In this document: positions 1-64,000 of the stretch, piece after piece
Position numbering within the stretch: position 1 is the stretch's first letter
How the letters are laid out: each line of letters starts with the position of its first letter
From: an uncultured Candidatus Saccharibacteria bacterium
GTDB lineage: Bacteria > Patescibacteriota > Minisyncoccia > Phycocordibacterales > UBA918
Assembly: GCA_964402035.1 (NCBI GenBank)
Contig: CAYOAM010000003.1
Coordinates: 162,657 to 226,656 of the forward strand
DNA: 64,000 nt
Reading direction: 5' to 3'
Position numbers and translations under genes: made by a program
Notes under the pieces: generated by a model
What the model saw: the letters and a program-made list of their open reading frames with translations, nothing else
The model's database searches: none
Told to the model about the DNA's origin: nothing

Positions 1-208
1 CGTAACCATGAACAATCTTCTTCGGATCATGCCACGGCTGGCTAGTATCGAGCGCATCAATAAAATCACATACGAGGATATCCCCCGCTTCCCGCACAAT
101 ACTCTCCTGTTCACTTTTGATCGTTATAGGATTTTTTCTAAATTGAATACCGAGAATTTTTTTCATACGAAATCGCAACGTATAACCGTTCGCAATTCAA
201 CTTTACTA

Positions 209-239
209 TAAAAAAAGGAGGTGTGAAACACACCTCCTT
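209..239 (-). terminator. Rho-independent terminator for the 244..1268(-) gene
   Basis: On the minus strand, stem aaggaggtgtg / cacacctcctt with a 3-nt loop is followed by a T-tract (A-tract on the plus strand), 5 nt after the gene's stop. Confidence 0.6.
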
Positions 240-243
240 GGCA

Positions 244-1268
244 CTACCCAAACACAAACGGAGAAAGTACCGTACCTCGCACATGCCCTCGAATCCTCGG
301 ATTTGGGCGAGGGCTTGAACAGACCAAACCACCAAGTACTTCAAAGTCACCGGTATATGGATTGTACACTGCGTGCCCATAAAACACTGATGCATACTCG
401 TCGCCGATTAGCGTCATGCTTGGCACGTATGGCTGTGCAACAAATCCACCAGCTGTCGCATCGATCGCGGACATTACATCGTCCAATCGGCTGTAACACT
501 CGGGCCAACATCCTGAAGGTGCTCTTCGACGTAACTCTTCCGGCACCAAGAATCGCAATCGAGGTGTCACGTCTGCATCGACAGGTCGAAACACAAATGC
601 ACTATGTGCAATATCGAGTGGTTCTCCATTTCCGTACGCAATAATCGTCTCATTGCGACTAACCGACACAATGTCCACGCTGCGCCATAGACCCATGCCA
701 ATACCATACCGACGACCGCCATGTTCAAGTGGAACAAGCGACAATCGCTTATACTGCTCACGGACACGACGTTGTTTTTCTTTATCGTTGTGTGCAAACA
801 GACCACGAGCCACGAGTGCACTCTCCGCCATCAATGCTGTCTCGTGATCAATCGTATCAAGATACAGACCGTCATCAGCTTTTGCTTTGTCTTTCGCCAA
901 GATAAACCGTATCGGCATACCAAGACGATAGGCAAGATACTTTATCAATTTTTCTACCCGTTCTCCCAGTGACGGATTGAAATACGATGCGGTCCCCAGG
1001 CCATAGCCGCGCGGGTCAATAGACAGTACCTGCAAGGCTCCCTGCTGATCAAACGAGCAGCAGATTCCAAGCATAATGGTTGGGATACCAAATGCTTTGT
1101 ATGCAAGATTGTCGTATTTGCCATACGGACTTTCACCAAGCCACCCTCGCACCGCATTTTGTAGCACGGTGCGATGGGTTGGAGAAAGTCTGGTGACATG
1201 TCGAGGTAGTACAGAATAATCCACCCAACCGACACGTGGCAGGTGCAACTTATGATCCTGAATTTCAA
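244..1268 (-). CDS. Hypothetical protein (conserved-looking, function not recognised)
   Basis: Long ORF. The internal Met at 1268 is preceded by a strong SD (GAGGAGaaaacgATG), so the true start is probably 1268 rather than 1431. I recognise no diagnostic motif. Confidence 0.5.
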
Positions 1269-1442
1269 CCATCGTTTTCTCCTCTATGAAAGGAACATGA
1301 CATCTTGAGTACCGTGCGATCGCATGTACATGCAATCGCATGGTACTCAAGCTCAAACCAAATCTCAGAGCTACGCCTTGAGATTTGGACATTGACGCAA
1401 ATCTTTTTTCGCACCAATGTCCACCCCTCAACCGTATAAACT

Positions 1443-1470
1443 AAAACCGGCCCTTGCGAGGCCGGTTTTG
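1443..1470. terminator. Bidirectional hairpin terminator (aaaaccggc...gccggtttt)
   Basis: GC stem flanked by an A-tract and a T-tract, located between the stop of 1593..3002(-) and the start of the 244..1268(-) gene. Confidence 0.45.
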
Positions 1471-1592
1471 TCTTGAGAAAAAATATACAGACTAACGGAC
1501 CCCGCTTTGGGACATAAAAAACATAAAGCGTGACCATGTAGCGTTGTTTCGTTGCATAGGCATACTGTAATTCTTTTTGATTTGGAGGTCAA

Positions 1593-3002
1593 CTAGTACG
1601 GTGTCGAAGACGCTGGCGTTGAGGTCCCAGCAACTTCAGCTTCTGGCAGTGTTGCTTCAGTACTCGAAGCTACAGCAACTGTCGATGTGGCGACTTCAAC
1701 AGACACCGGCACTTCGCTCGTAGGCGAAATGAGTTGCTCAGTCATAATCAGCATGTCGCGGATGAGTTCCCGTGCTTCTTTTGCTGCTACTTCCGCATGT
1801 GCGAGCGTCTCTTCAGTATGTGAAAGTGCAGCGTCAATAATAACAATATCCTTCAGCACGATATCCATACCCGTTCCTATTTTAGTAATCAAACCATCGT
1901 CGGTTGATGACGCCATGCGCGCACGAATAATTGCGATACTCGATGTTGCTTCAGCGGTAAACGATCGCAGCGCATCTTGGCGTTCTTCGTCGGTCAATAT
2001 TTTTGGTACCAATTCCTCAAGTGTTACTGAGCGGCGCACATCAATATCCGTCATGAATGCAATAATTTTTTGCGTATCTCCAAGCACCTCCTTCAATTCC
2101 TTTATAGCTTCTATTGCATCGCCTGATTCTTGCAGCTCACGCACATGCCCTACTCGGCGCCCAATATCTTCCAATCGTCGAGAAATATCTACGCGCTCAT
2201 CGTCTGAGACCGCCGTATTGATCGTCATGAACAACTCATGAGCACGAGTTGTTTCTACTTCGACTTCAGCAGAAAAGCGCTCATACGAGGAGAGCGTCGG
2301 TTCATCAGCATTCTCCACACGCACAATCTCACGCGCATCACGCACGGTCGAGGCGAGCATTTGTATCTGCACATCTTCTTTGGTTGTTGATCCGTGGCCA
2401 GTTTCCAACACTGCGCTCTGCACATCGAGAGCGGATTCCAACACAACCTGCGCAACCGCAGCCTCATCGGCATTGTTTTCACGCAGTGTAGCTAGCTCCT
2501 TTTGTGCGGTAGCCGCATGCGCTTTCACCGTTTCATTTATTTGTGCCTCAACAACATCAGTCAACTTCCCTTCCTTCGCCAATAGCCGCGCTTCAGCAAT
2601 GCGCCGTTCTACACGACGTGTCTCCCACACCACTTTTTCGTATGAAGAAAATGATAGCGATGCATACGCTTCTTCATTGACATGAAGCTTCACCGCATAC
2701 AGCGTCTCGCCAGGCACCGCGCGTTCTGCTGCAAGCGGCACACTCGCTACGAGCAGTATTGCAAAAGCTCCCGCCGTTATGCGCGCAGACCATGACTTAA
2801 GACCAACATGTATATATGAAAATTGTTCTGTATAAGCAGGCGCTGGTTCTTTTGCTTTTATTTTTTTAGGAGTTTGGAACGACACTGGCAGCGGATGATA
2901 CTCCATGTATGAAATGATACGTTCACGCAACAAATGACTCTCCGCTTTTTTTAAGCGAATCTTTTGTGCTGCGTGAGTAATTTTTTTCTCGAATTGTTCC
3001 AT
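1593..3002 (-). CDS. Putative anti-sigma factor / membrane-anchored coiled-coil protein (DUF5667-like)
   Basis: Sits immediately downstream of the ECF sigma gene with a 6-bp gap. It has a single N-proximal TM helix (AGAFAILLVASVPLAA) followed by a long Ala/Glu-rich helical region. Confidence 0.4.
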   Translation of the reverse strand: MEQFEKKITHAAQKIRLKKAESHLLRERIISYMEYHPLPVSFQTPKKIKAKEPAPAYTEQFSYIHVGLKSWSARITAGAFAILLVASVPLAAERAVPGETLYAVKLHVNEEAYASLSFSSYEKVVWETRRVERRIAEARLLAKEGKLTDVVEAQINETVKAHAATAQKELATLRENNADEAAVAQVVLESALDVQSAVLETGHGSTTKEDVQIQMLASTVRDAREIVRVENADEPTLSSYERFSAEVEVETTRAHELFMTINTAVSDDERVDISRRLEDIGRRVGHVRELQESGDAIEAIKELKEVLGDTQKIIAFMTDIDVRRSVTLEELVPKILTDEERQDALRSFTAEATSSIAIIRARMASSTDDGLITKIGTGMDIVLKDIVIIDAALSHTEETLAHAEVAAKEARELIRDMLIMTEQLISPTSEVPVSVEVATSTVAVASSTEATLPEAEVAGTSTPASSTPY

Positions 3003-3008
3003 GAAATG

Positions 3009-3563
3009 TTACGGCGTCCCTGTGATCATGTCGCGTAACACTTTCATGCCACGATTGATCCGTACTGAGACCACGTTTTCTGTTTCTTCAATGAGTACCG
3101 CTATCTCTTTTGGGCCAAGTCCATCTACGTACCTTAGTGTCAAAATCTCACGATAGACGAGCGGCATTGTACCTATAACTTCGATGATTCGTTTTGCATC
3201 GAGCGCCGCCAATGTCTCCTCGAGTGACCCTTCCGCTAGATCGGAAAACCGTCCACTGTCCATCCCCTCTTCTTCCAACAGTGCGTCGAGCGACTCTGTG
3301 CGACGTCTGCGATACTCGTCAATGATCAGGTTACCGAGGATTTTGTAGAGGAATGGTCGATATGTCTCAACCACATTTCCCCCACGTACGTACCCCCAAG
3401 CTTTTGTAAATGCATCATGCACGAGCTCTATTGCCCGCTCATGATCAGATACACGTATGACCGCATGCCGATACAACGCATCAGCATAATCATCAAACGC
3501 TTTCAAAAAACGTTCTTCGTGGCTCCCCGCTGCCTCGTTCGCTTTTAACGTTCGTTTGGCCAT
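3009..3563 (-). CDS. ECF-type RNA polymerase sigma-70 factor
   Basis: Sigma-70 region 2 (YRHAVIRV...DLVHDAFTKAW) and region 4 (PLVYREILTLRYVDGLGPKEIA) motifs, ~180 aa. Confidence 0.85.
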   Translation of the reverse strand: MAKRTLKANEAAGSHEERFLKAFDDYADALYRHAVIRVSDHERAIELVHDAFTKAWGYVRGGNVVETYRPFLYKILGNLIIDEYRRRRTESLDALLEEEGMDSGRFSDLAEGSLEETLAALDAKRIIEVIGTMPLVYREILTLRYVDGLGPKEIAVLIEETENVVSVRINRGMKVLRDMITGTP

Positions 3564-3762
3564 GTGGAACCATTATATATAAAGACGTACGAGAGTACGA
3601 ACCCTTTCAGTGCTTAGGAAGCACAAATGGGGAAAATACAAGGTTTAGCGAAATTAACCGTTTTATGTGCAATCATTGAGTTTGTTCTTAGGGTTTGGGG
3701 GATGAATCTAAGCCTATTTATTTTAGAAAATGGCTTTGTTGAAGTGTTTTTATGGTTTTAGC

Positions 3763-3791
3763 TTGACATTTTAGTTAGATATGACATTATA
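3763..3791 (+). promoter_or_regulatory. Sigma-70-like promoter (TTGACA-17-ATTATA) for the 3817 gene
   Basis: Perfect -35 TTGACA at 3763-3768, a 17-bp spacer, then -10 ATTATA at 3786-3791. An RBS AGGAAAGG lies 6 nt before the ATG at 3817. Confidence 0.55.
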
Positions 3792-3816
3792 AAAGCAGGA
3801 CTGGTTCTAGGAAAGG

Positions 3817-4161
3817 ATGGACAAAATGATACGCGCGACCATTCAGGGTTCGTTTTCGGGTCAAGCCGTAATCGACGCCGTTAAGGCCGTTGCTGAAGAA
3901 TTGTATCTAGTTGAGGATGGGTTCGACGATGGCCCAACAAAGACTGTGGGGCAGCGTTCCAATGACCCGCACAAGCACATCATCGTGCTAGTGGATTCCT
4001 CCGATTCAATTCACCCGAAGAGAAAGTATTCCGTGGTTACCGTTCAACATCATGGTTGGGGTGGTAGGGTATTCGCCATTGAGCCCACAGCTGAATGCAA
4101 AATTCAGGAGGTCAGAGACTTTTGCAGCAGACTCTCTGCCTATTTGAATTTGAACCCTTGA
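3817..4161 (+). CDS. Hypothetical protein (114 aa)
   Basis: ORF with its own promoter, RBS and a strong downstream terminator. Confidence 0.55.
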   Translation: MDKMIRATIQGSFSGQAVIDAVKAVAEELYLVEDGFDDGPTKTVGQRSNDPHKHIIVLVDSSDSIHPKRKYSVVTVQHHGWGGRVFAIEPTAECKIQEVRDFCSRLSAYLNLNP

Positions 4162-4176
4162 TTTTCGATTTTCACC

Positions 4177-4229
4177 CGCCCAACCCCAGAGATCGCCCGA
4201 TCTCTGGGGTTGGGCGTTTTCTTTTTTTG
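4177..4229 (+). terminator. Strong Rho-independent terminator
   Basis: 19-bp perfect stem (cgcccaaccccagagatcg / cgatctctggggttgggcg) with a 2-nt loop, followed by ttttcttttttt. Confidence 0.85.
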
Positions 4230-4571
4230 TATAAAGACGTGAGTTTTAGAGGGAACGGGGCCGAGTAATCGGTCACAACTCTCGCTTCGCTCGGTCGCGA
4301 CCCCGCCTCAGCGCTGCATCCCGCCCCGCGGGCGCGCTTGCGGCCTTCGATTCTCGGACGGAAAGCACCCCGTGCTTTCCTCACCCAACGAAAATACTGC
4401 GTATTTTCGGGGCGCTAGATCGTCCCCAAAATTCTAACTAAAATCAGTACTACGTCTGATTTTAGCTAAGATTTCTGGACGGCGACTCGAATATTGCACT
4501 GAAAAGTGCAATATATACTGCGCCGCTTCGATTCTCGGTCGAAAGCTTTGCTTTCTCGCACCTCACTTCGT

Positions 4572-4642
4572 TCGGGGCGCCGAGAATCGAACTCGGTCTA
4601 TCTGGTCCCAAACCAGACGTACTACCGGTATACTACGCCCCG
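4572..4642 (-). tRNA. tRNA-Pro (anticodon UGG), CCA not encoded
   Basis: Manual fold of the minus strand. Acceptor CGGGGCG / CGCCCCG with C1:G72 and A73 (Pro-typical). D-stem GTAT/GTAC, anticodon stem TCTGG/CCAGA, loop TTTGGGA, T-arm CCGAG-TTCGATT-CTCGG. 71 nt. Confidence 0.8.
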
Positions 4643-4842
4643 TATATATTTATTTTACATTAAAACCAGGCCTACCGGTCCGCTAGCTGGCGGAACTACG
4701 CCCTGTATATTTGATGTAGCCACTATCCTAACACGGCACAATAAAAAAGCGAAGAAATTGGCTAATTCTCAAGCATATAGAGCATAAAGGTCATAATGTC
4801 CTTTATGCTCACCCACTATTCTATTTACAATACTTCCCATTT

Positions 4843-5856
4843 GTTACACGTGAAACTACTGATACCGTCACAAAATTCTAGTTTATTTTTGAAAATTTCT
4901 TCACAAAGATATAGTTTCACATGGAACACTATTAATTACAATACAAAAATCACTCCATGATCACATTATCAATAATCCGAATAGTAGCTTTTCTCGATAC
5001 TGGATCAATTGCCACAGCCGCAACATCAAGCTGCCAATCCCCTTTATATTGATTTTTAGCAATCCATACTTGGATAGTGTTGTAGACTTTTCTCAATTTA
5101 TCCCTATGTACATTGTCTTCTGGTCTGTATGTTCCATGTGAAACATTATATTTAGAAATATTTTCCCCCATTTCACGTGAAACTGTCTTAACTTCAATGA
5201 AATGAACTCTTCTATCTTTTTCTAAAATGATGTCAATTTCTCCTGTTTTTGCCCGAAAATTGGATTCAATATGAGAAAAACCTTGCCTTTTGAGATGGTT
5301 CCACGTGGCAATTTCGCCTTTCCTACCCAGAGTCATCTTTAAAGTTTCCATAGTGTACTAGGTAAAGTATATCCAGTAATAGAGTTTTCTGTTGCCAGTA
5401 TGCACAGTTCCATGTGGAACAGTCAGATAATACTGACCTATTCAATTATGTAAGAAAATACTTGAATAGAACTTACTTTCTACTCATTCAAAATGAAACA
5501 CTGAATTCACTTTGGCATGTTTCATGTGTAACATGTTCCACGTGGCACACTTATTTATAGAAACCTTATTTTAAGCCATTTTATAAAATTCAATGTCTTT
5601 TATATTTGTCCTTTATACACATATCCACTGACTTATACACAGGTGGAAATTTGTCTGAAAAAGTCATTTCCACAGTCTGTACAGCTGTTTTGCAGAGGAA
5701 ATCAAGTGGAAATTCACAGCGTTGTACCCAAAAATTACCTCCACTTGTGGATAAATAGGGAGGACGTGTATCTAGTTTCATGTGGAACTGGATTTATTCG
5801 TCTTTTAGTAGAGTTTTGGGGTCAGGTTCGTAATTCGTTTCATCTTTCAGTGAAAC
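4843..5856. repeat. Cluster of ~10 copies of a 14-bp palindromic motif GTTYCAYGTGRAAC
   Basis: Copies at 4843-4856, 4914-4927, 5131-5144, 5170-5183, 5298-5311, 5407-5420, 5519-5532, 5535-5548, 5775-5788, plus an interrupted copy at 5837-5856. Spacing is irregular. Copies lie both inside and flanking the YraN-like gene. Confidence 0.7.
4950..5351 (-). CDS. YraN/UPF0102-family predicted endonuclease
   Basis: ~130 aa with the characteristic 'KTGEIDIILEK...VHFIEVKT' core of the UPF0102 (YraN) family. Confidence 0.65.
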   Translation of the reverse strand: METLKMTLGRKGEIATWNHLKRQGFSHIESNFRAKTGEIDIILEKDRRVHFIEVKTVSREMGENISKYNVSHGTYRPEDNVHRDKLRKVYNTIQVWIAKNQYKGDWQLDVAAVAIDPVSRKATIRIIDNVIME

Positions 5857-5963
5857 TCATAACGACCTCCTCCCCGGACTCGTGGTTTTTGCACTAGGCA
5901 AAAACATCGCTCCGTCTCACAAAACGCAAAATACGAGACGTTGGTCTCGTATTTTGTCTGTTT

Positions 5964-5986
5964 TGTGCGGGCAGGGGGAATCGAAC
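5964..5986 (-). repeat. 23-nt exact duplicate of the tRNA-Gly 3' end (T-loop to discriminator +2), att-like
   Basis: tgtgcgggcagggggaatcgaac is identical to 6110-6132. Upstream context (TAGAG instead of GGGGG) cannot form a T-stem, so this is a fragment rather than a second tRNA. Confidence 0.75.
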
Positions 5987-6111
5987 TCTACGAGTTCGGT
6001 ATGGTCTGTCGCTATTTTGTTTTGTCTAGGACTCACAAAATTGCTGGCAGACCCTTCGATTCCCGGCAAAAAGAAGGCTTTTTGCTCCTGCAGCCAAATA
6101 CTGCGTATCTG

Positions 6112-6182
6112 TGCGGGCAGGGGGAATCGAACCCCCGACTCATCCATGGCAAGGATGTATTCTACCACTAAACCATGCCCGC
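6112..6182 (-). tRNA. tRNA-Gly (anticodon GCC), CCA not encoded
   Basis: Manual fold. Acceptor GCGGGCA / TGCCCGC, anticodon stem CATCC/GGATG, loop TTGCCAT, T-arm GGGGG-TTCGATT-CCCCC. 71 nt. Confidence 0.8.
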
Positions 6183-6313
6183 TTTGTGAGACGATTATAC
6201 TACATCACCCAACATAATCCAGCGTTTAAATATGCTGTGCGCTATATTTTAATAAATTGACTAATGTAGATATTGCTGTAGATTGACGCCTAGGTTCAAT
6301 CCAAAATAGGGGA

Positions 6314-6949
6314 GTGGCGATGAAATCCAACGCAGAAGCAATCTCCAGATTTGTACGTGATCTGGAGGTAAAACTTGACCTTGCGTATGCGGTTCCAGGA
6401 CACATACTATTTCAAGACTTTCAGCTTACTCCAACTGCGGAACCTATGGGAGTCGTGGAGATCTTGTACAACTCATGGAAGAGACTTGCACCTCCTGAAC
6501 AATCCCGCGCGACTGACCTTGTTGCTGACACCCTCACATGTTGTGCTGCGGTGTACACGAGAACGAATTTCGATGTCACCATAGTCCTTTTGGATTTGGC
6601 ATATGCCATCAATCCAAAGCTGGTGCCCAGAGATGTGCTCCGTACCCTCTTCCTTCGGCCATCGGGGCTTCCTCATGAAGAAGCGGTACATCCGGTATTT
6701 CTCGGCCGGCTTATGAGTAGCATGATGTCGAAAAGTCTTAAGAATCCGCTAACCAACGACGAGTGGGCTTGGGTCGGAAGTCACATCGAACTACTTTCTC
6801 TTGACAAGCTAATCTACTACACGAGAAAACATCCCGAAATCGACGTTGCTTCAGTTCTGAGACGGCGAATTCAGGAAAATAGATCTACCTTTTTTGTATT
6901 CGGGGAAAATCCCGACGTACTTCTTGAGTTGCTCTCAAAAGCCGCCTGA
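6314..6949 (+). CDS. Hypothetical protein (211 aa)
   Basis: Clean ORF between the tRNA-Gly and tRNA-Arg loci. No recognisable motif. Confidence 0.5.
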   Translation: MAMKSNAEAISRFVRDLEVKLDLAYAVPGHILFQDFQLTPTAEPMGVVEILYNSWKRLAPPEQSRATDLVADTLTCCAAVYTRTNFDVTIVLLDLAYAINPKLVPRDVLRTLFLRPSGLPHEEAVHPVFLGRLMSSMMSKSLKNPLTNDEWAWVGSHIELLSLDKLIYYTRKHPEIDVASVLRRRIQENRSTFFVFGENPDVLLELLSKAA

Positions 6950-7057
6950 CAGGCTCCCAATCGGGTGCCTGTTTTTAAATTCCAATACGCTCGCAAATGT
7001 TGTCCTGCTTTGCCCATGTATGAAAAAACAACGCCCATGCGTTGTTTTTTCTCATGT

Positions 7058-7079
7058 GTGCACCTGTCAGGACTCGAAC
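7058..7079 (-). repeat. 22-nt exact duplicate of the tRNA-Arg 3' end, att-like
   Basis: gtgcacctgtcaggactcgaac is identical to 7199-7220 and lies ~140 bp downstream of the intact tRNA. Confidence 0.75.
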
Positions 7080-7163
7080 ATTACATGTTCAGTTCAGGTT
7101 GTATGATAATTTCTTCCATTGGTCGAAATTATCGACAACCTTTTCGAGTCCATGGGCCTGAAA

Positions 7164-7190
7164 TAAAAAACCGGCATAAAGCCGGCTTTT
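7164..7190. terminator. Bidirectional hairpin (aaaaaaccggc-ataaa-gccggcttttt)
   Basis: GC stem flanked by an A-tract and a T-tract, between the tRNA-Arg gene and its duplicated 3' fragment. Confidence 0.55.
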
Positions 7191-7199
7191 TATTTCAGG

Positions 7200-7271
7200 T
7201 GCACCTGTCAGGACTCGAACCTGAAACGTCTCGTCCGAAGCGAGATATGATATCCATTTCACTACAGGTGC
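7200..7271 (-). tRNA. tRNA-Arg (anticodon UCG), CC encoded, terminal A not
   Basis: Manual fold. Acceptor GCACCTG / CAGGTGC, D-stem GTGA/TCAT, anticodon stem TCTCG/CGAGA, loop CTTCGGA, T-arm TCAGG-TTCGAGT-CCTGA. Confidence 0.75.
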
Positions 7272-7288
7272 ATGTGACACTGAGCTTA

Positions 7289-7978
7289 CTACCCTTTCAT
7301 TAAATATTCAAACTGCATTGATTGCCAAAATTTCATTTGACAAAGAAGCGCGTGGCTCTTAGGTACCTCTATACGAAGACACCCAATGTACCCTGGGCGT
7401 TTTTTAACGCCCAGGTTTGTTGGTTTATATACAGTTTTAACAAATTGTGCTTCTGAAACTCCAAGCTTTTTCATCCAAAGTGCCTCGAGATGTTCGTGTG
7501 CGTATGGTTTGTGAATATACAACCGATATCGCAAGGTTATACGCTCTCGTTGTACGAATTTCTCTAACCAATGAATCATGACGAGCGCCATTTCATAGTC
7601 AGAATTCGTGAATAAAAATTGATTATGTCGCCGTGCTCCCTCAGCCCAATACAACGCAATCCCGATATGAAATAGGGGATCATCCTTATACTGCTTAAAA
7701 ATTGTTTTTGCGGAAATAAAATACTCTTTTTCGCGGATAAGTCTGTTTCGCCTATGCACCGCACCTGCACGTATACGACCTCTTGTAATATTGCCCTCTT
7801 TTCTTTTTCTCAGAAAGATCTTTTCTTCGGCAGTTAACGGAAAATCTTTCAACCAGAGCGATAGGGAACTTTTCGACACCAAAACCTCTTTTAGAATTTC
7901 TTTGTAGCTTAAGCCCTGTCTTCTCAATTCTATTGCTCTATTTTTTTCTATTAGTTTAGGGACCATGTTACATTTCAT
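7289..7978 (-). CDS. Hypothetical DNA-binding protein with N-terminal HTH; possible LAGLIDADG-like endonuclease
   Basis: N-terminus 'ELRRQGLSYKEILKEVLVSKSSLSLWLK' resembles a resolvase/transposase-type HTH. 'HIGIALYWAEGARR' weakly resembles a single LAGLIDADG motif. The gene ends 18 bp from tRNA-Arg. Confidence 0.35.
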   Translation of the reverse strand: MKCNMVPKLIEKNRAIELRRQGLSYKEILKEVLVSKSSLSLWLKDFPLTAEEKIFLRKRKEGNITRGRIRAGAVHRRNRLIREKEYFISAKTIFKQYKDDPLFHIGIALYWAEGARRHNQFLFTNSDYEMALVMIHWLEKFVQRERITLRYRLYIHKPYAHEHLEALWMKKLGVSEAQFVKTVYKPTNLGVKKRPGYIGCLRIEVPKSHALLCQMKFWQSMQFEYLMKG

Positions 7979-8040
7979 AATAACATGGTTCGAACACCAG
8001 TCGAGTAGCTAAAATGCAAAAATGGTTCTAGAATGACGGT

Positions 8041-9519
8041 ATGTCAATGATAGTCCGCAGCGAAATTCCGAAAGAAGTACTCTTTGTCGCAGACACGCTC
8101 GAAGCAGCGGGTTTTGAAGCATACCTCATCGGAGGCTGCGTGCGCGACATCTTAATAGGGAAGCGACCAAAGGATTGGGACATCACCACCAATGCACGTC
8201 CAGAAGAAATAACAGGACTCTTTGTGAACACCTACCAGAACAATGATTTTGGCACGGTGGGCGTCGTCAACGACGAAACGACTGACGAGACGCTCAAAGT
8301 AGTCGAAGTCACTCCATATCGCGTAGAATCAAGCTATTCTGACGCGCGCAGACCTGATTCTGTCTCATTTAGTACTTCAATTGAGGACGATCTCAAACGC
8401 CGCGACTTTACCATCAACGCTATTGCGTATCGCCCTAGAAACGAGGAATTTATTGATCTGTTCGAAGGAATAGGGGACTTAAAGGCAAAACGACTCCGCG
8501 CGGTAGGTATTCCGCATGACCGCTTTGCTGAAGATGCTCTCAGGATGATGCGTGCCGTTCGACTTGCGGTCGAGCTTTCATTAGTTATTGATGGTGACAC
8601 GCTGACCGCCATAGCGGGCAACGCCGAAAACCTAGGTCGTATATCGAAAGAGCGCATTCGAGACGAGTTTATCCGTATCTTGCAATCGAAGCAGCCCATG
8701 CAAGGCATTATTTTCCTTGAAAAGCTTGGCCTTTTGCCCTATATCGCTCCTGACCTCCTCCGGGGCATCGGGGTCGCGCAAAACCAAGCCCATGCTTTCG
8801 ATGTATACGAGCATCTCCTGCGCACCATGCAGCATGCTGCAGACCAAGATTGGCACTTTGATATCCGCCTTGCAGGACTTTTTCATGATATCTCAAAACC
8901 TGAGACTCGACGCTGGTCCGATGAGAAGAAAGATTGGACGTTTCATGGGCACGAAGTGGTTGGTGTACGTGTAACAAAAAAAGCGCTTGAAGCACTCAAG
9001 TTTCCACGTGAAACGATGGATCGGGTCCTAAAACTCGTACGCTGGCACATGTTTTTTTCAGACCCGGATCAAGTCACTCTTTCTGCCGTACGTCGGACCA
9101 TACAAAATGTGGGGGAGGAGAACGTGTGGGATCTATTAAAACTCCGTATTTGTGACCGCATCGGCACGGGGCGACCAAAGGCACAGCCATTTAGACTCCG
9201 CAAATACACTGCGATGGTGGAAGAAGCACTTCGCGACCCAATTAGCGTCAAGATGTTGAAGATTGATGGGGCAAAAATTATGGAAATTAGTGGGGAAAAG
9301 CCCGGGCCAAAGCTTGGTCATGCCCTCCATGCACTCCTCGAAGAGGTACTTGAAGATCCAAAGGTAAATACGGCTGAATACTTGGAAAAGAGAGCGGCAG
9401 ATCTTATGAAAATGCCTATTGACGCACTTAAAGCTCTTGGTGATAAGGGGAAGGATAAGCAGCGATTAGAAGAAGAAGGTGCAATCAAAGCTATCCAGAG
9501 AAAGCACCATGTAGCCTAA
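8041..9519 (+). CDS. cca: CCA-adding tRNA nucleotidyltransferase (PolyA-pol head plus HD domain)
   Basis: 'LIGGCVRDILIGKRPKDWDITTNARPEE' nucleotidyltransferase motif, 'RDFTINA' motif, and a C-terminal HD domain (HAFDVYEHLL...FHDISKP). Confidence 0.85.
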   Translation: MSMIVRSEIPKEVLFVADTLEAAGFEAYLIGGCVRDILIGKRPKDWDITTNARPEEITGLFVNTYQNNDFGTVGVVNDETTDETLKVVEVTPYRVESSYSDARRPDSVSFSTSIEDDLKRRDFTINAIAYRPRNEEFIDLFEGIGDLKAKRLRAVGIPHDRFAEDALRMMRAVRLAVELSLVIDGDTLTAIAGNAENLGRISKERIRDEFIRILQSKQPMQGIIFLEKLGLLPYIAPDLLRGIGVAQNQAHAFDVYEHLLRTMQHAADQDWHFDIRLAGLFHDISKPETRRWSDEKKDWTFHGHEVVGVRVTKKALEALKFPRETMDRVLKLVRWHMFFSDPDQVTLSAVRRTIQNVGEENVWDLLKLRICDRIGTGRPKAQPFRLRKYTAMVEEALRDPISVKMLKIDGAKIMEISGEKPGPKLGHALHALLEEVLEDPKVNTAEYLEKRAADLMKMPIDALKALGDKGKDKQRLEEEGAIKAIQRKHHVA

Positions 9520-9951
9520 AACGCTGAGGGAGACTTGATCAGTTTGATCATTTTTGCCCTAGAAAACTCTAAAACAGAGCGGCTATAAATAACAAAGGCC
9601 CAAGAAGAGTGAATCAAATGCTGTGGGTGACTAAGCATGTGATGATGACAATTCTGGGCCTTTTTCAAGCGTGTCCTATAGAAGGACTGTGTGACACTTT
9701 TGGTCACGACATATGCTTGTGGGCATCGCAACCACAATGAAGTGTGTGGGTTGAGCGATCCCGTCTTCAACATCCAGCCATGTTTTTGGTGATGGGTGCT
9801 AAGGGCGGGACCACTCGTTCATTGGGAGCAATACAAAAATATTGAAGAACATAAAGTAGTTTGGAGGAACTACTCTTTCTGGTTGTGAATGAACAATTCG
9901 GATGCCTAGCAAACTAGGTATCTATAGCCTTCAAGGGCCAACCCTTAGAGT

Positions 9952-10013
9952 ATGTCCTTTAGATTATCATGTAAAGGACATACATGTGGATAAGTGTCCT
10001 TTATAAAGGACAC
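9952..10013. promoter_or_regulatory. Operator-like palindromes upstream of the prephenate-dehydratase gene
   Basis: Inverted repeat ATGTCCTTTA-N10-TAAAGGACAT (9952-9981), a perfect 20-bp palindrome GTGTCCTTTATAAAGGACAC (9994-10013), and a DnaA-box-like TGTGGATAA (9986-9994). Confidence 0.5.
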
Positions 10014-10063
10014 TGCCTACTACCCAGCGCAATGACGCCTCATGTGTTATAGTTTTTTCCATT

Positions 10064-10702
10064 ATGGAAAATAATACTGCGACAAAAAAACAGCCGACTT
10101 CGGTACCTACAAAAAAAGCCAACGGCAATCAACGGGAGCAGATCGGTCTTATGGGTGCAAAAGGTAGTTTTTCCGAAGAAGCGGCGCGTACCTATGCAAA
10201 CAAGGCAGGGATAAAGGCCTTCGACCTTCACTATCTTATCAATGCAGAAAATGTACTCTCTGCTCTTGAGAAAGGGGAGATCGACATCGCTATCTTTCCT
10301 ATAGAAAATAGCAACGGAGGCATCGTCCTTGAGGCAGTGCACGCAATGTCCAAGCACAATTTTGATATTAAGAAGATCTTTGAGATTGACGTCCATCACA
10401 ACCTCCTCGTGAAAAAGGGGACAAGGGCAGGGGAGATCACGGCGATCACGTCACATGACCAAGCCATTAAGCAGTGCCGCATGTACCTCAAGCGCATGTG
10501 GCCTACAGCGGAGATACAAGTATACGTAGACACTGCCAAAGCAGCGGCCGACCTCGCCAATGGCACGCTACCAAGAACAACTGCTGTCATAGCCTCCCGC
10601 GCAGCAGCAAAAATCTACAAGCTCGACATCCTCGAAGAGTCGATCCAAGACCTCAAGTGGAACTACACAAGCTTTATCGCAGCGACTAAACGAAATACGT
10701 AA
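10064..10702 (+). CDS. pheA: Prephenate dehydratase catalytic (PDT) domain protein, no ACT domain
   Basis: 'IGLMGAKGSFSEEAA' N-terminal motif. A PBP-like fold with length (~210 aa) appropriate for a stand-alone PDT domain. Confidence 0.6.
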   Translation: MENNTATKKQPTSVPTKKANGNQREQIGLMGAKGSFSEEAARTYANKAGIKAFDLHYLINAENVLSALEKGEIDIAIFPIENSNGGIVLEAVHAMSKHNFDIKKIFEIDVHHNLLVKKGTRAGEITAITSHDQAIKQCRMYLKRMWPTAEIQVYVDTAKAAADLANGTLPRTTAVIASRAAAKIYKLDILEESIQDLKWNYTSFIAATKRNT

Positions 10703-10732
10703 AAAAAAGCCGCACTCTCGTGCGACTCTACA

Positions 10733-11485
10733 CTACGTCCTTAAAAATTTTTCTAATTTCTTGAGTAGTACGTACGCTTCAGGATACTTTTCCTCCTTTA
10801 TTTGTTGTCTGTAGAGTTTAGCAAGCTTCTCCCTTGCTTCTTGTATTGCACTAGAAGATAACTCAATATTTTCATCAAGGAGATCTGGTCCATATCTCCT
10901 ATAGTCCATTGTATCTACTGCCGCATAGCTGGCTGGCTCCACAAGGGCAACATCAAACATACCCTGATTAGGTCGATCATTATAGGTTACCTTGCCCTTA
11001 AGGAGCACCCCATCACACTCAACCTCTACAAAGGTTTGTATCGCATACAAGCGTGCATGGCGTTCTCTTTGTTTTCGAAGTCGTTCTGCTTTTGCGATCT
11101 CAATCAATCGCATTGCTTCTCCTTCAGCATGAGCGCGAACTACCGCCGGTCCTTTTTCAAGCAACTCATGTGGTATGACAACCTTTATGTCAGGGTTGCG
11201 CTCATGCTTCCACGCATAGCCACACAAGACAAGCTCCCCTGATCGAGAAACGACATAATCAAGACCCCATAGCGTGTGATTCGTATCGTATCCAACCATC
11301 TTTTTCCCTTTCTCTTGTAAACGAACATCCGCCCGTATGGGCGGATGTAATATGTCGTGAGTTGATACATCGCCCCCCATACGAGGTTGGATTTCGCACC
11401 TTACATTCTGCAGGTTGCGGACAGAGTTTTGGGCCAGTTCCCTTAACACCTCTGCTCTCTTGATGTGATCTACTCGTTGCAACAA
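10733..11485 (-). CDS. Hypothetical protein (250 aa)
   Basis: Clean ORF. No recognised motif. Confidence 0.45.
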   Translation of the reverse strand: MLQRVDHIKRAEVLRELAQNSVRNLQNVRCEIQPRMGGDVSTHDILHPPIRADVRLQEKGKKMVGYDTNHTLWGLDYVVSRSGELVLCGYAWKHERNPDIKVVIPHELLEKGPAVVRAHAEGEAMRLIEIAKAERLRKQRERHARLYAIQTFVEVECDGVLLKGKVTYNDRPNQGMFDVALVEPASYAAVDTMDYRRYGPDLLDENIELSSSAIQEAREKLAKLYRQQIKEEKYPEAYVLLKKLEKFLRT

Positions 11486-11539
11486 TTGATCAAAAGTAAA
11501 AGTTCCATATTTTTAAACCTGCCACCCACAAATATGTAG

Positions 11540-12310
11540 CTACACTTCAATCTCCAATGTCACCGGGCAGTGGTCTGAGCCGAAGATGTTGGGGAGGATT
11601 TCTGCTCTTTTGAGTTTTGGAATAAGATCTTGGCTTGCGAAAAAGTAGTCGATACGCCAGCCGACATTGCGATCGCGGGCTCGCGTCTTTTGATCCCAGT
11701 ATGAATAGGCGCCAGTTTTGGTAGGGGAGAAGTGGCGGAACGTGTCGACATAGCCGTGGCGCACCACCTCATCAAGCCACGCACGCTCCTCAGGGAGAAA
11801 ACCGGTGTTTTCTACATTTTCTTTGGGACGCGCAAGGTCGATCGCTTCATGCGCGGTGTTTACATCACCACAGAAAATCACCGACCTGCCTTTAGATCGA
11901 AGCGCATCGACGTACGCGAGAAAGGCATCATAAAATTCCATCTTGTATGCAAGTCGCTCGGGACCTTGCCCTCCGTTTGGAAAATAGATATTGAGAAGAA
12001 CAAAATCTCCGAAGTCACCGCCAATGATGCGCCCTTCGTCATCAAACTTCGATATACCAATGCCGTATATGACTTCTTTTGGAGCCACTTTTGTATAGAG
12101 CGCAACCCCGCTGTATCCCTTTTTTAATTTCGAGGAGGAAAAGTACGAAGTGTATCCCGATGGAATACGCAGAAAGTCCGAAAGCTGGCTTTCTTCTGCT
12201 TTAGTTTCTTGAAGACAAAAAATATCGGGCGCGAGTGCGAGAAAATCGGCAAAAGTTCCATTTCCCTCGCATGAGCGCAGGCCGTTGACGTTCCATGATA
12301 TGAGTTTCAT
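11540..12310 (-). CDS. xth: Exodeoxyribonuclease III / AP endonuclease (EEP family)
   Basis: 'MKLISWNVNGLR', 'FCLQETK', 'SYWDQKTRARDRNVGWRIDY' and a C-terminal 'GSDHCPV' hallmark. Confidence 0.9.
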   Translation of the reverse strand: MKLISWNVNGLRSCEGNGTFADFLALAPDIFCLQETKAEESQLSDFLRIPSGYTSYFSSSKLKKGYSGVALYTKVAPKEVIYGIGISKFDDEGRIIGGDFGDFVLLNIYFPNGGQGPERLAYKMEFYDAFLAYVDALRSKGRSVIFCGDVNTAHEAIDLARPKENVENTGFLPEERAWLDEVVRHGYVDTFRHFSPTKTGAYSYWDQKTRARDRNVGWRIDYFFASQDLIPKLKRAEILPNIFGSDHCPVTLEIEV

Positions 12311-12451
12311 CGGACATAACTATACCAAATCTGATATAAAAAACATGGATACATCCCTAGGCTTACCCCAGGGGGTGGTTGGAGATAGGCAGGTTTAATG
12401 GTATATAATGGATCCGTTGGGTGTGTACTAAAAAAATAATTTAAATTCACT

Positions 12452-12709
12452 ATGGTTAGAAAAGCCAATCCTGCACTATTAAAGCCGATGAACCTCTCAG
12501 CTGAACTTGAGGCAGTTGTTGGAAAGGGTCCAATGCCACGTTCACAGGTTGTTAAAAAGATTTGGGAGTACATCAAGAAGAAAGATCTTCAGAATCCAAA
12601 GAACAAGCGCAACATTTTTTCTGACGACATGTTGAAGCCCCTCTTTGGTGGAAAGAGCGAAGTGACCATGTTTGAAATGACCAAACTCATCTCAGCACAC
12701 ATCTCGTAA
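12452..12709 (+). CDS. SWIB/MDM2-domain protein
   Basis: 85 aa with 'LSAELEAVVG...PMPRSQVVKKIWEYIKKKDLQNPKNKRNIFSDDMLKPLFG', typical of bacterial SWIB domains. Confidence 0.7.
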   Translation: MVRKANPALLKPMNLSAELEAVVGKGPMPRSQVVKKIWEYIKKKDLQNPKNKRNIFSDDMLKPLFGGKSEVTMFEMTKLISAHIS

Positions 12710-12723
12710 CCCTCAAGCCTCGT

Positions 12724-12757
12724 AAAAGCCCCGCGACCAAATGTCGCGGGGCTTTTA
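12724..12757. terminator. Bidirectional terminator between convergent genes
   Basis: aaaagccccgcgac-caaat-gtcgcggggctttt. A 10-bp GC stem with an A-tract and a T-tract. Confidence 0.8.
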
Positions 12758-12822
12758 CTGTATATCACGCACACATCAGAATTAAAAAACTCATTGGTGT
12801 AATGGCACCAGTGAGTTTTGTG

Positions 12823-13092
12823 TTAGTGGATCTTGCCCTCAAATCGTGCATACCTGATATCGGTTGCACGAACAAGTACGCTATGTGCCACCCTCACCGA
12901 ACGAAGCGGCCCCTCAATTTCGCGCTTCCAAAAATCAAGAAATTCTTTGAGTCTTGGAAACTTAGGTGAATAATCATATTCCTGCCAGATATAGACCTGC
13001 AGGAGACTATAGTCAGGGAGTCTGTACTCGATTTCTGCAGTGGTCAGTCCATAGTCCCCATCGGGGTCAGTCGATCGAATGATATGCACCAT
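12823..13092 (-). CDS. Hypothetical protein (89 aa)
   Basis: ORF ending at the convergent terminator. Confidence 0.45.
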   Translation of the reverse strand: MVHIIRSTDPDGDYGLTTAEIEYRLPDYSLLQVYIWQEYDYSPKFPRLKEFLDFWKREIEGPLRSVRVAHSVLVRATDIRYARFEGKIH

Positions 13093-13443
13093 CAGACACC
13101 TCCCAAAAACAAACCCCTACCAGTAAATCGCTGTACGAGCGAGAAGTCAATATGACAAACGAATAGCTACACAGCCAAAAACGACCCTGCTTTTTTGCGG
13201 GGTCTTTTTTATAAAAAAAAGACCCCGCAGCATGTGCCACGAGGACTTAAGTTTTTGTTGGCATCGTTCGCAAAAGAAGCAGACGGGCTTCAGCGATCAA
13301 AAATGCAGCAGCTTGTACCGCCTTGTCTGCCTCATCGAGGTATCGCTTTCCGGAAGCGACAATATCTGCCCGTACGTGTACCGGTAAAACCGCAACACGC
13401 CGAATAGTCACTTTTCTTTTCATGATAATCAAACTCCTGTCAG

Positions 13444-13860
13444 TTAAAGCTTGAAGGAATCATCCTCTTGCAAAAGTTTCCTACGGTAAAATTCTCTACC
13501 CTTAGGCGGTATACTTATAAGTGCGTATTGCGCGCAAAAGTTGAATGGGTATGGTAATGACTCATCATTAAACCATCGACCGTTTCGCCGTTTGTGTACC
13601 AGGAGTCCCGAGGCACATGCCGCCCTCTCTATGTGTTCAACATCGGAAGAGCGCGTCACGAAAAGATGATACAGGACACCGCCGACAGGGCATTCAAACA
13701 ACTTGAGTCCCATAAGTGAGGGGCTCAAGTTGACACTATATTGGTGTATGGTGCGAAAACAATCCTCTATAGGCAGACACCTTCTGCCTATAAAACAGAC
13801 ATGATCATACAGACCAACATACGGAGCACGTGACACCAGGTTCATTTGTAGCCTCCCCAC
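13444..13860 (-). CDS. Hypothetical protein (138 aa)
   Basis: ORF only. Confidence 0.4.
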   Translation of the reverse strand: MGRLQMNLVSRAPYVGLYDHVCFIGRRCLPIEDCFRTIHQYSVNLSPSLMGLKLFECPVGGVLYHLFVTRSSDVEHIERAACASGLLVHKRRNGRWFNDESLPYPFNFCAQYALISIPPKGREFYRRKLLQEDDSFKL

Positions 13861-14003
13861 AGGTATCGTACGGAAGATCTTTACATCTTTGCCAAGTATG
13901 TTGCATTTTCTTTTATTGTCAATTTACGCTGAATATGTGCCTCTTAGCAATCACGTCCATGACCATAAATTTGTTTATATGCACTACATAATTCGTTAAT
14001 GAG

Positions 14004-14033
14004 AAAAAGGCGCCCTCTATGAGGGCGCCTTTA
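14004..14033 (-). terminator. Rho-independent terminator for the 14106..14474(-) gene
   Basis: ggcgccctc-tat-gagggcgcc stem followed by a T-tract on the minus strand. Confidence 0.65.
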
Positions 14034-14105
14034 GCAAAAGACAATCTCTCTCTTTAGGTCCGTTGAACATTTCTCACACACCATTCGGCATCAAAGTTCG
14101 TGTTT

Positions 14106-14474
14106 TCACACAACGACAAGGCACCTTAAACTTAGACAATACAATTTACCAGGGAATGGCTTCCTCTGTCTGTATTCCTCTACATCCAACTGTGATGCTC
14201 GCGCAGCCCGAATAGCAGCCTCGACCTCTTGTATTGGAACAACTGCAACGCGATAATCGTGCCCAGATCTCCATACTCTGAATAATCCGAGTATCCATGG
14301 AGCATGCTCATACTTGAGCCGTAACTGACATAGGAAATCCGTTATCGCAGACTGCGTCTGCGATCTAGGCACACATCCAACAAAACAAGCTTTGTTAAGA
14401 ACCGTAGCCCGAAACTGCTCTCGTGTAATCTTCCCCTGAGGCATTCCTTCAATATTCCAAGGCACAATGCGCAT
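14106..14474 (-). CDS. Hypothetical protein (122 aa)
   Basis: ORF only. Confidence 0.4.
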   Translation of the reverse strand: MRIVPWNIEGMPQGKITREQFRATVLNKACFVGCVPRSQTQSAITDFLCQLRLKYEHAPWILGLFRVWRSGHDYRVAVVPIQEVEAAIRAARASQLDVEEYRQRKPFPGKLYCLSLRCLVVV

Positions 14475-14534
14475 CTCGGCCCCCTTTATGAATTCCGCTA
14501 CCAGAGTACGCCCAAAGAAAGTCTGCTGTCAACG

Positions 14535-15455
14535 TTACCTCCGTCCCTTTCCATGAAAGTTTTTATGCACTTCGCGCAAGTGTGCATCGGTAACGTGGGT
14601 GTAGATTTGGGTCGTCGCTATGTTCGCGTGACCTAACAGTGCTTGGACGGAGCGAATGTCGGCGCCATTGCCCAGAAGGTCCGTGGCGAAGCTGTGCCGG
14701 ATAATGTGCGGCGTGACCTTGCGAGTGATGCCCGCTTTGATCGCATACTGCTTTACCGTACGCTGCACCGCGCGTACCGTGAGTCGCAATTCCTTCGTAT
14801 TTTTCGCATTTTTTCCATACTGCACAAACATCGCATCATCCATATCTTTGCGTACCTTGAGATATTCTTTGATCGCATTTTTTGCGGTAGGGGAGAGAAA
14901 GACAACCCGTACCTTGTCGCCCTTGCCGCGCACCGAAAATTCATCACGAGAGAGATCCACATCATCAGTCGAGAGTGCGCAAAGCTCAGAAACACGTAGC
15001 CCTGTTGAAAAAAGGAGTTCGAGTATCGCGCGATCACGGAGACCCTGTGTCGTTTTAGCATCGGGCGCCGCCAAAAGGCGTTCGAGCTCGGCTTGGGTGA
15101 TAAGGTCGAGAGATCTCTCACCGACTTTCGCAAGCTCAATACGTTCAGGAGAAACTGACTCAATGCCGCGTTTGCGGAGAAACTTTAAAAATGCGCGGAG
15201 TGCTATGAGGTAGTAGTTCTGTGTACGTCGCTTCATCGTCTCGACATTGCGCCCGACTTTGGTACCCGCTTGCCTGTTGAGCCAGACACGATACTCACGA
15301 ATCATGCTTTCCGTGATATCTCCCGGATCTTTTATTTTTGCATATACCACAAAACGCTCCAGGTAATGCCCATAGTTGTCGATCGTTTTTGCACTGCGAC
15401 CCTTTTCAATTTCAAGATACTGCAAAAATTCTCGGATACCTTCAGTAATAGTCAT
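14535..15455 (-). CDS. xerC: Tyrosine site-specific recombinase, XerC/XerD family
   Basis: C-terminal catalytic motifs 'GLRVSELCAL', 'HIIRHSFATDLL', 'LLGHANIATTQIYTHV', plus an N-terminal SAM-like domain. Probable start is the Met at 15455. Confidence 0.85.
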   Translation of the reverse strand: MTITEGIREFLQYLEIEKGRSAKTIDNYGHYLERFVVYAKIKDPGDITESMIREYRVWLNRQAGTKVGRNVETMKRRTQNYYLIALRAFLKFLRKRGIESVSPERIELAKVGERSLDLITQAELERLLAAPDAKTTQGLRDRAILELLFSTGLRVSELCALSTDDVDLSRDEFSVRGKGDKVRVVFLSPTAKNAIKEYLKVRKDMDDAMFVQYGKNAKNTKELRLTVRAVQRTVKQYAIKAGITRKVTPHIIRHSFATDLLGNGADIRSVQALLGHANIATTQIYTHVTDAHLREVHKNFHGKGRR

Positions 15456-15511
15456 ACGACTATTGTACGCTGCATCACAAGCGTCGCACAATATGGTAGA
15501 GTGTTTGCACT

Positions 15512-15784
15512 ATGGAAAAACAACAGATGAAAATCGAAGTGGAGAAACATGCACACGCACTCACGAATGTTATTTTTGGGCACAATGGGGAACAGTTTGA
15601 TCTTTTGATGGTTTCCGGCCACACCGGACGACACTATGTCTGTACACCAGCACACGCAAAGCGCGTTTTGTTGCGCCTTGGCGAACACATTGCCGCATTT
15701 GAGAAAGAGCATGGCGAAATCAAGGTCTCTTTGCCAAAAGTAGCGAAAAATGAGAGCGGGGAAGAGAAACGGGTCGGTTTTTAG
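15512..15784 (+). CDS. DUF3467-like small protein
   Basis: 90 aa with 'HALTNVIFGHNGEQFDLLMVSG', reminiscent of the DUF3467 family. Weak call. Confidence 0.35.
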   Translation: MEKQQMKIEVEKHAHALTNVIFGHNGEQFDLLMVSGHTGRHYVCTPAHAKRVLLRLGEHIAAFEKEHGEIKVSLPKVAKNESGEEKRVGF

Positions 15785-15868
15785 CCAAAAAGAAGCCTTG
15801 GGGGGCTTTTGCAAGGTGCAGTTACGACAGTACTTGCAAATATTGTCAATCTGTGCTATAGTCTAAAC

Positions 15869-16135
15869 ATGCTTACGAAACGAAAGAAATTGAATGCCAC
15901 GAAAGAAACGCGTCGGCATGACAGCGATACCGGATCGCCTGAAGTACAGGTTTCTCTTTTATCAAAACAAATTGACGAGCTTTCGACGCATTTGCGCAAA
16001 CACAAGGGTGATGTGCACTCACGACGTGGACTTTTGCAAATGGTTGCTGATCGTCGCAAACATTTGAAGTACTTGGAGCGTACTAATGTGAAAGCATATA
16101 GCACACTCACAAAGAAACTTGGTCTCAAGAAATAA
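15869..16135 (+). CDS. rpsO: 30S ribosomal protein S15
   Basis: 'GSPEVQVSLLSKQIDELSTHLRKHKGDVHSRRGLLQMVADRRKHLKYL' is canonical S15. The true start is the in-frame Met at 15869 (88 aa). Confidence 0.9.
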   Translation: MLTKRKKLNATKETRRHDSDTGSPEVQVSLLSKQIDELSTHLRKHKGDVHSRRGLLQMVADRRKHLKYLERTNVKAYSTLTKKLGLKK

Positions 16136-16251
16136 ACGCGCCAACGGCTCCCGAAGGGGGCCGTTATGCTATACTCGTTTGTAGGTACCGTTCATTATTT
16201 TTTATACATTAAACAGACGCATTTCTTCAAAACATTGGAGAAAGGATTTAT

Positions 16252-16836
16252 ATGACTATCGTTAAACACAAAGAACAACGTGTCGGTATCTTTATCGACA
16301 CACAAAACCTCTATCACAGTGCAAAAAATATTTATAAGGCAAAAGTAAACTTCGAAGCCGTTGTCCACGAAGCTTTGGGCGACCGCAAGCTCGTTCGCGC
16401 TATTTCCTATGTCGTCACAACTGAAAGCGGGGAAGAACAGGCTTTTTTCGAAGCTCTCCAGAAAATCGGCATTGAGACAAAGACCAAAGATCTACAAATT
16501 TTCTTTGGTGGGGCAAAAAAGGCAGATTGGGACGTCGGTATGGCGATTGATGCCATTAAGATGGCTCCTAAACTTGATGTTATTGTCCTTGCGACAGGAG
16601 ACGGAGACTTTGTACCGCTCGTTGAATACGTGCGCGGCCAAGGATGCCAAGTGGAAGTACTCGCTTTTGGACGTTCAGCCTCTGCGCGCCTCCGTGAGAT
16701 TGCAGATGATTTTCTCGATATGGATGAAGACCCACATACGTTCCTCATTGGCCACAGGCAATCACATAAACACAAACAAGGGAGACAGGATCGTCCCGGT
16801 GCAGGCACCATTGAAACCATTGGTGCCGACGCGTAG
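16252..16836 (+). CDS. NYN-domain / LabA-like protein
   Basis: 'VGIFIDTQNLYHS', 'DVGMAIDAI' and 'ATGDGDFVPLVE' NYN signatures. Confidence 0.75.
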   Translation: MTIVKHKEQRVGIFIDTQNLYHSAKNIYKAKVNFEAVVHEALGDRKLVRAISYVVTTESGEEQAFFEALQKIGIETKTKDLQIFFGGAKKADWDVGMAIDAIKMAPKLDVIVLATGDGDFVPLVEYVRGQGCQVEVLAFGRSASARLREIADDFLDMDEDPHTFLIGHRQSHKHKQGRQDRPGAGTIETIGADA

Positions 16837-16853
16837 AGCTGTAACTACATCGA

Positions 16854-16895
16854 AAACCCCCGCGACAAGCGCTGCTTGTCGCGGGGGTTTTCTTT
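16854..16895 (+). terminator. Rho-independent terminator
   Basis: aaaacccccgcgacaagc / gcttgtcgcgggggtttt. A 15-bp stem followed by ttttctttttg. Confidence 0.85.
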
Positions 16896-17021
16896 TTGCC
16901 GTGTGCTTATATATACTCTATCTATTATCAATAGTCGGGAGGTAGGCGGATACAGGTTTGAAATGCAAAGAGCGTATGAACGCTTAGACTTCAAATCTCC
17001 ATTCCGAAAATCTCCCACGTT

Positions 17022-19199
17022 TTGGAGGTTATGCAAAAAAAATCATTCACGACCGAAATTGCAGGAAAAAAAATTACTGCCGAATTCAATGACCTTGTCG
17101 AAAATGCGACCGGATCCGTCATGATGCGCTCCGGCGACACGGTCATTTTGGTCACGGCCGTCATGGGTGCCGAAGAAAAAGCGGGCCTTGGGTACTTTCC
17201 ACTCTCGGTAGAGTTTGAAGAGCGCTTCTATGCTGCAGGACAAATCCTTGGCAGTCGTTTTGTACGACGCGAAGGACGACCGTCGGACGAAGCGGTGCTC
17301 TCTGCACGTATCGTCGATCGCACCATACGCCCGCTGTTTTCACACACGCTGCGCAATGAAATCCAGGTCGTAATTACGGTACTTGCTGTCGGGGAAGATG
17401 ATCCAGATATTCTCGCTGTTATTGGCGCATCGCTCGCACTTTCTGTTTCAGAGATTCCATTTAATGGACCTGTTTGCGCAGCGCGCATTGCAAAGCGTGC
17501 GAGCGATGGCGCACTCCTCGTCAATCCTACCTATCTTGAACGGGTGACCGATAGTCTTTCATACGAAGTATTGGCGTGTGGGAAAGACGACACCATCAAC
17601 ATGATCGAGACCGAGGGCAACGAGGTATCTGAATCTGACGTCGCTCTCGCTCTCGAGAAGGCACGTGACATGCACCGTGCCCTCGAGGTGTTTCAAAAAG
17701 AAATTATTGCACAAATCGGGGTTCCAAAAAAAGACGTAGCAAAGCCACAGCAGGCTATAGAAGCTCTTGAGCTTTTTAAGACAACGATCGCACCAAAAAT
17801 CTATGACGCTGTGTTTTCTGGCGCTCCCGGAAAACAAGCAATCACAGCACTCAAAAAAGAATGGCACACGATCATAAACGCGGCACTCCCAGACGCCGCG
17901 CGTGGCGCCGACACCATTTTTGAACATGCGATCGATGAAGCCCTCCACGAAGGCGGCATCGTAGATGGAAAGCGTCCCGACGGGCGCGGCTTCGATGATC
18001 TGCGTCCACTCTTTGCACAAGCTGGCGGTATTTCAAATGTGCTTCACGGATCAGGTATTTTCTATCGGGGCGGTACCCATATTTTTTCTGCGCTCACACT
18101 TGGCGGACCACAAGATTCGCAGATTATCGACACCATGGAAGAGCGAGAGATGAAAAAGCAGTTTATGCACCACTACAACTTTCCACCATTTTCGGTGGGA
18201 GAAACGGGACGTGTGGGTGGATCAAACCGCCGCATGACCGGACACGGCGCACTTGCAGAAAAAGCACTGCTTCCCGTAATCCCTGCAAAAACAATATTTC
18301 CCTATACTATTCGACTGGTTTCCGAGACTATGTCATCCAACGGTTCTAGTTCTATGGGCTCGGTTTGTGCTTCAACACTCGCACTCATGGACGGAGGCGT
18401 TCCGATCAACCGCCCCGTTGCCGGTATTGCTTCAGGACTCTTGCTTAAAGACCACAGCTCATATGTACTTTTAACCGACATCCAAGGACCTGAAGATGAG
18501 TACGGCGATATGGATTTTAAGGTTGCTGGCACCCGCGTGGGTATCACTGCTATCCAAATGGATGTGAAAGTCGATGGCGTCCCAATTGCGATCCTCAAAG
18601 AAGCTCTGGAAAAAGCAAAGTCTGCGCGACTACGCATCTTGGATGTTATGGAAGCAGAGATAGCTGCACCACGATCGGACATTTCACCACGCGCACCAAA
18701 GATTGTTGTCCTTCAGATTCCGGTATCTAAAATCGGTATGGTCATCGGTTCTGGTGGAAAGACCATCAACAAAATCAAAGAAGAGACGCTGGTTGCCGAA
18801 ATTACTATCGAGGATGACGGTACCATATTTATTACCGGCAAAGACGGTAGCGCAGAACGAGCTGCTGATCGTATCCGCATGATGACTCACGAATTTAAAG
18901 CAGGCGAAGCATTCATGGGCAAAGTTACGCGCCTTGCAACGTTTGGTGCTTTTATCGCCTTAAACGACTTCACGGACGGACTCCTTCATATTTCTGAAAT
19001 TGCGCCATTCCGTATCGATAGGGTCGAAGAAGCGCTTGCGGTCGGGGACATCGTGCCGATTGTGATTAAAGAAATTGAGGGTGAAAAAATATCGCTATCG
19101 ATCAAACAGCGAGATCCTGAATTTGCCGCACGCAAGGGCTTGAAACCTTCGACGCATCCTCCAACTCCCCCACGTACTCCATACCGTCCGCGGAATTAA
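17022..19199 (+). CDS. pnp: Polynucleotide phosphorylase (polyribonucleotide nucleotidyltransferase)
   Basis: Two RNase PH domains plus KH and S1 domains (e.g. 'GLLHISEIA'). Lies downstream of rpsO, as is typical. Carries a short basic Pro-rich C-terminal tail. Confidence 0.92.
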   Translation: MEVMQKKSFTTEIAGKKITAEFNDLVENATGSVMMRSGDTVILVTAVMGAEEKAGLGYFPLSVEFEERFYAAGQILGSRFVRREGRPSDEAVLSARIVDRTIRPLFSHTLRNEIQVVITVLAVGEDDPDILAVIGASLALSVSEIPFNGPVCAARIAKRASDGALLVNPTYLERVTDSLSYEVLACGKDDTINMIETEGNEVSESDVALALEKARDMHRALEVFQKEIIAQIGVPKKDVAKPQQAIEALELFKTTIAPKIYDAVFSGAPGKQAITALKKEWHTIINAALPDAARGADTIFEHAIDEALHEGGIVDGKRPDGRGFDDLRPLFAQAGGISNVLHGSGIFYRGGTHIFSALTLGGPQDSQIIDTMEEREMKKQFMHHYNFPPFSVGETGRVGGSNRRMTGHGALAEKALLPVIPAKTIFPYTIRLVSETMSSNGSSSMGSVCASTLALMDGGVPINRPVAGIASGLLLKDHSSYVLLTDIQGPEDEYGDMDFKVAGTRVGITAIQMDVKVDGVPIAILKEALEKAKSARLRILDVMEAEIAAPRSDISPRAPKIVVLQIPVSKIGMVIGSGGKTINKIKEETLVAEITIEDDGTIFITGKDGSAERAADRIRMMTHEFKAGEAFMGKVTRLATFGAFIALNDFTDGLLHISEIAPFRIDRVEEALAVGDIVPIVIKEIEGEKISLSIKQRDPEFAARKGLKPSTHPPTPPRTPYRPRN

Positions 19200-19226
19200 C
19201 ACCCCCCACAGCCCGCAATCGCGAGA

Positions 19227-21026
19227 GTGGCGAGAGCATGCGATACTATAGACGTAATGCCTCCCGAGAAAAAAGCAACGGTACTCCGTGTCAGAACGTT
19301 TGCTGACGATATTAAACGTGCCGAAGGAGGGGCACCCACACACCTGCCGGGTGCATCGGCACAATCTCCGTCACACTCACTCGCTGATGCACTTGCAGCG
19401 CATGTTGATGACATAGCAGAACGACCAAAAACACCCGTGACGGTGCCTACCGACACCACCCCTCCACAACGTACGCAGGATCATTTTGATATTCGTCGTG
19501 CCGAATCAGATGGTATGGAGGAAGGTACCATCATCCAAGATCGAAAAGAAAAGGAGTGGTCATTTTTCGATGCGCTGAAAACATCTACCGAAACATGGTG
19601 GGCCACACGCGTACAACCGTTGTTTGAAAAAAAGAGCAACCAAGGGAAGGCGGATATTGCACCACTTTCACGCGGACCAAAGACTATTGTTGCTCCCGAC
19701 GCATTCACGATAGCACCCCGAGACGACCATGGAGCACTCCTCAAAAATATCCGCGGAAATGAAGAGCATCCGCTACAAAAAGAAGTGACGCCACAAACAC
19801 CCGCCCCGGCTATACGACCCCCAGCACCGATCACCACTGGCTGGCGTCGTATCAGCGAACCAAGAGAAGGAACCGCTGTTTCACATACCACAAGCGAAGA
19901 AGCACGTACCTATAAAGAAGATCTTCGTCGAGCGCTACCACAAAAAAATACCATCTCCCCGTCTCTTAAAACGAGCGCACCACTCCGCAGCATACCTCGC
20001 ACTGATATTGTCGCAAAAAACACCGCTCCCGTAGCACCGGATATACCAGAGCGAGAAGCGACACTTGCACGAGAGCGTCTAGCAGCTTTGGCGCACGAAG
20101 CAGCAGCGAGTGTCCCACAACCAAAACGAGTGTCTCGAGACATCCCTTTTATTCCACCAAAACTCACACGTACCGAAGCTCCACCATTGCGCACCTATCG
20201 CAACGACGTTCTGACCGATGTTAAAGCGCGCGATCTTTCAGCTCCAAAGATAGCTGCCGCTGAATATGTACGCCGTGACCAACTGGGTACCATGGGCATC
20301 CCTCAAGATCGCCCGCGTCTTATTTCTCGTATACTACCCATTTTCATTGTTTTGTTGGTGATCGTTGCTTTGAGTGCTGGTGGCTATCTCCTCTACCCAC
20401 TACTCACCAAAGAGTCTCCGATTGAAACAGTACGCGGGGTACCAGCCCTCTTTTCAACAGATGCACAAAAAGCATTGCCACTTCCTACAGAACGCGGTGA
20501 ACTTTTAAAAAACCTAAACACGCTACGTCTTGAAACGCCACTCAAAGACGGCGGATTTCTGCAACTATATGCGGAAATCAAAGACGGTGAAACGACACGC
20601 ATAGCAAAGACAAGCGACATTATGAAAGTGCTTGATCCACGAGCGCCCGGTGCTTTTATACGATCTCTCAAAGAAGAGAGTATGATCGGCGTCTACGACA
20701 GCACTCGTGCTCCATATATGATTTTCACAACCGACGCATTTACAACGGCATTTGCTGGAATGCTTGCATGGGAAGAGACCATGAGTGTTGATCTCGCACC
20801 ATTCTTTGGTGGTCCTGTACGGCGATCTTATGACGATACTGCACTTACAATCGATCAATCAAAACCTGCTCGTTTTACCGACATTGTCGTACGAAACAAA
20901 GATGTCCGCATGCTCTATGACGAATTTGGCGAAGAACGTATTGCCTACACCTTTGCGAACGAAAATACGATTGTGCTCACCACGAGTTCCAAGGCGCTTG
21001 ATGCACTAGTGAACGCACTTAAATAG
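19227..21026 (+). CDS. Hypothetical membrane-anchored Pro/Thr-rich protein
   Basis: 599 aa with a single TM helix (ISRILPIFIVLLVIVALSAGGYLLYPLL) after a ~370-aa low-complexity N-terminal region. Confidence 0.45.
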   Translation: MARACDTIDVMPPEKKATVLRVRTFADDIKRAEGGAPTHLPGASAQSPSHSLADALAAHVDDIAERPKTPVTVPTDTTPPQRTQDHFDIRRAESDGMEEGTIIQDRKEKEWSFFDALKTSTETWWATRVQPLFEKKSNQGKADIAPLSRGPKTIVAPDAFTIAPRDDHGALLKNIRGNEEHPLQKEVTPQTPAPAIRPPAPITTGWRRISEPREGTAVSHTTSEEARTYKEDLRRALPQKNTISPSLKTSAPLRSIPRTDIVAKNTAPVAPDIPEREATLARERLAALAHEAAASVPQPKRVSRDIPFIPPKLTRTEAPPLRTYRNDVLTDVKARDLSAPKIAAAEYVRRDQLGTMGIPQDRPRLISRILPIFIVLLVIVALSAGGYLLYPLLTKESPIETVRGVPALFSTDAQKALPLPTERGELLKNLNTLRLETPLKDGGFLQLYAEIKDGETTRIAKTSDIMKVLDPRAPGAFIRSLKEESMIGVYDSTRAPYMIFTTDAFTTAFAGMLAWEETMSVDLAPFFGGPVRRSYDDTALTIDQSKPARFTDIVVRNKDVRMLYDEFGEERIAYTFANENTIVLTTSSKALDALVNALK

Positions 21027-21086
21027 GCCAGCGGAGTGTGACCTTGGTCTATAGGGGCCATAGATACTGCATATTCTGTATATGGT

Positions 21087-21473
21087 ATGATTGCACGTAT
21101 GGAAACAGCACACTACAAACAGAAACTACAGGAGGAACTAGCGACCGTTACTGAAGAATTGCAGACCCTTGGTGTGCAGAATCCCGACAATGCAGAAGAT
21201 TGGGTAGCAACACCGACTGATACCGAGACCGGCGAAGCAGACGAAAATGTGAGTGCGGATCACGCTGAAGATCTTGAAGAGCGTACTGCAATCCTCGCTG
21301 ATCTTGAGAAAAAATACAACAGTATTCTGCATGCTCTGAGAAAAATAGAGACCGGAACATACGGCATATGCGAAGTAAGTGGGGAGCAGATTGAAGAAGA
21401 TCGACTCGATGTAAATCCCGCAGCACGAACCAACAAGGCTCACATGGAGGAAGAGGATACATTGCCGCTATAA
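21087..21473 (+). CDS. DksA/TraR-family protein with degenerate zinc finger
   Basis: Coiled-coil N-terminus and a C-terminal 'GICEVSGEQIEEDRLDVNPAAR' region matching the DksA C4 region, but only one Cys is retained. Confidence 0.45.
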   Translation: MIARMETAHYKQKLQEELATVTEELQTLGVQNPDNAEDWVATPTDTETGEADENVSADHAEDLEERTAILADLEKKYNSILHALRKIETGTYGICEVSGEQIEEDRLDVNPAARTNKAHMEEEDTLPL

Positions 21474-21478
21474 ACACT

Positions 21479-22423
21479 ATGATTGCCCGCGTCTTCTCGG
21501 CACAGCCAGCGGTTCAAGGAGGACATGTGGTCACGATCGAAACAGACCTCGCGAGAGGTCTGTATTCGTTTACGGTCGTCGGCCTCCCGGACAAAGCCGT
21601 CGAAGAAGCGCGCGATCGCTTGAGCGCCGCTATAAAGAATTCCGGTTTTGAATCTCCCAAAAGCAAAAATCACAAAATTATTATTTCATTGGCGCCTGCA
21701 GATTTGCGCAAAGAAGGGCCGCTCTTTGATCTTCCGATGGCCGTGGGGTACTTGATCGCCGCACACGACATACAAGCATCGGTTGCAGACACGTTAATAA
21801 TCGGTGAACTTGCGCTCGATGGCACCATACGTGGCGTGCGTGGCGCATTGCCGATTGTTCAGGTAGCAAAGAATGCAGGGTTCAAAACGGTCATCGTACC
21901 AAAAGAAAATGCGCTCGAAGCAGCACTCGTGCCTGAGATTGAAATCATTGCAGCCGGCACCCTCCTTGATGTCGTACGACACCTTGATCACACAAGGGAA
22001 GATCATCAACTACTCACTCCAGAGCCTCACACAGACATTATTCCAACGTGGAGCGAGAGCACTATATATCTTGAAGATATCAAAGGACAGGAAAGTGCAA
22101 AGAGGGGACTCTTGATTGCCGCAGCAGGACGACACAACAGCATCATGATCGGTCCACCCGGCACGGGGAAAACGATGCTCGCGCGCGCATTTCAAAGTAT
22201 GTTGCCACCGCTCTCTATAGAAGAAGCGCTCGAAGTCACCGCGATACATTCAATAGCTGGCACGCGCGACGAACCGGTGATAACACTCCCTCCTTTTCGT
22301 GCACCACACCACACAGCTTCACACACTGCGCTCGTGGGTGGCGGTATGCATCCGCGACCTGGGGAAGTCACCCTCGCACATCGGGGCGTACTTTTCTTAA
22401 AGTCAGTCCCACAAAACGTTTAG
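21479..22423 (+). pseudogene. comM: comM (YifB/Mg-chelatase-like AAA+ ATPase) 5' fragment, interrupted at the Walker-B 'GVLFL' by an inserted element
   Basis: N-terminal Lon-protease-like domain ('LPDKAVEEARDRL') and Walker A 'GPPGTGKTM'. The ORF ends 'LAHRGVLFL|KSVPQNV*'. The expected continuation 'DEFPEF...' resumes at 33138. Confidence 0.85.
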
Positions 22424-22621
22424 TCTTTCTAGAAAAGGTGCTTCTCTTAATATTAAGTAGCGAATCTTTTTTGAGGTGATTTATACATTCAGTGTAATCA
22501 GTAGGTAACAGTTGGTAAAATAAGTCACATGTTAAATTGTAGGACACACTTTATGAAAACAGTCCTTCAATAATTTATTGAACCAAATCGATTTTTCGCC
22601 AAAAAATGCTATATTTAGGCG

Positions 22622-23551
22622 ATGGATGACATCATAAACAGATCGATTTTAAAGAATAAAGGTAAGCTTTTGTCATACTATAGAGAGCAGGCAGCAGAGC
22701 TTATAAAAGAACTCAGAAGAGTTTACTCTGACAGCGAATATCGAAAACGAGCCGTTGCTGTAAATAATGGTCTTACAAATTTGAGAAAATCTCTTATTTC
22801 TAATTTATTGGAAAAAGCGGAGACCGAGTCTTGGTCTGCTGAGGAGGTATTGTCTGGAGTACTACTGGTGACATATACCAACTATGTAGTAATGATGGAA
22901 TCCAGAAATGATGTTTGGCCGTATGAGTATATGGCTTTTGCTCGTAGAATTGGTGAGTTGTGGGAACCATTCTGTCAGTTATGTTGGGTACATCCCGTAA
23001 AGGCTGGCATTTCATACATTGAACCTCCTGTGTATTCACATGTTAAAAATCAGCTTTTAGACAATATCAAATCTTACGTTAATGACCTAAAGCTGGAAAA
23101 GGAACAAAAGGATGTTTTGTTAAATCATTATGAAACTATCTCTGCACTGGTTAGTTCTGGTGAAATAAATCTTGAGCTTGATTTACACTTTAAATCAGGC
23201 GGGAAAAAATATGTCGTTGATTTTAAAAGTGGCTTTAGTTCTAACGAGAAAGGTAACACCAATCGACTATTACTTGTTGCAAATATCTACAAATCCCTAA
23301 ACGAGGGATACAATTGCCTACTTTTTGTAAGGTCAAACGAAGAAATGAACAATCATTATCTTCAAACACTTAAAAAGTCTGGTCTATGGACAGTTTACTG
23401 TGGAGAAGAAACCTATAAAATAGTAAGTACATACACGGGTTTTGACCTAGCGTCGTGGATGAAAAAAAATATTAACTGGGCTGAAGACTTCGATGAGAAA
23501 ATGTATGCACATTTAAAGCAAAATCAATTGCTACAGTATTTAGAATGGTAG
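22622..23551 (+). CDS. Putative PD-(D/E)xK nuclease (candidate restriction endonuclease)
   Basis: 'ELDLHF...YVVDFKSG' fits a D...(D/E)xK catalytic core. Its 3' end overlaps the start of the methyltransferase gene by 7 nt. Confidence 0.4.
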   Translation: MDDIINRSILKNKGKLLSYYREQAAELIKELRRVYSDSEYRKRAVAVNNGLTNLRKSLISNLLEKAETESWSAEEVLSGVLLVTYTNYVVMMESRNDVWPYEYMAFARRIGELWEPFCQLCWVHPVKAGISYIEPPVYSHVKNQLLDNIKSYVNDLKLEKEQKDVLLNHYETISALVSSGEINLELDLHFKSGGKKYVVDFKSGFSSNEKGNTNRLLLVANIYKSLNEGYNCLLFVRSNEEMNNHYLQTLKKSGLWTVYCGEETYKIVSTYTGFDLASWMKKNINWAEDFDEKMYAHLKQNQLLQYLEW

Positions 23552-25044
23552 ATAAAATTATTCAAGGAAAAAAACGTACTCATAGACAATACGCTTCATA
23601 CTATACAGATTCTGAACCAATCTTGTCTTACATGGTACAAAAACTTAACGTCGCCGAAGGCGATGCAATTTTCGAACCTTGTGCTGGTGACGGTGCCTTT
23701 ATAGAAAAAATCTTTTCAAAAAATTCAAGTGATATTTCGATTCACGCTGTTGACCTAAACCCCATTGCTGTCAATAATCTGAAAGAAAGATTTTCTTCAG
23801 CGAACATACTAGTGGAACAGGTTGATACCTTGCTCGACCGCTCTGTGTTGACTAAAAAGTATTCAAAAATAATTGGCAATCCACCATACGGAGCTTGGCA
23901 AGATTTATCAAAAAGAGATGAATTAAAAAAAATATATGGAGGTTACGTAAAAGAAACGTACACTCTCTTCTTACAGAAGTGCATTGATTTGCTTGAAGAA
24001 AATGGAAAGCTGGTATTTATTATCCCAGATACTTTTCTTGCATTACATATGCATAAGGGAACCAGAGCGAAGATTCTAACCAAAACACGAGTCGAAGAAA
24101 TCCTGTTAATACCATCAAATTTCTTTCCTGGGGTTAATTTTGGTTATGCAAACCTCTGCATAATTACACTTGTTAAAAGTGAATCTGTGGCAGGTAATAC
24201 TATAAAGATTGCCTCGGTTAGAGACTCTGTTGAAAAGTTAACAACGCTTGCAAGTGGAGACTATTCTGAGTGTCATTCTTTGGAATCTCTTTTGCAAGAT
24301 GACGTTTTAAACTCAGAAAATCTTTCGTTTTTTATTGGAAGCAACGAATCATCAAGAAGCTTAATGAAAGAGGATGTTCTCAAACTTGGAGACATAGCGG
24401 ATTGTGTTACCGGTTTCTATTCAGGGGACAATAAGAAATACATCAGGGTTCTAAATAAGGACATTAAGAGGTCGAATGGCTACTCAATAGTAGATAGTAA
24501 AGAAGTCGAATATACCCATTTTCCAGCTGACATTTTAAAACAAGGATTGACGAAAAAAAGCTATATTCCGTACTTAAAAAATGCGATTGGTACTTTTTCA
24601 ATTGAGACCCAATGGTTCATTCAGTGGGACAAAAACACAGTTCAGGAATACAAAAAAGACAAACGAGCTCGATTCCAAAATTCTGAATTTTATTTCAAGG
24701 AAGGTATAGGAGTACCAATGATTAAAAGCAGTAATACACACGCAGTATTGTTAGAGAAAAGGTTGTTTGACCAGTCCGTTGTTGGGGTCTTCCCCAAAGA
24801 TTTGAAACATAGAGATTATCTGCTAGCTTTCCTCAACTCAAAAACTTGCAGTAAGTTACTAAACATTATTAATCATACGGCTAATAATTCCGCAAACTAT
24901 CTCAAAAAACTCCCTATCATCGTCAATGACGAGGGTGTAAAAGTGGTCAATAAAATAATGTCGAAATACTTTGAAAGTAAGGACAAAACCAAAGCTCTTG
25001 CAGAAATCGATGAATTCTTTACTAAACTCTACAATTTGGACTAA
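23545..25044 (+). CDS. N6-adenine DNA methyltransferase (gamma-class, NPPY motif)
   Basis: SAM-binding 'FEPCAGDGAF' (motif I) precedes 'IIGNPPYG' (motif IV), followed by a long C-terminal target-recognition region. Confidence 0.75.
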   Translation: MVDKIIQGKKRTHRQYASYYTDSEPILSYMVQKLNVAEGDAIFEPCAGDGAFIEKIFSKNSSDISIHAVDLNPIAVNNLKERFSSANILVEQVDTLLDRSVLTKKYSKIIGNPPYGAWQDLSKRDELKKIYGGYVKETYTLFLQKCIDLLEENGKLVFIIPDTFLALHMHKGTRAKILTKTRVEEILLIPSNFFPGVNFGYANLCIITLVKSESVAGNTIKIASVRDSVEKLTTLASGDYSECHSLESLLQDDVLNSENLSFFIGSNESSRSLMKEDVLKLGDIADCVTGFYSGDNKKYIRVLNKDIKRSNGYSIVDSKEVEYTHFPADILKQGLTKKSYIPYLKNAIGTFSIETQWFIQWDKNTVQEYKKDKRARFQNSEFYFKEGIGVPMIKSSNTHAVLLEKRLFDQSVVGVFPKDLKHRDYLLAFLNSKTCSKLLNIINHTANNSANYLKKLPIIVNDEGVKVVNKIMSKYFESKDKTKALAEIDEFFTKLYNLD

Positions 25045-25270
25045 CGAGGAGTCTATTTACTTTTCTTCAAAAAGAAATACTATTTACTGACAACTTAATA
25101 TAAATGACCTAACCCTCAGTCGTAAGATTGAGGTATGGTCGAAAACCGTTGAAGACAAACACCCCATTATCAGGGCGCGTCTTCAACGTTATAAGGGGAA
25201 ACTCTTATAGGACTTCGGTCCACCTGGTAGTGGGTTTTTTGTATCTCGTTACCAGAATCTTACTTATTTA

Positions 25271-25864
25271 ATGAATAGATTTATGAACGAGAAAACTAAC
25301 GTTTTGGATAAAAAAATACCATGGTGGGCTGGACTAGCATTTTTTATATTTGTTATAAGTACGTTACTGTACGGACTTTTAGGAGGCTTTTCTACAGCTT
25401 CGAAAGTTGAAGAAGTTTCAAAGGAAGAAGTTAAAACTGACCAGCCAGCCAAAGAACCAATAATACAAATTGCGACCTTGTACAACATTCCAATGTCGAA
25501 GTTGTCTGAGCAATTTACTGCCCCACTGAACAGTGCGGGGAATCTTGTTATAGATACCGATGAGTACAAGCTACTGATTGAAAGTAAAAACGGCGTGAAC
25601 TCAGACTATGTGGAAGTGCAACTCAAAGCTCTTGGTAGTTGTGCTAAATCTGGTGTACCCCGAAACAGTGATGAGGCACTGCAACTAGTAGGGTTGAAAC
25701 CGCAGCTAAAGGGTAACCCGACCAATCCTCCTGCTGGGATAGCGAATGGTGCGATTGAGTACTGTGACTATCCGAGTGATAAATTCTCCGTCGGTGCTTC
25801 ATGTATGTATGACGGTGGATATTACGATGTCAGCCTGTCTCCACGTACATATTGTGGCAACTAG
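25271..25864 (+). CDS. Hypothetical secreted/membrane-anchored Cys-containing protein
   Basis: N-terminal TM/signal segment (WWAGLAFFIFVISTLLYGLLGG). The C-terminal half contains 4 Cys. Confidence 0.45.
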   Translation: MNRFMNEKTNVLDKKIPWWAGLAFFIFVISTLLYGLLGGFSTASKVEEVSKEEVKTDQPAKEPIIQIATLYNIPMSKLSEQFTAPLNSAGNLVIDTDEYKLLIESKNGVNSDYVEVQLKALGSCAKSGVPRNSDEALQLVGLKPQLKGNPTNPPAGIANGAIEYCDYPSDKFSVGASCMYDGGYYDVSLSPRTYCGN

Positions 25865-26526
25865 GGTACGTTTAGTTGTCCAGAAAACGTTAGCTACGGC
25901 ATTCGATAGCGGAAAGGCGAGGTAATATACCAACCTCTGTAAAAGTTATTCACAGTCATTGAGTTACAGAACAATAATATTTTTTAGTCAAAAACCCTTA
26001 TTTAAAGGGGTTTTTTGCTTATAGCTTCTTCTATATACTTCCAGCTCCTTATAGATTTTTATAGATAATTACATCTTCTTCTACGTGTACGTCAAGACCA
26101 TCTAGGTGTAGTGTTCGGAGTAACAATGACTAATCAGCCAGAACAGAACATTGAGCATGGTCCCGCAGGTGTCGAATGGACACTTCTCTTTGGGAAGCTA
26201 CTGACCGATAAGTCAGCGTCGAAATTATCAAATAAATCTGAAACCGACACCGGCAATCAGATTGCAATCAAAACAAACAATGAAAACACTTATAACGAAG
26301 CAAACGAATTTAACCAAGTCACCTATAACTCTCGCTGACCTCGTGAACACTGGCTACGCTCATATCAGCACTGACATTAACAAAGCAAGAGAGAATATCG
26401 AACGATATGCAACTACCGCAGTTCGAGTGATTGCACCAAAGAATTGTAGAGATATAACAATCGACTTATCAAAACCTGACAAGCCGAGAGTGAGATACAA
26501 GATTACCAAGAATATGACGAGCTAGC

Positions 26527-27228
26527 ATGGCTAGAAAGAAAGTTCAGCAAAACGAAAGATTTCCTGGCTTTCCAAAAAGCATCAATCGTGGATTCTTTCG
26601 GTATCCAACAATTCTTGAAAAATACTGGTGTGACCTCGAAGGTTCTGAACAAAAGGTTTTAGACTACATCCTTCGTCAGACTAAGGGTTGGGGCAAGAAT
26701 TTTGACAAAATCAGCTTGTCTCAGTTTGCGAAAGGAAACGGAAAAAATACAAAGGGTGCAGGTATTAGTGAAACGCAGGCAGCTGCTGCGCTTAAAGCGC
26801 TGGAAGTGAAAGGCTACATAACAGTCGAACGACGAGCTAGAAAGACGAATGTTATTCACCTCAAGTATGACGAGACTGTCAGTGATAGTCCGAAGTGTAG
26901 CGATGAGATTCGAGAACTCATCATGCAATTTGAACCAGTCGCTAACCACTTAGTAAAGGACTACTTGGAAGATGAGCGTGAAATATCTGCTCTTGAAGAG
27001 CTTGTCACCTATTACGGCTACCATAAGGTGAGAGATTGTATCTCGGTACTCAGGGATTCAAACCCAGAGCAGTACATGCCTACGATAATCTCACCCAGAG
27101 ACCTCAGAACAAAGATGCCTAGTCTATTATCGGCTATTGCAACTATGCAGATAGAGCACGATACGTTTTGGCAGGTCAATCTAGATAATGATAGACGTTT
27201 CGTCTCGAAAATTGAAAAAATACTTTGA
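26527..27228 (+). CDS. Winged-helix protein, possible replication initiator / DnaD-like
   Basis: 'QKVLDYILRQTKGW...ISLSQFAKGNG...ISETQAAAALKALEVKGYITVER' resembles the N-terminal wHTH of phage/plasmid replication initiators. Confidence 0.35.
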   Translation: MARKKVQQNERFPGFPKSINRGFFRYPTILEKYWCDLEGSEQKVLDYILRQTKGWGKNFDKISLSQFAKGNGKNTKGAGISETQAAAALKALEVKGYITVERRARKTNVIHLKYDETVSDSPKCSDEIRELIMQFEPVANHLVKDYLEDEREISALEELVTYYGYHKVRDCISVLRDSNPEQYMPTIISPRDLRTKMPSLLSAIATMQIEHDTFWQVNLDNDRRFVSKIEKIL

Positions 27229-27493
27229 GGTGGTTAGGTGATTGGTACAAAAGTTGGATATCTGTATCACAACTGATACCAGGAAAAAGTGAAACTGTAC
27301 CAATCTGTTATCAGACAATAGATAGATAGGTATCTACAAAATTGTATATATTCACACTCACTTGAAAGTGAGTGTAGATAATTCTGGAAATAAGATTATT
27401 TAACGACCAGTAATTAAATAGGGAGTCCCTACCTCGCTTGTTAACAGTCACACTACACAACATATATACAAAGTTGTAAAGATATGGAATTAT

Positions 27494-27560
27494 ATAACTG
27501 AGAAACCGTTGTTTTAAGCCAAATTTCCGGCTGTGGCAACTACCCCTTCTCAGTTATATG
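27494..27560. repeat. 13-14-bp inverted repeats (TATATAACTGAGAA ... TTCTCAGTTATAT) separated by ~40 bp, upstream of the recombinase genes
   Basis: Read directly from the sequence. Candidate recombinase binding or crossover site. Confidence 0.5.
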
Positions 27561-27708
27561 AACCATATTGACGACATTAAAGACTACTTAATCGCAGATG
27601 AGATTCAGCGCATTCAGTCGTTGTCACATGAACAATTGGTTTGTGAACTGATTGAAGTGAAAACACGAGATATAGAGCTGGGCAAAATCACCATTAACAC
27701 TAACGTAC

Positions 27709-28128
27709 ATGGAAACTAAGAAAACACTAATTATTAACTCAAAGAGCTTGAACGGGTTGCGCTACTTCGGCATAACTAAAAAGTGTATCGAACATTGCCA
27801 GACACAAAAATGGGCTATCGAACCCGATAACATTCATAGCGAAATAAACCTCACTCCTTACGTAGAGTATGAAGGGGTACCTGAGAACGAACCAGTCTAC
27901 ATGATTGAAAAAAATAGAGTTGCGTGTCTGCTCACTTATTCAATCGAAAGCCTTGGTCTATCACTACGTGAACTGCTAGAACTCATGCATTTACTTGAAA
28001 AGCATGAGGTGAGGCTCGTCTCAGTAACTGAGAAACTAGAACCCGACACTCATTCGGGAAGACTGAGGATTCACCTAGCCGCAATAACCGCTGAGTTTCG
28101 ACGTGCGGATAATGCTAACTATCTATGA
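27709..28128 (+). CDS. Resolvase-like catalytic-domain remnant lacking the Ser nucleophile region
   Basis: 'LSLRELLELMHLLEKHEVRLVSVTEKLEPDTHSGRLRIHLAAITAEFRRAD' matches the C-terminal half of a serine-recombinase catalytic domain. There is no 'RVSTxxQ' motif. It overlaps the start of the next gene by 4 nt. Confidence 0.5.
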   Translation: METKKTLIINSKSLNGLRYFGITKKCIEHCQTQKWAIEPDNIHSEINLTPYVEYEGVPENEPVYMIEKNRVACLLTYSIESLGLSLRELLELMHLLEKHEVRLVSVTEKLEPDTHSGRLRIHLAAITAEFRRADNANYL

Positions 28129-29882
28129 ATGACCCAGCTACTGTAAAGAACAAACGTGTTGCTATATACCTCCGTGTCTCCACTGACGAACAGGCTAAGG
28201 AGGGTCACTACGGTTTGAAAGTTCAAGAAGATAGACTTCGACAGTTTTGTGCCAGCCAAGGTTACGAACTCAGTGAAGAACATGTTTACCGTGACGAGGG
28301 CTACTCTGGGACTCTTAAAGTTGAAATGCGACCTGGTCTATCTGCCCTGTATGAAGCAGCAAGGGAAAAACAGTTTGACACGTTGATTGTCTACAAACTC
28401 GATAGACTATTTCGTAATCAAACCAAGCTACTAGTATCACTTGAACAGCTCATAGATTATGGCGTAGGTTTCCAATCAGCAACGCAGTCGTTCGATACGG
28501 ATACATCAACAGGTCGTCTCATGATGCAAATTCTGGGTTCCTTTGCTGAACACGAGCGAGAACTGATTCGTGAACGAATGACAGCCGGTAAACTTCGCGC
28601 AGCTAAAGAGGGTAAATGGGTCACTGGTGTTCCGCCTTACGGATATCGAGTTGACGAAAAAACACAAACACTCATTCCACAAGCTGAAGAAGCTGAGGTT
28701 GTCCAGAAATTCTACGAGTGGTTGGTTTATGAAAAATGCTCTCTGCGTGAAATCACTAAGCGTGCAATAGAACAAAACCTACCGACCCCGAAGCACAAGA
28801 ACGCGAAGGGTAAGAATAGAGTTGGCGGAAAATGGTACAAACGAACCATTAATCGAATTCTGGTCAATGAAGTTTATACAGGTCAGTTTTACTACAACAA
28901 GTACAAACGACCATTCCAATACCTGAATGCTGTACTGGACGAACAACATCAACGACCACAAGAAGACCATATTCTTATCACTGTTCCAGCAATCATTTCA
29001 TCCGATTTGTTTGAGAAGTCGATACAGCAACTGCAAGACAATCGTCGATTCCAAAAACGAAACGAGAAGCGTGTCTACCTGTTTGCTGGACTACTCTATT
29101 CAGGAATATCGGGACGTAAGTTGCAAAGTGGTTATCAAACACCCAAAAAGGATAAGACAACCCCGATTCTAGGGAAGTACTACCATGTATACGTTCCAGA
29201 CATAGACAGGAAACCTACTGATTGCGATAAAAATAACCCTGAAGGGCAATGTGCTGAAAGTCGATTGATTCCTATTTGGGATACGTTGGTCGCGATACTG
29301 AGCGACCCGAAGAACGTAATACCGCAACTGGAAGAGTACACCTTTAAGACCAGCAACGAGGTCAAAGTGAAGAAGGAGTTAGTGCTACTCGAAAAGCAAT
29401 TCGAGACACTTAGAGTAAAGAAGCAACGTGTTCAAGAAGTGTATCTGGAAGCACAAATGGATAAGGACGACTACAACAGTCGGATGAAGCAAGTGAGAAA
29501 GGACGAAAAGGATATAGTCATCCAGAAACAGAAACTGTCACAACTACTCCTAAAACAAGATGAACAAAAAGACCGAGATAAAATCATTCAATCACTCTAC
29601 GGCAGACTAAAAGCCAGAATCAGTAACGTGACCTACGAGGAAAAGCAATACATTCTTCGTTTGTTTGTCGAAAAGATTACTTTACACCACAAGAAAGGAT
29701 ATGCGGAGGTAGCATTCAAGTTCCCACTAAACACGAATGTTCCAACCACTGCACCTGCCAGCATGACAGAGGGTAGGCATATGCGACTGGTACTGCATGT
29801 GAAGATTTATTCTGAAAAAGAACGACGAATTCAAATCTTTCAAAGTGTTCCAGAGATGTGTAAAAAACCAGTAGCAGTATAG
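28125..29882 (+). CDS. Large serine recombinase (integrase)
   Basis: N-terminal 'VAIYLRVSTDEQ' resolvase catalytic domain, a recombinase domain, and a C-terminal coiled-coil/zinc-ribbon-like region. 585 aa. Confidence 0.85.
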   Translation: MNDPATVKNKRVAIYLRVSTDEQAKEGHYGLKVQEDRLRQFCASQGYELSEEHVYRDEGYSGTLKVEMRPGLSALYEAAREKQFDTLIVYKLDRLFRNQTKLLVSLEQLIDYGVGFQSATQSFDTDTSTGRLMMQILGSFAEHERELIRERMTAGKLRAAKEGKWVTGVPPYGYRVDEKTQTLIPQAEEAEVVQKFYEWLVYEKCSLREITKRAIEQNLPTPKHKNAKGKNRVGGKWYKRTINRILVNEVYTGQFYYNKYKRPFQYLNAVLDEQHQRPQEDHILITVPAIISSDLFEKSIQQLQDNRRFQKRNEKRVYLFAGLLYSGISGRKLQSGYQTPKKDKTTPILGKYYHVYVPDIDRKPTDCDKNNPEGQCAESRLIPIWDTLVAILSDPKNVIPQLEEYTFKTSNEVKVKKELVLLEKQFETLRVKKQRVQEVYLEAQMDKDDYNSRMKQVRKDEKDIVIQKQKLSQLLLKQDEQKDRDKIIQSLYGRLKARISNVTYEEKQYILRLFVEKITLHHKKGYAEVAFKFPLNTNVPTTAPASMTEGRHMRLVLHVKIYSEKERRIQIFQSVPEMCKKPVAV

Positions 29883-29886
29883 GCCG

Positions 29887-30507
29887 TTAATCTTGCTTAT
29901 TAAGTGAGTGGATGACGGCCTTTGCTATACCTACAATTTCGAAGGAATCTGATTTTTTAATTTTCAGGTCTTTATATTCAGGATTGCTAGATCGAAGTAT
30001 TATTTCATTACTCTCCTTAATAACCTTTTTTATTTTAGGTTCACCGTTGTGTAGTACTAACGAAAGTTGGCCTGGAGAATCTAAGGTTTCATCCTTCTGA
30101 AACAGAACTAAGTCACCAGAGTTAATGTTTGGAGACATTGAGTCACCTTTTGCTAACACCGCAAAGATAGAGCTGGGGTCAGAGATATTAAACATCTTTG
30201 TAGATATAGAAATCTTTTCTTCGAGGTTAGACTCACTTACCAAGTCACTAGCATGACCGCAGGAAGCCATTCCATACCTACTGATGGTAACGACATCTTC
30301 TACAGGGCTTTTCAAAACCTCAAAAGTTGAGTTGTCGCCTCTTCGGAGGTAGCCCTTATTTTCTAATTGACGTAAATGGTGAGCCACATTCTGTGCGCTA
30401 CCAAGGTCAGCCTCTTTTGCAATTTGCCAAAGACTCATCTCAGACAAGGCTTCTTCATTTTCAATCAAAAAATTCAGCAGCTTTTGCTGGCTGGGGTGTA
30501 ATTGCAT
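29887..30507 (-). CDS. LexA/CI-like repressor (S24 peptidase family)
   Basis: N-terminal LexA-type winged helix ('SQQKLLNFLIENEEALSEMSLWQIAKEADL...VAHHLRQLENKGYL') and a C-terminal S24 domain ('GDSMSPNINSGDLVLF', Lys in 'KIKKV'). Confidence 0.75.
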   Translation of the reverse strand: MQLHPSQQKLLNFLIENEEALSEMSLWQIAKEADLGSAQNVAHHLRQLENKGYLRRGDNSTFEVLKSPVEDVVTISRYGMASCGHASDLVSESNLEEKISISTKMFNISDPSSIFAVLAKGDSMSPNINSGDLVLFQKDETLDSPGQLSLVLHNGEPKIKKVIKESNEIILRSSNPEYKDLKIKKSDSFEIVGIAKAVIHSLNKQD

Positions 30508-30744
30508 AACAAGAGCAGTATATATGACAGGGAGACATTTGTACACACTTTATTAACAGGAAACGAAACATTTGACGTTTTCCACCGCTACCGTACAATA
30601 GTACGAAGAAAGCCAGCTTGCGCTGACTTTCGAACGAATATTATTCCTCTTCAGGTTAGTGTAACACCACTTTCCTGAAGGTCCGACCGACTGGTCTTAC
30701 TTTACATAGTATTCCAGTTGGGCGGGCTAATCAAGTATTGGCCT

Positions 30745-30963
30745 ATGCGTAAGTATTACGTAAACCACAACGAACAGCCGGAGGGAGAACATGAGGTACA
30801 TGACTGGAATGCGAATTGCTCGCACCCACCACTCATGCAAAATCGTGTTGACCTCGGTTATCACACCACGTGCCGTGGTGCAATCTTTGAGGCACAAAAA
30901 CTTTATCCGCACTCACATGTAAACGGTTGCGCTTACTGTGTTCCAGACTGTAACTCTGACTAG
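30745..30963 (+). CDS. Small Cys/His-rich protein (possible Zn-binding), divergent from the repressor
   Basis: ~72 aa with C/H spaced as H..H..C..H...C...H.H..C..C..C. Confidence 0.35.
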   Translation: MRKYYVNHNEQPEGEHEVHDWNANCSHPPLMQNRVDLGYHTTCRGAIFEAQKLYPHSHVNGCAYCVPDCNSD

Positions 30964-30965
30964 TT

Positions 30966-31169
30966 ATGGCTCAATACGAACGCAACTCCGGCAAACGCTG
31001 GACAGTGAAAGAGGAAAAGCAACTCCGTTCTCTAGCAAAGGACAACACACCGACACGTGTCATTGGGTTGAAACTTGGCCGCCCTGTAGGGGGAGTGCAA
31101 GCTAAAGCACAAGAACTGGACGTGAGTCTGAAACCAACCAATCAGTCTCCGTACAATCGAAAGAAGTAG
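30966..31169 (+). CDS. Small basic hypothetical protein
   Basis: 67-aa ORF immediately following. Confidence 0.3.
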   Translation: MAQYERNSGKRWTVKEEKQLRSLAKDNTPTRVIGLKLGRPVGGVQAKAQELDVSLKPTNQSPYNRKK

Positions 31170-31374
31170 CAGAACCTTTACAGAGCATAATAGAATCCCT
31201 GCTTGTCAGGGGTTTTGTTATCATTGTGGGACAACTTTCCTAATAGTTGTCCTCCAGTTTATAAGATTTTGAACCCCAAATACTGCCATCTATCGACTTT
31301 TCCGTCATTGGTGGTATTTTTGTTTTACGTGCTATGACGCAAAAACGCCAAGTACCTAAGGAAAAAATCCAAAT

Positions 31375-32586
31375 ATGTGGGTTATCGTTAATGGAACATA
31401 CTCAACCGAGATTGAGGATAGCGTTGTTGAACGTGTTCTTAACCTATACCCAGAAGAGCGGCTTCTGAAACGTAAAGTATTTCAAAGTGCTTTTGCAACA
31501 GGTTCTATCAAACTGTCTGACCTAAAAGATGAATGCGATAAACTACTCATCCCATGGCAGATGTTCCTACTGGATACAGAAAACCACAAGAAGCAAATTG
31601 AACATATTGAAAAGACCAGAGCTGATAAGATTTCAGCTCGACTTCTGGCTAAACGAAAGGGTTCTGGTGATGTTACTTCAAAACGCATTGTAGACCGACT
31701 TATTCGCTTGCAAGGTTTTGTTTCAGCAACAACCTCACTACCGAACAATCCCTATTGCGATTCGCTGAAGAGCAAGAGTGTAAAAGTGGCCGCAAAGCAT
31801 GTAATCGACTATTTCAAAATTGACCAAAACTGGTTCTGGTCAACTCGTGGGAAAGGAACAGCGTTGTCAAAACTAATTTCTTTGGTAGAAGCAAAAAATA
31901 TCAATGTGTGTCAGGGTGTTCTCCAGAATAAAATGCTACCCCATCACTCTGTTGTAGCCGGTGATGTATATAAAAATACCAGCGGTTTTTCTATTAAGGA
32001 CGACAAGGTACCATTTGTATTTTTGCCGAGTGAAATCAACCCTGATGAGGTTGAGAGTCGTCAAATTTTTACACTTATATATCTCTTGGTAATTATTGGT
32101 CTTGGTAAGTATGACTACTACCTAGAGAAGGATTTTAGTACCAAAATGGTAGGAACAGACCGAATCTCTCGCAGAATTTTCGATATTACAACAGAAATTC
32201 TAATCCCCGAATCGGAAACTGATAAGTTGCGAAGTAAGACAATCACGGTATCTATGCGTGACGAGTTGGCGAGTAAGTTTAAAGTCTCACCATCAGCTCT
32301 TATTACCACTTTGCGAATCAGAAAAATAATTACTAAACCAGAATACAACGCATTAATGCCAGAGAAATATAAGCCTGGTACAAGAAAGTCTGGTCCAATG
32401 AATACTCAAAAAATTTCAACTTCAGTACAGAAATTCTGTGGACGAATTGCCGTAACTCACGTCAATGAAGGAATCAGAAAAGGTGGAAGGGGTGGAGGGG
32501 TTGAAAGTATTCAAGCGCAGTACATGCTTTTTGGTGCTGTAAACAAACCGCACTACCATGACTACCGTAAACAAATGGGACTATGA
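31375..32586 (+). CDS. Hypothetical protein (403 aa), partner of the downstream PIN-like gene
   Basis: Clean ORF that overlaps the next gene by 4 nt (ATGA). Confidence 0.45.
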   Translation: MWVIVNGTYSTEIEDSVVERVLNLYPEERLLKRKVFQSAFATGSIKLSDLKDECDKLLIPWQMFLLDTENHKKQIEHIEKTRADKISARLLAKRKGSGDVTSKRIVDRLIRLQGFVSATTSLPNNPYCDSLKSKSVKVAAKHVIDYFKIDQNWFWSTRGKGTALSKLISLVEAKNINVCQGVLQNKMLPHHSVVAGDVYKNTSGFSIKDDKVPFVFLPSEINPDEVESRQIFTLIYLLVIIGLGKYDYYLEKDFSTKMVGTDRISRRIFDITTEILIPESETDKLRSKTITVSMRDELASKFKVSPSALITTLRIRKIITKPEYNALMPEKYKPGTRKSGPMNTQKISTSVQKFCGRIAVTHVNEGIRKGGRGGGVESIQAQYMLFGAVNKPHYHDYRKQMGL

Positions 32587-33023
32587 ATCTAATTGACACT
32601 GTTGGTATCAATCACATTTTTGAAAAATCTCTTAAAATGAGTGAGGTTTATTATCTTGCTCCAGACATTTCTGAGGAAGTCGAGATGACAGAAATGATTC
32701 ACAGTAAACGCATCCCTGATGAGGTCAGATACGCAGCAGAGGTTGATGAATTTGATGAGTCAGTATATTTGCACCATTACAAAATTGCACTGAACTCCTA
32801 TAAAAAACGGTCATTCTATAACATGAAAGGATTTGGTGATGTATCAATTATTGCTACAGTGAAAACAATTCTAGATGGATATAAAAAACAGGATACTGAA
32901 CAGCTTTTTTCAACAAAAGAACCAGTCATTGTTTATACTGGTGATACAAACCTTACAGAAGTCTTAAATGCTGAATTTGATAGCTCGGACGTGCAGGTAA
33001 AAGGGATTGCCGACATTAAATAG
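32583..33023 (+). CDS. PIN-like domain protein
   Basis: 'MNLIDTVGINHIF' N-terminus and acidic residues spaced as in PIN domains (D5, E~35, D~96 'FGDVSI', D~121 'TGDTNL'). Confidence 0.4.
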   Translation: MNLIDTVGINHIFEKSLKMSEVYYLAPDISEEVEMTEMIHSKRIPDEVRYAAEVDEFDESVYLHHYKIALNSYKKRSFYNMKGFGDVSIIATVKTILDGYKKQDTEQLFSTKEPVIVYTGDTNLTEVLNAEFDSSDVQVKGIADIK

Positions 33024-33134
33024 ACGATTCCAACTGGGTGACTGTTGTTGCAGTATCTGTTCCTCAGTTTTGGCGCACTGAGTTGAGTAACAGTTATTGT
33101 AGAAGGTGTCCTACAAAATTGAGGGACAATAACA

Positions 33135-33737
33135 TTGGATGAATTTCCTGAATTTGACCGAAGATCAATTGATACGTTGCGCCAACCGCTTGAAGATAAA
33201 GTAGTTTCAATATCGCGCGTACATGGACAGGCAACATTTCCAGCAGACTTCACCCTCGTTGCCGCTATGAACCCCCATCGTGGTACCCACGATGGCAGTG
33301 ACCCGAGTGACAGCATGCTCGATGCATACAAAAAGAAAATTTCAGGGCCCATCATGGACCGCATCGACCTTTGGCTCACTGTTTCACATATACCGTATGA
33401 GGAACTCGCACAAAATGAGAAGCATATCGATCAAAATCGTGACGAAACCAAACGCGCACGAGAACAGGTACAGGATGCACGTCTCAAACAACGGCAACGC
33501 TACGGAGTTGCAACAAAAACAAACGGTGTGCTCTCTGCGCGAGATATTGAGATACATGTGCGCTTGGCGAAAGAAACAGAAACACTACTCATTGAATCTG
33601 CCAAAAAACTAGCACTCTCTCCGCGCGGCTACCACAGACTCATAAAAGTCGCCCGCACTATCGCAGATTTAGAGGGCGCAGATGATATTAAAACCACGCA
33701 CGTCCTCGAGGCGCTCCAATACCGCGCTCGGATATGA
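33135..33737 (+). pseudogene. comM: comM 3' fragment (Mg-chelatase C-terminal domain)
   Basis: It begins '(L)DEFPEFDRRSIDTLRQPLEDKVVSISR...', the direct continuation of ComM after Walker B. Confidence 0.85.
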
Positions 33738-33770
33738 AAAAAGCGCTACGATTTTGTAGCGCAGAAAACC

Positions 33771-34406
33771 TTATTGCAACTTGTAGCCACACCCCCACAT
33801 TGGCTCAATGTTTAGCCCATCAGTGCCAAATTCCCTCAGAGCTTTCCTCAATCTGCACACCAATACGTCAACGATTTTTGCGTTAGGAACCGTGTCCCGT
33901 CCGCGATACAACCAGGACAGGATACCTGACTTTGTAACGGCGCCATCGGAGTTCTTGATCAAAATTGCAAGCAGAAGCCCTAGTTGTCTTGAGAGTTTGA
34001 CGCACATGTCTCCACTCTCAAGATTAAATGCTGCCCTCGTTCGCACACCAGGCATTCCCTCTTGATGTGGGTTCTGCCGCAATGTGATCTTTTTATACGT
34101 TAATGTCTCCATGATCCCATTGTCTAACTCGGGAAAAAGAGCGGCACTTACCAAACGATGGGCCGATGCATGAGTTGTGTGCAGCGCATTGGGTGTATCT
34201 TGTGGCGCGGTCAACCACTCTCCGACCATAGCCTCAGAAAGTCCCGGGTAGATGCTTGCTGCTTGAGCTCGTGTCCATGCACCCTCCCTGACGCCATCCA
34301 CTATGTACGCTTTTCGTCGTGGCGTAAGTCGCCGCCACGTATATGCATCCATCTCCAGGTCAATCAGTTTAGCAAATCTCATTGCGCGTACTCCTGTAAG
34401 GTTCAA
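33771..34406 (-). CDS. Transcriptional regulator with C-terminal OmpR/PhoB-type winged helix
   Basis: C-terminal 'LSWLYRGRDTVPNAKIVDVLVCRLRKAL...GYKL' resembles a trans_reg_C domain. The N-terminal domain is unrecognised. Confidence 0.45.
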   Translation of the reverse strand: MNLTGVRAMRFAKLIDLEMDAYTWRRLTPRRKAYIVDGVREGAWTRAQAASIYPGLSEAMVGEWLTAPQDTPNALHTTHASAHRLVSAALFPELDNGIMETLTYKKITLRQNPHQEGMPGVRTRAAFNLESGDMCVKLSRQLGLLLAILIKNSDGAVTKSGILSWLYRGRDTVPNAKIVDVLVCRLRKALREFGTDGLNIEPMWGCGYKLQ

Positions 34407-34661
34407 GCTGGCTGCACACTATCATACATAGTGAGCGATGTAAAAACAGGCGGGCACGGTTATTTTGTTGTAATGATTTTAAAGAAATTCCATACATACA
34501 CCTCGCGCCTCAAAATCGCCATCTGCGAGGCGTCAAGGAAGAAAAGTGCGCGGCAGTGAAATATGCTGGGAGCATATTTCACGATTTCTACAATGAACAT
34601 CTTTGCGACGCCATCCGCCAGCTGGCGGAAACGAAGTAGCTGACGATTTTGGTGCGTGAGG

Positions 34662-35642
34662 TTAGAATGGGTTTTTGGCGCCACGTACTTCAAAGTGTAG
34701 ATGTGCTCCTGTTGAGCGACCAGTCGATCCAACACGTCCCACCGTTTGACCTTGTGCAACATAATCTCCAACAGAAACTGCATTGCTACTCATGTGCGCA
34801 TAGAGCGTCTGCGTGCCATTTGGATGTTTAATAACGACATAGTTTCCATAGCCACCGTTATATCCACCGACACGTGAAAGGATGACATTGCCTGAAGCAG
34901 CAGCAAGGATAGGAGTACCGATGGGCGCACCAAGATCCACACCATTGTATCCATGGATACCCTGCGTTCGTACTGAGCCAGGCAATGGATGCTTGAAATA
35001 GCCACTAGCAATTGAGCCGCCCGCGGATCCTACCGGTTTCTTTTTTGCCGGTGCGGCAACCACTTCACCTCCGGGGATTACGATCGTTGCGCCAGGAGCA
35101 ATATCTGAAGCATCTGCAAGACGATTATACGCAATAATATCATCGACATCACCATGGTATTTCGTGGCAATAGCCTTGAGGGTGTCACCCTTTTTCACGA
35201 CATGACGTACACCTGAAACAGGAAGCACAACCAAAGTATCTCCTGGTTGTATGGTATTTACATCCTTAATATCATTTGCCCATAAAATAGTATGCACCGA
35301 CACGCCAAACATATCTGCAATCTGTGAAAGAGAGTCGTCAGGACGCACCACATAGGTACTAATCTCACCATTATTGATCGCTTTATCTTCGCCTGAAGAT
35401 GGACCGAGACTTGGTACAAGAACGCCGTCTTCATCAACCACAATATCTCCGCCACCAATAGCAGCGTATGGATTGCTATTTATCGCAGCGCGTAAGAGCG
35501 GAACAGTCTGTGCATTATATATATCCGACCCTGTATGTCCTGAAAATTCGGCTTGTGCAGTAAGACCAAAAAACGACGCAACAAAACCAGCCTGTATGAA
35601 TACGGGGGTAAGCAACGCGCCTACAGATGCATACTGCACCAA
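34662..35642 (-). CDS. LysM-domain M23 family peptidase
   Basis: N-terminal signal peptide, two LysM repeats ('VKKGDTL..IA..Y') and a C-terminal M23 region ('HLHFEVR' in the HxH region). Confidence 0.85.
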   Translation of the reverse strand: MVQYASVGALLTPVFIQAGFVASFFGLTAQAEFSGHTGSDIYNAQTVPLLRAAINSNPYAAIGGGDIVVDEDGVLVPSLGPSSGEDKAINNGEISTYVVRPDDSLSQIADMFGVSVHTILWANDIKDVNTIQPGDTLVVLPVSGVRHVVKKGDTLKAIATKYHGDVDDIIAYNRLADASDIAPGATIVIPGGEVVAAPAKKKPVGSAGGSIASGYFKHPLPGSVRTQGIHGYNGVDLGAPIGTPILAAASGNVILSRVGGYNGGYGNYVVIKHPNGTQTLYAHMSSNAVSVGDYVAQGQTVGRVGSTGRSTGAHLHFEVRGAKNPF

Positions 35643-36142
35643 TAGAGTGTATTTTTTATAATATGTCGTCGAAACCTTCGCGGCGAGAGTGGTTAGTGAA
35701 GGGTCGATGTCCTGTTGGTTGAGTTCAATAAGCCTTTTTATTATGGACGCGCCGCAATGCAGAGAGCGAAGGAAATTCAGAGAAGAAAGAAAATAGAGCC
35801 TCGAAGCTCTACACTTTTTTTGATAGGTTCACCCACTTCAACTGATTAACGCCAGAAGAAATGAGGTGCATTTCTGATGCACCATCTATCGGTACCAAGT
35901 CGGTACAGGTACCACTATAGCGGAGTAAAAAGGAGAATCAATTGACGAAAGAAGAATTGTCCACAGCAGTCGTCCTAAGCCTTTTTTGGCCTTATAAATA
36001 GGGATATTTTAGCTATTGACTAGATATGTTTATTGTTGGTTAATTTGTGTACGGTGTAATAATCTTTCCAAACGCCTTTTTGAACTTTTCAATGCCGTTC
36101 GTCTTAATTACAATTACCGGCATGCTATAGTGGCGCACATAC

Positions 36143-38080
36143 ATGGAATATCTTTCCGTTCTCAACGCCCAACAAAAAAGTGCGGTCACCAAAACAGAAG
36201 GTCCCGTACTCGTCTTAGCTGGAGCAGGGTCAGGAAAGACCCGCGTGATCACGTACCGTATTTTGCATCTTATTGAACAGGGTATTGCTCCCGACAAAAT
36301 TCTCGCCGTCACCTTCACGAACAAGGCTGCCAAAGAAATGCGTGAGCGCGTTTTGGCGCTCGCGCATAGCTACCCTCACATAGAAAGAATCTTTATGAAC
36401 GTGCAGCCGACGATCGCTACCTTCCACTCATTGGGCGTTATGATGCTGCGCGAACGACATAAAGAGCTAGGAGTTAAGCGCTATTTTACGATCTACGACC
36501 GCAGTGACTCCCTAACCGCCATCAAACAGGCACTCGAAGCTTTAGGCTACGGGGCTAAACAATTTGAGCCCCGAAAGATCTTGAGCCACATCTCGAAAGC
36601 AAAAGGGGATGCGCACACCGCACAAACATACGGCGAGCAAGCAAAAACCGCCATGGAGAAGGTGGTGCGTGATATATGGAATCGGTACGACACCATTCTC
36701 CGAGAAAATGAAGCATTTGATTTTGATGACCTGCTACTCCGAACACTCAATATGCTTCGCGCAAACCCGCAGGTTCTTAAAGAGTACCAAGATCGCTTTC
36801 ACTATATTCATATCGACGAATATCAGGACACCAACAAAGTGCAGTACGAAATCGCTCGTCTTCTTGGCGGTGGCACGGGTAATATCTGTGCTGTCGGCGA
36901 TGTCGACCAGAATATCTATTCATGGCGTGGTGCAGATATGAACAACATCCTTCAGTTTGAACGTCATTTCAAGGGTGCCGAAGTCATTCTGCTCGAGGAA
37001 AACTACCGTTCCACCCAGACCATTATTGCCGCTTCGAATGACATTATAGAAAAAAATACGGCACGTATCCCAAAGACTGTTTTTACCAAAAATGCTGAGG
37101 GTGAGCCGATTTCTCTCTATGCTGCATACAATGAAGAGGAAGAAGCGGTCTACGTAGCGCGCGAAGCACAAAAGCTGATCCGAGATGGATGTGATCCATC
37201 CGCAATAGCGGTGCTCTTTCGAGCCAATTTTCAATCCCGCATTCTCGAAGAGTCGTTCCTTGCATACAATGTTCCGTACCAAATGCTCGGTACACGATTT
37301 TTCGAACGCAAAGAGATTAAAGATGTACTCTCGTATGTGCGCCTAGCTCTCAATCCTGCGAGCACCAATGATCTTTCTCGTGTCATCAATATTCCTCCAC
37401 GTGGAATTGGCAAAATAACGCTTCTTAAACTGCTCGAAGGCCAGCGAAACTCCATAACCGGCAAAACGATAGCAAACATCGAAGCATTTGAGGCGATTAT
37501 GGAGCAGATCCGCGCAACGCTCACCAAAGGACCACTAAGCAATGCACTTCGTGAACTCGTTAAAATAAGTGGCCTAGAAGCAGAGCTTAAACAGGGCGGG
37601 GAAGCGGAACTCGAACGACTGGAAAACATCCACGAACTGGTGTCACTTGCTACAAAATATGATAGCTACGAAGGTCTTGAGGGCGCAGCGGCACTTCTTG
37701 AAAATGCGGCTCTACAAAGCGACCAAGACGCACTTGATCCAAAAGATACGAGCAAGGATGGAGTCAAACTGATGACTGTACACGCCGCAAAGGGTCTCGA
37801 ATTTGCCTATGTATTTATAACCGGTATGGAAGAAGGGCTTTTCCCCCACGAACGACTCTCGGATGAACGTATCGACGAGGAAGAAGAGCGCCGTCTCTTC
37901 TATGTAGCACTGACCAGAGCTCAAAAAAAGGTATATTTGTCCTTTGCAGGTATCCGTACGGTCTTTGGGAGCCAACGGATCAATGCACCCTCATCATTTA
38001 TTGACGATATCAGTGAAGCGCATATGATGTCGGCAAATCCTTCGGAAACTGGCCATGAGCGGACAGTATACTTGGACTAA
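36143..38080 (+). CDS. pcrA: ATP-dependent DNA helicase, UvrD/PcrA family
   Basis: Walker A 'AGAGSGKTRV', 'DEYQDTN', 'VGDVDQNIYSWRGA', 'TVHAAKGLEF'. 645 aa. Confidence 0.9.
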   Translation: MEYLSVLNAQQKSAVTKTEGPVLVLAGAGSGKTRVITYRILHLIEQGIAPDKILAVTFTNKAAKEMRERVLALAHSYPHIERIFMNVQPTIATFHSLGVMMLRERHKELGVKRYFTIYDRSDSLTAIKQALEALGYGAKQFEPRKILSHISKAKGDAHTAQTYGEQAKTAMEKVVRDIWNRYDTILRENEAFDFDDLLLRTLNMLRANPQVLKEYQDRFHYIHIDEYQDTNKVQYEIARLLGGGTGNICAVGDVDQNIYSWRGADMNNILQFERHFKGAEVILLEENYRSTQTIIAASNDIIEKNTARIPKTVFTKNAEGEPISLYAAYNEEEEAVYVAREAQKLIRDGCDPSAIAVLFRANFQSRILEESFLAYNVPYQMLGTRFFERKEIKDVLSYVRLALNPASTNDLSRVINIPPRGIGKITLLKLLEGQRNSITGKTIANIEAFEAIMEQIRATLTKGPLSNALRELVKISGLEAELKQGGEAELERLENIHELVSLATKYDSYEGLEGAAALLENAALQSDQDALDPKDTSKDGVKLMTVHAAKGLEFAYVFITGMEEGLFPHERLSDERIDEEEERRLFYVALTRAQKKVYLSFAGIRTVFGSQRINAPSSFIDDISEAHMMSANPSETGHERTVYLD

Positions 38081-38084
38081 CATT

Positions 38085-38882
38085 ATGGAAAAATTTACTG
38101 CCAAGAAATCGTTGGGACAGAACTTCCTAACCAATCCCAAAATAGCCGAGCGCATAGCGCAGGCAGCGGATATCAAGACGGGGGAGACGGTACTTGAAAT
38201 CGGCCCAGGGACGGGGATGTTGACGCGCGCCCTCCTAAAGGAGGGCGCGCGTGTCATCGCGCTCGAAGCCGACAGTCGCACATTGCCAATCCTCAACGCC
38301 AGTTTTGAAAAAGAGCTATTAGATGGTCAACTCACCCTCATACACGGAGATGTCAGGACATACGATATAGCCAGTGTTTTAAAAGGTTTTTCGTATAAAG
38401 TCGTCGCCAATATCCCGTACTACCTCTCGGGTATGCTCTTTCGACTTTTTCTTGAAAATACTGCTGACCAACCCTCCACAATCGTCTTTTTAGTCCAAAA
38501 AGAGGTCGCGGAGCGTATTGTACGCAGCAAAAAGGAGTCCATCCTCTCACTTTCTATAAAGGCGTACGGTGAACCGAGCTTCGTAGCCACGGTTTCTCGA
38601 GGAAATTTCTCCCCGCAGCCGAATGTCGACTCTGCCGTCCTTAAAATAAGCGATATTTCCAAAAATAGCTTCAAAAGCGTCCCCGAGTCGGCATTTTTCA
38701 CCATCCTAAAGACCGGATTTGCAGCAAAACGCAAACATCTTGCCGGCAATCTATCGCTCTTAATGCCTCGCGCAGATATCCTTGCCGCATTTGACGCACT
38801 TAAACTGCCACATGATGTCCGCGGTGAGGACATACACATCGACACATGGCTGGCGCTTGCTGAAAAATTGAAGTCTGCTTAA
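38085..38882 (+). CDS. rsmA: 16S rRNA adenine dimethyltransferase KsgA/RsmA
   Basis: 'KKSLGQNFL' and 'VLEIGPGTGMLT' SAM motif. Probable start is the Met at 38085, overlapping the end of pcrA. Confidence 0.9.
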   Translation: MEKFTAKKSLGQNFLTNPKIAERIAQAADIKTGETVLEIGPGTGMLTRALLKEGARVIALEADSRTLPILNASFEKELLDGQLTLIHGDVRTYDIASVLKGFSYKVVANIPYYLSGMLFRLFLENTADQPSTIVFLVQKEVAERIVRSKKESILSLSIKAYGEPSFVATVSRGNFSPQPNVDSAVLKISDISKNSFKSVPESAFFTILKTGFAAKRKHLAGNLSLLMPRADILAAFDALKLPHDVRGEDIHIDTWLALAEKLKSA

Positions 38883-38887
38883 TGACA

Positions 38888-38960
38888 AGAAGCGCCGGCC
38901 TCCATTTTAAAAAGGTTGAGGGTAGGACTGGGTTTTAAAATGGAGGCCGGCGCTTCTTTA
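38888..38960. terminator. Long perfect hairpin terminator
   Basis: agaagcgccggcctccattttaaaa / ttttaaaatggaggccggcgcttct. A ~25-bp stem. Confidence 0.8.
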
Positions 38961-39017
38961 ATTACCAATCAATAACATCTGTCCCCATAGTGCAAAAAAC
39001 TTCCTAAAGCGCGCCTG

Positions 39018-39944
39018 TTGCCCCTGCTATACTTAGGGCAACGCATGACCGTGAATACGACACTACGGGTGGGGGGTGCAATGCTTGTTGGCATTGCTCT
39101 TGTTGGTGGAGCACTCCTCTTGAGTAAAAAACAAACAGCCGCAGAATATTCTGCGGCTGTTGTTGTGGCAGACAAACCACGAGCGTATCAAGAAACGCGC
39201 GATGGCGATGGCGATGGGCTTCGTGATTGGGAAGAAGAGCTGCGTGGTACTGATCCAAAAACCCCCGATGATCTTTCTAAAAAACCTGAACCTGTAGAAG
39301 AAGCTCCTGTCGAAGAGCTTCCAAACACCATGACCAATCAGTTTTCAAAAGACTTTTTCGCATACTACCTCAAACACAATGCCGGGAATGCCGCAATGAC
39401 GCAAGAACAAAAAGATGCATTTATAAAGCAGGCGGCCGCGGCTGCCGAAAAGCAAGTAGATAGCAAGCTTCTAACGACTACTGATATTATTACTTCCAGT
39501 GAAAATAATTTTGCTGTTTGGCGCGACTATGGCAACACTGTTGCAATGATTATGCAACGTTACCCTGTAAAAAATGAAAACGAATTATCAATTTTTAGCC
39601 GAGCAATACAATCGAACGATCCATCCATCATAGAAGAACTTGGCCCTATAGAAAAATCATATAACGACACCATTGCGGATCTGCGAACCCTTCAAACCCC
39701 CACACTATTTCTCAATGAACATCTCAATCTTCTAAACCGGATGATTTCGGTTCATAATACAGTGATTGCTATGCAGAATGTCTTCAGTGATCCATTACCT
39801 GCTCTGGTACGTACACAACAGTATCAAGATGAGGCACAGCAACTATCAAATGCCCTTGCAAGCATGCATGCTCTACTCACAGCTCAAGGTGTCACCTACA
39901 CCTCCGATGAACCAGGAATCTTCTTTGAAGCATTTCAACCTTAG
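39018..39944 (+). CDS. Hypothetical N-terminally membrane-anchored protein
   Basis: TM helix 'GGAMLVGIALVGGALLL' followed by a ~270-aa soluble domain. First gene of the T4SS-like cluster. Confidence 0.45.
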   Translation: MPLLYLGQRMTVNTTLRVGGAMLVGIALVGGALLLSKKQTAAEYSAAVVVADKPRAYQETRDGDGDGLRDWEEELRGTDPKTPDDLSKKPEPVEEAPVEELPNTMTNQFSKDFFAYYLKHNAGNAAMTQEQKDAFIKQAAAAAEKQVDSKLLTTTDIITSSENNFAVWRDYGNTVAMIMQRYPVKNENELSIFSRAIQSNDPSIIEELGPIEKSYNDTIADLRTLQTPTLFLNEHLNLLNRMISVHNTVIAMQNVFSDPLPALVRTQQYQDEAQQLSNALASMHALLTAQGVTYTSDEPGIFFEAFQP

Positions 39945-39947
39945 CGT

Positions 39948-41480
39948 ATGAGACTTTCCAGAAAAGAACAACTACACTACTTCCTCTCAACTGTTCTTGC
40001 TGTTCTGTTTATTATTACCCCGCTTTACACACTCATCCCTACACGAGCAAATGCTATTACGGTAACCGTTAATGGAGGAACGGGGACAGTTCCAGATATT
40101 ATAACCGCAAAAAATACCACCGTTTCTGCTGCCGCAAACACCGCAACCGCAAAAAGTACTGGCTCAATTGCACTCAAGGAATTAAAAATGGATGGGGTCT
40201 TTAATGCTTTGGCAAAAATGGTGGTGCAGGGCATGGTGCGCAGTACCGTGGCATGGATTAATTCGGGTTTTAAAGGCAGCCCTATGTTTGTGACAGACCC
40301 CGGTCAATTTCTCCTTAATATTGCAGACCAAGAAGCGGGGAGAATGCTGTACAACAGCGAAGACTTAAATTTTCTCTGCAGACCAATGAACATCCGTATT
40401 GCACTTGATTTCTATTATCGCTCCTCACGAAATCAGCTACCCGTACAATGTACACTTTCTGGAGCCTTAGGAAACGTGCAACGTTTTATGGAAGGCAATT
40501 TCCTCGCTGCTGGTTGGCCTGGATGGTTATCGGTAAGTCTCAACCCCACCAATCACCCGATCGGTGGCGCATTTGCTATGGAACGAAAACTCGAAACGAA
40601 CATAGCCGCGTTACAAAATCTCAATATTATGGAATGGGGCTGGGCGCGCGGATTCCTCTCAACAAAGAGCTGCGATGATGGGCCGAATGGAAAGATCAAT
40701 TGTCGAACCATCACGCCTGGCGATACAATCGCATCTGCACTCAATTACAACTTAACTTTGCCTGCAGAATCACTTATATCTGCGGATGAAATTAACGAAG
40801 TTGTTGGTGCACTCTTTGCTCAACTCGCTCAACAAGCACTCACGGGTGCGGCAGGTGTCTTTGGCCTCACAGACAGCGGTTCAGGATCAAGTGGGTTTTC
40901 TGATGCAGGATTTGGTGGAACAAACGGAGGTCTTGGGACAGCAGCATGCAATGGGCTTTCATATCTCAATCAATTGAGTGACCCCCGATGCAACCTCAAT
41001 CTAGGATCAGGAAGTATTGCAACTTCTACTGACGATGATTTTATCGGTAAGGCCATTCATGACGAGCAGGCATACCAGCGCATGCATCAAAATATTATAG
41101 ACGCCGCAAATGATACTATCGCTGAAGCAACTGAACGTGGAAAGGAATGTTCCGGAAACACATCAGTCATCAGAACTGCATCCCGTTACGTTGAAACTGC
41201 CAGCTCTTCAATGTTGACCTCAAAAGTAACTGAGGCAAAGTTGGCCGCTTTAGCTATACGCGATGCACAGGGGACGGTGGAAGAACGTATTGCGGCATTG
41301 AGCGCTTTTAATGAACTTTCAATATCGGGCGGCCTCCATTCATCAATCACCAACGTGACAACTTCATTTGAAACAGCGGATGTTATAAAAAATATACAAG
41401 AATTAAGAGCTACTATCACTGATTGTCCTCGTGATAATAGTAACAACAGCAACAGTGGAAGTTCAGGAGGCCGTGATTGA
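39948..41480 (+). CDS. Hypothetical secreted Gly/Ser/Asn-rich protein
   Basis: N-terminal signal/TM 'YFLSTVLAVLFIITPLYTLIPTRANA'. 510 aa, low complexity. Confidence 0.45.
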   Translation: MRLSRKEQLHYFLSTVLAVLFIITPLYTLIPTRANAITVTVNGGTGTVPDIITAKNTTVSAAANTATAKSTGSIALKELKMDGVFNALAKMVVQGMVRSTVAWINSGFKGSPMFVTDPGQFLLNIADQEAGRMLYNSEDLNFLCRPMNIRIALDFYYRSSRNQLPVQCTLSGALGNVQRFMEGNFLAAGWPGWLSVSLNPTNHPIGGAFAMERKLETNIAALQNLNIMEWGWARGFLSTKSCDDGPNGKINCRTITPGDTIASALNYNLTLPAESLISADEINEVVGALFAQLAQQALTGAAGVFGLTDSGSGSSGFSDAGFGGTNGGLGTAACNGLSYLNQLSDPRCNLNLGSGSIATSTDDDFIGKAIHDEQAYQRMHQNIIDAANDTIAEATERGKECSGNTSVIRTASRYVETASSSMLTSKVTEAKLAALAIRDAQGTVEERIAALSAFNELSISGGLHSSITNVTTSFETADVIKNIQELRATITDCPRDNSNNSNSGSSGGRD

Positions 41481-43372
41481 ACATGAAAAAATTACTCCCA
41501 CATATTTGCGCATGTCTCATCATCGGTATTGGGTTTTTTGTGGCTTCAGAAATCTTTGCACAGGCCCCCGACGCAAAGGTCACAGCTCCTACGCAAGCAA
41601 AACCAGGCGCTGCGGAACGCTTCTTTTACTCCGCCCTTGAAGGAACAGTAAAATGGATCGCATTTGCCATTTTGCAATTCTTCATATGGCTAACATCTAT
41701 TACCGGCCTTCTACTCAACATGTCTATCGACTGGCTCATCATCGGGATGGGAGATATGGTGCGTACAAAGGGTTTTGGAATTGCCATTGATAAACTTTGG
41801 ACTATCATCCGAGATATTGTAAATATCTGTTTCGTATTCGGACTCGTGTACATTGGCATTACGACTATTGTCAAAAGTGAAGCTTCGGGTGCTAAACGAC
41901 TACTCTCATCGCTCATTATTTCTGCTCTACTCGTAAATTTTAGTCTGTTCTTTACAAAAGCAATTATTGACCTATCAAACATCACTGCAGACAACATCTA
42001 TCGTCAGATGATTACTGGTTCATCAAAAGATGGTATATCTGGAGAATTTGTAAGTCAAATGGGCCTCACCTCTATTGTCGGTGGAGGAAAATCAAAACAA
42101 TCAGAAGAGATACTCAATAAAGTACTCGCAGAAGGTGGAGGTATACCCTTTATGATTGTGTTTGCGTTAGGGTCCGGCATTCTACTATTTAAACTTGCAT
42201 TTGCATTTGGCATTGGGGCATTTCTCATTCTCATTCGCTTTGTCATGCTCATACTGCTCATGATCTTTTCTCCGATCGCATTCTTGCCCGAAGTGCTACC
42301 AAACCTTGGAAAGTACCGACAACAATGGTGGGATACGCTTTTGAGCCAAGCATTCTTTGCGCCTATTTATATTTTTGGCATTTACCTTTCACTCATCGTG
42401 CTTCGGTCAAATCCTGTGGCGCTTGGCGACCGCAACCTGATAAATTTGTTCACAGAAAGCGCTGTCGCCGGTACTGTACAAGTGCTGCTGTTTTATCTCA
42501 TAGCTATCATCATGATAATTGCCACAACCACTATGGCAAAAAGCATGAGCACCTCAGGCGCATCTATTGTTGGAAAAATCAGTGAAGGTGCAGCAAAATA
42601 CGCCCGAAAGACAGTTGGTAAAACAATTGCCGGAGCTTCAGTTGCAGGTGGAATTGTCGGTAGAAACACCGTCGGACGGGTAGGATACAATCTATCAAAA
42701 AAGGAAGGTCTCTTGAAGGCCGCAGCGGGTGGCGGGTTAACAGGATGGGCTGCACGAAGAGCGGTTGATACCACTCGCGCTGCAGCAAAGGGCAGCTTTG
42801 ATGCTCGTGCACTACCTGGCATGAAAGGTGCTGCTGGTCTGGTAGATGTAGACCTCGGCAAACCTGGAAAAGGAAGCTACGAAGCACGCACTAAAGACAT
42901 TAACAAGAAAGAGCTTGAGTATGCAGAGTCATTGAACGTCGAAAAAGGGGCTGATGTTGAAAAAGTTAAGCATAAGATCGATGGGCATAAAACATATATT
43001 AAGGAAAAGCAGAGGGACTACAATTTGGGGGTCAAGAATGGCGCATCTGAAACAGAGAAACAAAAAATCCGTGATGAGATAGCTATTGCCAAATCTGAAT
43101 TGGAGGACGCAAACAGAGAACTTATTGAAGTAAAATCAGCAAACCAGAGGAAATATGCAAAGACTTTACAAGATGGTCAGTTAGGATTCATGGGTCTACC
43201 TGGGACAAGTATTTTCCCCGCCAGGACTAAAAAAGAGAATGCTGCTGCAGCAAATCATATTCGTGAAGGGATAGAGAAAAAGAAAAATAAGACTGATACC
43301 GACCGCTTGATTGATGCCACCAAAGAATCTGCCGAAAAAGCTTCAAAAAATGCTAAGGAAGATGCTCATTAA
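41477..43372 (+). CDS. VirB6/TrbL-like polytopic membrane protein
   Basis: Signal peptide plus ~6-7 TM helices, followed by a ~270-aa Lys/Glu-rich hydrophilic tail. It overlaps the previous gene by 4 nt. Confidence 0.5.
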   Translation: MNMKKLLPHICACLIIGIGFFVASEIFAQAPDAKVTAPTQAKPGAAERFFYSALEGTVKWIAFAILQFFIWLTSITGLLLNMSIDWLIIGMGDMVRTKGFGIAIDKLWTIIRDIVNICFVFGLVYIGITTIVKSEASGAKRLLSSLIISALLVNFSLFFTKAIIDLSNITADNIYRQMITGSSKDGISGEFVSQMGLTSIVGGGKSKQSEEILNKVLAEGGGIPFMIVFALGSGILLFKLAFAFGIGAFLILIRFVMLILLMIFSPIAFLPEVLPNLGKYRQQWWDTLLSQAFFAPIYIFGIYLSLIVLRSNPVALGDRNLINLFTESAVAGTVQVLLFYLIAIIMIIATTTMAKSMSTSGASIVGKISEGAAKYARKTVGKTIAGASVAGGIVGRNTVGRVGYNLSKKEGLLKAAAGGGLTGWAARRAVDTTRAAAKGSFDARALPGMKGAAGLVDVDLGKPGKGSYEARTKDINKKELEYAESLNVEKGADVEKVKHKIDGHKTYIKEKQRDYNLGVKNGASETEKQKIRDEIAIAKSELEDANRELIEVKSANQRKYAKTLQDGQLGFMGLPGTSIFPARTKKENAAAANHIREGIEKKKNKTDTDRLIDATKESAEKASKNAKEDAH

Positions 43373-43374
43373 TT

Positions 43375-44031
43375 ATGGAACAATCAATTCAAAAAATTAT
43401 TTCAGAGAGATACAATACACTCCCCATCTCACTCAAAGATTTTATTTCTAATCCCACCCTTGAAGAAACCCTGCATACAATCGCCCAAAAATATAATCTC
43501 AACAAAGATACAGAAGTATTACTTGAAAATGAAGTAATGTTTGTACTACTTGGTTTTGAACCCAGTGAGGAATTTATGGGACAGCTAGCAATTTGCCTAC
43601 CTATTGACCCCACGACCACCATGAATATTGCGGACGAAATAACAACATCGATATTCAATCACATTGGGCCTGAACTCCACGCACTTGATACTGAATACCT
43701 TCAAGATGGGGCGATTGTTGACAGCGCCGAGTCTATTTTGATGCCAACATCTTCCGAAGAAACACCGACTCAAACGCCAGAAATCCACACGGAAACAGAG
43801 GAAGAATCAACATCAGTACCAGCTCAACTGCAACCAACAGACGAAATAACTGTACCCGCTCCTGCGGCAGAACCAGCACCATCAGTGTCAGAGGCTGAAG
43901 TGCCTGCACCTGCGCCAGAACCTGTTCCAGTGGAACCACCTGAACCCGTTATTGTCCCTTCATACGCCAAACCACTTACCGACACACCGCGATATACGGA
44001 CGACCCATATCGCGAATCGCCACACTCATAA
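43375..44031 (+). CDS. Hypothetical acidic protein with Pro/Ala/Glu-rich C-terminus
   Basis: ORF with a 'PAPAAEPAPSVSEAEVPAPAPEPVPVEPPEPV' tail. Confidence 0.4.
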   Translation: MEQSIQKIISERYNTLPISLKDFISNPTLEETLHTIAQKYNLNKDTEVLLENEVMFVLLGFEPSEEFMGQLAICLPIDPTTTMNIADEITTSIFNHIGPELHALDTEYLQDGAIVDSAESILMPTSSEETPTQTPEIHTETEEESTSVPAQLQPTDEITVPAPAAEPAPSVSEAEVPAPAPEPVPVEPPEPVIVPSYAKPLTDTPRYTDDPYRESPHS

Positions 44032-44042
44032 CAAAACGCAGT

Positions 44043-44495
44043 GTGAGTCACACAAGAAATGCATTCATGACATATACGGCATGTATAATACTAGTACCTA
44101 TGCGCTTTGAAGTACCACAATTTATTGAAATTGAAGACAAAATTTTTGGGCCATTTACCTGGAAACAATTTGTCTACCTATTGGGTGGGGCAGGAGCGAT
44201 CTTTATGCTCTTTGTGTGGTTACCATTTATTATTTTTGTTGTCGCCGCAGCACCAATCGTCGCACTCACTGCCGGACTTGCTTTCTACAAAGTGAACAAT
44301 CGCCCCTTTGCAGCCATCTTGGAATCATTTGTAACGTATTTCATGAATGCGCGCCTCTATCTGTGGAAAAAGCAAGAGCAAAAAGTGGTTCCGACCGGGG
44401 GTGGGGCTCCGCAAACATACCTTCCACCATCAAAGACAACGCTTTCAACACTTTCGCGCCAACTAGAGTTAAATGCGCTCAGGGGCAAAAAATAA
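44043..44495 (+). CDS. VirB3/PrgI-like small 2-TM protein
   Basis: 'FEVPQFIEIEDKIFGPFTWKQFVYLLGG' followed by two hydrophobic helices, typical of the VirB3/TcpE/PrgI family. Confidence 0.5.
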   Translation: MSHTRNAFMTYTACIILVPMRFEVPQFIEIEDKIFGPFTWKQFVYLLGGAGAIFMLFVWLPFIIFVVAAAPIVALTAGLAFYKVNNRPFAAILESFVTYFMNARLYLWKKQEQKVVPTGGGAPQTYLPPSKTTLSTLSRQLELNALRGKK

Positions 44496-45129
44496 TATGG
44501 CACATAGCGAAGCAACACAAAAATTTGTATCTCTCAAGGAAATCCGCGATGGTATTGTTATATTAAAAGACGGTAGTCTCCGCGCTATCCTTATGGCTTC
44601 CTCCATAAATTTCGCGCTCAAGTCCGGCGATGAACAGCAAGCGATCTTGCGACAATTTCAAAGTTTCCTGAATACACTTGATTTTTCGTTGCAGCTTTAT
44701 GTCCAATCGCGCGAACTCAATATCGAACCATACCTCGCACTCTTGGGATCCTTTGAGGCGGGACAAAAAAATGACCTCATGCGCGTACAGCTCCGAGAAT
44801 ACATGGGCTTTATCCGCAAGTTTACTGAGGATGTTGATATTATGACCAAGAGTTTCTTTGTGGTCGTGTCATACACCCCTGCGGCCGTCGACGTCACCAA
44901 GGGACTTAAAAGTCTCCTTGGTGGCCCAACTCAAAAGAAGAATCTCTTGCCGACAGAAATATTTGAAGAACACAGAAGCCAACTCGAGCAACGCATAGCT
45001 GTGGTGGAACAAAGTCTTCGCCGCATCGGTATTCGCACCGCAACCTTGGGTACGGCCGAAGTTGTCGATCTTTTTTATCATATTTTCAATCCCAACGAAG
45101 GAAACAGGGCACTACCCACAGCAACATGA
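44473..45129 (+). CDS. VirB4-like N-terminal domain protein (separate ORF)
   Basis: 'LKEIRDGIVILKDGSLRAILMASSINFALKS' resembles the VirB4/TraE N-terminal domain. Its stop overlaps the next start (ATGA). Confidence 0.45.
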   Translation: MRSGAKNNMAHSEATQKFVSLKEIRDGIVILKDGSLRAILMASSINFALKSGDEQQAILRQFQSFLNTLDFSLQLYVQSRELNIEPYLALLGSFEAGQKNDLMRVQLREYMGFIRKFTEDVDIMTKSFFVVVSYTPAAVDVTKGLKSLLGGPTQKKNLLPTEIFEEHRSQLEQRIAVVEQSLRRIGIRTATLGTAEVVDLFYHIFNPNEGNRALPTAT

Positions 45130-46934
45130 GCATTTTTGATATTTTTAAAAAGCCAAAAGAGACCGAGGAGTCACTTGCACTTCCCAAGGATATTTATGAT
45201 GCGAGCACTCTTGCTTTGGAAGATGTGATCGCGCCATCTGCGATAGGGGTGAGTCCACGCCAGCTCAACATCAGCGGCAAATTGACCCGAACTTTTTTTG
45301 TGGTTGCGTACCCGCGATCACTCACGGAAAGCTGGCTTGAACCGATTCTCGATCTTGAACGAGTATTTGACCTTTCTATTTTTGTGCATCCGATGGACAC
45401 GACCGAGGTTTTGAAGAAGTTTCAAAAGAAGGTTGCTGAGGTGCAGAGTCAGATTTCCACCCGCGAAGATAAAGGGTTTGTTCGTGACCCCCAACTCGAA
45501 GCGGCATACAAAAACCTTGAAGATCTCCGTGACAAACTCCAACAAGCCGAAGAGCGTCTCTTTGATGTCGGCCTCTATATCACTATCTATGGTGACCATG
45601 AAGAGCAGCTTGAAAAGGCAGAGAGTGAGATCCGCACCATCCTCGACTCGCGCTTGGTGTACATGAAGCCAGCACTTTTCCAGCAGGAGCAAGGGTTTAA
45701 AAGCACAATGCCCTTGGGGACGGACGAACTTTCGGTCCACAGCAAGTTTAATTCTGATCCACTTTCGAGCTTTTTCCCATTCACCTCTTTTGACCTCACG
45801 GCAGATACCGGTATCCTCTACGGCATCAACCGCCACAACTCATCACTGGTTCTCTTTGATCGTTTTTCGCTCGAAAACTACAACTCCGTCACTTTCGCAA
45901 CATCGGGTTCTGGAAAATCGTACGCTGCAAAGCTCGAAATCCTCCGTTCACTCATGTTTGGTACCGAAGTTATCGTGATCGACCCTGAACGCGAATACGA
46001 ATATCTCGCTGAAGCGACCGGCGGCAGATTTTTCAATATTTCTCTCTCATCTCCCCACCACATCAATCCCTTTGATCTCCCTGAACTACTTGCTGACGAA
46101 TCACCCGAAGAAGTGCTCCGCTCCCACATCATCAATCTCGTCGGACTTTTCCGCATCATGCTTGGGGGACTCACACCCGAAGAAGATGCAATCGTCGATC
46201 GCGCGATCGCAGAAACGTATGCGCTCAAAGACATCACGCCGAACAGTGGTTTTGCAGGCCATGAGCCACCACTTCTTTCGGATTTTGAAATGGTCCTAAG
46301 CGGTATGGTGGGAAGTGAATCTCTCGTGACACGCCTTTCAAAATACACTCGCGGCACATGGGAAGGGTTTATCAACCGACCCACAAATGTCGATATCAAC
46401 CAGCATTTCGTCGTATTTTCTTTGCGCGAAATTGAAGACGAACTCAAAACGGTCGCCATGTACATCATCACGCACCACATTTGGAGTGCAATCAGGCGTA
46501 CGCTTAAGAAGCGTTTGCTTGTCATAGACGAAGCGTGGTGGATGATGAAAAGTGAAGATACCGCATCATTTCTTTTTGGCATCGCCAAGCGTGGACGCAA
46601 GTACTACTTGGGGCTTTCCACCATCACCCAAGACGTCAACGACTTTCTCAATTCACCATATGGTGTCCCCATGCTCACAAACTCCTCACTACAGCTTTTG
46701 ATGAAGCAGTCACCAACGACGATCGACTCACTACAAAAAGCGTTCAATCTCACCGACGAAGAGAAGTTCCTACTCCTTGAGTCGGGGGTGGGGGAAGGGA
46801 TATTCTTCGCAGGACTCAAACATGTCGCGATCAAAGTTATCGCTTCCTACACCGAAGACCAGATCATCACGTCCGATCCTTCGCAGATTCTTCAGATCAA
46901 GAAGGCTCGTGAGGAGCTGAATATGTCGAAGTAA
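45126..46934 (+). CDS. VirB4/TrbE-like conjugation ATPase (C-terminal ATPase domain)
   Basis: Walker A 'FATSGSGKSYAA', Walker B 'RLLVIDEAWWMM', 'GRKYYLGLSTITQ'. Confidence 0.65.
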   Translation: MSIFDIFKKPKETEESLALPKDIYDASTLALEDVIAPSAIGVSPRQLNISGKLTRTFFVVAYPRSLTESWLEPILDLERVFDLSIFVHPMDTTEVLKKFQKKVAEVQSQISTREDKGFVRDPQLEAAYKNLEDLRDKLQQAEERLFDVGLYITIYGDHEEQLEKAESEIRTILDSRLVYMKPALFQQEQGFKSTMPLGTDELSVHSKFNSDPLSSFFPFTSFDLTADTGILYGINRHNSSLVLFDRFSLENYNSVTFATSGSGKSYAAKLEILRSLMFGTEVIVIDPEREYEYLAEATGGRFFNISLSSPHHINPFDLPELLADESPEEVLRSHIINLVGLFRIMLGGLTPEEDAIVDRAIAETYALKDITPNSGFAGHEPPLLSDFEMVLSGMVGSESLVTRLSKYTRGTWEGFINRPTNVDINQHFVVFSLREIEDELKTVAMYIITHHIWSAIRRTLKKRLLVIDEAWWMMKSEDTASFLFGIAKRGRKYYLGLSTITQDVNDFLNSPYGVPMLTNSSLQLLMKQSPTTIDSLQKAFNLTDEEKFLLLESGVGEGIFFAGLKHVAIKVIASYTEDQIITSDPSQILQIKKAREELNMSK

Positions 46935-46941
46935 AACCGTT

Positions 46942-47499
46942 ATGAACAGTAACACCACAGAGAAAAAGATATCGACCGGACTTGGTATTATTTTTCTTAC
47001 TATGGCGGTAATAATCGATGTTCTCCAGTTCTTCCTTATGTTTTTAATTTTCACGGGAATTTTGGCCGTATTAGGTATAGCTTTATCGTGGTTTCTTGCA
47101 GCCGTACTTATACCTCTTTTCATGATGACTATGATGTCACATCATGTACCCCTTTTTTCCGGATCCAAAATGAAGCGCACTGGTGCAACAATTATTGCAG
47201 AATTCATACCAATTTTTGGCAATTTCTGCCCATCGCTCTCAATATGGATATATCTCACACTGCGAGAGAACAAAAAGACGATGGTTAAAATAGCCACAGA
47301 GGCACGGGCACAAGAGGAAAAAGAGCTCAAACGGAATGCTACAATTAGAAGGAGGCTTGCGCAACAAGCTGAAGCCTCTGCAATAGAGGTACCGCAAGGC
47401 ACGAGAGACAACAGCCCTGCAGTTCGACGCAGGTACAAAGATGTCAACTATAGACCCGACCCTACGCACGAAGATCTTACGTTTAAGCAAGCCGCTTAG
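46942..47499 (+). CDS. Hypothetical polytopic membrane protein
   Basis: Three or four TM helices followed by a basic C-terminal tail. Confidence 0.4.
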   Translation: MNSNTTEKKISTGLGIIFLTMAVIIDVLQFFLMFLIFTGILAVLGIALSWFLAAVLIPLFMMTMMSHHVPLFSGSKMKRTGATIIAEFIPIFGNFCPSLSIWIYLTLRENKKTMVKIATEARAQEEKELKRNATIRRRLAQQAEASAIEVPQGTRDNSPAVRRRYKDVNYRPDPTHEDLTFKQAA

Positions 47500-48484
47500 T
47501 ATGCATACACTCCGAATATTTTTAGCACCCATTGCCGGAATAATAGTTTTTGCATTTCTGTTCATTACGGCAGTTTCTGTACATGCGCAATTTCAGGCTC
47601 CCGGTGTGCCTTCAGCGCACATTGAACTAAGTCCAACCTATCCAAGAGCAGGCGAACCGTTTACCGCCCGACTTGCAGACTACGGATCGCAAACAAATGA
47701 TACGGTGAGTTGGCTCATTGATGGAGTGCTTTTGAGTGACAAACAACGCGTTATTGAATTAACAGCACCACTCCTAGGGGTGCCTATGACCATAGAGGCA
47801 CGCATAACCACTTCTGGTGGCGCTACCGAAAGCACTAGAATAGTGGCAGTACCTTCAGACATCGACATTATTACCGAAAGCAACACAACAGCGCCGTATT
47901 TTTATAAGGGGCGGCGCACACCGAGTACGGGCAGTGACGCGCATCTCGTAGTGATTCCACACTTATTTTCAAAAAAAGGCACCCGAATTCCAACTTCTGA
48001 AGTAGAGTACACTTGGAGTATCAATAACGGCCTTGTAAATACGGACCGCAAGGACGGCGCCTTGGATACTACACTTTCAAGTGTCGGGGATTCGTTAGTC
48101 CGTATTACGGCTGATGCACCTGCGTATGGAGTACGGTACGAAAAAACATTCACTATTGAATCGGGTGAGCCCCAGCTAGCATTTTACGTATACAACGCAC
48201 TCACGGGACTTTCTCAAAATGCTATCCAAGATAACTATACCGAAGCAGTGAGAGAAATTTCAGTCCGAGCACAGCCTTACTTTATGGATCGAAACGTGTA
48301 CAGAAATGTGGAACAAGGATGGAGCATCAACGGAGAGCGTACACAAAATTCTGGCGGCGACCAAGAATTTATTACACTCCAATCAGGCGGCAATGGGGGT
48401 GTGACAGATGTTGGTTACTCGATCCGAAACCTGTCTGCGCTTTCACAATATGCCGCTAATCTATTTCGTATAGCTTTCAAATAA
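47441..48484 (+). CDS. Hypothetical secreted protein
   Basis: N-terminal TM/signal 'LAPIAGIIVFAFLFITAVSVHA'. Confidence 0.4.
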   Translation: MSTIDPTLRTKILRLSKPLSMHTLRIFLAPIAGIIVFAFLFITAVSVHAQFQAPGVPSAHIELSPTYPRAGEPFTARLADYGSQTNDTVSWLIDGVLLSDKQRVIELTAPLLGVPMTIEARITTSGGATESTRIVAVPSDIDIITESNTTAPYFYKGRRTPSTGSDAHLVVIPHLFSKKGTRIPTSEVEYTWSINNGLVNTDRKDGALDTTLSSVGDSLVRITADAPAYGVRYEKTFTIESGEPQLAFYVYNALTGLSQNAIQDNYTEAVREISVRAQPYFMDRNVYRNVEQGWSINGERTQNSGGDQEFITLQSGGNGGVTDVGYSIRNLSALSQYAANLFRIAFK

Positions 48485-48487
48485 TCT

Positions 48488-49453
48488 ATGAAGTTCTATT
48501 TCTACAGTGGTACCCAATTCAGGAAATATGTATGCTGTTGGTTGCTTTTTGGTATTTTTTTGGTGGCCCCGCTAATATCTATTGCACAAACTGCTCCACT
48601 GCCACCTCCGCCAGCACCCTCTGTGGCAGCACAGCCGGCGTCAAAAGAGCCAGCATCTGTTACAACTGGTCCCGTTCAGAACCCTCCACTTCAAAAGTTT
48701 CAGCCACTCGCTGGGATACCTGGGGTTACTGATTCCTTGACTCTTGCCGGTTTGTTACAAAATCTGTATCGACTTGCTATCGTTATTGGGGCCCTTATTG
48801 CGGTCATAAAAATTACCCTCGCTGGATTTTCGTATATGAGCTCTGACTCAATCGGAAATAAGAGTAGCGCGAAGGATGACATCGCGTCATCGTTACTTGG
48901 TCTCGTTATCATCCTCGCTACGGTACTTATTTTGGAAACTATATTTGGCACCGTAAACTTTAATTTCCTTCAGAATGCAGAAACCGTGACGTTATCAGGG
49001 AGAGAAACGGTGGTCAGTAATCCAATTACTTCTTACGACATTAAACCTGAATATGGATGTAAACAACTGGAAGCGACAGGTAAAGAATGTCCATCCGGTA
49101 ACGTAGGAATCTTCACTAAGAGTGGTATGGGTTGTGCGCCAAGTGGTTCCGTCCCGCTAGTACCAGGACAATCCGAATTTAAATACATGGATGAATCCAC
49201 ATGCTGGAGTGATGAGACAAGGTTCGCTGGATATCGTCTCCAAACCAATGAGCTAAAAACACTCGACGGGTACATGAATATAAAAGAGAGTGATCTACCC
49301 TCAGGAATGACGATGGATAAGTACAGAAAGGAAAAATTAGAGCCTGCATGTAAAAGTATCAACCCAAGTGCAGTGGTGACCATGGAGTGGAGTAGAGCAA
49401 AGTATATTGTGACTGGAGATACTACGTACCACTTTACGTGTACCAGTAAATAA
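48488..49453 (+). CDS. VirB2/TrbC-pilin-like protein with Cys-rich C-terminal extension
   Basis: After the signal/TM comes 'LAGLLQNLYRLAIVIGALIAVIKITLAGFSYM' then a short loop then 'LLGLVIILATVLILETIFG', which is the two-helix T4SS pilin architecture. A ~180-aa C-terminal extension carries 8 Cys. Confidence 0.45.
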   Translation: MKFYFYSGTQFRKYVCCWLLFGIFLVAPLISIAQTAPLPPPPAPSVAAQPASKEPASVTTGPVQNPPLQKFQPLAGIPGVTDSLTLAGLLQNLYRLAIVIGALIAVIKITLAGFSYMSSDSIGNKSSAKDDIASSLLGLVIILATVLILETIFGTVNFNFLQNAETVTLSGRETVVSNPITSYDIKPEYGCKQLEATGKECPSGNVGIFTKSGMGCAPSGSVPLVPGQSEFKYMDESTCWSDETRFAGYRLQTNELKTLDGYMNIKESDLPSGMTMDKYRKEKLEPACKSINPSAVVTMEWSRAKYIVTGDTTYHFTCTSK

Positions 49454-49454
49454 T

Positions 49455-50651
49455 ATGAAAAACGCACTTATTATCGTCCTTATTGTCATCATCCTCATTC
49501 TCGGGGGGATTTGGGGGTACCTGTTTCTCAATGGGGCGCCAAAAAGTCTCTCTGACGTGGGAGATAATGTCTTTGGCACGAGTCCCGCGGTCGTCCCCGT
49601 TGCCACAGATACTGAGGTTACACCAGGTCCTGTCGATAGTGGCGCGAGCCGCACCGTAAAAACAGACGCAATTCTAGCGAAACTCACCACTCGTGCGGTC
49701 GCTGGAGCAATGATCAGCACCTCAAGCGTCGATACCTTCATCCGATACGCAGAAAAGGGCACCGGCTACATTTTTGAAATTGACCTAAAGACTGGTACCG
49801 AAATCCGCATCTCAAATAAAGTAATTGCGCGTGCAGTGGAGGCATATTGGTCACCAACCGGGAATCATGTCGTCTTTATAACAGACGCACAAGGAAAGAG
49901 GGACGAGACACTACTCGGGACGCTCAGCATCAAAAAAGATACAAAAGAAACCGTACTCGATACCGAATCAATAGCACAAGGATCTAATATTGCATTTACA
50001 CGAAATGGTAAAGAACTCCTCTACACAGAAACAAATCCGAGCGGTGGCACAACCTCATTTAGTCGCACTCTCGCAACGGGGGACACAAAAACGCTCTTCA
50101 CCGTACCTTTTGCGGAAAGTACCGTACTGTGGGACCTCTGGGGAACGAGTGCCCACTATGTCTATACAAAACCAGCGCTTGGTTTCAATGGCTATCTCTA
50201 CAAGGTCACCAAAGGCGGTCTTGAGAAAATAGACGAAGCATCAGCACTTTCTGCTGCACGACTCGGTACCAGCACTCTTATTATCAACAAAAATTCTGGT
50301 AAAGGTCCGTATAGCCTCCTTGTTGATACGGTAAAAAATAACGGCATTTTCTTGAATATTCAAACACTCTCCGAAAAATGTGCAAAGATTGGCATCTCAA
50401 TATGGTGCGGAAGTGATGCTGCAGCAAATAGCAACACATTCCCTATATCGTGGTATCAAGGAGAAGTATCCTACGCTGATCTTATTTGGAACGTCGACAG
50501 TATGACTGGGGAAGGGAGCATTGCTGTTGACCCTGAGGCATTTATACGCGAACAGATCGATGTGACAGACATGATGACGTCGGACGAGGGACCACTGATC
50601 TTTAGAAACAAGCGCGACGATACACTGTGGATCTTCAACCCACCTAAATAA
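49455..50651 (+). CDS. Hypothetical membrane-anchored protein with large extracytoplasmic domain
   Basis: N-terminal TM 'LIIVLIVIILILGGIWGYLFL' followed by a ~370-aa soluble region. Confidence 0.4.
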   Translation: MKNALIIVLIVIILILGGIWGYLFLNGAPKSLSDVGDNVFGTSPAVVPVATDTEVTPGPVDSGASRTVKTDAILAKLTTRAVAGAMISTSSVDTFIRYAEKGTGYIFEIDLKTGTEIRISNKVIARAVEAYWSPTGNHVVFITDAQGKRDETLLGTLSIKKDTKETVLDTESIAQGSNIAFTRNGKELLYTETNPSGGTTSFSRTLATGDTKTLFTVPFAESTVLWDLWGTSAHYVYTKPALGFNGYLYKVTKGGLEKIDEASALSAARLGTSTLIINKNSGKGPYSLLVDTVKNNGIFLNIQTLSEKCAKIGISIWCGSDAAANSNTFPISWYQGEVSYADLIWNVDSMTGEGSIAVDPEAFIREQIDVTDMMTSDEGPLIFRNKRDDTLWIFNPPK

Positions 50652-50801
50652 AACGCTTTAAAACCCGTACCTACTTTGTTGTCTACGTCACTTAGACCGC
50701 TCACCGTATAGAAAATACGGCTCGAGTCTTCGTTCCTTGACGTCTCGTAGCTACAGGTTTGTAAATGCGTTTTATCGAATTGTTAAGATTTGCCAGTAGA
50801 G

Positions 50802-51569
50802 TTATGCAACTTTTTCGGCGGTAACGTCCACTTCACGATGTCGATCAGGGATTTTGGCACGCACTACGTACTCTTGCGCAATAGACATCACATTGCTGAC
50901 GACAAAATAGAGCGCTACAGCGGCAGAAAAATAGTAAGCGGTAAAACCGATCATGACGGGCATAGCGTATTTCATCTGCAACTGCATGCTTTGCGTGAGA
51001 TCTTCCTTAAAGTTCGGCGTCGTGCCTGTCTTTTTCTTGATGGGTGGCAAGGACATATGACCAAAAATGTATTGTGAAATACCCGCAAGTAGGGCGAGCA
51101 CGATACTTTTTGAGCTCATATCAACAAGTCCTAAAAAGAGCATACTGATCGTTTCTGGGGCAGGGACAAAACTATACAAGAGCGCAGTATTAATACCGGG
51201 CAATTTAACACCACCGCCACTTGAGACCGCAAAATAGAGCGCAATGATGATCGGGATTTGAATCAGTGCGAAAAAAATACTCGCAAATGGGTTCACACCT
51301 GCAGATTTGTACGCAGCCATTGTCTGCCGTGCCAATTCTTCTTTCGCATCCTTGTACTTCTCCTTGATACGGGTGAGCTCAGGCTCTAGGAAACGCATAG
51401 CGTGCTGCGCGTGAGCCGCTTTGATCGAAATCGGAAGCATGATTATTTTAACTGCTATCGTGAGTAAAATAATCGCGATACCGACATCTGCATTCTGAAC
51501 ATGGCCCACAAGAAAGATAAGTCCGTTGTATATCGGATCAAAAAATACGCCGTGCCAAATGGTGCCCCA
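50802..51569 (-). CDS. yidC: Membrane protein insertase YidC/Oxa1 (short form)
   Basis: 'ILLTIAVKIIMLPISIKAAHAQHAMRFLEPELTRIKEKYKD' plus a conserved C-terminal TM bundle. The start was chosen at the internal Met to avoid overlap with rnpA. Confidence 0.85.
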   Translation of the reverse strand, partial: WGTIWHGVFFDPIYNGLIFLVGHVQNADVGIAIILLTIAVKIIMLPISIKAAHAQHAMRFLEPELTRIKEKYKDAKEELARQTMAAYKSAGVNPFASIFFALIQIPIIIALYFAVSSGGGVKLPGINTALLYSFVPAPETISMLFLGLVDMSSKSIVLALLAGISQYIFGHMSLPPIKKKTGTTPNFKEDLTQSMQLQMKYAMPVMIGFTAYYFSAAVALYFVVSNVMSIAQEYVVRAKIPDRHREVDVTAEKVA

Positions 51570-51591
51570 CATAATTAGTATGGTCGTTATT

Positions 51592-51936
51592 CTACCTCGA
51601 ATGTGACGTACGTGAAAGTAGTGATGATCGAACGTCACGAAGCGACTGCCGAACCGACACCATAGGATGCTGTTTTAATAGCGGCTGCACTAGGACGATA
51701 TATGTACCTCCACGTGGGTTTTCGCGCTCGATACCTGCCAAAAGACTATATATCTGGCGCCGTATTCGATTTCGAGTACTCGAAAGGAGGCTCACCTTTT
51801 TTGAAACCACGACTGAAACATGAAGGCTCGGTGACGGTTGATAGAGCATCGTAAAGCCGAGCCCAGAAGCACGCACTGAGCGCTTAAAAATTTTATTAAA
51901 CTCTTCCCGCCCCAGACGAGAACGTTTTGGCAGCAT
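51592..51936 (-). CDS. rnpA: Ribonuclease P protein component
   Basis: 114 aa, basic, 'LPKRSRL...F..VF...VRASGLGFTML', sitting between rpmH and yidC. Confidence 0.8.
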   Translation of the reverse strand: MLPKRSRLGREEFNKIFKRSVRASGLGFTMLYQPSPSLHVSVVVSKKVSLLSSTRNRIRRQIYSLLAGIERENPRGGTYIVLVQPLLKQHPMVSVRQSLRDVRSSLLSRTSHSR

Positions 51937-51937
51937 A

Positions 51938-52075
51938 TTACACCGCTAAGCGTGCACGCCCTTTTTGTCTTCGTCGACGCAAAAGCGCCTTACCTTGAGG
52001 TGTTGCAGTACGAGCCAAGAAACCGTGCGTGGTTGCACGCTTTCGTTTCTTCGGCTGATAGGTTCTCTTTGACAT
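51938..52075 (-). CDS. rpmH: 50S ribosomal protein L34
   Basis: Manually translated from the minus strand: [45 protein letters not shown]. It is below the ORF-track length cutoff. Confidence 0.9.
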
Positions 52076-52265
52076 ACCGGAAAGAGTACACTACTTTCTT
52101 TTGATTTTCAACTTGCCACAAAAAGGGGCTTGACGAAGTGCGTGTATACACGCTTTCAACAGGTTATACACATTATAATATTTATGTGGCGCAATCATTC
52201 ATTTTTTTTGTAATAGTTTACAGTTACTCATCGAAGAGTATAATGCTTTAGAAATTTAGCGCATT

Positions 52266-53645
52266 ATGAATGTCTCATCACACACTTCACTCCATGCGCT
52301 GCGCACTGAGCAGCTCGACACAAAACAATTGTGGGACAACACGCTCGTCAATATTGAGCTCTCGATATCGGCAGCAAATTTTAAAACGTGGTTTCGTGAT
52401 ACACATATCGCATCTTTTGAAGATGGCACCATCACCGTTGGTGTTCCGAGTGTTTTTGTTCGAGATTGGCTTTCTGACAAATTTCACGGACTGATTTTGA
52501 AGACCCTACGCGATCTTTCACACCATGTTCGCAGTGTCGAATACTTGGTCGTACAAAAAAGCGAGCGCAAGAGTGATCGCATAAAGCCGCAAACCATAAA
52601 TGCGTCGCTACCACTCGAAGAGTACTACATCAACAAGAGCGATAACCTCAATCCACGCTACACGTTTGATAATTTTGTTGTAGGTCCCTTTAATCAGCTG
52701 GCGCATGCTGCAGCACAGACCGTTGCGCGTGAGCCAGGCATCGCATACAACCCACTGTTTGTGTATGGACCAACAGGTCATGGCAAAACACACCTCATAC
52801 AGGCAGTGGGGAATCACCTCAAAAAACAAGGAAAGAAAGTGTTCTATGTCACGAGCGAGCGTTTTACTGTTGACTACATGAACGCGCTGCAAAACGGCAC
52901 CGCAAACAACTTTAAAGACAAATACCGTCAATACGATGCACTCATCATGGACGACGTACAATTTCTTTCGAATAAAGAAAAGACACAGGAAGAGCTTTTT
53001 CACCTTTTCAACTCTCTCCATGATAACAACAAACAGATTGTGTTTTCATCCGATGTGCACCCACGACTCATGAACAATATGGAAGAACGTCTCCAGTCAC
53101 GCTTTGCTCAGGGTATGATCGTCGATATCCCTAAAACCGACTACGAGTCACGTTTGGCAATATTACGTGCCAAAGCCGCACACAACAATATTGCGCTCAC
53201 CAATGATGTTGTAGAGCATTTGGCGGTCACTATCGAAGGAAACATCCGTGAGCTTGAGGGCGCACTCAACACCATCATGTGTCAGTCACAACTCTCGGGA
53301 CGCGCACTCGAACTCGATGAAGTTCGTGTGCTGATCAAAAATAGTACGCGTCCCCGAAAATCCCTTGCTGTTGCAGATGTTGTTGATAAGATTGCACGAT
53401 TTTTTGATATTGAATCAGCCAGCATTTATGAAAAAACACGTCGTAAAGAAGTGGTGAAGCCGCGACAACTCATTATGTATATTTTGCGAGAAGATTTCCA
53501 AATATCATATCCTGCGATTGGTCAAAAAATGGGCGGTCGTGATCACACTACCGTTATTCACTCCTGTGAAAAAATAAAACGTGACTTAAAACAAGACACA
53601 ACACTAGAAGAAGAGTTGGGGCAAATCCGCGCACTCTTAAAATAG
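52266..53645 (+). CDS. dnaA: Chromosomal replication initiator DnaA
   Basis: AAA+ region 'GPTGHGKTHL', 'LIMDDVQFL', and C-terminal domain IV 'VKPRQLIMYILRE...IGQKMGGRDHTTV'. Confidence 0.92.
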   Translation: MNVSSHTSLHALRTEQLDTKQLWDNTLVNIELSISAANFKTWFRDTHIASFEDGTITVGVPSVFVRDWLSDKFHGLILKTLRDLSHHVRSVEYLVVQKSERKSDRIKPQTINASLPLEEYYINKSDNLNPRYTFDNFVVGPFNQLAHAAAQTVAREPGIAYNPLFVYGPTGHGKTHLIQAVGNHLKKQGKKVFYVTSERFTVDYMNALQNGTANNFKDKYRQYDALIMDDVQFLSNKEKTQEELFHLFNSLHDNNKQIVFSSDVHPRLMNNMEERLQSRFAQGMIVDIPKTDYESRLAILRAKAAHNNIALTNDVVEHLAVTIEGNIRELEGALNTIMCQSQLSGRALELDEVRVLIKNSTRPRKSLAVADVVDKIARFFDIESASIYEKTRRKEVVKPRQLIMYILREDFQISYPAIGQKMGGRDHTTVIHSCEKIKRDLKQDTTLEEELGQIRALLK

Positions 53646-53901
53646 AGCTGTGTATATCCCTGTGTATGTTGTGCACATATCTACGGGGAAAAGATAGCGG
53701 AAAAGTTTTGTCGACGACCAAAAAAGAGGAGAGTTGTACACACGGAGTGATTTTGAAACATAAACGCAGGATAACTTTCACACAACTACCGAATAGATTG
53801 TGAATAAAAAATCCATAGTATAAAACATATTATTTAGAAATCCCCATATCAACAGGATTAATAGTAAAAATACTTTTTAAATAGAAAATTAAAGAAAAGT
53901 T
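53646..53901. promoter_or_regulatory. Candidate oriC / DNA-unwinding element (AT-rich dnaA-dnaN intergenic region)
   Basis: The stretch 53790-53900 is very AT-rich. Degenerate DnaA-box-like 9-mers occur here (ttgtacaca, tttcacaca). In the rpmH-dnaA spacer there is TTATACACA at 52164-52172. Confidence 0.4.
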
Positions 53902-55002
53902 ATGCACATAGAAATTAAAAAAGAAGTACTGATAAAAAAACTTTCTTTGGTGGCACGCATCGCCGCGAAGCATCTCACGCTACCAGTACTACAATGTGTG
54001 CGTATCGAAGCGGTTGCGGGAAAAATTACTTTCACCGGGACAAACTTGGAGTTAGGTATGACATTGTTGGTAGAGGGGACTGTACATGAAGATGGGGTTA
54101 TTGCGGTGCCAGGCGCATTATTACTCCAAACAGTGGAGCTTATCCAGGATGGTATTGTCTCTTTAAAAATGGAGAGTGATGTTTTGGTTGTTGTGTCTCG
54201 TGGTTCGCGTACAAAAATTAATACATTCTCGGTGGGGGAATTTCCCACTATCCCTCTTCTTGAGGGAAAAGCACAGCGTATAAACGCAAAGACATTCGCG
54301 CTCGGTATTCGCACCGTCTCATTTGCCACGTCACAATCCACCATTAAGCCAGAGTTGGGTAGTGTTGCGATTCAGCAACATAAAGAGCATAGCCTTACGT
54401 TTATTGCGACCGATTCATTTCGGCTTATTGAAAAAACGGTATCACAAGAACAATTGACGCTCGAAAGTCCTTTGTTGATTCCGCAAAAAAATGCGCTCGA
54501 GATTGCGCGTGTGCTGGAGCTTATGGAAGAAGGTCCAGAATGTATTATTGGAGAGGGGCAGATGGCATTTCGTTTTAATGATGGCACCTATCTCACTACA
54601 CGCCTCACAGAAGGCTCTTTCCCTGACTACACGCAGATTATCCCAAAAGAGTACGTAACGCATGTTACGGTGCTTACCGCTGATCTTGAACATGCGCTAA
54701 AGATGACGAATGTCTTTACCAATAAGTTTATGCAGGTAGGTTTCGAAATACAGGGAGCAGAAAAAGCACTAGTGCTTTCTTCTGATAGCGGTGAATCAGG
54801 GGCAGCGACGGAGCAGATTGCTGCAGTTATAGAAGGGGAGGATTTGAAATTAAGTTTTAATCAACGGTATGTCAGTGACCCTCTCTCGCATATGCCAGGA
54901 GAAAGTATCGTACTGCATTTTGCAGGCATCGGGAGGCCGATGGTGATGGAGGATGTGCGGGAGAAACATATACGGTATCTCGTGATGCCAATGAATAAAT
55001 AA
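53902..55002 (+). CDS. dnaN: DNA polymerase III beta sliding clamp
   Basis: 366 aa with a three-domain clamp pattern, located after dnaA. Confidence 0.85.
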   Translation: MHIEIKKEVLIKKLSLVARIAAKHLTLPVLQCVRIEAVAGKITFTGTNLELGMTLLVEGTVHEDGVIAVPGALLLQTVELIQDGIVSLKMESDVLVVVSRGSRTKINTFSVGEFPTIPLLEGKAQRINAKTFALGIRTVSFATSQSTIKPELGSVAIQQHKEHSLTFIATDSFRLIEKTVSQEQLTLESPLLIPQKNALEIARVLELMEEGPECIIGEGQMAFRFNDGTYLTTRLTEGSFPDYTQIIPKEYVTHVTVLTADLEHALKMTNVFTNKFMQVGFEIQGAEKALVLSSDSGESGAATEQIAAVIEGEDLKLSFNQRYVSDPLSHMPGESIVLHFAGIGRPMVMEDVREKHIRYLVMPMNK

Positions 55003-55003
55003 T

Positions 55004-55294
55004 ATGTCGCGTATGCGCGGAGAACACTTGCGCTCAGTTGGTGACCTGCTTCAGAAATATCGCACGCTTCGCGCGCCGCAGGGTACCGTCATCACTTCAT
55101 TTTTACTAGCGGTGCAGACGGTCTGCAAATTTGAGCTCAAAAAACATGCGGTCAAATACAATCCGCATGCAAAAGCAGTATTTCTCATCCTCGCTGGGCC
55201 AGCAAAGCATGAAATACTGCTGCACACAAATGAAATCTTGCAGTTTTGCGTGCGTGATATTGGTGCAGAGAATGCGCCGCGGTCTATTGGTTAG
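55004..55294 (+). CDS. Small DUF721/DciA-like protein (putative)
   Basis: 96-aa basic protein immediately after dnaN, the position usually occupied by DUF721. Called on sequence family and context only. Confidence 0.35.
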   Translation: MSRMRGEHLRSVGDLLQKYRTLRAPQGTVITSFLLAVQTVCKFELKKHAVKYNPHAKAVFLILAGPAKHEILLHTNEILQFCVRDIGAENAPRSIG

Positions 55295-57501
55295 TTTCTA
55301 TCGGTTTTTCGTGGGGGTTTTTCGTCTTTCTTTTCCTGATCTATGGTAGCTTCAAGGAGCGCTGTTTTCCAGAGTGAAACTGGATATTCCCATAGTTTAA
55401 ATTGTCCGTCACTGTAGGGGTCGGTGGGATTTGGACCCTGTGGGTCATCTTTTTTAACAAAGTAGAGAATTTCATGCGCATTTGCAATAGTGCTTTGCAT
55501 AGAAATTTCCGGCACATCATTACCTTCACTCACCAATGCTTCCGTATCAAACCAAATACCCCGGAGTACCGGCTTATAGTGTGCAGGAGTCGCTTCGGGT
55601 TGTGCAAATGTTTCAGTGGTTCGCTTTGTGAGGGCAAAATCCATAAATTCACGCCACATAGGGGACACAATAAAACCGGCTGTTTTTTTTGCCATGGAGC
55701 GGTTGTCATTGTTTCCTGCCCATGCTCCGACAGCAATCGTTGGTGTATAGCCTATGATCCATGTGTCACGGTAATCATTAGTGGTACCTGTTTTCACTGC
55801 GACGTCGCGACCAGGAAAATAGAGGGGAGAATTTGGGCCGAATGTTGGTGTTCGTGCGGCATTGTCGGAAAGTATGTCAGACATTTGGAGTGCAATCTGT
55901 CTCTCGAGGACGCGTCGAGCGGTTGGCTTGAGTTCCTCAACTACAGCTCCTGTGCTATCTTCAATACGAATAATACTTGCAAGATCTGAACGCTCACCCT
56001 CGTTTGCAAATACGCCATATGCGCCCACCATATCAAGAAGTCGTACTTCACCACCTCCCAAGACTAGTGTAAGACCATACCGTCCTTTATCGGTGAGTGT
56101 TGTAACGCCCAGATCTCGAGCAAGTTTGATTGAGGAATCAATACCTGCAAGGTAGAGGGCTTTTACTGCAGGAACATTGATTGACTGAGCAAGGGCATTA
56201 CGAAATGAAATAGGGCCGCGAAATGTATCATCGTAATTTGATGGTGCGTAACATTTGTCATCTGTTTCAAGATATGAAGGATCGCATGCCGTTGAGAATT
56301 GAGTCTTGAGGTCAAATACTACTGTTTCTGGCGTGTACCCTTTTTGGAAGGCAGCGGCGTAGACAAATGGCTTAAACGAAGATCCTGGCTGGCGTTCCGC
56401 AAGAGCAATATTATATTTACCGTCTATTTTCTTATCAAAGTAGTCGCGTGAACCCACCATAGTCAGTATTTCACCCGTTTTAGGATCAGTCGCAACGATG
56501 GCTGCATTTTCGGCATTGAATGTCTGTTCATTTTTAAGTGCCCAATCATGCACTGTCTGTTCTGCCTTTTCCTGTAATTCCCAATCGAGTGTCGTAATTA
56601 CTTTGAAACCTCGCTCTCCAAGAAGTTCCTCCCCGTAGGTACGTGCGAGATAGTCACGTACATAAAAAACAAAATGTGGTGCTTTAATACCAGTCGCCAC
56701 TTGCCCTTTAAACTCCGGTTTTTCAGCAATGGCTGCATCGTACTCTTCTTTGGTTATAAATTCTTTTGCTAGCATGCGCGAAAGGGTCAAGTCTTTTCTT
56801 GCATCAAGCGCTGCGCGGTTTGGTCCGTAGGGAGCTAGGTAGGTTGGCGCCTGGGGTAGTGAGGCAATATATGCAGCTTCTGCAAGTGTCACATCAGATG
56901 CAGATTTACCAAAAAAAGCCAAGCTTGCTTCCTCAACACCGTAAATAGTTCCCCCGTATGGTGATTCATTGAGATAGTGACCTAGGATTTCTTCCTTACT
57001 GAGTTCTCGTTCGAGCTTGAGTGCTAGTATCCATTCTTTCACTTTTCGGGTAACCGTTTTTTCTTGTTTGAGTATCGAGTTTTTTATTACTTGTTGGGTA
57101 ATGGTTGACCCTCCTTGGCCACCGAGGAGATTTCCACCCTGCATGTTCGCTAAAATTGCTCGTAAAATAGAAAAAGGGCGGATTCCTGCGTGCTCAAAAA
57201 ATGTATCATCTTCAATAGCAACGGTGGCGTTTTTAATGTGACGTGAAATTTGTTCGTACGGTATAATCGTTCGTTTTATGTCTTGATGGAGGTCATACAG
57301 CAGGATTTCTCCAGTGCGATCGTAGATCTTTGTTGATTGCAGGACACGCCGCTGATTGAATGCAGAAAGATCAGGTATTTCGAGAGTTGAGACCCAGAGG
57401 AGTAAGAGACCGCTACCGATAAGGCCTACGACAAAAAACAGTATCAGTGCATCGATACTCAGTCGCCAAAATCGTCCACGCCACTTACTTTTTGCTGGCA
57501 T
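55291..57501 (-). CDS. Class A penicillin-binding protein (PBP1A; transglycosylase plus transpeptidase)
   Basis: N-terminal TM, GT51 motifs ('EDDTFFEHAGIRP', 'GGSTITQQ'), and transpeptidase 'SSFKP' and 'KTGTT'. Confidence 0.9.
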   Translation of the reverse strand: MPAKSKWRGRFWRLSIDALILFFVVGLIGSGLLLLWVSTLEIPDLSAFNQRRVLQSTKIYDRTGEILLYDLHQDIKRTIIPYEQISRHIKNATVAIEDDTFFEHAGIRPFSILRAILANMQGGNLLGGQGGSTITQQVIKNSILKQEKTVTRKVKEWILALKLERELSKEEILGHYLNESPYGGTIYGVEEASLAFFGKSASDVTLAEAAYIASLPQAPTYLAPYGPNRAALDARKDLTLSRMLAKEFITKEEYDAAIAEKPEFKGQVATGIKAPHFVFYVRDYLARTYGEELLGERGFKVITTLDWELQEKAEQTVHDWALKNEQTFNAENAAIVATDPKTGEILTMVGSRDYFDKKIDGKYNIALAERQPGSSFKPFVYAAAFQKGYTPETVVFDLKTQFSTACDPSYLETDDKCYAPSNYDDTFRGPISFRNALAQSINVPAVKALYLAGIDSSIKLARDLGVTTLTDKGRYGLTLVLGGGEVRLLDMVGAYGVFANEGERSDLASIIRIEDSTGAVVEELKPTARRVLERQIALQMSDILSDNAARTPTFGPNSPLYFPGRDVAVKTGTTNDYRDTWIIGYTPTIAVGAWAGNNDNRSMAKKTAGFIVSPMWREFMDFALTKRTTETFAQPEATPAHYKPVLRGIWFDTEALVSEGNDVPEISMQSTIANAHEILYFVKKDDPQGPNPTDPYSDGQFKLWEYPVSLWKTALLEATIDQEKKDEKPPRKTDRN

Positions 57502-57680
57502 AGCAAAATACTACCATAATGACGTTTCAAATAGGATACGCCTTGAAAAATCTCGCTATGTGGTATGTAGAGGTGTGCAAAAAATCCTTAGATACGCGAC
57601 GTCAAGGAATGCAGACCCGAGGCAGTAAAACATGCTGGGAGCATGTTTTACGATCCTCTCAATACTATAAATCCGCCGAA

Positions 57681-57923
57681 TTACATTTCGTCAACATCGT
57701 CAAATGAATCATGCTCATCGTCGTCATCATCTTCAGCAAATGGGTCTTTTTCTTCAACTTCTTCTTCAAAAATAGCCGCAGGAATTTCCGTTTCAAGAGG
57801 TAGCGGAAGTTCAGCGTCAACGATCTCATCGTCCTCATCATCGCCTAGATCCACGGGAGCATCGACGTCCTTATCTTTTTCCTCATCCTCGTCCATGGTG
57901 TGTGCTATGTAAAGTTCAAACAT
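57681..57923 (-). CDS. Small highly acidic hypothetical protein
   Basis: 80 aa, more than 40% Asp/Glu. Confidence 0.35.
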   Translation of the reverse strand: MFELYIAHTMDEDEEKDKDVDAPVDLGDDEDDEIVDAELPLPLETEIPAAIFEEEVEEKDPFAEDDDDDEHDSFDDVDEM

Positions 57924-58008
57924 AATGTGTGCTGTATCTAATCTATGAGTTATTTCTACCAGAGTGTACGACTTATAAAAAACTTGTACATATGGTTTAT
58001 GTGGATAA

Positions 58009-58479
58009 TTATCTCTCGCGTGCGAGCGCTGTCATCGCAATCGCGATTGCATCATACTCATCATCCAAGGCGTCATGTCGTACGCTAGGAATGAGTTTTT
58101 GCACCATGCATGCTACCTGTTTTTTGTCACTTTTACCATACCCGGTTACCGCCACTTTTACTTCTTGTGGAGTGTACTCAAAAATACGGCAATGATGACA
58201 CTGTGCAAGGTATACCACTATGCCCCGTACTTCTGCAACCCCCATGGCGGTCCGTTGGTTTTTGTTGAAATAGAGACGTTCAAGAGCAACGGCAGTGGGT
58301 GTGTAGGTGGTGAGAATCTTCTCGAGTGCTGCACCCATTTTTTCTAGTCGAAATGATAGCGGATCTGCTTTATTGGTCGTAACGCATTCTGAGTGGAGCA
58401 AGATGCCGTTATGCGCATCTTTGTCCATGACGGCAACACCGAGACGGTCGTAGCCAGGGTCTATAGCGACGACGCGCAT
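58009..58479 (-). CDS. ruvC: Holliday junction resolvase RuvC
   Basis: 'MRVVAIDPGYDRLGVAV' start and RNase-H-like fold motifs. Start set at the internal Met at 58479. Confidence 0.85.
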   Translation of the reverse strand: MRVVAIDPGYDRLGVAVMDKDAHNGILLHSECVTTNKADPLSFRLEKMGAALEKILTTYTPTAVALERLYFNKNQRTAMGVAEVRGIVVYLAQCHHCRIFEYTPQEVKVAVTGYGKSDKKQVACMVQKLIPSVRHDALDDEYDAIAIAMTALARER

Positions 58480-58483
58480 GGTG

Positions 58484-59032
58484 TTATGAAGCGTGTTCGA
58501 TTTCATCTGCTGCAGTATACACGTCTTGCACATCATCGTGATCTTCGAATTGCTCGATAAGTTCGGCAAGTAGCGCCCCATCCTTCTCGCTCAACTCTAA
58601 TACAGCTGTGGGTGCATACCCGTGTCCCTTTTTTATGAACGCCCATGCTGCGGATCCTGGTGTTCCTAGGGCATAGCCATTTTTTGAAAGGAGGTGGCGC
58701 ATCTCTTGGCTGGTGCGGTTCTTATTGTCCGTTTGCGTGACAATGAGTAGTGCAACGCCACCTGGACCATACCCTTCATAAACGATTTCCTCGAGCACTG
58801 CTCCATCGGTGCCCATACCCTTTGTCACGGCGCGGTCGATATTGTCGTTTGGCATAAAATCAGCGCGAGCACGCTCAATAGCGGCACGAAGGCCTGGTGC
58901 ATCCTTGCTCCCTGCAGCTTTTTTCGCTTCAACAGCTATAAAGCGTGCATGTTTTGAAAAAAGCTTACTTTTCTTTGCGTCGGTCGCTGCTTTTTTGTGC
59001 TTTACTTTTGACCATTTGTTGTGTCCTGACAT
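58484..59032 (-). CDS. yebC: YebC/PmpR-family protein (short form)
   Basis: 'MSGHNKWSKVKHKKAATDAKKSKLFSKHARFIAVEAKKAAG' is the canonical YebC N-terminus. Located between ruvB and ruvC. Confidence 0.8.
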   Translation of the reverse strand: MSGHNKWSKVKHKKAATDAKKSKLFSKHARFIAVEAKKAAGSKDAPGLRAAIERARADFMPNDNIDRAVTKGMGTDGAVLEEIVYEGYGPGGVALLIVTQTDNKNRTSQEMRHLLSKNGYALGTPGSAAWAFIKKGHGYAPTAVLELSEKDGALLAELIEQFEDHDDVQDVYTAADEIEHAS

Positions 59033-59094
59033 GTTGCACAGAGTGTACCGTGCACAGTATCTGAAATCAAATCCTCGAGCGTTGCATGTGCGTG

Positions 59095-60111
59095 CTAGCG
59101 GTGGTCGCGCATTTCGATAGACCGCATGTGTTCGAAGGCGGCCGCAGTTGCTATCCTACCTCGTGGTGATCGATCAATAAAACCAAGGCGCAGTAAGTAT
59201 GGTTCCAAAACGTCTTCAAGTGTTGCTTGTTCTTCACTCAAGGCTGCTGCAAGGGTGTTTAATCCCACCGGGCCACCATGAAATTTATGAATCAATGTCT
59301 GCAAGAGGGCGCGGTCAGGGGCGTGGAGGCCGAAGGAATCTATTTCAAGTAGCGTAAATGTGCGTTCGATGATGTCCTTTGATAGCGTGCCTCCTTCGAG
59401 CTGGGCAAGATCGCGGCAGCGCTTCAAAAGATAGTTTGCTGTACGGGGTGTCGCGCGGCTGCGAGATCCAATACGAAAGAGCGCTTCCTCATCGGCGGGA
59501 ATATTGAGCATTACTGCAGAGCGTTTGAGGATTTCGAGCATTTCGTCATTGCTATAGTACTCAAGTCGAAACGTGCCGCCGCCAAATCGTGATCGCAACG
59601 GAGCGGAGAGCATCGATATGCGTGTCGTGGCGGCGACGAGTGTAAATGGCGGCAAATCGAGTTGTACGGTACGTGCTGAAGGACCCTTGCCAATAATAAT
59701 ATCAAGCACACCTGATTCCATGGCGGGGTAGAGCACCTCCTCAATTGATTTTGAAAGTCTATGAATTTCGTCAATAAAAAGTACATCGCCTGGAGAAAGG
59801 TTGGTAAGGATTGCCGCCAAATCACCAACACGTTCTATGGCAGGGCCAGACGTTGTCCGCATGTTGGTGCCGAGGGTTCGCGCAATCAGGTGGGCCAGTG
59901 TCGTTTTACCGAGCCCTGGTGGACCATAGAGCAAAATATGTTCCGCAGCATGTCCTCTTTCGCGGGCAGCAGTCAGCAAAATACGTAGGTTTTCCTTCAC
60001 TTTTGCTTGCCCAATGTATTCTTCCCATCCGGTAGGTCGCAGGGTCTGATCAAGGTTATGAATTCCCTCGGTAGGGCGGGATTCAGTCTCTTTTTTGGGG
60101 GTACTTGACAT
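59095..60111 (-). CDS. ruvB: Holliday junction branch-migration helicase RuvB
   Basis: 'LLYGPPGLGKTTLA', 'VLFIDEIHRL', and a winged-helix C-terminus. Confidence 0.92.
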   Translation of the reverse strand: MSSTPKKETESRPTEGIHNLDQTLRPTGWEEYIGQAKVKENLRILLTAARERGHAAEHILLYGPPGLGKTTLAHLIARTLGTNMRTTSGPAIERVGDLAAILTNLSPGDVLFIDEIHRLSKSIEEVLYPAMESGVLDIIIGKGPSARTVQLDLPPFTLVAATTRISMLSAPLRSRFGGGTFRLEYYSNDEMLEILKRSAVMLNIPADEEALFRIGSRSRATPRTANYLLKRCRDLAQLEGGTLSKDIIERTFTLLEIDSFGLHAPDRALLQTLIHKFHGGPVGLNTLAAALSEEQATLEDVLEPYLLRLGFIDRSPRGRIATAAAFEHMRSIEMRDHR

Positions 60112-60471
60112 AAAAATTAATTCATGCTAGTATAGCACACATACGTTCCCTCGTGCACCGACTCCACCAGGAGCACGCACATTGTTTTTCTCACATTTTG
60201 TAGTAAGACCCCACGAAATGGGGTTATGGGTTGTGTGCTATCCAGGCGATAACCCTCTACGCAACGTTGGCAACCACACGAGGTTGTTTTGGTTTTTGAC
60301 CTCGGTCGAAGTACTGGGGCACACCTTAGTTTGGCATGTCACTTTTTTAATAGAAAGGTTTGCGTAGAGGGTTATATTCTGGATCGCATCTCAAGGTACA
60401 GAGGGTTGAAAAGGATTCTAAGGCGACTATAGCATACGCCTATAGCGGGGTGGAATATTGACCGCTAGAAA

Positions 60472-62151
60472 TTACTGTGCGGTGACCGGTGTTTCCTCTT
60501 TATACAGGTCAACAACGCGCTCAAGCTCATCAATAGAAGTTGTGCCATCGATTACTTTCACAACACCGTCCTGCTGCATATTTGGTATATGTTGTGGTTG
60601 TGCTGCCTTTATGATTTCGGCCTCAGAAAGATCGTTCATGATGGTTTCTGCGACGACAGGAGTGATTTGTATACCCTCATATATACCCGTGCGTCCCTTG
60701 AAACCACTTCCGCTACACTTGTCGCATCCAACCGATTCAAAAATGTGAACACCGGCGACCGCGATCGGCATTGGGTACCCGACCAAAATACGCGTAAAGC
60801 GGCTTTCTTCAGTAGGTGTGAGTGCGCGCTCGCGTTTGCAGTGCGGACAGAGCTTTCGTACGAGTCGTTGTGCGAGTACGAGATTCATAGCGCTCCCCAT
60901 GGTGCGTGTATCGATACCAAGATCGCGCAAGCGGGGGAATGCACCTGCTGCACTATTGGTGTGCAGTGTTGAAAATACTAAGTGACCCGTGAGCGCGGCG
61001 TTTATGGCGGTTTCTGCCACATCGCGATCACGGATTTCTCCCACCATGATGATGTCAGGATCTTGTCGCAAAATTGCACGCAGTCCGCTTGCAAAAGAAT
61101 ATTCGTCGGTTGTCTGAGTTTGTACGATGCCGGCAATGTGGTATTCAATAGGATCTTCGATGGTGATTATTTTTACTTCAGAGTTGTGTACCATGCGCAA
61201 AAAAGTATAGAGCGCTGTGGTTTTTCCAGATCCCGTAGGTCCAGTCGTGATAATCATGCCGTTTGGTCGTTTGAGCTCTGTTTCAATAACGGAAAGTAGA
61301 AAATTATTTATTCCGAGGTCAGCAATGGTGACATCGATATTCGATGGGTCCAAGAAACGCATCACAATTGATTCTCCATATCCACCCGGGATAACTGAAG
61401 CGCGAATTTCGTACTCCTTTTTTCCAACATCGATCGTAAAGCGTCCGTCTTGAGCGCGGTCGGTGATATTGAGTTTAATACCCGCAAGGAGCTTAAGACG
61501 CCCACGCAAGAGATCACAGGTGTGTGTGTCGATTGTGGCTACATTTATGAGTACACCATCAAGTCGGTAGCGTATGTGCGTATCATTTTCCTCGGGCTCA
61601 ATATGCATATCGGACGCTTTGAGGGAAATGGCGCCGCCAAGAAATATCGTCAAAAGAAGTGAGGCATTGTTTCGGTCGTTGCCTTTGAGGACACCTTCGA
61701 TGGCGACTGCGACATCCGCGGTAGATTTTATTGCGCCAGCCATGCGCTCAATTTCTTCGGCGGTGATACCGAGAACTCCCTTTTCACTGGCACTTGTTTT
61801 TATAATGTCGTGATAACGCTCCCATGCGTGCTCCAAGCTCGCTGTTGAGACCATGAAGATCGTGATCGTGAAATTGCGTTCTTTGAGTGCTGCAAGAGCA
61901 TCAATCGTCGCTTTATTATTGGGATTGCGAATTGCGACCGACAGTTTCGTTCCTGCGCGCATAAAAATAGCGAGTTCAGCCGCGCGCGCAACCGTTTCTG
62001 GTATCAAGCGTATTGCCTCAATGTTTATCACTGTTCCAATGAGGTTTGTGTATTGGTGACCGTATTTTATTGAGAGCGTTTTAATCAATTCTTCCTCCTC
62101 TTGTCGGTGGAGAAGGGAGACTTTGTCGCTCACATCATCAAATCGAAGCAT
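60472..62151 (-). CDS. pilB: Type IV pilus / type II secretion assembly ATPase (PilB/GspE family)
   Basis: Walker A 'GPTGSGKTT', 'VGEIRD', and a tetracysteine CxxC...CxxC motif. Confidence 0.88.
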   Translation of the reverse strand: MLRFDDVSDKVSLLHRQEEEELIKTLSIKYGHQYTNLIGTVINIEAIRLIPETVARAAELAIFMRAGTKLSVAIRNPNNKATIDALAALKERNFTITIFMVSTASLEHAWERYHDIIKTSASEKGVLGITAEEIERMAGAIKSTADVAVAIEGVLKGNDRNNASLLLTIFLGGAISLKASDMHIEPEENDTHIRYRLDGVLINVATIDTHTCDLLRGRLKLLAGIKLNITDRAQDGRFTIDVGKKEYEIRASVIPGGYGESIVMRFLDPSNIDVTIADLGINNFLLSVIETELKRPNGMIITTGPTGSGKTTALYTFLRMVHNSEVKIITIEDPIEYHIAGIVQTQTTDEYSFASGLRAILRQDPDIIMVGEIRDRDVAETAINAALTGHLVFSTLHTNSAAGAFPRLRDLGIDTRTMGSAMNLVLAQRLVRKLCPHCKRERALTPTEESRFTRILVGYPMPIAVAGVHIFESVGCDKCSGSGFKGRTGIYEGIQITPVVAETIMNDLSEAEIIKAAQPQHIPNMQQDGVVKVIDGTTSIDELERVVDLYKEETPVTAQ

Positions 62152-62208
62152 ACATATATCGTAGCATGGGGTCGGGCGCTTCTGTGGTGATTTTGTTATA
62201 CTGCCGGT

Positions 62209-62679
62209 ATGGAATCAGTTAGTCAGGTGCGCACTATCACGCTTGATGATATGTCGGTGTTAGTCCGCGAAGTGTTGGCTGCAGTACGCGCGCGCCAAGG
62301 CTTTGGCGCGCGCGTACTAGCGCTTACGGGCGAGTTGGGTGCTGGCAAGACTACCTTCACCAAAGAGTTGGCAAAACAGCTCGGTGTTGCGGATGATGTG
62401 ACGAGTCCAACATTTGTGATATTGAAAAACTATCAAACAACCGACGCCAATTTTAAAACACTGACACATATCGACGCGTACCGCATCGAAGATCCGCGAG
62501 AGCTTACGGTGCTGGGTTTTGAAGATATACTTAAAGACACCGAGCGGCTCTTGGTTATTGAGTGGGCAGAGCGTGTTGATGCGCTACTTCCCGAAACGGC
62601 ATACCGTATGACCTTTTCGCATCTTGATGCATCGTCACGACATATCGCAATCGATACGGGAGCTACAACATACGTATGA
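62209..62679 (+). CDS. tsaE: tRNA threonylcarbamoyladenosine biosynthesis protein TsaE
   Basis: 'LALTGELGAGKTTFTK' P-loop, 'SPTFVI', ~155 aa. Confidence 0.8.
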   Translation: MESVSQVRTITLDDMSVLVREVLAAVRARQGFGARVLALTGELGAGKTTFTKELAKQLGVADDVTSPTFVILKNYQTTDANFKTLTHIDAYRIEDPRELTVLGFEDILKDTERLLVIEWAERVDALLPETAYRMTFSHLDASSRHIAIDTGATTYV

Positions 62680-64000
62680 AAAAGACCACTCCAAAGAAAG
62701 AAAAAAGGGAAGTGGTCCGCAAGCGTCTGGTGCTTCTTGATGCGCACGCTATTTTGCATCGCGCGTACCACGCACTCCCTGATTTCACATCTCCAAAAGG
62801 GGAGCCAACGGGAGCGCTCTATGGCCTCGTTGCTATGCTCCTTAAGATTATTGATGATTTGAAGCCCGACTACATGATCTCGTGTTTTGATTTGCCGGAG
62901 CCAACATATCGACATGATGCGTTTGCAGGGTACAAAGCAGGGCGGGTAAAAACGGACGATGCGCTGGTGGCACAGATTGATCGATCGCGAGATGTATTTG
63001 CTGCATTTGGTATTCCGATATTTGAACATGTTGGGTTTGAGGCTGACGACATGCTGGGCACCATCGTGCATCAAGCCAAGGGGTATCCCAACCTCGATAT
63101 TGTGATTGCATCGGGCGATATGGACACGATGCAGCTTATTGATGGAAAACGTGTGCAGGTGTATACCCTACGCAAGGGGATCAAGGATACCGTTATCTAT
63201 GACGAAAAGGGGGTGAAGGAGCGCTACGGTTTTGGCCCCGAGATGATTCCTGACTACAAAGGTCTACGCGGGGATCCATCAGATAATATTCCGGGTATTG
63301 TGGGTATTGGTGAAAAAACGGCGACAGAACTCATTGTCAATTTTGGCACGATTGAAAAGTTGTATGCAACGCTCAAAAAAAATGAGCAGAAATTTGTTGC
63401 GGCCGGCATCAAACCACGCATGATTGAACTTTTGAAAACAAACGAAGAAGAGGCGTTGTTTTCAAAGATGCTCGCAACAATTCGTCTTGACGCACCCGTC
63501 TCCTTTTTGCTACCGGATCATTCATGGAGGGATTCGCTCGACGTTGAAAAACTCCTAGCACTCTTTAGCGAGCTGGGTTTCCGGACGCTTGCTGATCGCG
63601 TGCGTACACTGTTTGGGGTCGCTAAGGTGGTGGAAGAGAAAAAGGAGGAAGAGCAGGTGTCGAAAGATGAGATTGAACACGTTGGATTGGCGCTATGGGT
63701 ATTGCGATCCGATATCACGAGTCCGACGCTCGAAGATATTCTTGCGTATGGCAGTACCGAAGGAAAGTGTGCTGATTTTGCAAGTACGAAAGCATTTATT
63801 TTTGAATCGTTGAAAAAACAATCATTGGATACGGTTTTTGAATCGATTGAGGTCCCTTTGATTCCGGTTGTACATCGCATGGAGAGGGAGGGCATTGCAC
63901 TTGATGTGCCATATTTAGGAGAGCTCTCAAAGAAAATGCATGTTGAACTTGCCGCAGCGGAAAAGACGATTCACAAAAGTGCAGGTATTGAGTTTAATAT
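62676..64000 (+). CDS. polA: DNA polymerase I, N-terminal 5'-3' exonuclease region (partial; runs off the window)
   Basis: 'LVLLDAHAILHRAYHAL', 'GYKAGR', 'IPGIVGIGEKTA' 5'-nuclease/H3TH motifs. The ATG at 62676 overlaps the TGA of tsaE. Confidence 0.85.
   Translation, partial: MKKTTPKKEKREVVRKRLVLLDAHAILHRAYHALPDFTSPKGEPTGALYGLVAMLLKIIDDLKPDYMISCFDLPEPTYRHDAFAGYKAGRVKTDDALVAQIDRSRDVFAAFGIPIFEHVGFEADDMLGTIVHQAKGYPNLDIVIASGDMDTMQLIDGKRVQVYTLRKGIKDTVIYDEKGVKERYGFGPEMIPDYKGLRGDPSDNIPGIVGIGEKTATELIVNFGTIEKLYATLKKNEQKFVAAGIKPRMIELLKTNEEEALFSKMLATIRLDAPVSFLLPDHSWRDSLDVEKLLALFSELGFRTLADRVRTLFGVAKVVEEKKEEEQVSKDEIEHVGLALWVLRSDITSPTLEDILAYGSTEGKCADFASTKAFIFESLKKQSLDTVFESIEVPLIPVVHRMEREGIALDVPYLGELSKKMHVELAAAEKTIHKSAGIEFN

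Follow-up and report, generated by a model that had tools for sequence, protein, structure and literature searches.

The stretch of DNA analysed here, called the window throughout, is a 64-kb (64,000-nucleotide) segment of a Patescibacteria (CPR) chromosome taken from a 461.7-kb metagenome contig, and its closest homologues are labelled Kaiserbacteria, Paceibacterota, Saccharibacteria or Nomurabacteria. The locus of interest is a slot whose conserved edges are the genes of tRNA-Pro(tgg) (4572-4642, minus strand) and tRNA-Gly(gcc) (6111-6182, minus strand), the same two flanks that had been named in an earlier note on this DNA, and which we found again. Within the slot lies a YraN-like gene (4950-5351, minus strand) of the UPF0102 family with a PD-(D/E)xK nuclease fold. 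This assignment, also proposed earlier, agrees with a match to PF02021 (UPF0102/YraN) of 57.2 bits against a gathering cut-off of 23.6 (E = 2.2e-15), and the motifs G-E, E-I-D and H-F-I-E-V-K-T are invariant in 21 orthologues, in all of which the gene is intact. Scattered around and inside this gene there is a cluster of short palindromes, and upstream of the gene there is a block of three DnaA-box-like repeats (5607-5644, minus strand). Partial tRNA duplicates occur near the slot, and the search for other RNA families in 3500-8200 gave only three tRNAs and sub-threshold noise, while the promoter scan of 4600-6150 gave nothing above the shuffle expectation. Farther along, the window contains yidC, dnaA (52266-53645) and dnaN (53902-55002).

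The 14-mer GTTYCAYGTGRAAC is matched exactly at four positions of the 64-kb window (4914, 5131, 5407 and 5775), against 0.00 in 100 shuffles, and when up to two mismatches are allowed there are ten distinct positions, that is, 20 strand-wise matches, against a shuffle expectation of 3.1 +/- 2.0 strand-wise. Nine of these ten positions (4843, 4914, 5131, 5170, 5298, 5407, 5519, 5535 and 5775) fall within 4843-5788, a span of 946 bp between the two tRNA genes, and three of them (5131, 5170 and 5298) are within the YraN-like coding sequence; the tenth is an outlier at 9001, in the gene of the CCA-adding enzyme. In the 77.7 kb of the contig that were examined, this outlier and one weak site with 2 mismatches are the only sites outside the array, so that, over this sequence, the uniform spread against which the motif frequency had to be checked is not what is found. 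The cluster is therefore genuine, although the earlier description of ten copies in 4843-5856 was loose in its count and its consensus, given that the last copy it included (5843-5856, TCTTTCAGTGAAAC) has only the right half-site GTGAAAC and was left out of our site count, which stands at nine. The start-to-start spacings are 71, 217, 39, 128, 109, 112, 16 and 240 nt and the copies are non-identical, which is in keeping with the earlier opinion that the arrangement is not CRISPR-like. What the copies share is the bare 14-16-mer, with no common flanking sequence beyond the 16-mer. The form of the motif meant for genome-wide parS counting is GTTYCAYRTGRAAC.

The identity of the motif is the first element of its interpretation: the 14-mer corresponds to the inner part of canonical chromosomal parS, whose consensus is TGTTNCACGTGAAACA (PMC7022226). 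Compared with this canonical 16-mer, the nine sites of the window have 1, 1, 1, 2, 2, 3, 3, 3 and 5 mismatches, and a perfect canonical copy is absent among them; perfect 16-mers are found in seven related arrays (L006, L007, L010, L011, L013, L019 and L069). A symmetrised frequency matrix built with 166 sites of 23 loci reads tGTT(T/c/a)CA(C/t)(G/a)TG(A/g/t)AACa, where the flanking T and A are the commonest bases, at 57%. The central dinucleotide across the related sites is CG in 89, CA in 41, TG in 24 and TA in 22 of them. Five of the nine window sites have the centre CATGTG or CACATG in place of CACGTG, and CATATG is frequent in the relatives. As far as sequence can tell, the palindromes are parS-type sites, with the consensus, including its flanking T and A, reproduced by the 166-site matrix.

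Going along the array from the tRNA-Pro side, the first site (4843-4856, GTTACACGTGAAAC; as a 16-mer TGTTACACGTGAAACT, 1 mismatch against canonical parS) and the second (4914-4927, GTTTCACATGGAAC, whose minus strand is the exact 14-mer, with 2 mismatches against the canonical 16-mer) are both intergenic, the former between tRNA-Pro and the 3' end of the YraN-like gene. This gene is the host of the next three sites. The one at 5131-5144 (1 mismatch against the canonical 16-mer) occupies codons 70-74, encoding V-S-H-G-T, and its position is kept in the orthologues; the one at 5170-5183 occupies codons 57-61, encoding V-S-R-E-M, directly 3' of the catalytic E-V-K motif, and is the best-conserved in-gene position; and the weak one at 5298-5311 (GTTCCACGTGGCAA, 2 mismatches against the 14-mer and 5 against the canonical 16-mer) occupies codons 14-18 and is not kept in relatives. 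Upstream of the gene there is a perfect palindrome at 5407-5420 (GTTCCATGTGGAAC), followed by the pair formed by sites 7 (5519-5532, GTTTCATGTGTAAC, 1 mismatch against the canonical 16-mer) and 8 (5535-5548, GTTCCACGTGGCAC), the latter of which aligns with a conserved, often perfect, parS of the orthologues. This pair corresponds to the two copies previously reported to lie 2 nt apart, and considered as 16-mers they abut. The ninth site (5775-5788, GTTTCATGTGGAAC) is the outermost on the tRNA-Gly side. The outlying site (9001-9014, TTTCCACGTGAAAC) is at nt 961 of the CCA-adding-enzyme gene and encodes F-P-R-E-T.

In the window, the GC3 skew of the plus strand, for genes of both orientations, turns from negative to positive at about 53.7 kb, going from left to right, with dnaA at -0.17 versus dnaN at +0.33, and the bulk skew is in agreement. 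We therefore place the origin between these two genes, and their intergenic region (53646-53901) is the presumed oriC, about 48 kb from the array; 10.7 kb of this distance is an element inserted in comM. No sign switch of the GC3 skew occurs at the array, which has the same sign on both sides. A replication origin at the array itself was accordingly set aside, as the DnaA-box-like repeats and AT-rich DNA are present there, yet the switch is found only at dnaA/dnaN. A plasmid origin of the region was also discarded, with no match of 4600-6200 in a blastn search against PLSDB. Chromosomal parS sites are located in the ori domain (PMC7022226), and this is also where the array lies, assuming a genome of at least about 0.5 Mb (the contig alone has 461.7 kb).

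The array is conserved among relatives of the window. A search with the YraN-like protein, taking one genome per species, gave 62 loci, of which L004-L022 and L048, plus L069 and L070 added later, make up the syntenic set of about 22 loci. The YraN-like proteins of L004-L022 and L048 are 27-49% identical to that of the window, the CCA enzyme is 55-75% identical across the syntenic loci, and the shared gene order comprises XerC, ExoIII, the CCA-adding enzyme, tRNA-Arg(tcg), tRNA-Gly(gcc), the YraN-like gene, tRNA-Pro(tgg), a sigma factor and DUF5667. In every one of these loci a cluster of the motif is found in the same slot, with 2-11 sites in 0.26-1.5 kb (in most of them 5-11 sites in about 1 kb), and the remainder of each 4-20-kb related locus has 0-3 sites. 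The comparison of orthologous regions that the earlier note had proposed thus shows that the arrays are kept. Outside the array-bearing clade, the 41 loci with distant YraN homologues (L023-L047 and L049-L064, from Actinomycetota, Bacteroidota, Clostridia and Gammaproteobacteria, and also a few distant Patescibacteria) have one match with 1 mismatch in total, and the Patescibacteria homologues L033, L037, L042 and L043 have no sites.

The position of some sites inside the YraN-like gene had been considered odd, and it is explained by the way in which they are written into its codons. In 14 genomes the gene carries sites at up to three conserved places, all of which share the frame GTT-YCA-YRT-GAA-AC, encoding V-S/P-Y/H/R-E-T, in the peptide contexts E-V-K-T-V-S-Y-E-T, A-V-S-H-E-T-W-R-P-E-E and R-I-V-P-R-E-T-Y. 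When sequences with the majority residue are compared, the mean frequency of the most used third base is 0.90 over the 12 site codons and 0.60 over the 89 others (Mann-Whitney P = 3.6e-6). For the invariant V, K and T that immediately precede the first in-gene site, the third position is free, with all synonymous codons in use. The sister subclade formed by L014, L018, L020 and L048 keeps the V-S-R residues as GTC AGT AGG or GTG AGC AGA, which are not parS; in these loci the YraN-like gene is intact and has no sites inside, and 5-6 sites are found instead at conserved positions of the CCA gene (about nt 40, 525, 604, 822, 925 and 964), likewise in fixed reading frames. The more distant L022 also has 4 sites in its CCA gene, and the window outlier at 9001 is the last of the sister subclade's CCA-gene positions. 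The same residues encoded by other codons, together with the sites in the CCA gene, therefore show that selection acts on the DNA sites and not on the peptides or on YraN: the sites are maintained by selection on the DNA sequence, which fixes the synonymous choice. From these alignments the array appears to have shifted between neighbouring genes within the slot, which removes the oddity of the in-gene sites and argues against a specific partnership with YraN. Most likely, then, the YraN-like gene is only the host of some sites and not a partner, and a functional coupling of YraN with parS was judged unlikely, given the sister subclade with its site-free YraN-like gene.

ParB, the presumed binder, and ParA were looked for with the Spo0J and Soj proteins of B. 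subtilis as tblastn queries; over the window and 65 loci nothing scored better than E = 1.4, with a Spo0J query that had been validated on PDB entry 6sdk (E = 3e-121). No parB or parA gene turned up in the window or elsewhere in the 77.7 kb of contig examined, nor in the +/-10 kb around the arrays of about 22 related loci, and the Pfam annotations of the called genes in five loci, including L066 (to +72.7 kb), L069 and L070, contain no ParB-family domain. In the cultivated Saccharibacterium Southlakia epibionticum there is a ParA-type AAA ATPase (SEML1_0183, K03496) and a ParB/RepB/Spo0J protein (SEML1_0184, K03497, PF02195 + PF17762), both of them growth-defect or essential in Tn-seq, and this parAB adjoins the L21 gene (K02888) and not the origin (PMC10633639 supplement), so the phylum has the ParABS system. 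Our full-text literature searches found no description of parS in Patescibacteria, CPR or Saccharibacteria.

Taken together, the identity of the motif, its clustering, its restriction to the locus, its proximity to the origin, its conservation and the selection at the DNA level lead us to the parS reading, namely that the array is, very probably, the chromosomal centromere, where about nine parS sites near oriC would form a compact loading zone for ParB. The partition (parS-like) site array was one of several options listed in the earlier note, and it is the one that is favoured by a canonical parS core that is confined to this locus near the origin and kept in orthologous regions. ParB would then be the presumptive binder, and it would spread from the sites and drive segregation. 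The ParB-CTP clamp and the partition complex are established mechanisms of ParABS (PMC7022226), and by analogy with the characterised systems a CTP-dependent ParB clamp would form at each 16-bp palindrome and then slide outward onto the DNA beside it. Packed as they are, the sites would together make up one loading zone of high capacity, where abutting sites would raise the local loading rate, and the outcome would be a single partition complex near oriC, moved by ParA and able to recruit SMC. In the systems already described, one parS is enough for segregation and the additional sites provide robustness (PMC7022226).

The array resembles the Spo0J/parS type of B. subtilis, where the same 16-bp palindrome is present in multiple copies near the origin, some of them in coding sequences, given that B. 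subtilis also has parS sites inside genes. Published counts of parS sites run from 3 in M. smegmatis through 4 in S. pneumoniae, 5 in C. crescentus and 10 in B. subtilis, 8 of which belong to the ori domain, up to 21 in S. coelicolor (PMC7022226). The array differs from the studied chromosomal parS in its density of nine sites in 946 bp, in having no parAB operon within at least 10 kb, and in that several of its sites are written into the codons of housekeeping genes; compared with canonical parS, moreover, its central CG is often CA, TG or TA. These differences from known chromosomal parS are of arrangement and not of kind, and they call for no new mechanism. A similar packing of many ParB-type sites in about 0.5-1 kb exists in plasmid centromeres, such as the sopC of F, which has 12 tandem 43-bp repeats, each with a 16-bp inverted repeat, or the parS of P1, and the plasmid sites act as a single centromere. 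However, the plasmid arrays are regular tandem repeats of plasmid-specific sequence beside par genes, whereas the present array has irregular spacing, a chromosomal consensus, a chromosomal context and sites in codons. Another 14-16-bp palindrome of a ParB-family protein, as we presume the binder to be here, is the Noc-binding site (NBS, ATTTCCCGGGAAAT), which is bound by Noc, the ParB paralogue of Firmicutes. The NBS has A at position 2 and a CCCGGG centre, in contrast with the GTT...AAC arms and CAYRTG centre of the array, which are parS-specific bases, and it is dispersed over the chromosome, avoiding the terminus, whereas the array sites are clustered.

Chromosome segregation has scarcely been examined in Patescibacteria (CPR), and the parS reading places a canonical ParB-parS in the lineage and would pin its centromere to a 1-kb slot. 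This slot is recognisable across many metagenome-assembled genomes and thereby helps to orient and check assemblies, and for the few relatives that can be cultivated it provides definite sites at which ParB ChIP or fluorescent tagging could be aimed. The array is also a clean natural case of a DNA-binding site constraining the choice of synonymous codons inside two different genes.

Besides the palindromes, the most conserved non-coding block of the locus is that at 5607-5644 upstream of the YraN-like gene, made of three direct repeats GTGGATA(A) (here GTGTATAA, GTGGATAT and again GTGTATAA) followed by AAAGGACA and AT-rich DNA. The repeat of the relatives, GTGGATAA, agrees at 8 of 9 positions with the reverse complement of the DnaA box TTATCCACA, and the variant present here, TGTGTATAA, recurs beside dnaA at 52164 and in 53650-53680. 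The block occurs once per locus in 17 related loci, 105-340 nt upstream of the YraN-like gene and in the orientation of this gene. L033, a locus devoid of parS, has the block, as do L015 and L021 with their few sites; in L010, L014, L018, L020, L022, L048 and L069 it falls below threshold, and several of these loci carry arrays. The block thus tracks the YraN-like gene and not the parS sites, and therefore looks like the upstream control region of the gene; probably it is the promoter or operator of the YraN-like gene, and it may be DnaA-responsive. Clusters of DnaA boxes outside oriC are known as datA in E. coli and as the DBCs of B. subtilis, which the block resembles in its three close DnaA-box-like words and from which it differs in tracking the upstream region of the YraN-like gene; the palindromes are not concerned in this comparison.

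Other explanations of the palindromes were weighed against the centromere. Given that they flank and overlap a gene, they could be operators through which some other dimeric DNA-binding protein regulates the YraN-like gene or the tRNA genes on either side, much as in the operator array listed in the earlier note, for which nothing specific speaks; a candidate would be the uncharacterised HTH protein encoded at 7289-7978, 2 kb off, which has a weak HTH_23 match and a paralogue directly beside the array in L004, L006 and L012. We consider this very unlikely, since the motif is the pan-bacterial parS and not a private operator, since at 1e-5 tblastn gave no sign of the HTH protein beside the arrays of L005, L008-L011, L013 and others, and since 9-11 sites, several of them within the coding sequences of two different genes (YraN in some subclades, CCA in others), are unlike a promoter operator. 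For this same protein, an identity as a LAGLIDADG endonuclease had no support in Pfam and PDB searches. The three DnaA-box-like direct repeats followed by AT-rich DNA inside the array, kept in 17 loci and with a box variant (TGTGTATAA) that is also the one next to dnaA, would fit a role in replication control, be it as a second origin or as a datA-like locus titrating DnaA, with the palindromes as accessories of the DnaA boxes. We give this little credence, because the GC3 skew changes its sign between dnaA and dnaN and not at the array, and because the boxes go with the YraN-like gene rather than with parS, as seen in L033 and in the array loci where it falls below threshold. Scarcely any more room is left for the sites being targets or marks of the YraN-like nuclease, in a self-contained and possibly mobile nuclease-plus-site module, an idea suggested by the closest 20 or so YraN-like homologues all carrying sites while the distant ones do not, and by a slot bounded by tRNA genes with partial tRNA duplicates nearby. 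All site-bearing loci belong to one syntenic clade, however, so that shared ancestry of the locus explains the association of gene and sites; moreover, L014, L018, L020 and L048 have an intact YraN-like gene without sites and carry them in the CCA gene, the Patescibacteria YraN homologues L033, L037, L042 and L043 are devoid of them, and no second location of such a module was found. Finally, short palindromes at irregular spacing recall MITE remnants, an uptake-signal-like word or a chance cluster, all of which together have a practically negligible probability in the face of zero exact matches in the shuffles and the near absence of sites outside the array. The MITE-like remnants suggested in the earlier note do not agree with bare 14-16-bp sites that lack shared flanks beyond the 16-mer and keep their position and frame in orthologues that are 34-49% identical, and an uptake-signal-like genomic word was rejected on finding 9 of the 10 window copies within 1 kb and the flanks of the relatives almost free of copies.

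A broader view, which we regard as improbable though not to the degree of the foregoing, takes the dense parS array, the triple DnaA-box element and the YraN-type nuclease gene as one conserved composite locus, where ParB loading and DnaA occupancy would be read out together, for example, in a DnaA- or ParB-dependent control of the nuclease, or in a cross-talk of segregation and initiation in very small genomes. In E. coli, yraN and diaA are adjacent genes, and this adjacency hints at a link between YraN and the initiation of replication.

In the sister subclade of related loci (L014, L018, L020 and L048), and also in the more distant L022, it is the gene of the CCA-adding enzyme that hosts the parS-like sites in place of the YraN-like gene, carrying them at 4–6 conserved codon positions. 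In the window, a single member of this CCA-gene set is retained, at 9001-9014. From this distribution of the sites by subclade, CCA gene versus YraN-like gene, we infer that the proposed centromere has shifted from one neighbouring gene to the other.

Besides the palindromes, a conserved block was found on the minus strand at 5607-5644, consisting of three direct DnaA-box-like repeats followed by AAAGGACA, the repeat word being GTGGATAA with the variant GTGTATAA in the window. This block is present in one copy per locus in 17 related loci, including relatives without parS sites, and the YraN-like gene always lies 105–340 nt downstream of it. The block may work as a DnaA-responsive promoter or operator. 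Immediately downstream of the array there is also a near-perfect 15-nt inverted repeat (GAGCATAAAGGTCAT / ATGTCCTTTATGCTC, 4780-4810), whose right arm repeats TGTCCTTTAT, a word that also occurs within the DnaA-box block (5607-5621).

A minus-strand gene (7289-7978), conserved in its place between the array and the CCA gene, encodes an uncharacterised protein of 229 aa with a weak N-terminal HTH (HTH_23/HTH_7), for which searches of Pfam and the PDB gave no family or solved structure match. Paralogues occur in the syntenic loci L004, L006, L007, L012 and L019, and in some relatives a second copy of the gene directly adjoins the array.

In the same region, the 3' ends of two tRNA genes are partly duplicated 141–146 nt downstream of each tRNA, namely that of tRNA-Gly (5964-5986 vs. 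6110-6132, 100% identical) and that of tRNA-Arg (7058-7088 vs. 7199-7229, 87% identical), and the orientation of the three tRNA genes found here, tRNA-Gly, tRNA-Arg and tRNA-Pro, inverts from relative to relative. The partial copies together with this flipping orientation suggest that these tRNAs were sites of integration or inversion events in the past.

Farther along the window, the Mg-chelatase-like gene comM/yifB (21479-33737) is interrupted, its N-terminal part (21479-22423) being separated from its C-terminal part (33135-33737) by an insert of ~10.7 kb with a lower GC of 0.38–0.42. This insert, which encodes a large serine recombinase (28125-29882), an Eco57I-like methylase, a phage RepO-like protein and a LexA/S24-like repressor, looks like an integrated prophage-like element.

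Around the origin inferred from GC skew (~53.7 kb), most genes on either side (within 16252-62151) face the origin, with nearly all genes on the plus strand at 16.2–50.6 kb and minus-strand genes at 55.3–62.2 kb. This orientation is head-on with replication, which is unusual in bacteria. The plus-strand run at 39018-50651, where genes with PrgI-like, TraG/VirB4-like ATPase and T4SS-pilin-like matches are interspersed with others encoding proteins without a family match, is a predicted type IV secretion-like cluster directly adjoining yidC and the origin.

Follow-up and report, generated by a model that had tools for sequence, protein, structure and literature searches.

Three intact tRNA genes, for Pro(UGG), Gly(GCC) and Arg(UCG), lie on the reverse strand in the first 8 kb of the window (the whole 64,000-nt stretch of DNA analysed, from contig CAYOAM010000003.1), and each is followed downstream by short, hairpin-rich sequence carrying copies of the tRNA's own 3' end. 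The genes for tRNA-Gly and tRNA-Arg were identified with ARAGORN and score 68.5 and 63 bits against the Rfam tRNA model, respectively. An earlier note on this sequence had reported that both are "shadowed" by an exact 22- to 23-nt copy of their 3' ends, and this observation is confirmed. TGTGCGGGCAGGGGGAATCGAAC occurs twice at tRNA-Gly and GTGCACCTGTCAGGACTCGAAC twice at tRNA-Arg, with start-to-start spacings of 146 and 141 nt. Each copy runs from G53/T54 of the T-loop to 1 to 2 nt past the discriminator, as the note had stated. The features of the region are listed in the table below.

Features of the tRNA-Pro, tRNA-Gly and tRNA-Arg region and of two nearby genes (window coordinates; X_L, proximal copy of the tRNA 3' end; X_R, shadow; T', inverted copy of the T-loop and 3' T-stem; P1 to P3, helices of the predicted three-way junction; CM, covariance model; L numbers, loci of relatives)
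Position	Strand	Feature	Evidence
14535-15491		XerC-like gene, Xer-type recombinase	Synteny in 89 sources; model scores
7289-7978		HTH gene	Weak HTH hits only
7198-7271	-	tRNA-Arg(UCG), intact; its last 22 nt (7199-7220) are X_L	ARAGORN; Rfam tRNA 63 bits; exact direct repeat
7157-7199	-	hp1, terminator-type hairpin directly abutting tRNA-Arg (19-nt arms, T-tracts on both sides); brought in with the insertion, by analogy with L085 versus L001	Inverted repeat, 95% complementary; terminator scan; L085/L001 comparison
7143-7151	-	T' (Arg), GGACTCGAA on the tRNA strand; 5' strand of closing stem P1	Sequence; minimum-energy fold; CM alignment
7080-7142	-	Type-A core (Arg): junction AAAG, long hairpin P2 (about 7096-7141), junction GAACT, hairpin P3 (about 7076-7090) with loop TGTAA; the 3' strand of P3 runs into the shadow	CM hit 7055-7156(-), 79.4 bits, E 1.4e-18; fold z-score -4.7
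7058-7079	-	X_R (Arg), exact 22-nt copy of the tRNA-Arg 3' end; positions 57 onward are the duplicated target, and GTTC doubles as the 3' strand of P3	Repeat and mismatch searches; CM alignment
7011-7062	.	Bidirectional terminator hairpin after the Arg shadow; also ends the convergent ORF 6320-6949	Inverted repeat; sequence
6111-6182	-	tRNA-Gly(GCC), intact; 6110-6132 is X_L	ARAGORN; Rfam tRNA 68.5 bits; exact direct repeat
6066-6085	-	hp2 (Gly), hairpin GCAAAAAG-CCTT-CTTTTTGC just upstream of T'; a degenerate inverted copy of the acceptor 3' strand (GCAGG) lies before it	Sequence; a hairpin occupies the same position in many relatives
6055-6064	-	T' (Gly), GGGAATCGAA on the tRNA strand; 5' strand of P1	Repeat search; comparison with relatives; minimum-energy fold
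5987-6054	-	Type-A core (Gly): P2 and P3 of the three-way junction	CM hit 5962-6068(-), 98.8 bits, E 7e-24; fold z-score -5.1
5964-5986	-	X_R (Gly), exact 23-nt copy of the tRNA-Gly 3' end	Repeat and mismatch searches
5918-5965	-	Original terminator of tRNA-Gly, now displaced behind the shadow; homologous to the terminator directly following tRNA-Gly in L098, which has no insertion	Inverted repeat; terminator scan; local score 50 and direct sequence comparison with L098
5818-5918	-	Second, older unit behind tRNA-Gly: type B/C-like core (CGGAGCGATG..GAGTCCGGGGAGGAGG..TTATGAG..GAATTA), no recognisable third shadow	nhmmer type-C profile E 0.002 (5826-5902) and type-B profile E 0.039 (5873-5916); support weak to moderate
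4572-4642	-	tRNA-Pro(UGG), intact, followed by two decayed units	ARAGORN; Rfam tRNA
4405-4571	-	Proximal unit behind tRNA-Pro: hp2 (4541-4555), T' TTCGATTCTCGG (4527-4538), B/C-like core, degenerate shadow TTCGGGGCGC.. (4405-4425)	Inverted match; sequence; comparison with type-C cores; assigned by eye, no profile hit
4253-4404	-	Distal unit behind tRNA-Pro: hp2 (4360-4380), T' (4346-4357), type-B core, degenerate shadow (ACCGATTACTCGGCCCCG, about 4253-4272)	nhmmer type-B profile 4266-4356(-), E 1.7e-10; inverted match

To exclude chance matches, we searched the window for both repeats with up to 3 mismatches. Each pattern occurs only twice, against 0 expected in 100 shuffles, and there is no third, distal copy. 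The earlier note had also placed a hairpin terminator in each spacer, which is only partly right: the Arg spacer has a terminator-type hairpin with a T-tract, whereas the hairpin in the Gly spacer has no T-tract on the tRNA strand and was not called in a terminator scan. Three features had been missed, namely the inverted copy of the T-loop and T-stem (T') in each spacer, tRNA-Pro with its two decayed units and the further B/C-type core after the Gly shadow. The spacers (119 to 123 nt, without an ORF) are not random: T' is followed by a 60- to 70-nt core, and T' pairs with the shadow to close a predicted three-way junction, the last helix of which (P3) ends at T-loop position 56.

We next asked whether this layout recurs in relatives. 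The closest cca gene is 77% identical among genomes and 81% among metagenomes, so that comparisons had to rely on other close relatives rather than on contigs of the same species. In 161 Paceibacteria-type loci, 78 of 389 tRNAs (20%) have a direct copy of G57-N66 within 450 nt downstream and 66 (17%) have an inverted copy, while the upstream control is 2 of 405 (0.5%) for each. These data come from the neighbourhood of one gene (cca) and from four tRNA species in metagenome-assembled genomes. The inverted copy precedes a direct copy in 38 of 39 cases, with a median gap of 91 nt. The earlier note had named collapsed reads and tandem tRNA duplicates in relatives as observations that would count against it, and neither was borne out. 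The same architecture, with arms specific to each locus, is found in dozens of independent assemblies from different studies and assemblers, and the repeats are only 22 to 23 nt and embedded in unique sequence. One locus (L097) does have four identical tandem cores and a chimeric junction that could reflect assembler behaviour, but an assembly artefact as the general explanation is highly improbable. Likewise, ARAGORN and the Rfam tRNA model find only the three intact tRNAs in the window region, no tandem tRNA duplicates are found in the spacers, and the shadow carries only positions 53/57 to 74, so that it is not recognisable as a degenerate tRNA.

To obtain more information on the fold, we analysed covariation among related cores. 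RNAalifold gives a three-way junction in which 22 of 28 pairs show double changes. In 37 type-A copies aligned with the covariance model, 93.6% of cells are paired against 70.5% in shuffles (0 of 500), with 206 double-change cells against 64.5, and slid controls give 33% to 48%, although a model-derived alignment leans towards the model's structure. Positions equivalent to T54/T55 of the shadow covary with their P3 partners (AU 23, UA 11, CG 2). A second class of cores, type B, also forms a predicted three-way junction and has two invariant G·U pairs. On the tRNA strand, G·T outnumbers A·C 30 to 15. Both window copies fold into this structure as the minimum-energy fold.

Relatives show clean empty and filled sites with breakpoints exactly at the repeat. 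tRNA-Gly is empty in L051 and L053 and filled in L115, L043 and L045. tRNA-Pro is empty in L045, carries a unit E2 in L115, units E1 and E2 in L044, and E1 alone in L051 and L053. In each case, the native trailer follows the shadow, and the same holds for type A (L085 versus L001) and for the window's own tRNA-Gly compared with L098. In L044, the newer of the two units lies next to the tRNA, showing that repeated insertion at one tRNA does occur, and older units decay, as seen for the degenerate shadows behind the window's tRNA-Pro. However, mobility is inferred only from comparative presence and absence, and loss by recombination between the direct repeats would give the same empty sites; no enzyme, circular form, excision junction or transcript has been seen.

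The earlier note interpreted the repeats as att cores of tyrosine-integrase islands, left as mini-remnants by repeated integration and excision or marking an active tandem att arrangement, and possibly served by the XerC-like recombinase or the HTH/LAGLIDADG-like gene abutting tRNA-Arg. This interpretation is partly supported. The repeats are insertion-flanking duplications of the tRNA 3' end with their left edge in the T-loop, which is the geometry of tRNA att sites, and the block from the T-loop to the 3' end is reportedly typical of T-loop-sublocation integrases (Williams 2002). In addition, tandem accumulation with newer units next to the tRNA resembles what is described for tycheposon islands (10.1101/2020.12.28.424599), and tRNA gene fragments are a known product of element integration (PMC9897764). 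By contrast, the origin of the spacers from larger islands is not supported; they are complete copies of a conserved, covarying structured element. Their narrow size range and conserved, covarying structure are not what random deletion products would show, and T' has no role in that model. No integrase, integrase fragment or cargo was found between the repeats, and no copy of a tRNA 3' end lies 450 nt to 10 kb downstream of any of the 435 tRNAs in 161 sources, apart from one marginal 13/14 match. The only recombinase in the window, the Xer-type protein about 7 kb away, is kept in the same synteny in 89 sources whether or not elements are present and looks like a housekeeping gene; it is neither implicated nor excluded as a partner. 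The HTH protein gave only weak HTH hits in Pfam and nothing in NCBIfam, PHROGs or PDB sequences, and LAGLIDADG similarity could not be shown. Its gene is present in 20 of 161 sources and is uncorrelated with the elements (30% versus 27% of tRNAs carry a copy). The classical att-scar model is therefore largely refuted, and we consider it very unlikely.

Cores that are 80% to 87% identical occur at Arg, Gly and Pro tRNAs in different genomes, and the Arg loci of L007 and L010 share 88%-identical flanks but carry cores of different subfamilies. The hairpin between the tRNA and T' is unrelated between elements with similar cores (r = 0.05), so that the extent of the mobile unit is uncertain, although the pairs compared are too diverged for this to be decisive. 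Such swapping of inner hairpins within conserved flanks could also point to palindrome-driven replication errors. The tRNA terminators of these genomes are long palindromes that include the acceptor 3' strand, and template switching or fold-back synthesis at these hairpins would generate direct and inverted copies of the tRNA end and capture hairpin-rich filler, with no dedicated mobility machinery. Even at the empty site of L098, the native terminator pairs with the last 6 nt of the tRNA, X_L-hairpin-T' forms perfect long palindromes (21/21 in L097; also L115 and L009), and the X / X' / X zig-zag is what successive fold-backs would produce. However, this does not explain conserved core families with specific junction and loop nucleotides shared across many genomes and sites, the fixed junction at position 56/57 across three core classes, or the strong purifying and compensatory pattern, and we regard it as an unlikely explanation.

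The strand-specific structure raises the possibility of a host-serving RNA module in the pre-tRNA 3' trailer. In this view, the T'-core-X junction would be transcribed with the tRNA and act in 3'-end processing, in termination or stability, or as a tRNA-acceptor/T-arm mimic, spreading by duplication and being lost without much cost. The invariant G·U pairs of type B and the G·T excess on the tRNA strand fit such a role, close relatives (L045 versus L115) show compensatory and wobble changes in situ, and type-B units lie between the tRNA and its terminator, so they must be co-transcribed. Moreover, when T' extends into the acceptor complement, the stem reproduces the tRNA's acceptor helix (21/21 in L097; also L001, L010 and L013). 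On the other hand, only about 20% of tRNAs carry a unit, close relatives differ, and units pile up in tandem and decay. The same core occurs at unrelated sites, namely the msrB-msrA spacer and the 3' arm of a terminator, and several unrelated core classes occupy the same position. Most type-A cores sit behind an intrinsic terminator, which argues against strong transcription but does not exclude it, and the window's Arg core is bracketed by two bidirectional terminators. An RNA function thus remains possible but doubtful.

To determine whether the elements belong to a described family, we scanned window positions 3000 to 9000 and loci L007, L044 and L115 against Rfam 15, which includes hammerhead, twister, pistol, hatchet, tmRNA and Y RNA. 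Only tRNAs were found, plus sub-threshold chance hits. Literature searches likewise returned no description. Two type-A core patterns, the only ones scanned against IMG/VR viral contigs, gave 52 loci, none of which was confirmed by the covariance model. Genes next to non-tRNA copies are ordinary (msrB/msrA, YraN), with no recurrent candidate for an autonomous element. A reading of T' as a tRNA primer-binding site was rejected because no TGG complementary to CCA precedes it, and a possible mini-ORF in type-C cores (AGGAGG plus ATG) is not conserved across copies.

Several known systems share part of this architecture. As in tRNA-gene att sites of tyrosine-integrase islands, including tandem arrays and integrase-less derivatives such as tycheposon islands and cis-mobilizable elements (CIMEs), a direct repeat of the tRNA 3' end flanks the inserted DNA, the left edge is in the T-loop, the tRNA is restored by element-borne sequence, new insertions push older ones away and partial tRNA copies are left behind. 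However, the present inserts are 100 to 165 nt with no genes, no integrase lies in or next to them, no full-size relatives occur at these tRNAs, and a conserved three-way junction and an inverted copy of the target are not features of att scars or CIMEs. Integron attC sites and the CTX-phage attP(+) forked hairpin used by XerCD are folded single-stranded recombination sites: imperfect palindromes of about 60 to 140 nt, conserved in structure more than in sequence, whose stem recreates a duplex recombination site with the crossover point at a defined place on the 3' strand, whose function is strand-specific and which encode no recombinase. A Xer-type recombinase is present in the genome here as well. 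With regard to IMEX elements, which exploit Xer at a dif-like site through an attP that mimics the host dif site, only the presence of a Xer gene is shown, and the dif site of this lineage is not in the window. Unlike attC, the elements have no R/L boxes, no GTTRRRY core (T-loop GTTCGAT matches 6/7 only), no Rfam attC hit, no cassette ORFs and no integron integrase, the Xer protein scoring 134.6 bits against a cutoff of 265 for the integron-integrase model. Their paired arms copy the specific host tRNA rather than a family consensus, and the structure is branched rather than a bulged hairpin.

REP/BIME/REPIN elements mobilised by RAYT transposases are also short, non-autonomous, extragenic hairpin-forming repeats placed after genes or terminators, which form arrays of alternating direct and inverted units separated by two kinds of linker and evolve as within-genome populations. 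In REPs, the repeated palindrome is the family-wide conserved part, whereas here the repeated arms are locus-specific and the core, corresponding to the linker, is conserved; there is no GTAG-type tetranucleotide, and no RAYT was seen. MITEs (for example Correia and Nezha) are similar in being about 100 to 150 nt, non-coding and multicopy, with inverted terminal sequences and a flanking direct duplication. Here, the duplication is about 18 to 22 nt of a specific gene end rather than 2 to 10 bp, the "terminal inverted repeats" are copies of the target that differ per tRNA, and no parent IS is known. Finally, small three-way-junction ribozymes of hammerhead topology have three helices around a junction with conserved unpaired nucleotides. 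The C56|G57 element boundary falls at the P3/P1 junction, where a hammerhead cleaves, and copies are patchy and occur in tandem. However, the hammerhead reading was rejected since there is no CUGANGA/GAAA core and no Rfam ribozyme hit on either strand.

Taken together, we favour the view, with a probability of roughly 0.55, that each shadow is the displaced original 3' end of a tRNA gene, at the distal edge of one copy of an apparently undescribed family of short (about 100 to 165 nt), gene-less, non-autonomous, structure-dependent insertion elements that target tRNA T-loops in Paceibacteria/Kaiserbacteria-type CPR bacteria. In this view, an element lies between an intact tRNA and that tRNA's original terminator and reads, in the tRNA direction, as the tRNA ending in X_L, a hairpin (in type A usually an intrinsic terminator), T' (sometimes extending into the acceptor strand), a 60- to 110-nt core, X_R and the native terminator. 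As a single strand, T' pairs with X_R, and the 3' strand of P3 ends at T-loop position 56, exactly the left edge of the duplicated target (G57 to 1 to 4 nt past the discriminator), so that the junction would present a duplex copy of the target's right half next to the insertion point. Our comparisons demonstrate discrete insertion and loss at the repeat, stacking of new units next to the tRNA, decay of old ones, related cores at different tRNAs, core replacement inside conserved flanks and strand-specific covarying structure. The mechanism, by contrast, is inferred: insertion at C56/G57 of the T-loop through a folded single-stranded intermediate, which could be ssDNA in the manner of integron attC or CTX-phage attP, or possibly RNA, catalysed in trans by an as yet unidentified enzyme encoded elsewhere. 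The element would supply a replacement tRNA 3' end, and often a terminator, so that the tRNA stays functional. However, T' and X fit each host tRNA, and a simple cut-and-paste or integrase model does not explain how a core reaches a new tRNA species with matching arms.

A more speculative and, on present evidence, unlikely possibility is that the cores are a new class of mobile nucleic-acid element moving as a folded single strand, either as an ssDNA hairpin-junction substrate for a host recombinase or as a small, hypothetically catalytic RNA cleaving and ligating at the P3/P1 junction. Such an element would dock into tRNA T-loops and other hairpin loops, with its closing stem templated from each new target, which would explain both the arms that fit every host tRNA and the cores that swap within conserved flanks. 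It would be a tRNA-targeting mobility mechanism with no described counterpart, in the streamlined genomes of CPR bacteria.

CPR/Patescibacteria genomes are small and are thought to carry few mobile elements, yet at one conserved locus roughly one tRNA in five carries one or more copies of a structured, gene-less insertion. The partial tRNA copies and repeats that they create can mislead tRNA annotation, island finders and assemblers, while the three covariance or profile models give a direct handle for a genome-wide census and for finding the enzyme responsible. If these elements are mobile, they define a minimal way to invade an essential gene without harming it, since the insertion brings a replacement 3' end and often a terminator too, and they would use structure rather than sequence as their identity, extending the attC/CTX paradigm to tRNA targets. 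If instead they are RNAs, they form an abundant new family of structured RNAs attached to tRNA transcripts.

The window holds three tRNA genes, for Pro(UGG), Gly(GCC) and Arg(UCG), all recovered by ARAGORN and by the Rfam tRNA model (61-68.5 bits). The earlier note had reported that the 3' ends of tRNA-Gly and tRNA-Arg are each repeated exactly a short distance downstream, and this observation is confirmed: the Gly repeat is exact over 23 nt and the Arg repeat over 22 nt, with each copy spanning G53/T54 to 1-2 nt past the discriminator. With up to 3 mismatches, neither sequence has a third copy in the 64 kb window, and shuffled sequences give none. The note's further claim that each spacer contains a hairpin terminator holds for Arg but not for Gly, where the spacer hairpin lacks a T-tract. 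The features of the window and of the related loci discussed here are listed in the table.

Features of the window and of related loci (designated L followed by a number), with the downstream copy of a tRNA 3' end called the shadow and the inverted copy of the T-loop plus 3' T-stem called T'
Source	Coordinates	Strand	Feature	Sequence
Window	4572-4642	-	tRNA-Pro(UGG)	
Window	4253-4571	-	Two units behind tRNA-Pro (hairpin, inverted T-loop copy, B/C-type core) with degenerate shadows	TTCGATTCTCGG (inverted T-loop copy)
Window	4527-4538		T' behind tRNA-Pro, first copy	CCGAGAATCGAA
Window	4346-4357		T' behind tRNA-Pro, second copy	CCGAGAATCGAA
Window	4266-4356		Type-B unit, profile search (E 1.7e-10)	
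Window	4950-5351	-	YraN/UPF0102-like gene	
Window	4840-5790		Region with at least eight copies of a palindromic motif, around the YraN/UPF0102-like gene	GTTCCAYGTGGAAC / TTTCACGTGAAA
Window	5818-5918 (about)	-	B/C-like core behind the Gly shadow and its terminator, profile search (E 0.002)	CGGAGCGATG..GAGTCCGGGGAGGAGG..TTATGAG..GAATTA
Window	5918-5965		Terminator behind the Gly shadow	
Window	5964-5986		Gly shadow	
Window	6055-6064		T' of Gly	GGGAATCGAA
Window	6066-6085		Gly spacer hairpin, no T-tract	
Window	6110-6132		Proximal copy of the Gly repeat	
Window	6111-6182	-	tRNA-Gly(GCC)	
Window	6320-6949	+	209-aa ORF between the Arg unit and tRNA-Gly	
Window	7058-7079		Arg shadow	
Window	7143-7151		T' of Arg	GGACTCGAA
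Window	7157-7199		Arg spacer hairpin terminator	
Window	7198-7271	-	tRNA-Arg(UCG)	
Window	7199-7220		Proximal copy of the Arg repeat	
Window	7289-7978	-	229-aa HTH protein	
Window	8041-9519		CCA-adding enzyme (cca)	
Window	14535-15491		XerC-like gene	
L097	5340-5740	-	tRNA-Arg followed by four identical tandem type-A cores	
L009	15830-15980	+	Type-A core without tRNA arms	
L083	7996-8069	+	Type-A core without tRNA arms	
L001	18780-19000	-	Type-A core without tRNA arms	
L035	8795-8925		Different insertion of ~50 nt	
L048	7190-7319		Different insertion of ~50 nt	
L059	6185-6320		Different insertion of ~50 nt	
L031	5975-6100		Different insertion of ~50 nt	
L039	612-760		Different insertion of ~50 nt	
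L098	5629-5760	+	Native tRNA terminator, long palindrome	
L088	4649-4755		Core with recurrent hairpin-tip sub-module	
L037	403-474		Core with recurrent hairpin-tip sub-module	
L014	8943-9061		Core with recurrent hairpin-tip sub-module	

Each spacer also contains T', an inverted copy of the T-loop plus 3' T-stem of its own tRNA, and tRNA-Pro, whose units the earlier note did not list, has T' twice together with degenerate shadows. In relatives, the inverted copies track the T-loop variant of each tRNA (GATT, GAGT or GAAT), and they are therefore copies of the target and not a fixed motif.

To identify relatives, we examined the neighbouring genes, which include a CCA-adding enzyme, an ECF sigma factor and a DUF5667 protein. 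Homologues of the CCA-adding enzyme place the window among Paceibacteria/Kaiserbacteria-type Patescibacteria, and the order tRNA-Gly(GCC) - tRNA-Arg(UCG) - cca is conserved in 160 fetched loci. Across 161 sources, 389 tRNAs had enough downstream sequence to be assessed, and of these 78 (20%) have a direct copy (at most 1 mismatch) of G57-N66 within 450 nt downstream, while 66 (17%) have an inverted copy. The same search upstream finds 2 of 405 for each. Inverted copies sit mostly 21-60 nt after the tRNA and direct copies mostly 108-190 nt after it, with a minor class at 51-63 nt, and the inverted copy precedes a direct one in 38 of 39 cases. Recurrence across independent assemblies excludes an assembly artefact as the source of the repeats, although one locus, L097, may be partly artefactual. 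Here, tRNA-Arg is followed by a perfect 21/21 inverted copy of its 3' end and by four identical tandem type-A cores, the last of which is joined to a tRNA-Gly-type 3' end, yet no tRNA-Gly gene is called. This chimeric Arg/Gly junction could reflect recombination between two elements that deleted tRNA-Gly, or an assembly collapse.

Sixteen spacers resembling the two in the window ("type A") align well, and RNAalifold predicts a three-way junction. In this predicted fold, P1 is T' paired with the shadow, the P1/P2 junction is AAGA-like, P2 is a long hairpin, the P2/P3 junction is (T)GTAC(T/A), and P3 is GNNNC-TGTAA-GNNNY, with a 3' strand that ends in the first three nucleotides of the "T-loop" of the shadow. 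A covariance model (R1) finds the two window copies at 98.8 and 79.4 bits and nothing else in the window; in 1.99 Mb of related loci, it finds 57 hits at E<1 in the first 81 sources and 22 more at E<0.01 in the other 80. On 37 aligned copies, 93.6% of pair cells are standard pairs compared to 70.5% in shuffles (0 of 500 shuffles reach this), there are 206 double-change cells against 64.5, and slid controls give 33-48%, with support for all three helices. This alignment was fitted to the model, which favours the structure, but the independent MAFFT/RNAalifold result agrees. The shadow positions equivalent to T54/T55 covary with their P3 partners. The true duplicated block therefore starts at C56/G57, and the extra GTTC that makes the window repeats 22-23 nt long is the 3' strand of P3. 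At the P2 tips of type-A cores, and in type-C cores, a recurrent sub-module, YGAG-CGAAGCG-AA(A) (also TTATGAGCGAAGCGAATTAG), appears at hairpin tips in otherwise different cores, suggesting a shared protein- or RNA-binding motif that is possibly kink-turn-like.

A second class ("type B") is also a three-way junction, with P3 again abutting the shadow (...TTGTGACC|GATTC). It has two invariant G·U pairs, so that the fold is specific to the tRNA-sense strand; in type A, G·T outnumbers A·C 30 to 15 on that strand. The invariant G·U pairs, together with the obligatory co-transcription of type B with the tRNA, favour a host RNA function, which is the chief rival to the insertion-element account. This rival is disfavoured by the patchiness, stacking and decay of the units, by the multiple core classes, and by the terminators in front of type-A cores. 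Profile searches place a type-B unit behind tRNA-Pro and, with weak support, a B/C-like core without a recognisable third shadow behind tRNA-Gly, and types B and C have 50 and 34 hits in 41 and 21 sources, respectively. The 3-kb tRNA region of the window thus holds about five units, with two behind tRNA-Pro (the proximal one assigned by eye only), two behind tRNA-Gly and one behind tRNA-Arg.

Close relatives provide clean empty and filled sites. For tRNA-Gly, L051 and L053 are empty, while L115, L043 and L045 carry about 165 extra nucleotides; the native trailer and terminator (aaagataaactttctaaaaatagatgcc...) follows the tRNA in the empty genomes and the shadow in the filled ones, with an overlap of 18-20 nt. 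For tRNA-Pro, L045 is empty, L115 has one unit (E2), L044 has E2 plus a second unit, E1, next to the tRNA, and L051 and L053 have E1 alone. For type A, the native trailer (acgagcaaaaca...) follows the shadow in L085 (filled) and directly follows the tRNA in L001. In the window itself, the terminator behind the Gly shadow is homologous to the terminator that directly follows tRNA-Gly in L098. So the proximal copy, plus a hairpin, T' and the core, is the inserted material, and the shadow is the displaced original 3' end; equivalently, about 20 nt of target were duplicated. In L098 and many other loci, native tRNA terminators are long palindromes that start at the tRNA end and pair with its last ~6 nt (CCGCAC ... 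GTGCGG). The three window tRNAs encode C74 but not the full CCA, and the gene for the CCA-adding enzyme lies next to tRNA-Arg.

The cores behave as exchangeable units. Cores 80-87% identical occur at Arg, Gly and Pro tRNAs in different genomes, while the hairpin between the tRNA and T' shows no correlated similarity (r = 0.05), although these pairs are too diverged for that result to be decisive. The Arg loci of L007 and L010 are about 88% identical in hairpin+T' and in shadow+flanks, yet carry cores of different subfamilies. Copies also occur away from tRNAs: one lies in the msrB-msrA spacer next to a duplicated msrA 5' end, and others lie in the 3' arm of a terminator, again in the order X - hairpin - X' - core - X. 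In L009, L083 and L001, type-A cores without tRNA arms sit in or near the msrB-msrA spacer; in L009, the core interrupts a duplicated copy of the first ~40 nt of msrA, and the intact gene start follows 25 nt later. A different insertion of ~50 nt (..TTGAC..hairpin..GGAGAAG) lies behind tRNA-Pro or tRNA-Gly(UCC) in L035, L048, L059, L031 and L039, and is flanked by a 22-30 nt duplication that starts in the variable loop or 5' T-stem rather than in the T-loop.

We next asked whether the units belong to a known family or to larger islands. No Rfam 15 family matches, and no copy was confirmed on viral contigs scanned with two type-A core patterns. Apart from one marginal 13/14 match, no tRNA-end repeat lies 450 nt to 10 kb behind any of 435 tRNAs in the 161 sources, so larger islands do not use these sites. 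The earlier note had proposed that the att-like repeats reflect repeated integration and excision leaving mini-remnants, or an active tandem att arrangement possibly served by the XerC-like recombinase or by the HTH/LAGLIDADG-like gene abutting tRNA-Arg. This interpretation is partly right, since these are att-like duplications produced by repeated insertion, but it is wrong on the nature of the insert, and its candidate enzymes are not supported. The XerC-like gene is a Xer-type recombinase conserved in synteny in 89 sources. The HTH protein has only weak HTH matches, LAGLIDADG similarity could not be shown, and its presence does not correlate with that of the elements. It is found in only 20 of 161 sources, always wedged between tRNA-Arg and cca, where other genomes have about 75 nt, and in L006, L010 and L030 a paralogue also lies between tRNA-Gly and tRNA-Arg; it behaves like a sporadic, possibly mobile gene. 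The 209-aa ORF between the Arg unit and tRNA-Gly has no homologue in any of the 160 related loci and no Pfam, NCBIfam or PHROG match, and relatives have only 250-320 nt here, or an HTH paralogue. The palindromic motif around the YraN/UPF0102-like gene also appears at the equivalent place in relatives (for example L002, L045, L051 and L053), and looks like an operator array for an unknown regulator. Literature searches found tRNA-fragment att scars of 9-23 kb elements and tycheposon arrays, but nothing like the units described here. The classical att-scar model is less likely, as is a purely replication-error origin.

The three-way junction places a duplex copy of the target's right half (T'/X) directly against the insertion point (P3|G57). 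That geometry, the strand specificity and the absence of any encoded enzyme most resemble folded single-stranded recombination substrates such as integron attC and CTX attP, which is why we favour a folded ssDNA intermediate acted on in trans. While the empty and filled sites, the recurrence of the units and their covarying structure come from the sequence comparisons, this last step is inferred. The main point left unexplained by this account is how T' and X come to fit each new tRNA, for which the candidate explanations are templating from the target by fold-back synthesis, core-only cassette exchange between pre-existing arms, and slow adaptation of the few T-stem positions. As far as Rfam 15 and the searchable literature show, the element family is undescribed. 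The best-supported account is that of a family of miniature, non-autonomous, structure-dependent insertion elements aimed at the T-loop and 3' end of tRNA genes, which in this view keep the tRNA intact by supplying a new 3' end and, in type A, usually a terminator.

Follow-up and report, generated by a model that had tools for sequence, protein, structure and literature searches.

A large serine recombinase element that splits a patescibacterial comM at its Walker-B motif, and the array of attP-like sites that it carries

Why does the comM (yifB) gene of this patescibacterium break off just before its Walker-B Asp-Glu, and what lies between its two halves? In the window, as we call the whole 64-kb stretch of DNA analysed here, ORF, profile and alignment analysis show that comM is interrupted at 22397/33135 by an insert of 10,738 bp. 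The N-side ORF (21479-22423, 314 aa) reads ...LAHRGVLFL and then, as a preliminary description of the locus had proposed, runs into unrelated codons and a stop at 22423; the foreign tail comprises seven codons (KSVPQNV), or eight if the hybrid TTA leucine codon is counted. The C-side ORF begins with TTG and resumes the protein as (L)DEFPEFDRRSIDTLRQPLEDK. Consistently, the Pfam Mg_chelatase profile is shared out between the fragments, positions 2-116 being found in the N-terminal and 112-206 in the C-terminal one. Fusion of the halves at the TT common to both junctions (22397-98 and 33135-36) yields a 506-aa ComM that aligns gap-free and with 100% coverage to intact Patescibacteria YifB/ComM proteins of 505-511 aa, the nearest intact comM available for comparison being 74% identical. 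The junction itself falls without a gap within the invariant GVLFLDEFPEF block, so that the precise joining of the two halves, predicted earlier, is established by alignment. The higher AT content of the insert, previously judged by eye, is also real: its GC fraction is 0.396 versus 0.458 +/- 0.008 (minimum 0.448) in host windows of equal size, and its tetranucleotide distance from the host is 0.323 versus 0.102 +/- 0.012 for host windows. No second comM-like sequence is present within the 64-kb window, and the same arrangement is seen, always in the integrated state, in four of four assemblies carrying this integrase. Pfam, PHROG and further profile searches revealed no structural, packaging or conjugation genes in the element, in line with the initial view that it is not a prophage. 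The Walker-B motif of comM is thus split by a large serine recombinase (LSR) element other than a prophage, and this insertion should inactivate ComM.

The ends of the insert have the organization expected for an LSR. Inverted half-sites are arranged as TTGnGGGAC-N7-TT-N7-GTCCCnCAA; identity between attL and attR is confined to the TT core, from which each half-site is 7 nt away. The geometry of the attL half-site is equal in eight related loci (loci are numbered with the prefix L), and attR is orthologous to silent TT sites of L001, L005 and L006. The half-site motif occurs six times in the window, where 1.5 occurrences are expected. The attP reconstructed from both junctions is confirmed by the related element L066, because a contiguous P-core-P' site occurs there. 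L066 keeps this comM-type attP although its own LSR is of the ssrA type, which presumably leaves the site unused. Neither an excised circle, nor the attP junction of the window element, nor a same-species empty site was found, and two metagenome scans yielded no free form.

Table 1. Coordinates of the comM fragments, attachment sites, genes and RNA at the split locus (window positions)
Feature	Position	Strand	Description
comM (yifB) N-terminal fragment	21479..22398	+	Lon-like/ChlI domain, Walker A; ends with first two bases of the Leu codon preceding Walker-B Asp-Glu; Pfam ChlI 1.8e-41, Mg_chelatase 6.3e-47
attL	22373..22423	.	B arm - TT core 22397-22398 - P' arm AAAGTCA GTCCCACAA
Silent attP-like site, AT core	22537..22570	.	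TTGTAGGAC ACACTTT AT GAAAACA GTCCTTCAA
Type II restriction endonuclease	22622..23551	+	Variable cargo; PADLOC REase_II 7.9e-86, full-length
N6-adenine DNA methyltransferase	23545..25044	+	Variable cargo; TaqI_C-like specificity domain; Eco57I 1.9e-17, N6_Mtase 2.2e-12, TaqI_C 1.1e-5
LOOT RNA (Rfam RF03000)	25106..25240	+	Rfam part 25106-25221; 3' extension 25223-25240 CCTGGTAGTGGGTTTTTT
p197	25271..25864	+	Conserved backbone protein; N-terminal membrane anchor, Cys-containing ectodomain
Replication-initiator-like winged-helix protein (Phage_rep_O type)	26527..27228	+	Pfam Phage_rep_O 4.6e-7, 30.7 bits vs cutoff 28.7
p53	27558..27719	+	Small conserved protein, always immediately upstream of the recombinase
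p139	27709..28128	+	Decayed recombinase catalytic-domain relic; Pfam Resolvase profile positions 59-127 only
Large serine recombinase, 585 aa	28125..29882	+	Catalytic Ser19 in AIYLRVSTDEQ; Resolvase 6.7e-40, Recombinase 5.3e-19
S24 LexA/CI-type autocleavable repressor	29887..30546	-	Variable cargo; Peptidase_S24 3.3e-21, LexA_DNA_bind 1.9e-7
p81 + p67	30718..31169	+	Two small genes divergent from the repressor
Silent attP-like site, CT core	31224..31257	.	TTGTGGGAC AACTTTC CT AATAGTT GTCCTCCAG
p403 + p146 module	31375..33023	+	Two genes, 4-nt overlap; attP-like sites on both sides
Silent attP-like site, GT core	33083..33116	.	TTGAGTAAC AGTTATT GT AGAAGGT GTCCTACAA
attR	33119..33161	.	P arm TTGAGGGAC AATAACA - TT core 33135-33136 - B' arm GGATGAATTTCC...
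comM C-terminal fragment (C-side ORF)	33135..33737	+	Walker-B DE onward, AAA+ lid; Mg_chelatase 3.3e-25, Mg_chelatase_C 2e-25

What does the insert encode? The preliminary description had recognized, from ORFs and their translations, a large serine recombinase, a replication-initiator-like winged-helix protein, a restriction-modification-like pair and an S24 repressor in a divergent switch, and the profile matches in Table 1 uphold all four. The recombinase matches the PHROG 95 integrase (2.4e-105) and the PDB sequences of the TP901-1 catalytic domain (3e-20) and SPbeta SprA (1.7e-14). Its residues Y15, R17 and S19 are invariant among 26 relatives, and a Zn-ribbon domain (PF13408) was undetected. 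In an alignment of LSR N-termini, p139 lacks the Arg-x-Ser nucleophile motif; the L001 copy reads YLRAS, and the L014 copy has Ser replaced by Ala. The p53 protein is 59-74% identical in L001-L006, L009 and L011, where it occupies the same position, and has no family match in profile and PHROG searches. In SPbeta a small recombination directionality factor (RDF) gene adjoins the integrase gene; by analogy with this placement p53 is a candidate RDF, none having been identified in the element. The initiator-like protein also matches PHROG 678 (8.4e-10) and is 39-46% identical in L003/4, L009 and L066. The LOOT RNA scores 71.4 bits against an Rfam gathering score of 46.4 and is found in 10 comM-type loci as well as in ssrA-type elements. 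Its 3' extension pairs with 25157-25174 as a pseudoknot, in which 97% of cells are paired over 17 pairs and compensatory double changes occur at six. As far as sequence comparison defines it, the conserved backbone of the family is composed of the LOOT RNA, a membrane-anchored small protein, a replication initiator, the 53-aa protein and the LSR; the place of this orphan Rfam RNA in the backbone and its additional, covariation-supported pseudoknot are new.

The remaining genes are variable cargo. The methyltransferase matches PADLOC MTase_II (9e-31), which together with its neighbour makes the restriction-modification pair type II; the restriction endonuclease is missing from relatives, as is the S24 repressor. 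The latter probably starts at Met14, scores 75 bits against TIGR00498 LexA, under the cutoff of 111, and faces small phage-type genes across a sigma-70-like promoter at 30572-30599 whose match to the consensus is weak. Of these genes, p81 belongs to PHROG 4298 (3e-18) and p67 is a D5-like transcriptional regulator (PHROG 323, 1.7e-8). The p403 protein matches PHROG 2439 (3.4e-11) and, weakly, Peptidase_M78 (0.0028) and PADLOC RmrA (2.5e-4), whereas p146 (146 aa) has zero matches in Pfam, PHROGs, PADLOC, NCBIfam and PDB sequences and a single-sequence AlphaFold model with a pLDDT of 28. The preliminary description had called a module PIN-like; for p146 this reading finds no match in the searches, and by eye LIDT, GDVSIIATV and YTGDTN can be picked out as motifs. 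The two proteins are a candidate toxin-antitoxin or defence pair.

The window element is, by its sequence, a member of a previously undescribed Patescibacteria-wide family of comM-targeting LSR elements. The family is represented by 13 loci, a modest sample partly related by descent, with LSR identities of 41-87%, element sizes of 8-15 kb and either a RepO-like or a PrimPol-helicase replication module, all inserted at the identical comM nucleotide. Different elements occupy the site in hosts that are almost identical (98.5% and 99.4% in the flanks), which argues for recent independent integrations.

Three silent attP-like sites accompany the used one in the window element (Table 1). The AT site has AT-core orthologues through which L004/L006 integrated, with an identical P' spacer, GAAAACA. 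The CT site is conserved at 32-34 of 34 positions in L001, L005, L006 and L009 amid unalignable flanks and resembles the integration-used CT site of L011; the GT site corresponds to GT sites of L003-L006 and to the one used in L009. In 475 kb there are 27 attP-like sites, versus 0-1 in shuffled sequence. Their core order, CT-GT/GC-TT-AT, is conserved, the window layout being a circular permutation of that in L001/5/6, and all non-palindromic cores (17/17) read CT, GT or TT on the LSR strand. The sole inverted element, L007, has the self-complementary core AT. For each core class there are elements in which it lies silent and others that integrated through it, and the used core always matches the host codon: AT with ATG, TT with TTG or TTA, GT with GTT, CT with CTT or CTG. 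Among 120 ComM homologues the residue at the crossover codon is L in 103, M in 14, V in 2 and C in 1. LSR recombination requires the same central dinucleotide in attP and attB, as in Bxb1 and phiC31, and we infer that this core-matching rule operates in the comM element family. Arrays in which complete attP-like sites with differing cores (CT, GT/GC, TT, AT) follow one another in a set order are new, and most likely serve integration into different comM alleles. The silent sites of the window match the consensus at 7+7, 8+6 and 6+7 of 8+8 positions, below the used site, and some of them may therefore be decaying.

Our preferred reading, to which we assign a probability of about 80%, is that the insert is a small integrative replicon, neither phage nor conjugative, of a Patescibacteria-wide family that chooses its core from an array. 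We envision that the element, as a circle, was joined by its LSR through one attP to an attB in the comM coding sequence, and that strands crossed over at the TT with which the Leu codon directly ahead of the Walker-B Asp-Glu begins. The ComM AAA+ helicase would thereby be severed, and an exact copy of the original gene would be regained if the element left through this same TT. The array site that matches the host codon (CTN, GTN, TTR or ATG) would be used, here the TT site because the codon is TTG, and the rest would remain silent inside the element. Around the backbone, addiction or defence cargo would be accommodated: the type II restriction-modification pair, the S24 repressor switch and the toxin-antitoxin-like two-gene module. 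Current activity, replication, an excision factor, a transfer route and a selective benefit are matters that we infer.

Might the element instead be a phage satellite that parasitizes a Patescibacteria phage as its helper? Small LSR-integrating islands with their own replication initiator, orphan ORFs and no structural genes are known from Vibrio cholerae PLE and other satellites, and PICIs are a further model. The compact size, integrase, replication module, many small orphan ORFs and lack of structural genes would all fit, PHROG families account for several of the cargo genes, and capsid hijacking would mobilize an element without transfer machinery of its own. LOOT and the small conserved ORFs would then have a part in induction or packaging. 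We nevertheless consider this rather unlikely. Unlike PLE, to which it has no sequence similarity, the window element has no identified helper phage and no recognizable capsid-remodelling, terminase-small-subunit or packaging-interference genes. IMG/VR contains zero close relatives of the element and zero LOOT copies among its contigs, and the likely natural competence of the hosts offers another route of spread.

Conceivably, comM integrity is a regulated switch, as in the active lysogeny of phi10403S in Listeria comK or of SPbeta in spsM: the S24 repressor would respond to DNA damage or another signal, and the precise excision that follows would restore comM. Excision at TT would give an intact, in-frame gene, the autocleavable repressor adjoins the LSR, and the split comM is undecayed, with differences at 7 of 255 invariant positions (3-11 in intact homologues) and zero stops or frameshifts; relatives' comM halves are intact too. 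This scenario is unlikely, however, as the repressor is cargo of the window element only, zero excision products were observed, and L003, which lacks the left att arm and has comM-N fused to a methyltransferase, carries a permanently broken gene. Recent insertion would account for the non-decay just as well, and the turnover of elements in near-identical hosts supports it.

No more probable is the notion that the internal attP-like sites are cassette boundaries, at which cargo would enter and leave, or relics of module exchange between elements, loosely resembling composite SCC islands with their repeated Ccr sites. Silent sites do bracket cargo modules: in L001/5/6 they enclose a 222+230-aa pair, in the window they enclose p403+p146, and L066 retains a comM-type attP beside its ssrA-type LSR. 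Modules do move, because p403-p146 is 88-92% identical in L003/L004, where the LSR is 77% identical. But relics would not keep near-perfect identity amid unalignable flanks, nor a fixed order of distinct cores in fixed orientation; every core class is used for integration in some host, with cores corresponding to host codons; and attP x attP recombination is not normal for LSRs, distinct cores moreover blocking cassette excision. A degraded prophage remnant, which phage-family relatives of RepO, the CI-like repressor and PHROG 4298 might suggest, or an assembly artefact is effectively refuted by comparative data across loci: 13 independent assemblies share the compact architecture with intact att arms and LSR and without structural genes, and the four assemblies of the window element agree, with base-precise junctions.

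How does the array-carrying replicon compare with known systems? In engineered orthogonal att sites, one integrase serves several att pairs, with exclusivity arising from the 2-bp core alone. The natural array would follow the same logic, although those sets are man-made; a literature phrase search for natural elements with a multi-core att array returned engineered cases only. Listeria A118/phi10403S in comK, SPbeta (SprA/SprB) in spsM and skin in sigK likewise interrupt a gene with base precision through an LSR, and excision restores that gene, as it would in the window element. They are, however, prophages or remnants of prophages that have a single attP and leave under the control of development or infection, whereas the window element has several attP sites. 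AbaR/Tn6022-type islands and tyrosine-integrase elements of Gram-negative bacteria share the target gene (Croucher 2016, PMC4774983; Tuffet 2024, PMC11441513; 2025 review, PMC12378983). They differ in using Tn7-like TnsABC(D) transposases or tyrosine integrases at other insertion positions with target-site duplications; in the window element the crossover spans 2 bp only, and Tns or tyrosine-recombinase genes were not found. For other comM elements, ComM inactivation has been proposed to limit transformation-mediated curing (Croucher 2016, PMC4774983; PMC12378983), a rationale that would extend to the window element if ComM acts in transformation in Patescibacteria as well.

The preliminary description had considered an LSR element in comM of a reduced genome unusual, and this view does not hold. 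Most sr1WO recombinases of Wolbachia, itself of reduced genome, insert into the magnesium chelatase gene, with halves of this comM homologue flanking the insertion (Bordenstein & Bordenstein 2022, PMC9203015). WO recombinases are among the best phage-database matches of the window LSR, at a low identity of 26.7%, the likeness of target being drawn at the level of the gene. At 40-65 kb, WO is a complete tailed phage, whose structural modules have no counterpart in the window element. According to the main text of the survey by Durrant (2022, PMC10083194), Mg-chelatase/ATP-dependent-protease homologues rank first in enrichment among LSR targets and are hit by 12.4% of the LSRs predicted to be site-specific, many divergent LSR clusters converging on one conserved gene. 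Recombinase class, target gene family and disruption of a competence-associated gene are thus shared with the elements described there, whereas the Patescibacteria family, the LOOT RNA and multi-core attP arrays are undescribed in that text; the elements of the present family are small replicons without phage or conjugation genes. As an LSR target comM is therefore ordinary, and it is the orphan RNA LOOT and the array of spare attachment sites that distinguish this family.

The two comM fragments flanking the element are complementary halves of one gene. The upstream ORF ends in ...LAHRGVLFL followed by KSVPQNV and a stop codon, and the downstream ORF begins (L)DEFPEFDRRSIDTLRQPLEDK; in Pfam searches, positions 2-116 of the Mg_chelatase profile and the ChlI/Lon-like domain fall to the former, positions 112-206 and Mg_chelatase_C to the latter. 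Joined at the dinucleotide TT, the sole sequence common to both junctions, the halves give a 1,521-nt ORF whose 506-aa product aligns at 100% coverage and up to 74% identity with intact Patescibacteria YifB/ComM proteins of 505-511 aa. The joint is gap-free and lies within the invariant GVLFLDEFPEF block, the Walker-B motif, and the ComM/YifB architecture (Lon-like N domain, AAA+ core with Walker A/B, Mg_chelatase_C) is complete across the two fragments. The 10,738-bp insert differs from its surroundings both in GC content (0.396 versus 0.458 +/- 0.008 in equal-length host windows) and in tetranucleotide distance to the host (0.323 versus 0.102 +/- 0.012). The domain split, the gap-free rejoining at TT and the foreign composition thus confirm that an element divides comM at Walker-B, as the preliminary description had proposed; the first ORF does run on into a stop, as also described there, through seven wholly foreign codons rather than eight. 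The split gene deviates at 7 of 255 invariant positions, no excess over intact homologues (3-11).

The nearest intact comM (contig L068) has the same neighbourhood as the C-fragment in the window, being followed by genes for a LysM-M23 peptidase, UvrD and KsgA. Between the C-fragment and the peptidase gene, the window encodes a 211-aa Trans_reg_C (OmpR/PhoB-type winged-helix) protein; no gene is called at the matching position in L068. Far from comM, in window positions 4500-8000, GC dips to 0.375 (5-6 kb) and 0.405 (7-8 kb) around three tRNA genes, between which lie unannotated ORFs of 133, 211 and 229 aa; the region could be a further small piece of foreign DNA or no more than intergenic DNA rich in tRNA genes.

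Coordinates of features in the window and in the comparison loci (L numbers)
Feature	Sequence	Positions	Remark
tRNA-Pro (TGG)	window	4572-4642	
tRNA-Gly (GCC)	window	6111-6182	
tRNA-Arg (TCG)	window	7198-7271	
Half-site copies in host DNA	window	20112-20120, 46162-46170, 52329-52337	
comM N-fragment ORF	window	21479-22423	
Junction TT	window	22397-98 and 33135-36	
Silent AT-core site	window	22537-22570	~140 nt inside left end
LOOT RNA	window	25106-25240	
Extra LOOT helix	window	25157-25174 x 25223-25240	
Recombinase relic	window	27709-28128	motif lost
LSR gene	window	28125-29882	
Silent CT-core site	window	31224-31257	
403-aa + 146-aa module	window	31375-33023	
Silent GT-core site	window	33083-33116	immediately before used P arm
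comM C-fragment ORF	window	33135-33737	
Trans_reg_C gene	window	33771-34406 (-)	
LOOT RNA	L001	5193-5339	
Recombinase relic	L001	9538-10020	Ser kept
Left-end segment	L003	4018-6951	copy with left-end deletion
Left-end segment	L004	3760-6951	
403-aa + 146-aa module	L004	13650-15298	
LOOT RNA	L005	5583-5729	
Chimeric LSR gene	L009	8104-9797	
Post-LOOT gene	L014	6325-7389	
Recombinase relic	L014	10001-10480	Ser->Ala
comM-splitting LSR region	L015	4460-12423	contig CAYJKP010000002.1
LOOT-like RNA	L016	9219-9354 (-)	
Serine recombinase	L016	10001	opposite strand
Related element	L066	3284-11085	
LOOT RNA	L066	5795-5937	

The junctions carry the hallmarks of a large serine recombinase (LSR). attL and attR have 2 bp in common and no target-site duplication, and the joined element ends read TTGAGGGAC-AATAACA-TT-AAAGTCA-GTCCCACAA, an imperfect palindrome centred on TT; at the level of sequence, a 2-bp crossover without target duplication between inverted half-sites is the LSR signature. 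The geometry TTGAGGGAC-N7-TT-N7-GTCCCACAA is the same in eight reconstructed attP sites. In silico, attB becomes …GTACTTTTC-TT-GGATGAATTT… and attP …GGGACAATAACA-TT-AAAGTCAGTCCC…. The window contains six copies of the half-site motif where 1.5 would be expected. Two of them form the junction arms, in inverted orientation and at a distance of 7 nt from the core on either side; three more copies, of TTGNGGGAC, lie in host DNA. The LSR itself matches Pfam Resolvase (PF00239, 6.7e-40), Recombinase (PF07508, 5.3e-19, residues 188-305) and the PHROG integrase (2.4e-105), and its catalytic Ser19 lies in YLRVSTDEQ, of which Y15, R17 and S19 are invariant across 26 relatives. Its nearest solved relatives are the TP901-1 integrase (catalytic domain, 3e-20) and SPbeta SprA; the C-terminal 280 residues align to SprA 141-509, with about 405-500 looking like coiled coil by eye, and neither the window LSR nor its close relatives match the Pfam zinc ribbon PF13408.

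The element belongs to a family. LSR relatives with 76-87% identity lie on long contigs, in every case examined within an element between ComM N- and C-fragments, and an integrase-alignment scan of species-representative genomes added copies with LSR identity down to 41%, again with comM broken, at about residues 303-313. The MAGs that hold these further copies are labelled Saccharibacteria, Kaiserbacteria, Nomurabacteria, Paceibacterota, Buchananbacteria and 'Patescibacteria group'. Elements of the family span 8-15 kb; we found no comM-targeting element described for Patescibacteria or Saccharibacteria in the literature. All 13 loci are interrupted at the same nucleotide position, the first two bases of the codon before the Walker-B Asp, and the site geometry is always YTGNGGGAC-N7-core-N7-GTCCCNCAR, the core matching the start of the host codon (AT for ATG, TT for TTG or TTA, GT for GTT, CT for CTT or CTG). 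In L001 and L004 the host flanks are 98.5% and 99.4% identical and the elements have only the LSR region in common (76% identity), so that integration or replacement was probably recent. L003 and L004 are 99.9% identical except for a left-end deletion in L003. With it the P' arm is lost, and comM-N reads through in frame into a type IIG-like N6 methyltransferase, giving an ORF of 977 aa; the L003 element is immobilised and decaying. In a gammaproteobacterial MAG (L015), a 28%-identical LSR splits comM just before the Walker-A P-loop (GHNLL/FSGPPGSGKT), so that separate LSR lineages target each ATPase motif of comM.

Why should a single element carry several attP-like sites? Besides the site it used, the window has three complete ones, with AT, CT and GT cores. 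Across 475 kb of loci, a search tolerant of mismatches detected 27, where shuffled sequence gave 0-1; three of the 27 are incidental (two within the LOOT RNA, one L008's own attR). Their order is kept: L001, L005 and L006 carry CT, GT (GC in L001), TT and the used AT site, and the window carries CT, GT, the used TT and then AT just across the junction, which is the same circle opened one site earlier. Moreover, sites silent in one element are used in another. The window integrated by its TT site, which lies unused in L001, L005 and L006 with the same P' arm, AAAGTC(A/T)-GTCCC. For L001, L004, L005 and L006 the integration site was AT, and the silent AT site of the window has the P' spacer GAAAACA in common with theirs. 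L009 integrated by GT, and L003 and L004 keep a silent GT site with an identical P arm (GAGTGAC-ACTTATT). L011 integrated by CT, a site that five other elements carry in silent form and that is 32-34/34 identical among those five within unalignable flanks. On the LSR strand, the 17 non-palindromic cores are without exception CT, GT or TT, never the complements, and the sole reverse-oriented insertion (L007) took place at AT, which is self-complementary. At the crossover codon, 120 ComM homologues have Leu (103), Met (14), Val (two) or Cys (one). Because LSRs need matching central dinucleotides, which alone set polarity (as established for Bxb1 and phiC31), the sites are most simply read as an orthogonal attP array in which every codon variant of the one attB has a site of its own. 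The difference in cores would also block deletions between sites of the array. The chief competing view takes the sites for cassette boundaries or relics; they do stand around cargo modules, as boundaries would, but this explanation is hard to reconcile with their conservation, order, orientation and demonstrated use.

Three other classes of mobile element are set aside because their defining genes are lacking. Pfam and PHROG searches of all element ORFs and of the L001 backbone ORFs returned no capsid, portal, terminase, tail or lysis genes, for which 10.7 kb would in any case be too small. This bears out the earlier remark that phage structural genes are absent, and we reject a prophage. An integrative and conjugative element is rejected likewise: no relaxase, oriT, coupling protein or type IV secretion gene was recognised among the window ORFs (Pfam/NCBIfam) or in the Pfam annotation of the relatives' genes. 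A Tn7-like origin is discounted by the absence of transposase genes (TnsA/B/C(/D)) from the element and by junctions with 2 bp in common, as opposed to the 5-bp duplication of Tn7-like elements and AbaR. The element may still be a helper-dependent phage satellite, although no marker genes of satellites (capsid-redirecting, interference) were recognised in its ORFs. An assembly artefact is dismissed by 13 independent loci and four assemblies.

Searches for a free form were negative. The exact L001-group attP pattern had no match in metagenome contigs, and a broader pattern gave 24 matches, about the chance expectation, of which only that in contig L053 is real; L053 was considered as a free circle and rejected, its attP being internal to a relative integrated at the tmRNA gene. 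Neither an excised form nor a same-species empty site was found in metagenome contigs, IMG/VR or the four assemblies; attP was not found in IMG/VR, where the integrase family retrieved only relatives of at most 30% identity, none of them close.

From left to right the element encodes a type II REase, an N6-adenine MTase, the LOOT RNA, a 197-aa membrane-anchored protein, a Phage_rep_O-like initiator, a conserved 53-aa ORF, a 139-aa recombinase catalytic-domain relic, the LSR, an S24 LexA/CI-like repressor convergent to it, two small phage-family genes divergent from the repressor, and an overlapping pair of 403 and 146 aa. The R-M-like pair of the preliminary description is indeed an adjacent type II REase and cognate-type MTase (PADLOC REase_II 7.9e-86, MTase_II 9e-31), predicted from genes that overlap by 7 nt. 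The 403-aa protein matches RmrA, the Zn-peptidase/HTH antitoxin of the RosmerTA defence system (2.5e-4 to 9e-4), and Peptidase_M78 (0.0028) weakly and nothing among PDB sequences. Its 146-aa partner matches no RmrT model and nothing in Pfam, PHROGs, PADLOC or NCBIfam, a PDB phmmer search was empty, and a single-sequence AF2 model reached pLDDT 27.7; the resemblance to PIN domains proposed in the preliminary description is at the level of motifs, by eye only. Between the window and L004, this two-gene module is 88-92% identical and the LSRs only 77%, with attP-like sites on both sides of the module. Cargo modules thus seem to move between elements.

The non-coding RNA in this set is the orphan Rfam family LOOT (RF03000), which scores 71.4 bits in the window against a gathering threshold of 46.4 (model positions 1-121). 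The window, L001, L005-L008 and L011-L014 all carry it in the orientation of the LSR gene, as does the relative at the tmRNA gene with a different LSR, and L009 retains a remnant; LOOT is a constant part of the backbone of these LSR elements. The Rfam helices are 87-97% paired across 11 element copies, with many compensatory changes. An additional 17-bp helix, joining the apical part of the long hairpin to a 3' extension that ends in a U-run, would form a pseudoknot past the Rfam 3' end; it is 97% paired, with six pairs showing compensatory double changes, in few and related sequences and in the same alignment from which the structure was derived. The next ORF, 49-72 nt past LOOT (4 nt in L011), codes in every case for a small protein whose N-terminus holds a membrane anchor or signal sequence, and this protein differs between subfamilies. 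LOOT may act as a terminated sRNA or as a leader of that gene. The 197-aa version in the window has only 19 representatives among 1.84 billion proteins, and its confident model (pLDDT 87) bears no more than a moderate likeness to DUF4309 and toxin-immunity proteins; the L014 counterpart is a membrane-anchored protein with a staphylococcal-nuclease-like motif (DGDTIKV...GMDTPE), noted by eye only. In IMG/VR, a gapped LOOT pattern gave more than 120 matches, all attributable to chance by an nhmmer screen. In a Levyibacteriota MAG (L016), a LOOT-like RNA (nhmmer E 1.2e-10) adjoins a serine recombinase of 31% identity that is encoded on the other strand, and comM is absent from the vicinity; the association of LOOT with LSRs may extend to Microgenomates.

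The attP-pattern match that recovered L053, and then L064-L067, led to a related LOOT element with another integrase. In this L066 group the backbone is retained (R-M, LOOT, a small membrane protein, a RepO-like initiator with 46% identity, a small ORF, an LSR), ordinary host genes lie on both sides and there is no comM. The 572-aa LSR is an unrelated one that has a Zn-ribbon domain, and the 3' end of its gene runs into the tmRNA gene, which places the element at ssrA. L066 nevertheless keeps a contiguous comM-type attP with an AT core, TTGTGGGAC-AGACTTT-AT-AAGAAGA-GTCCCTCAA, at the internal position predicted by circular permutation. This site shows that P-core-P' exists as a single piece and that integration modules are exchanged between elements. 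Catalytic-domain relics lie upstream of the LSR gene in the window, L001 and L014, and the L009 LSR is chimeric, its N-terminal part being 47% and its C-terminal part 78% identical; this suggests that the recombinase gene has repeatedly been replaced, or its domains exchanged. We also weighed whether the 139-aa relic might work together with the LSR or regulate it, and reject this in favour of decay because the nucleophile motif is progressively lost across the copies.

How might such an element live? Comparison of sequences establishes that comM is split precisely and at an LSR-type junction, that the elements form a family, and that their arrays contain used and silent orthologues. We envision that the LSR catalysed recombination of attP(TT) with the comM attB and is still active, and that excision would need a recombination directionality factor, for which the conserved 53-aa ORF just upstream of the LSR gene is a purely positional candidate. 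Replication would proceed through the RepO-like protein, the R-M and toxin-antitoxin-like modules might stabilise the element or defend the host, and transformation, helper phage or vesicles are possible routes of transfer. Inactivation of comM might help the element by limiting transformation-mediated curing; one may speculate that disrupting comM rather than DNA-uptake genes spares any nutritional use of imported DNA. Taken together, LOOT elements may constitute a Patescibacteria-wide class of LSR mini-replicons in which a fixed, ordered array of orthogonal attP sites (CT, GT/GC, TT, AT), one per synonymous or near-synonymous comM Walker-B codon, solves the host-range problem of a coding-sequence attB, and in which the pseudoknotted LOOT RNA and the downstream surface-protein gene form an essential life-cycle module. 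We put the probability of this composite reading at roughly 45%, a little short of even.

Characterised mobile elements from the Candidate Phyla Radiation (CPR) are, to our knowledge, very few. The present family is widespread across CPR classes and turns over fast in near-identical hosts, and it extends the conflict between competence and mobile elements to these bacteria. The central dinucleotide is the only part of an att site that is intolerant of mismatch, and the array, if it works as proposed, shows how an element with a protein-coding attB copes with codon drift by keeping one site per codon. It would also equip one integrase with a natural set of orthogonal att pairs whose attB is already found in essentially all Patescibacteria genomes, and such a set is attractive for genetic work on a phylum that resists manipulation. 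The orphan LOOT gains an extended pseudoknotted structure and a defined genomic context, which would be its first biological one, and its function becomes testable.

The preliminary description had considered serine-integrase use of comM unusual. That premise is wrong, because LSR targeting of this gene has already been reported. Durrant et al. (2022, PMC10083194) name Mg-chelatase/ATP-dependent-protease homologues as the most enriched LSR target, chosen by 12.4% of the site-specific LSRs that they predict, and describe an enrichment of competence genes in the target set. Most sr1WO recombinases of the Wolbachia phage WO integrate into a magnesium chelatase gene (PMC9203015), and Wolbachia WO recombinases are among the best phage-database matches for the window LSR. 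comM is further a recognised hotspot for other kinds of mobile element in Gram-negative bacteria, the proposed reason being that ComM inactivation shields the element from removal by transformation (PMC4774983, PMC12378983). comM is thus a favourite LSR target, the insertion as first framed is ordinary, a further member of a well-known kind, and what is new is the LOOT RNA and, above all, the multi-core attP array. A literature phrase search for natural multi-attP arrays returned only engineered multi-attP designs, which does not in itself prove absence; the array of the LOOT elements would be the natural counterpart of engineered orthogonal att sets.
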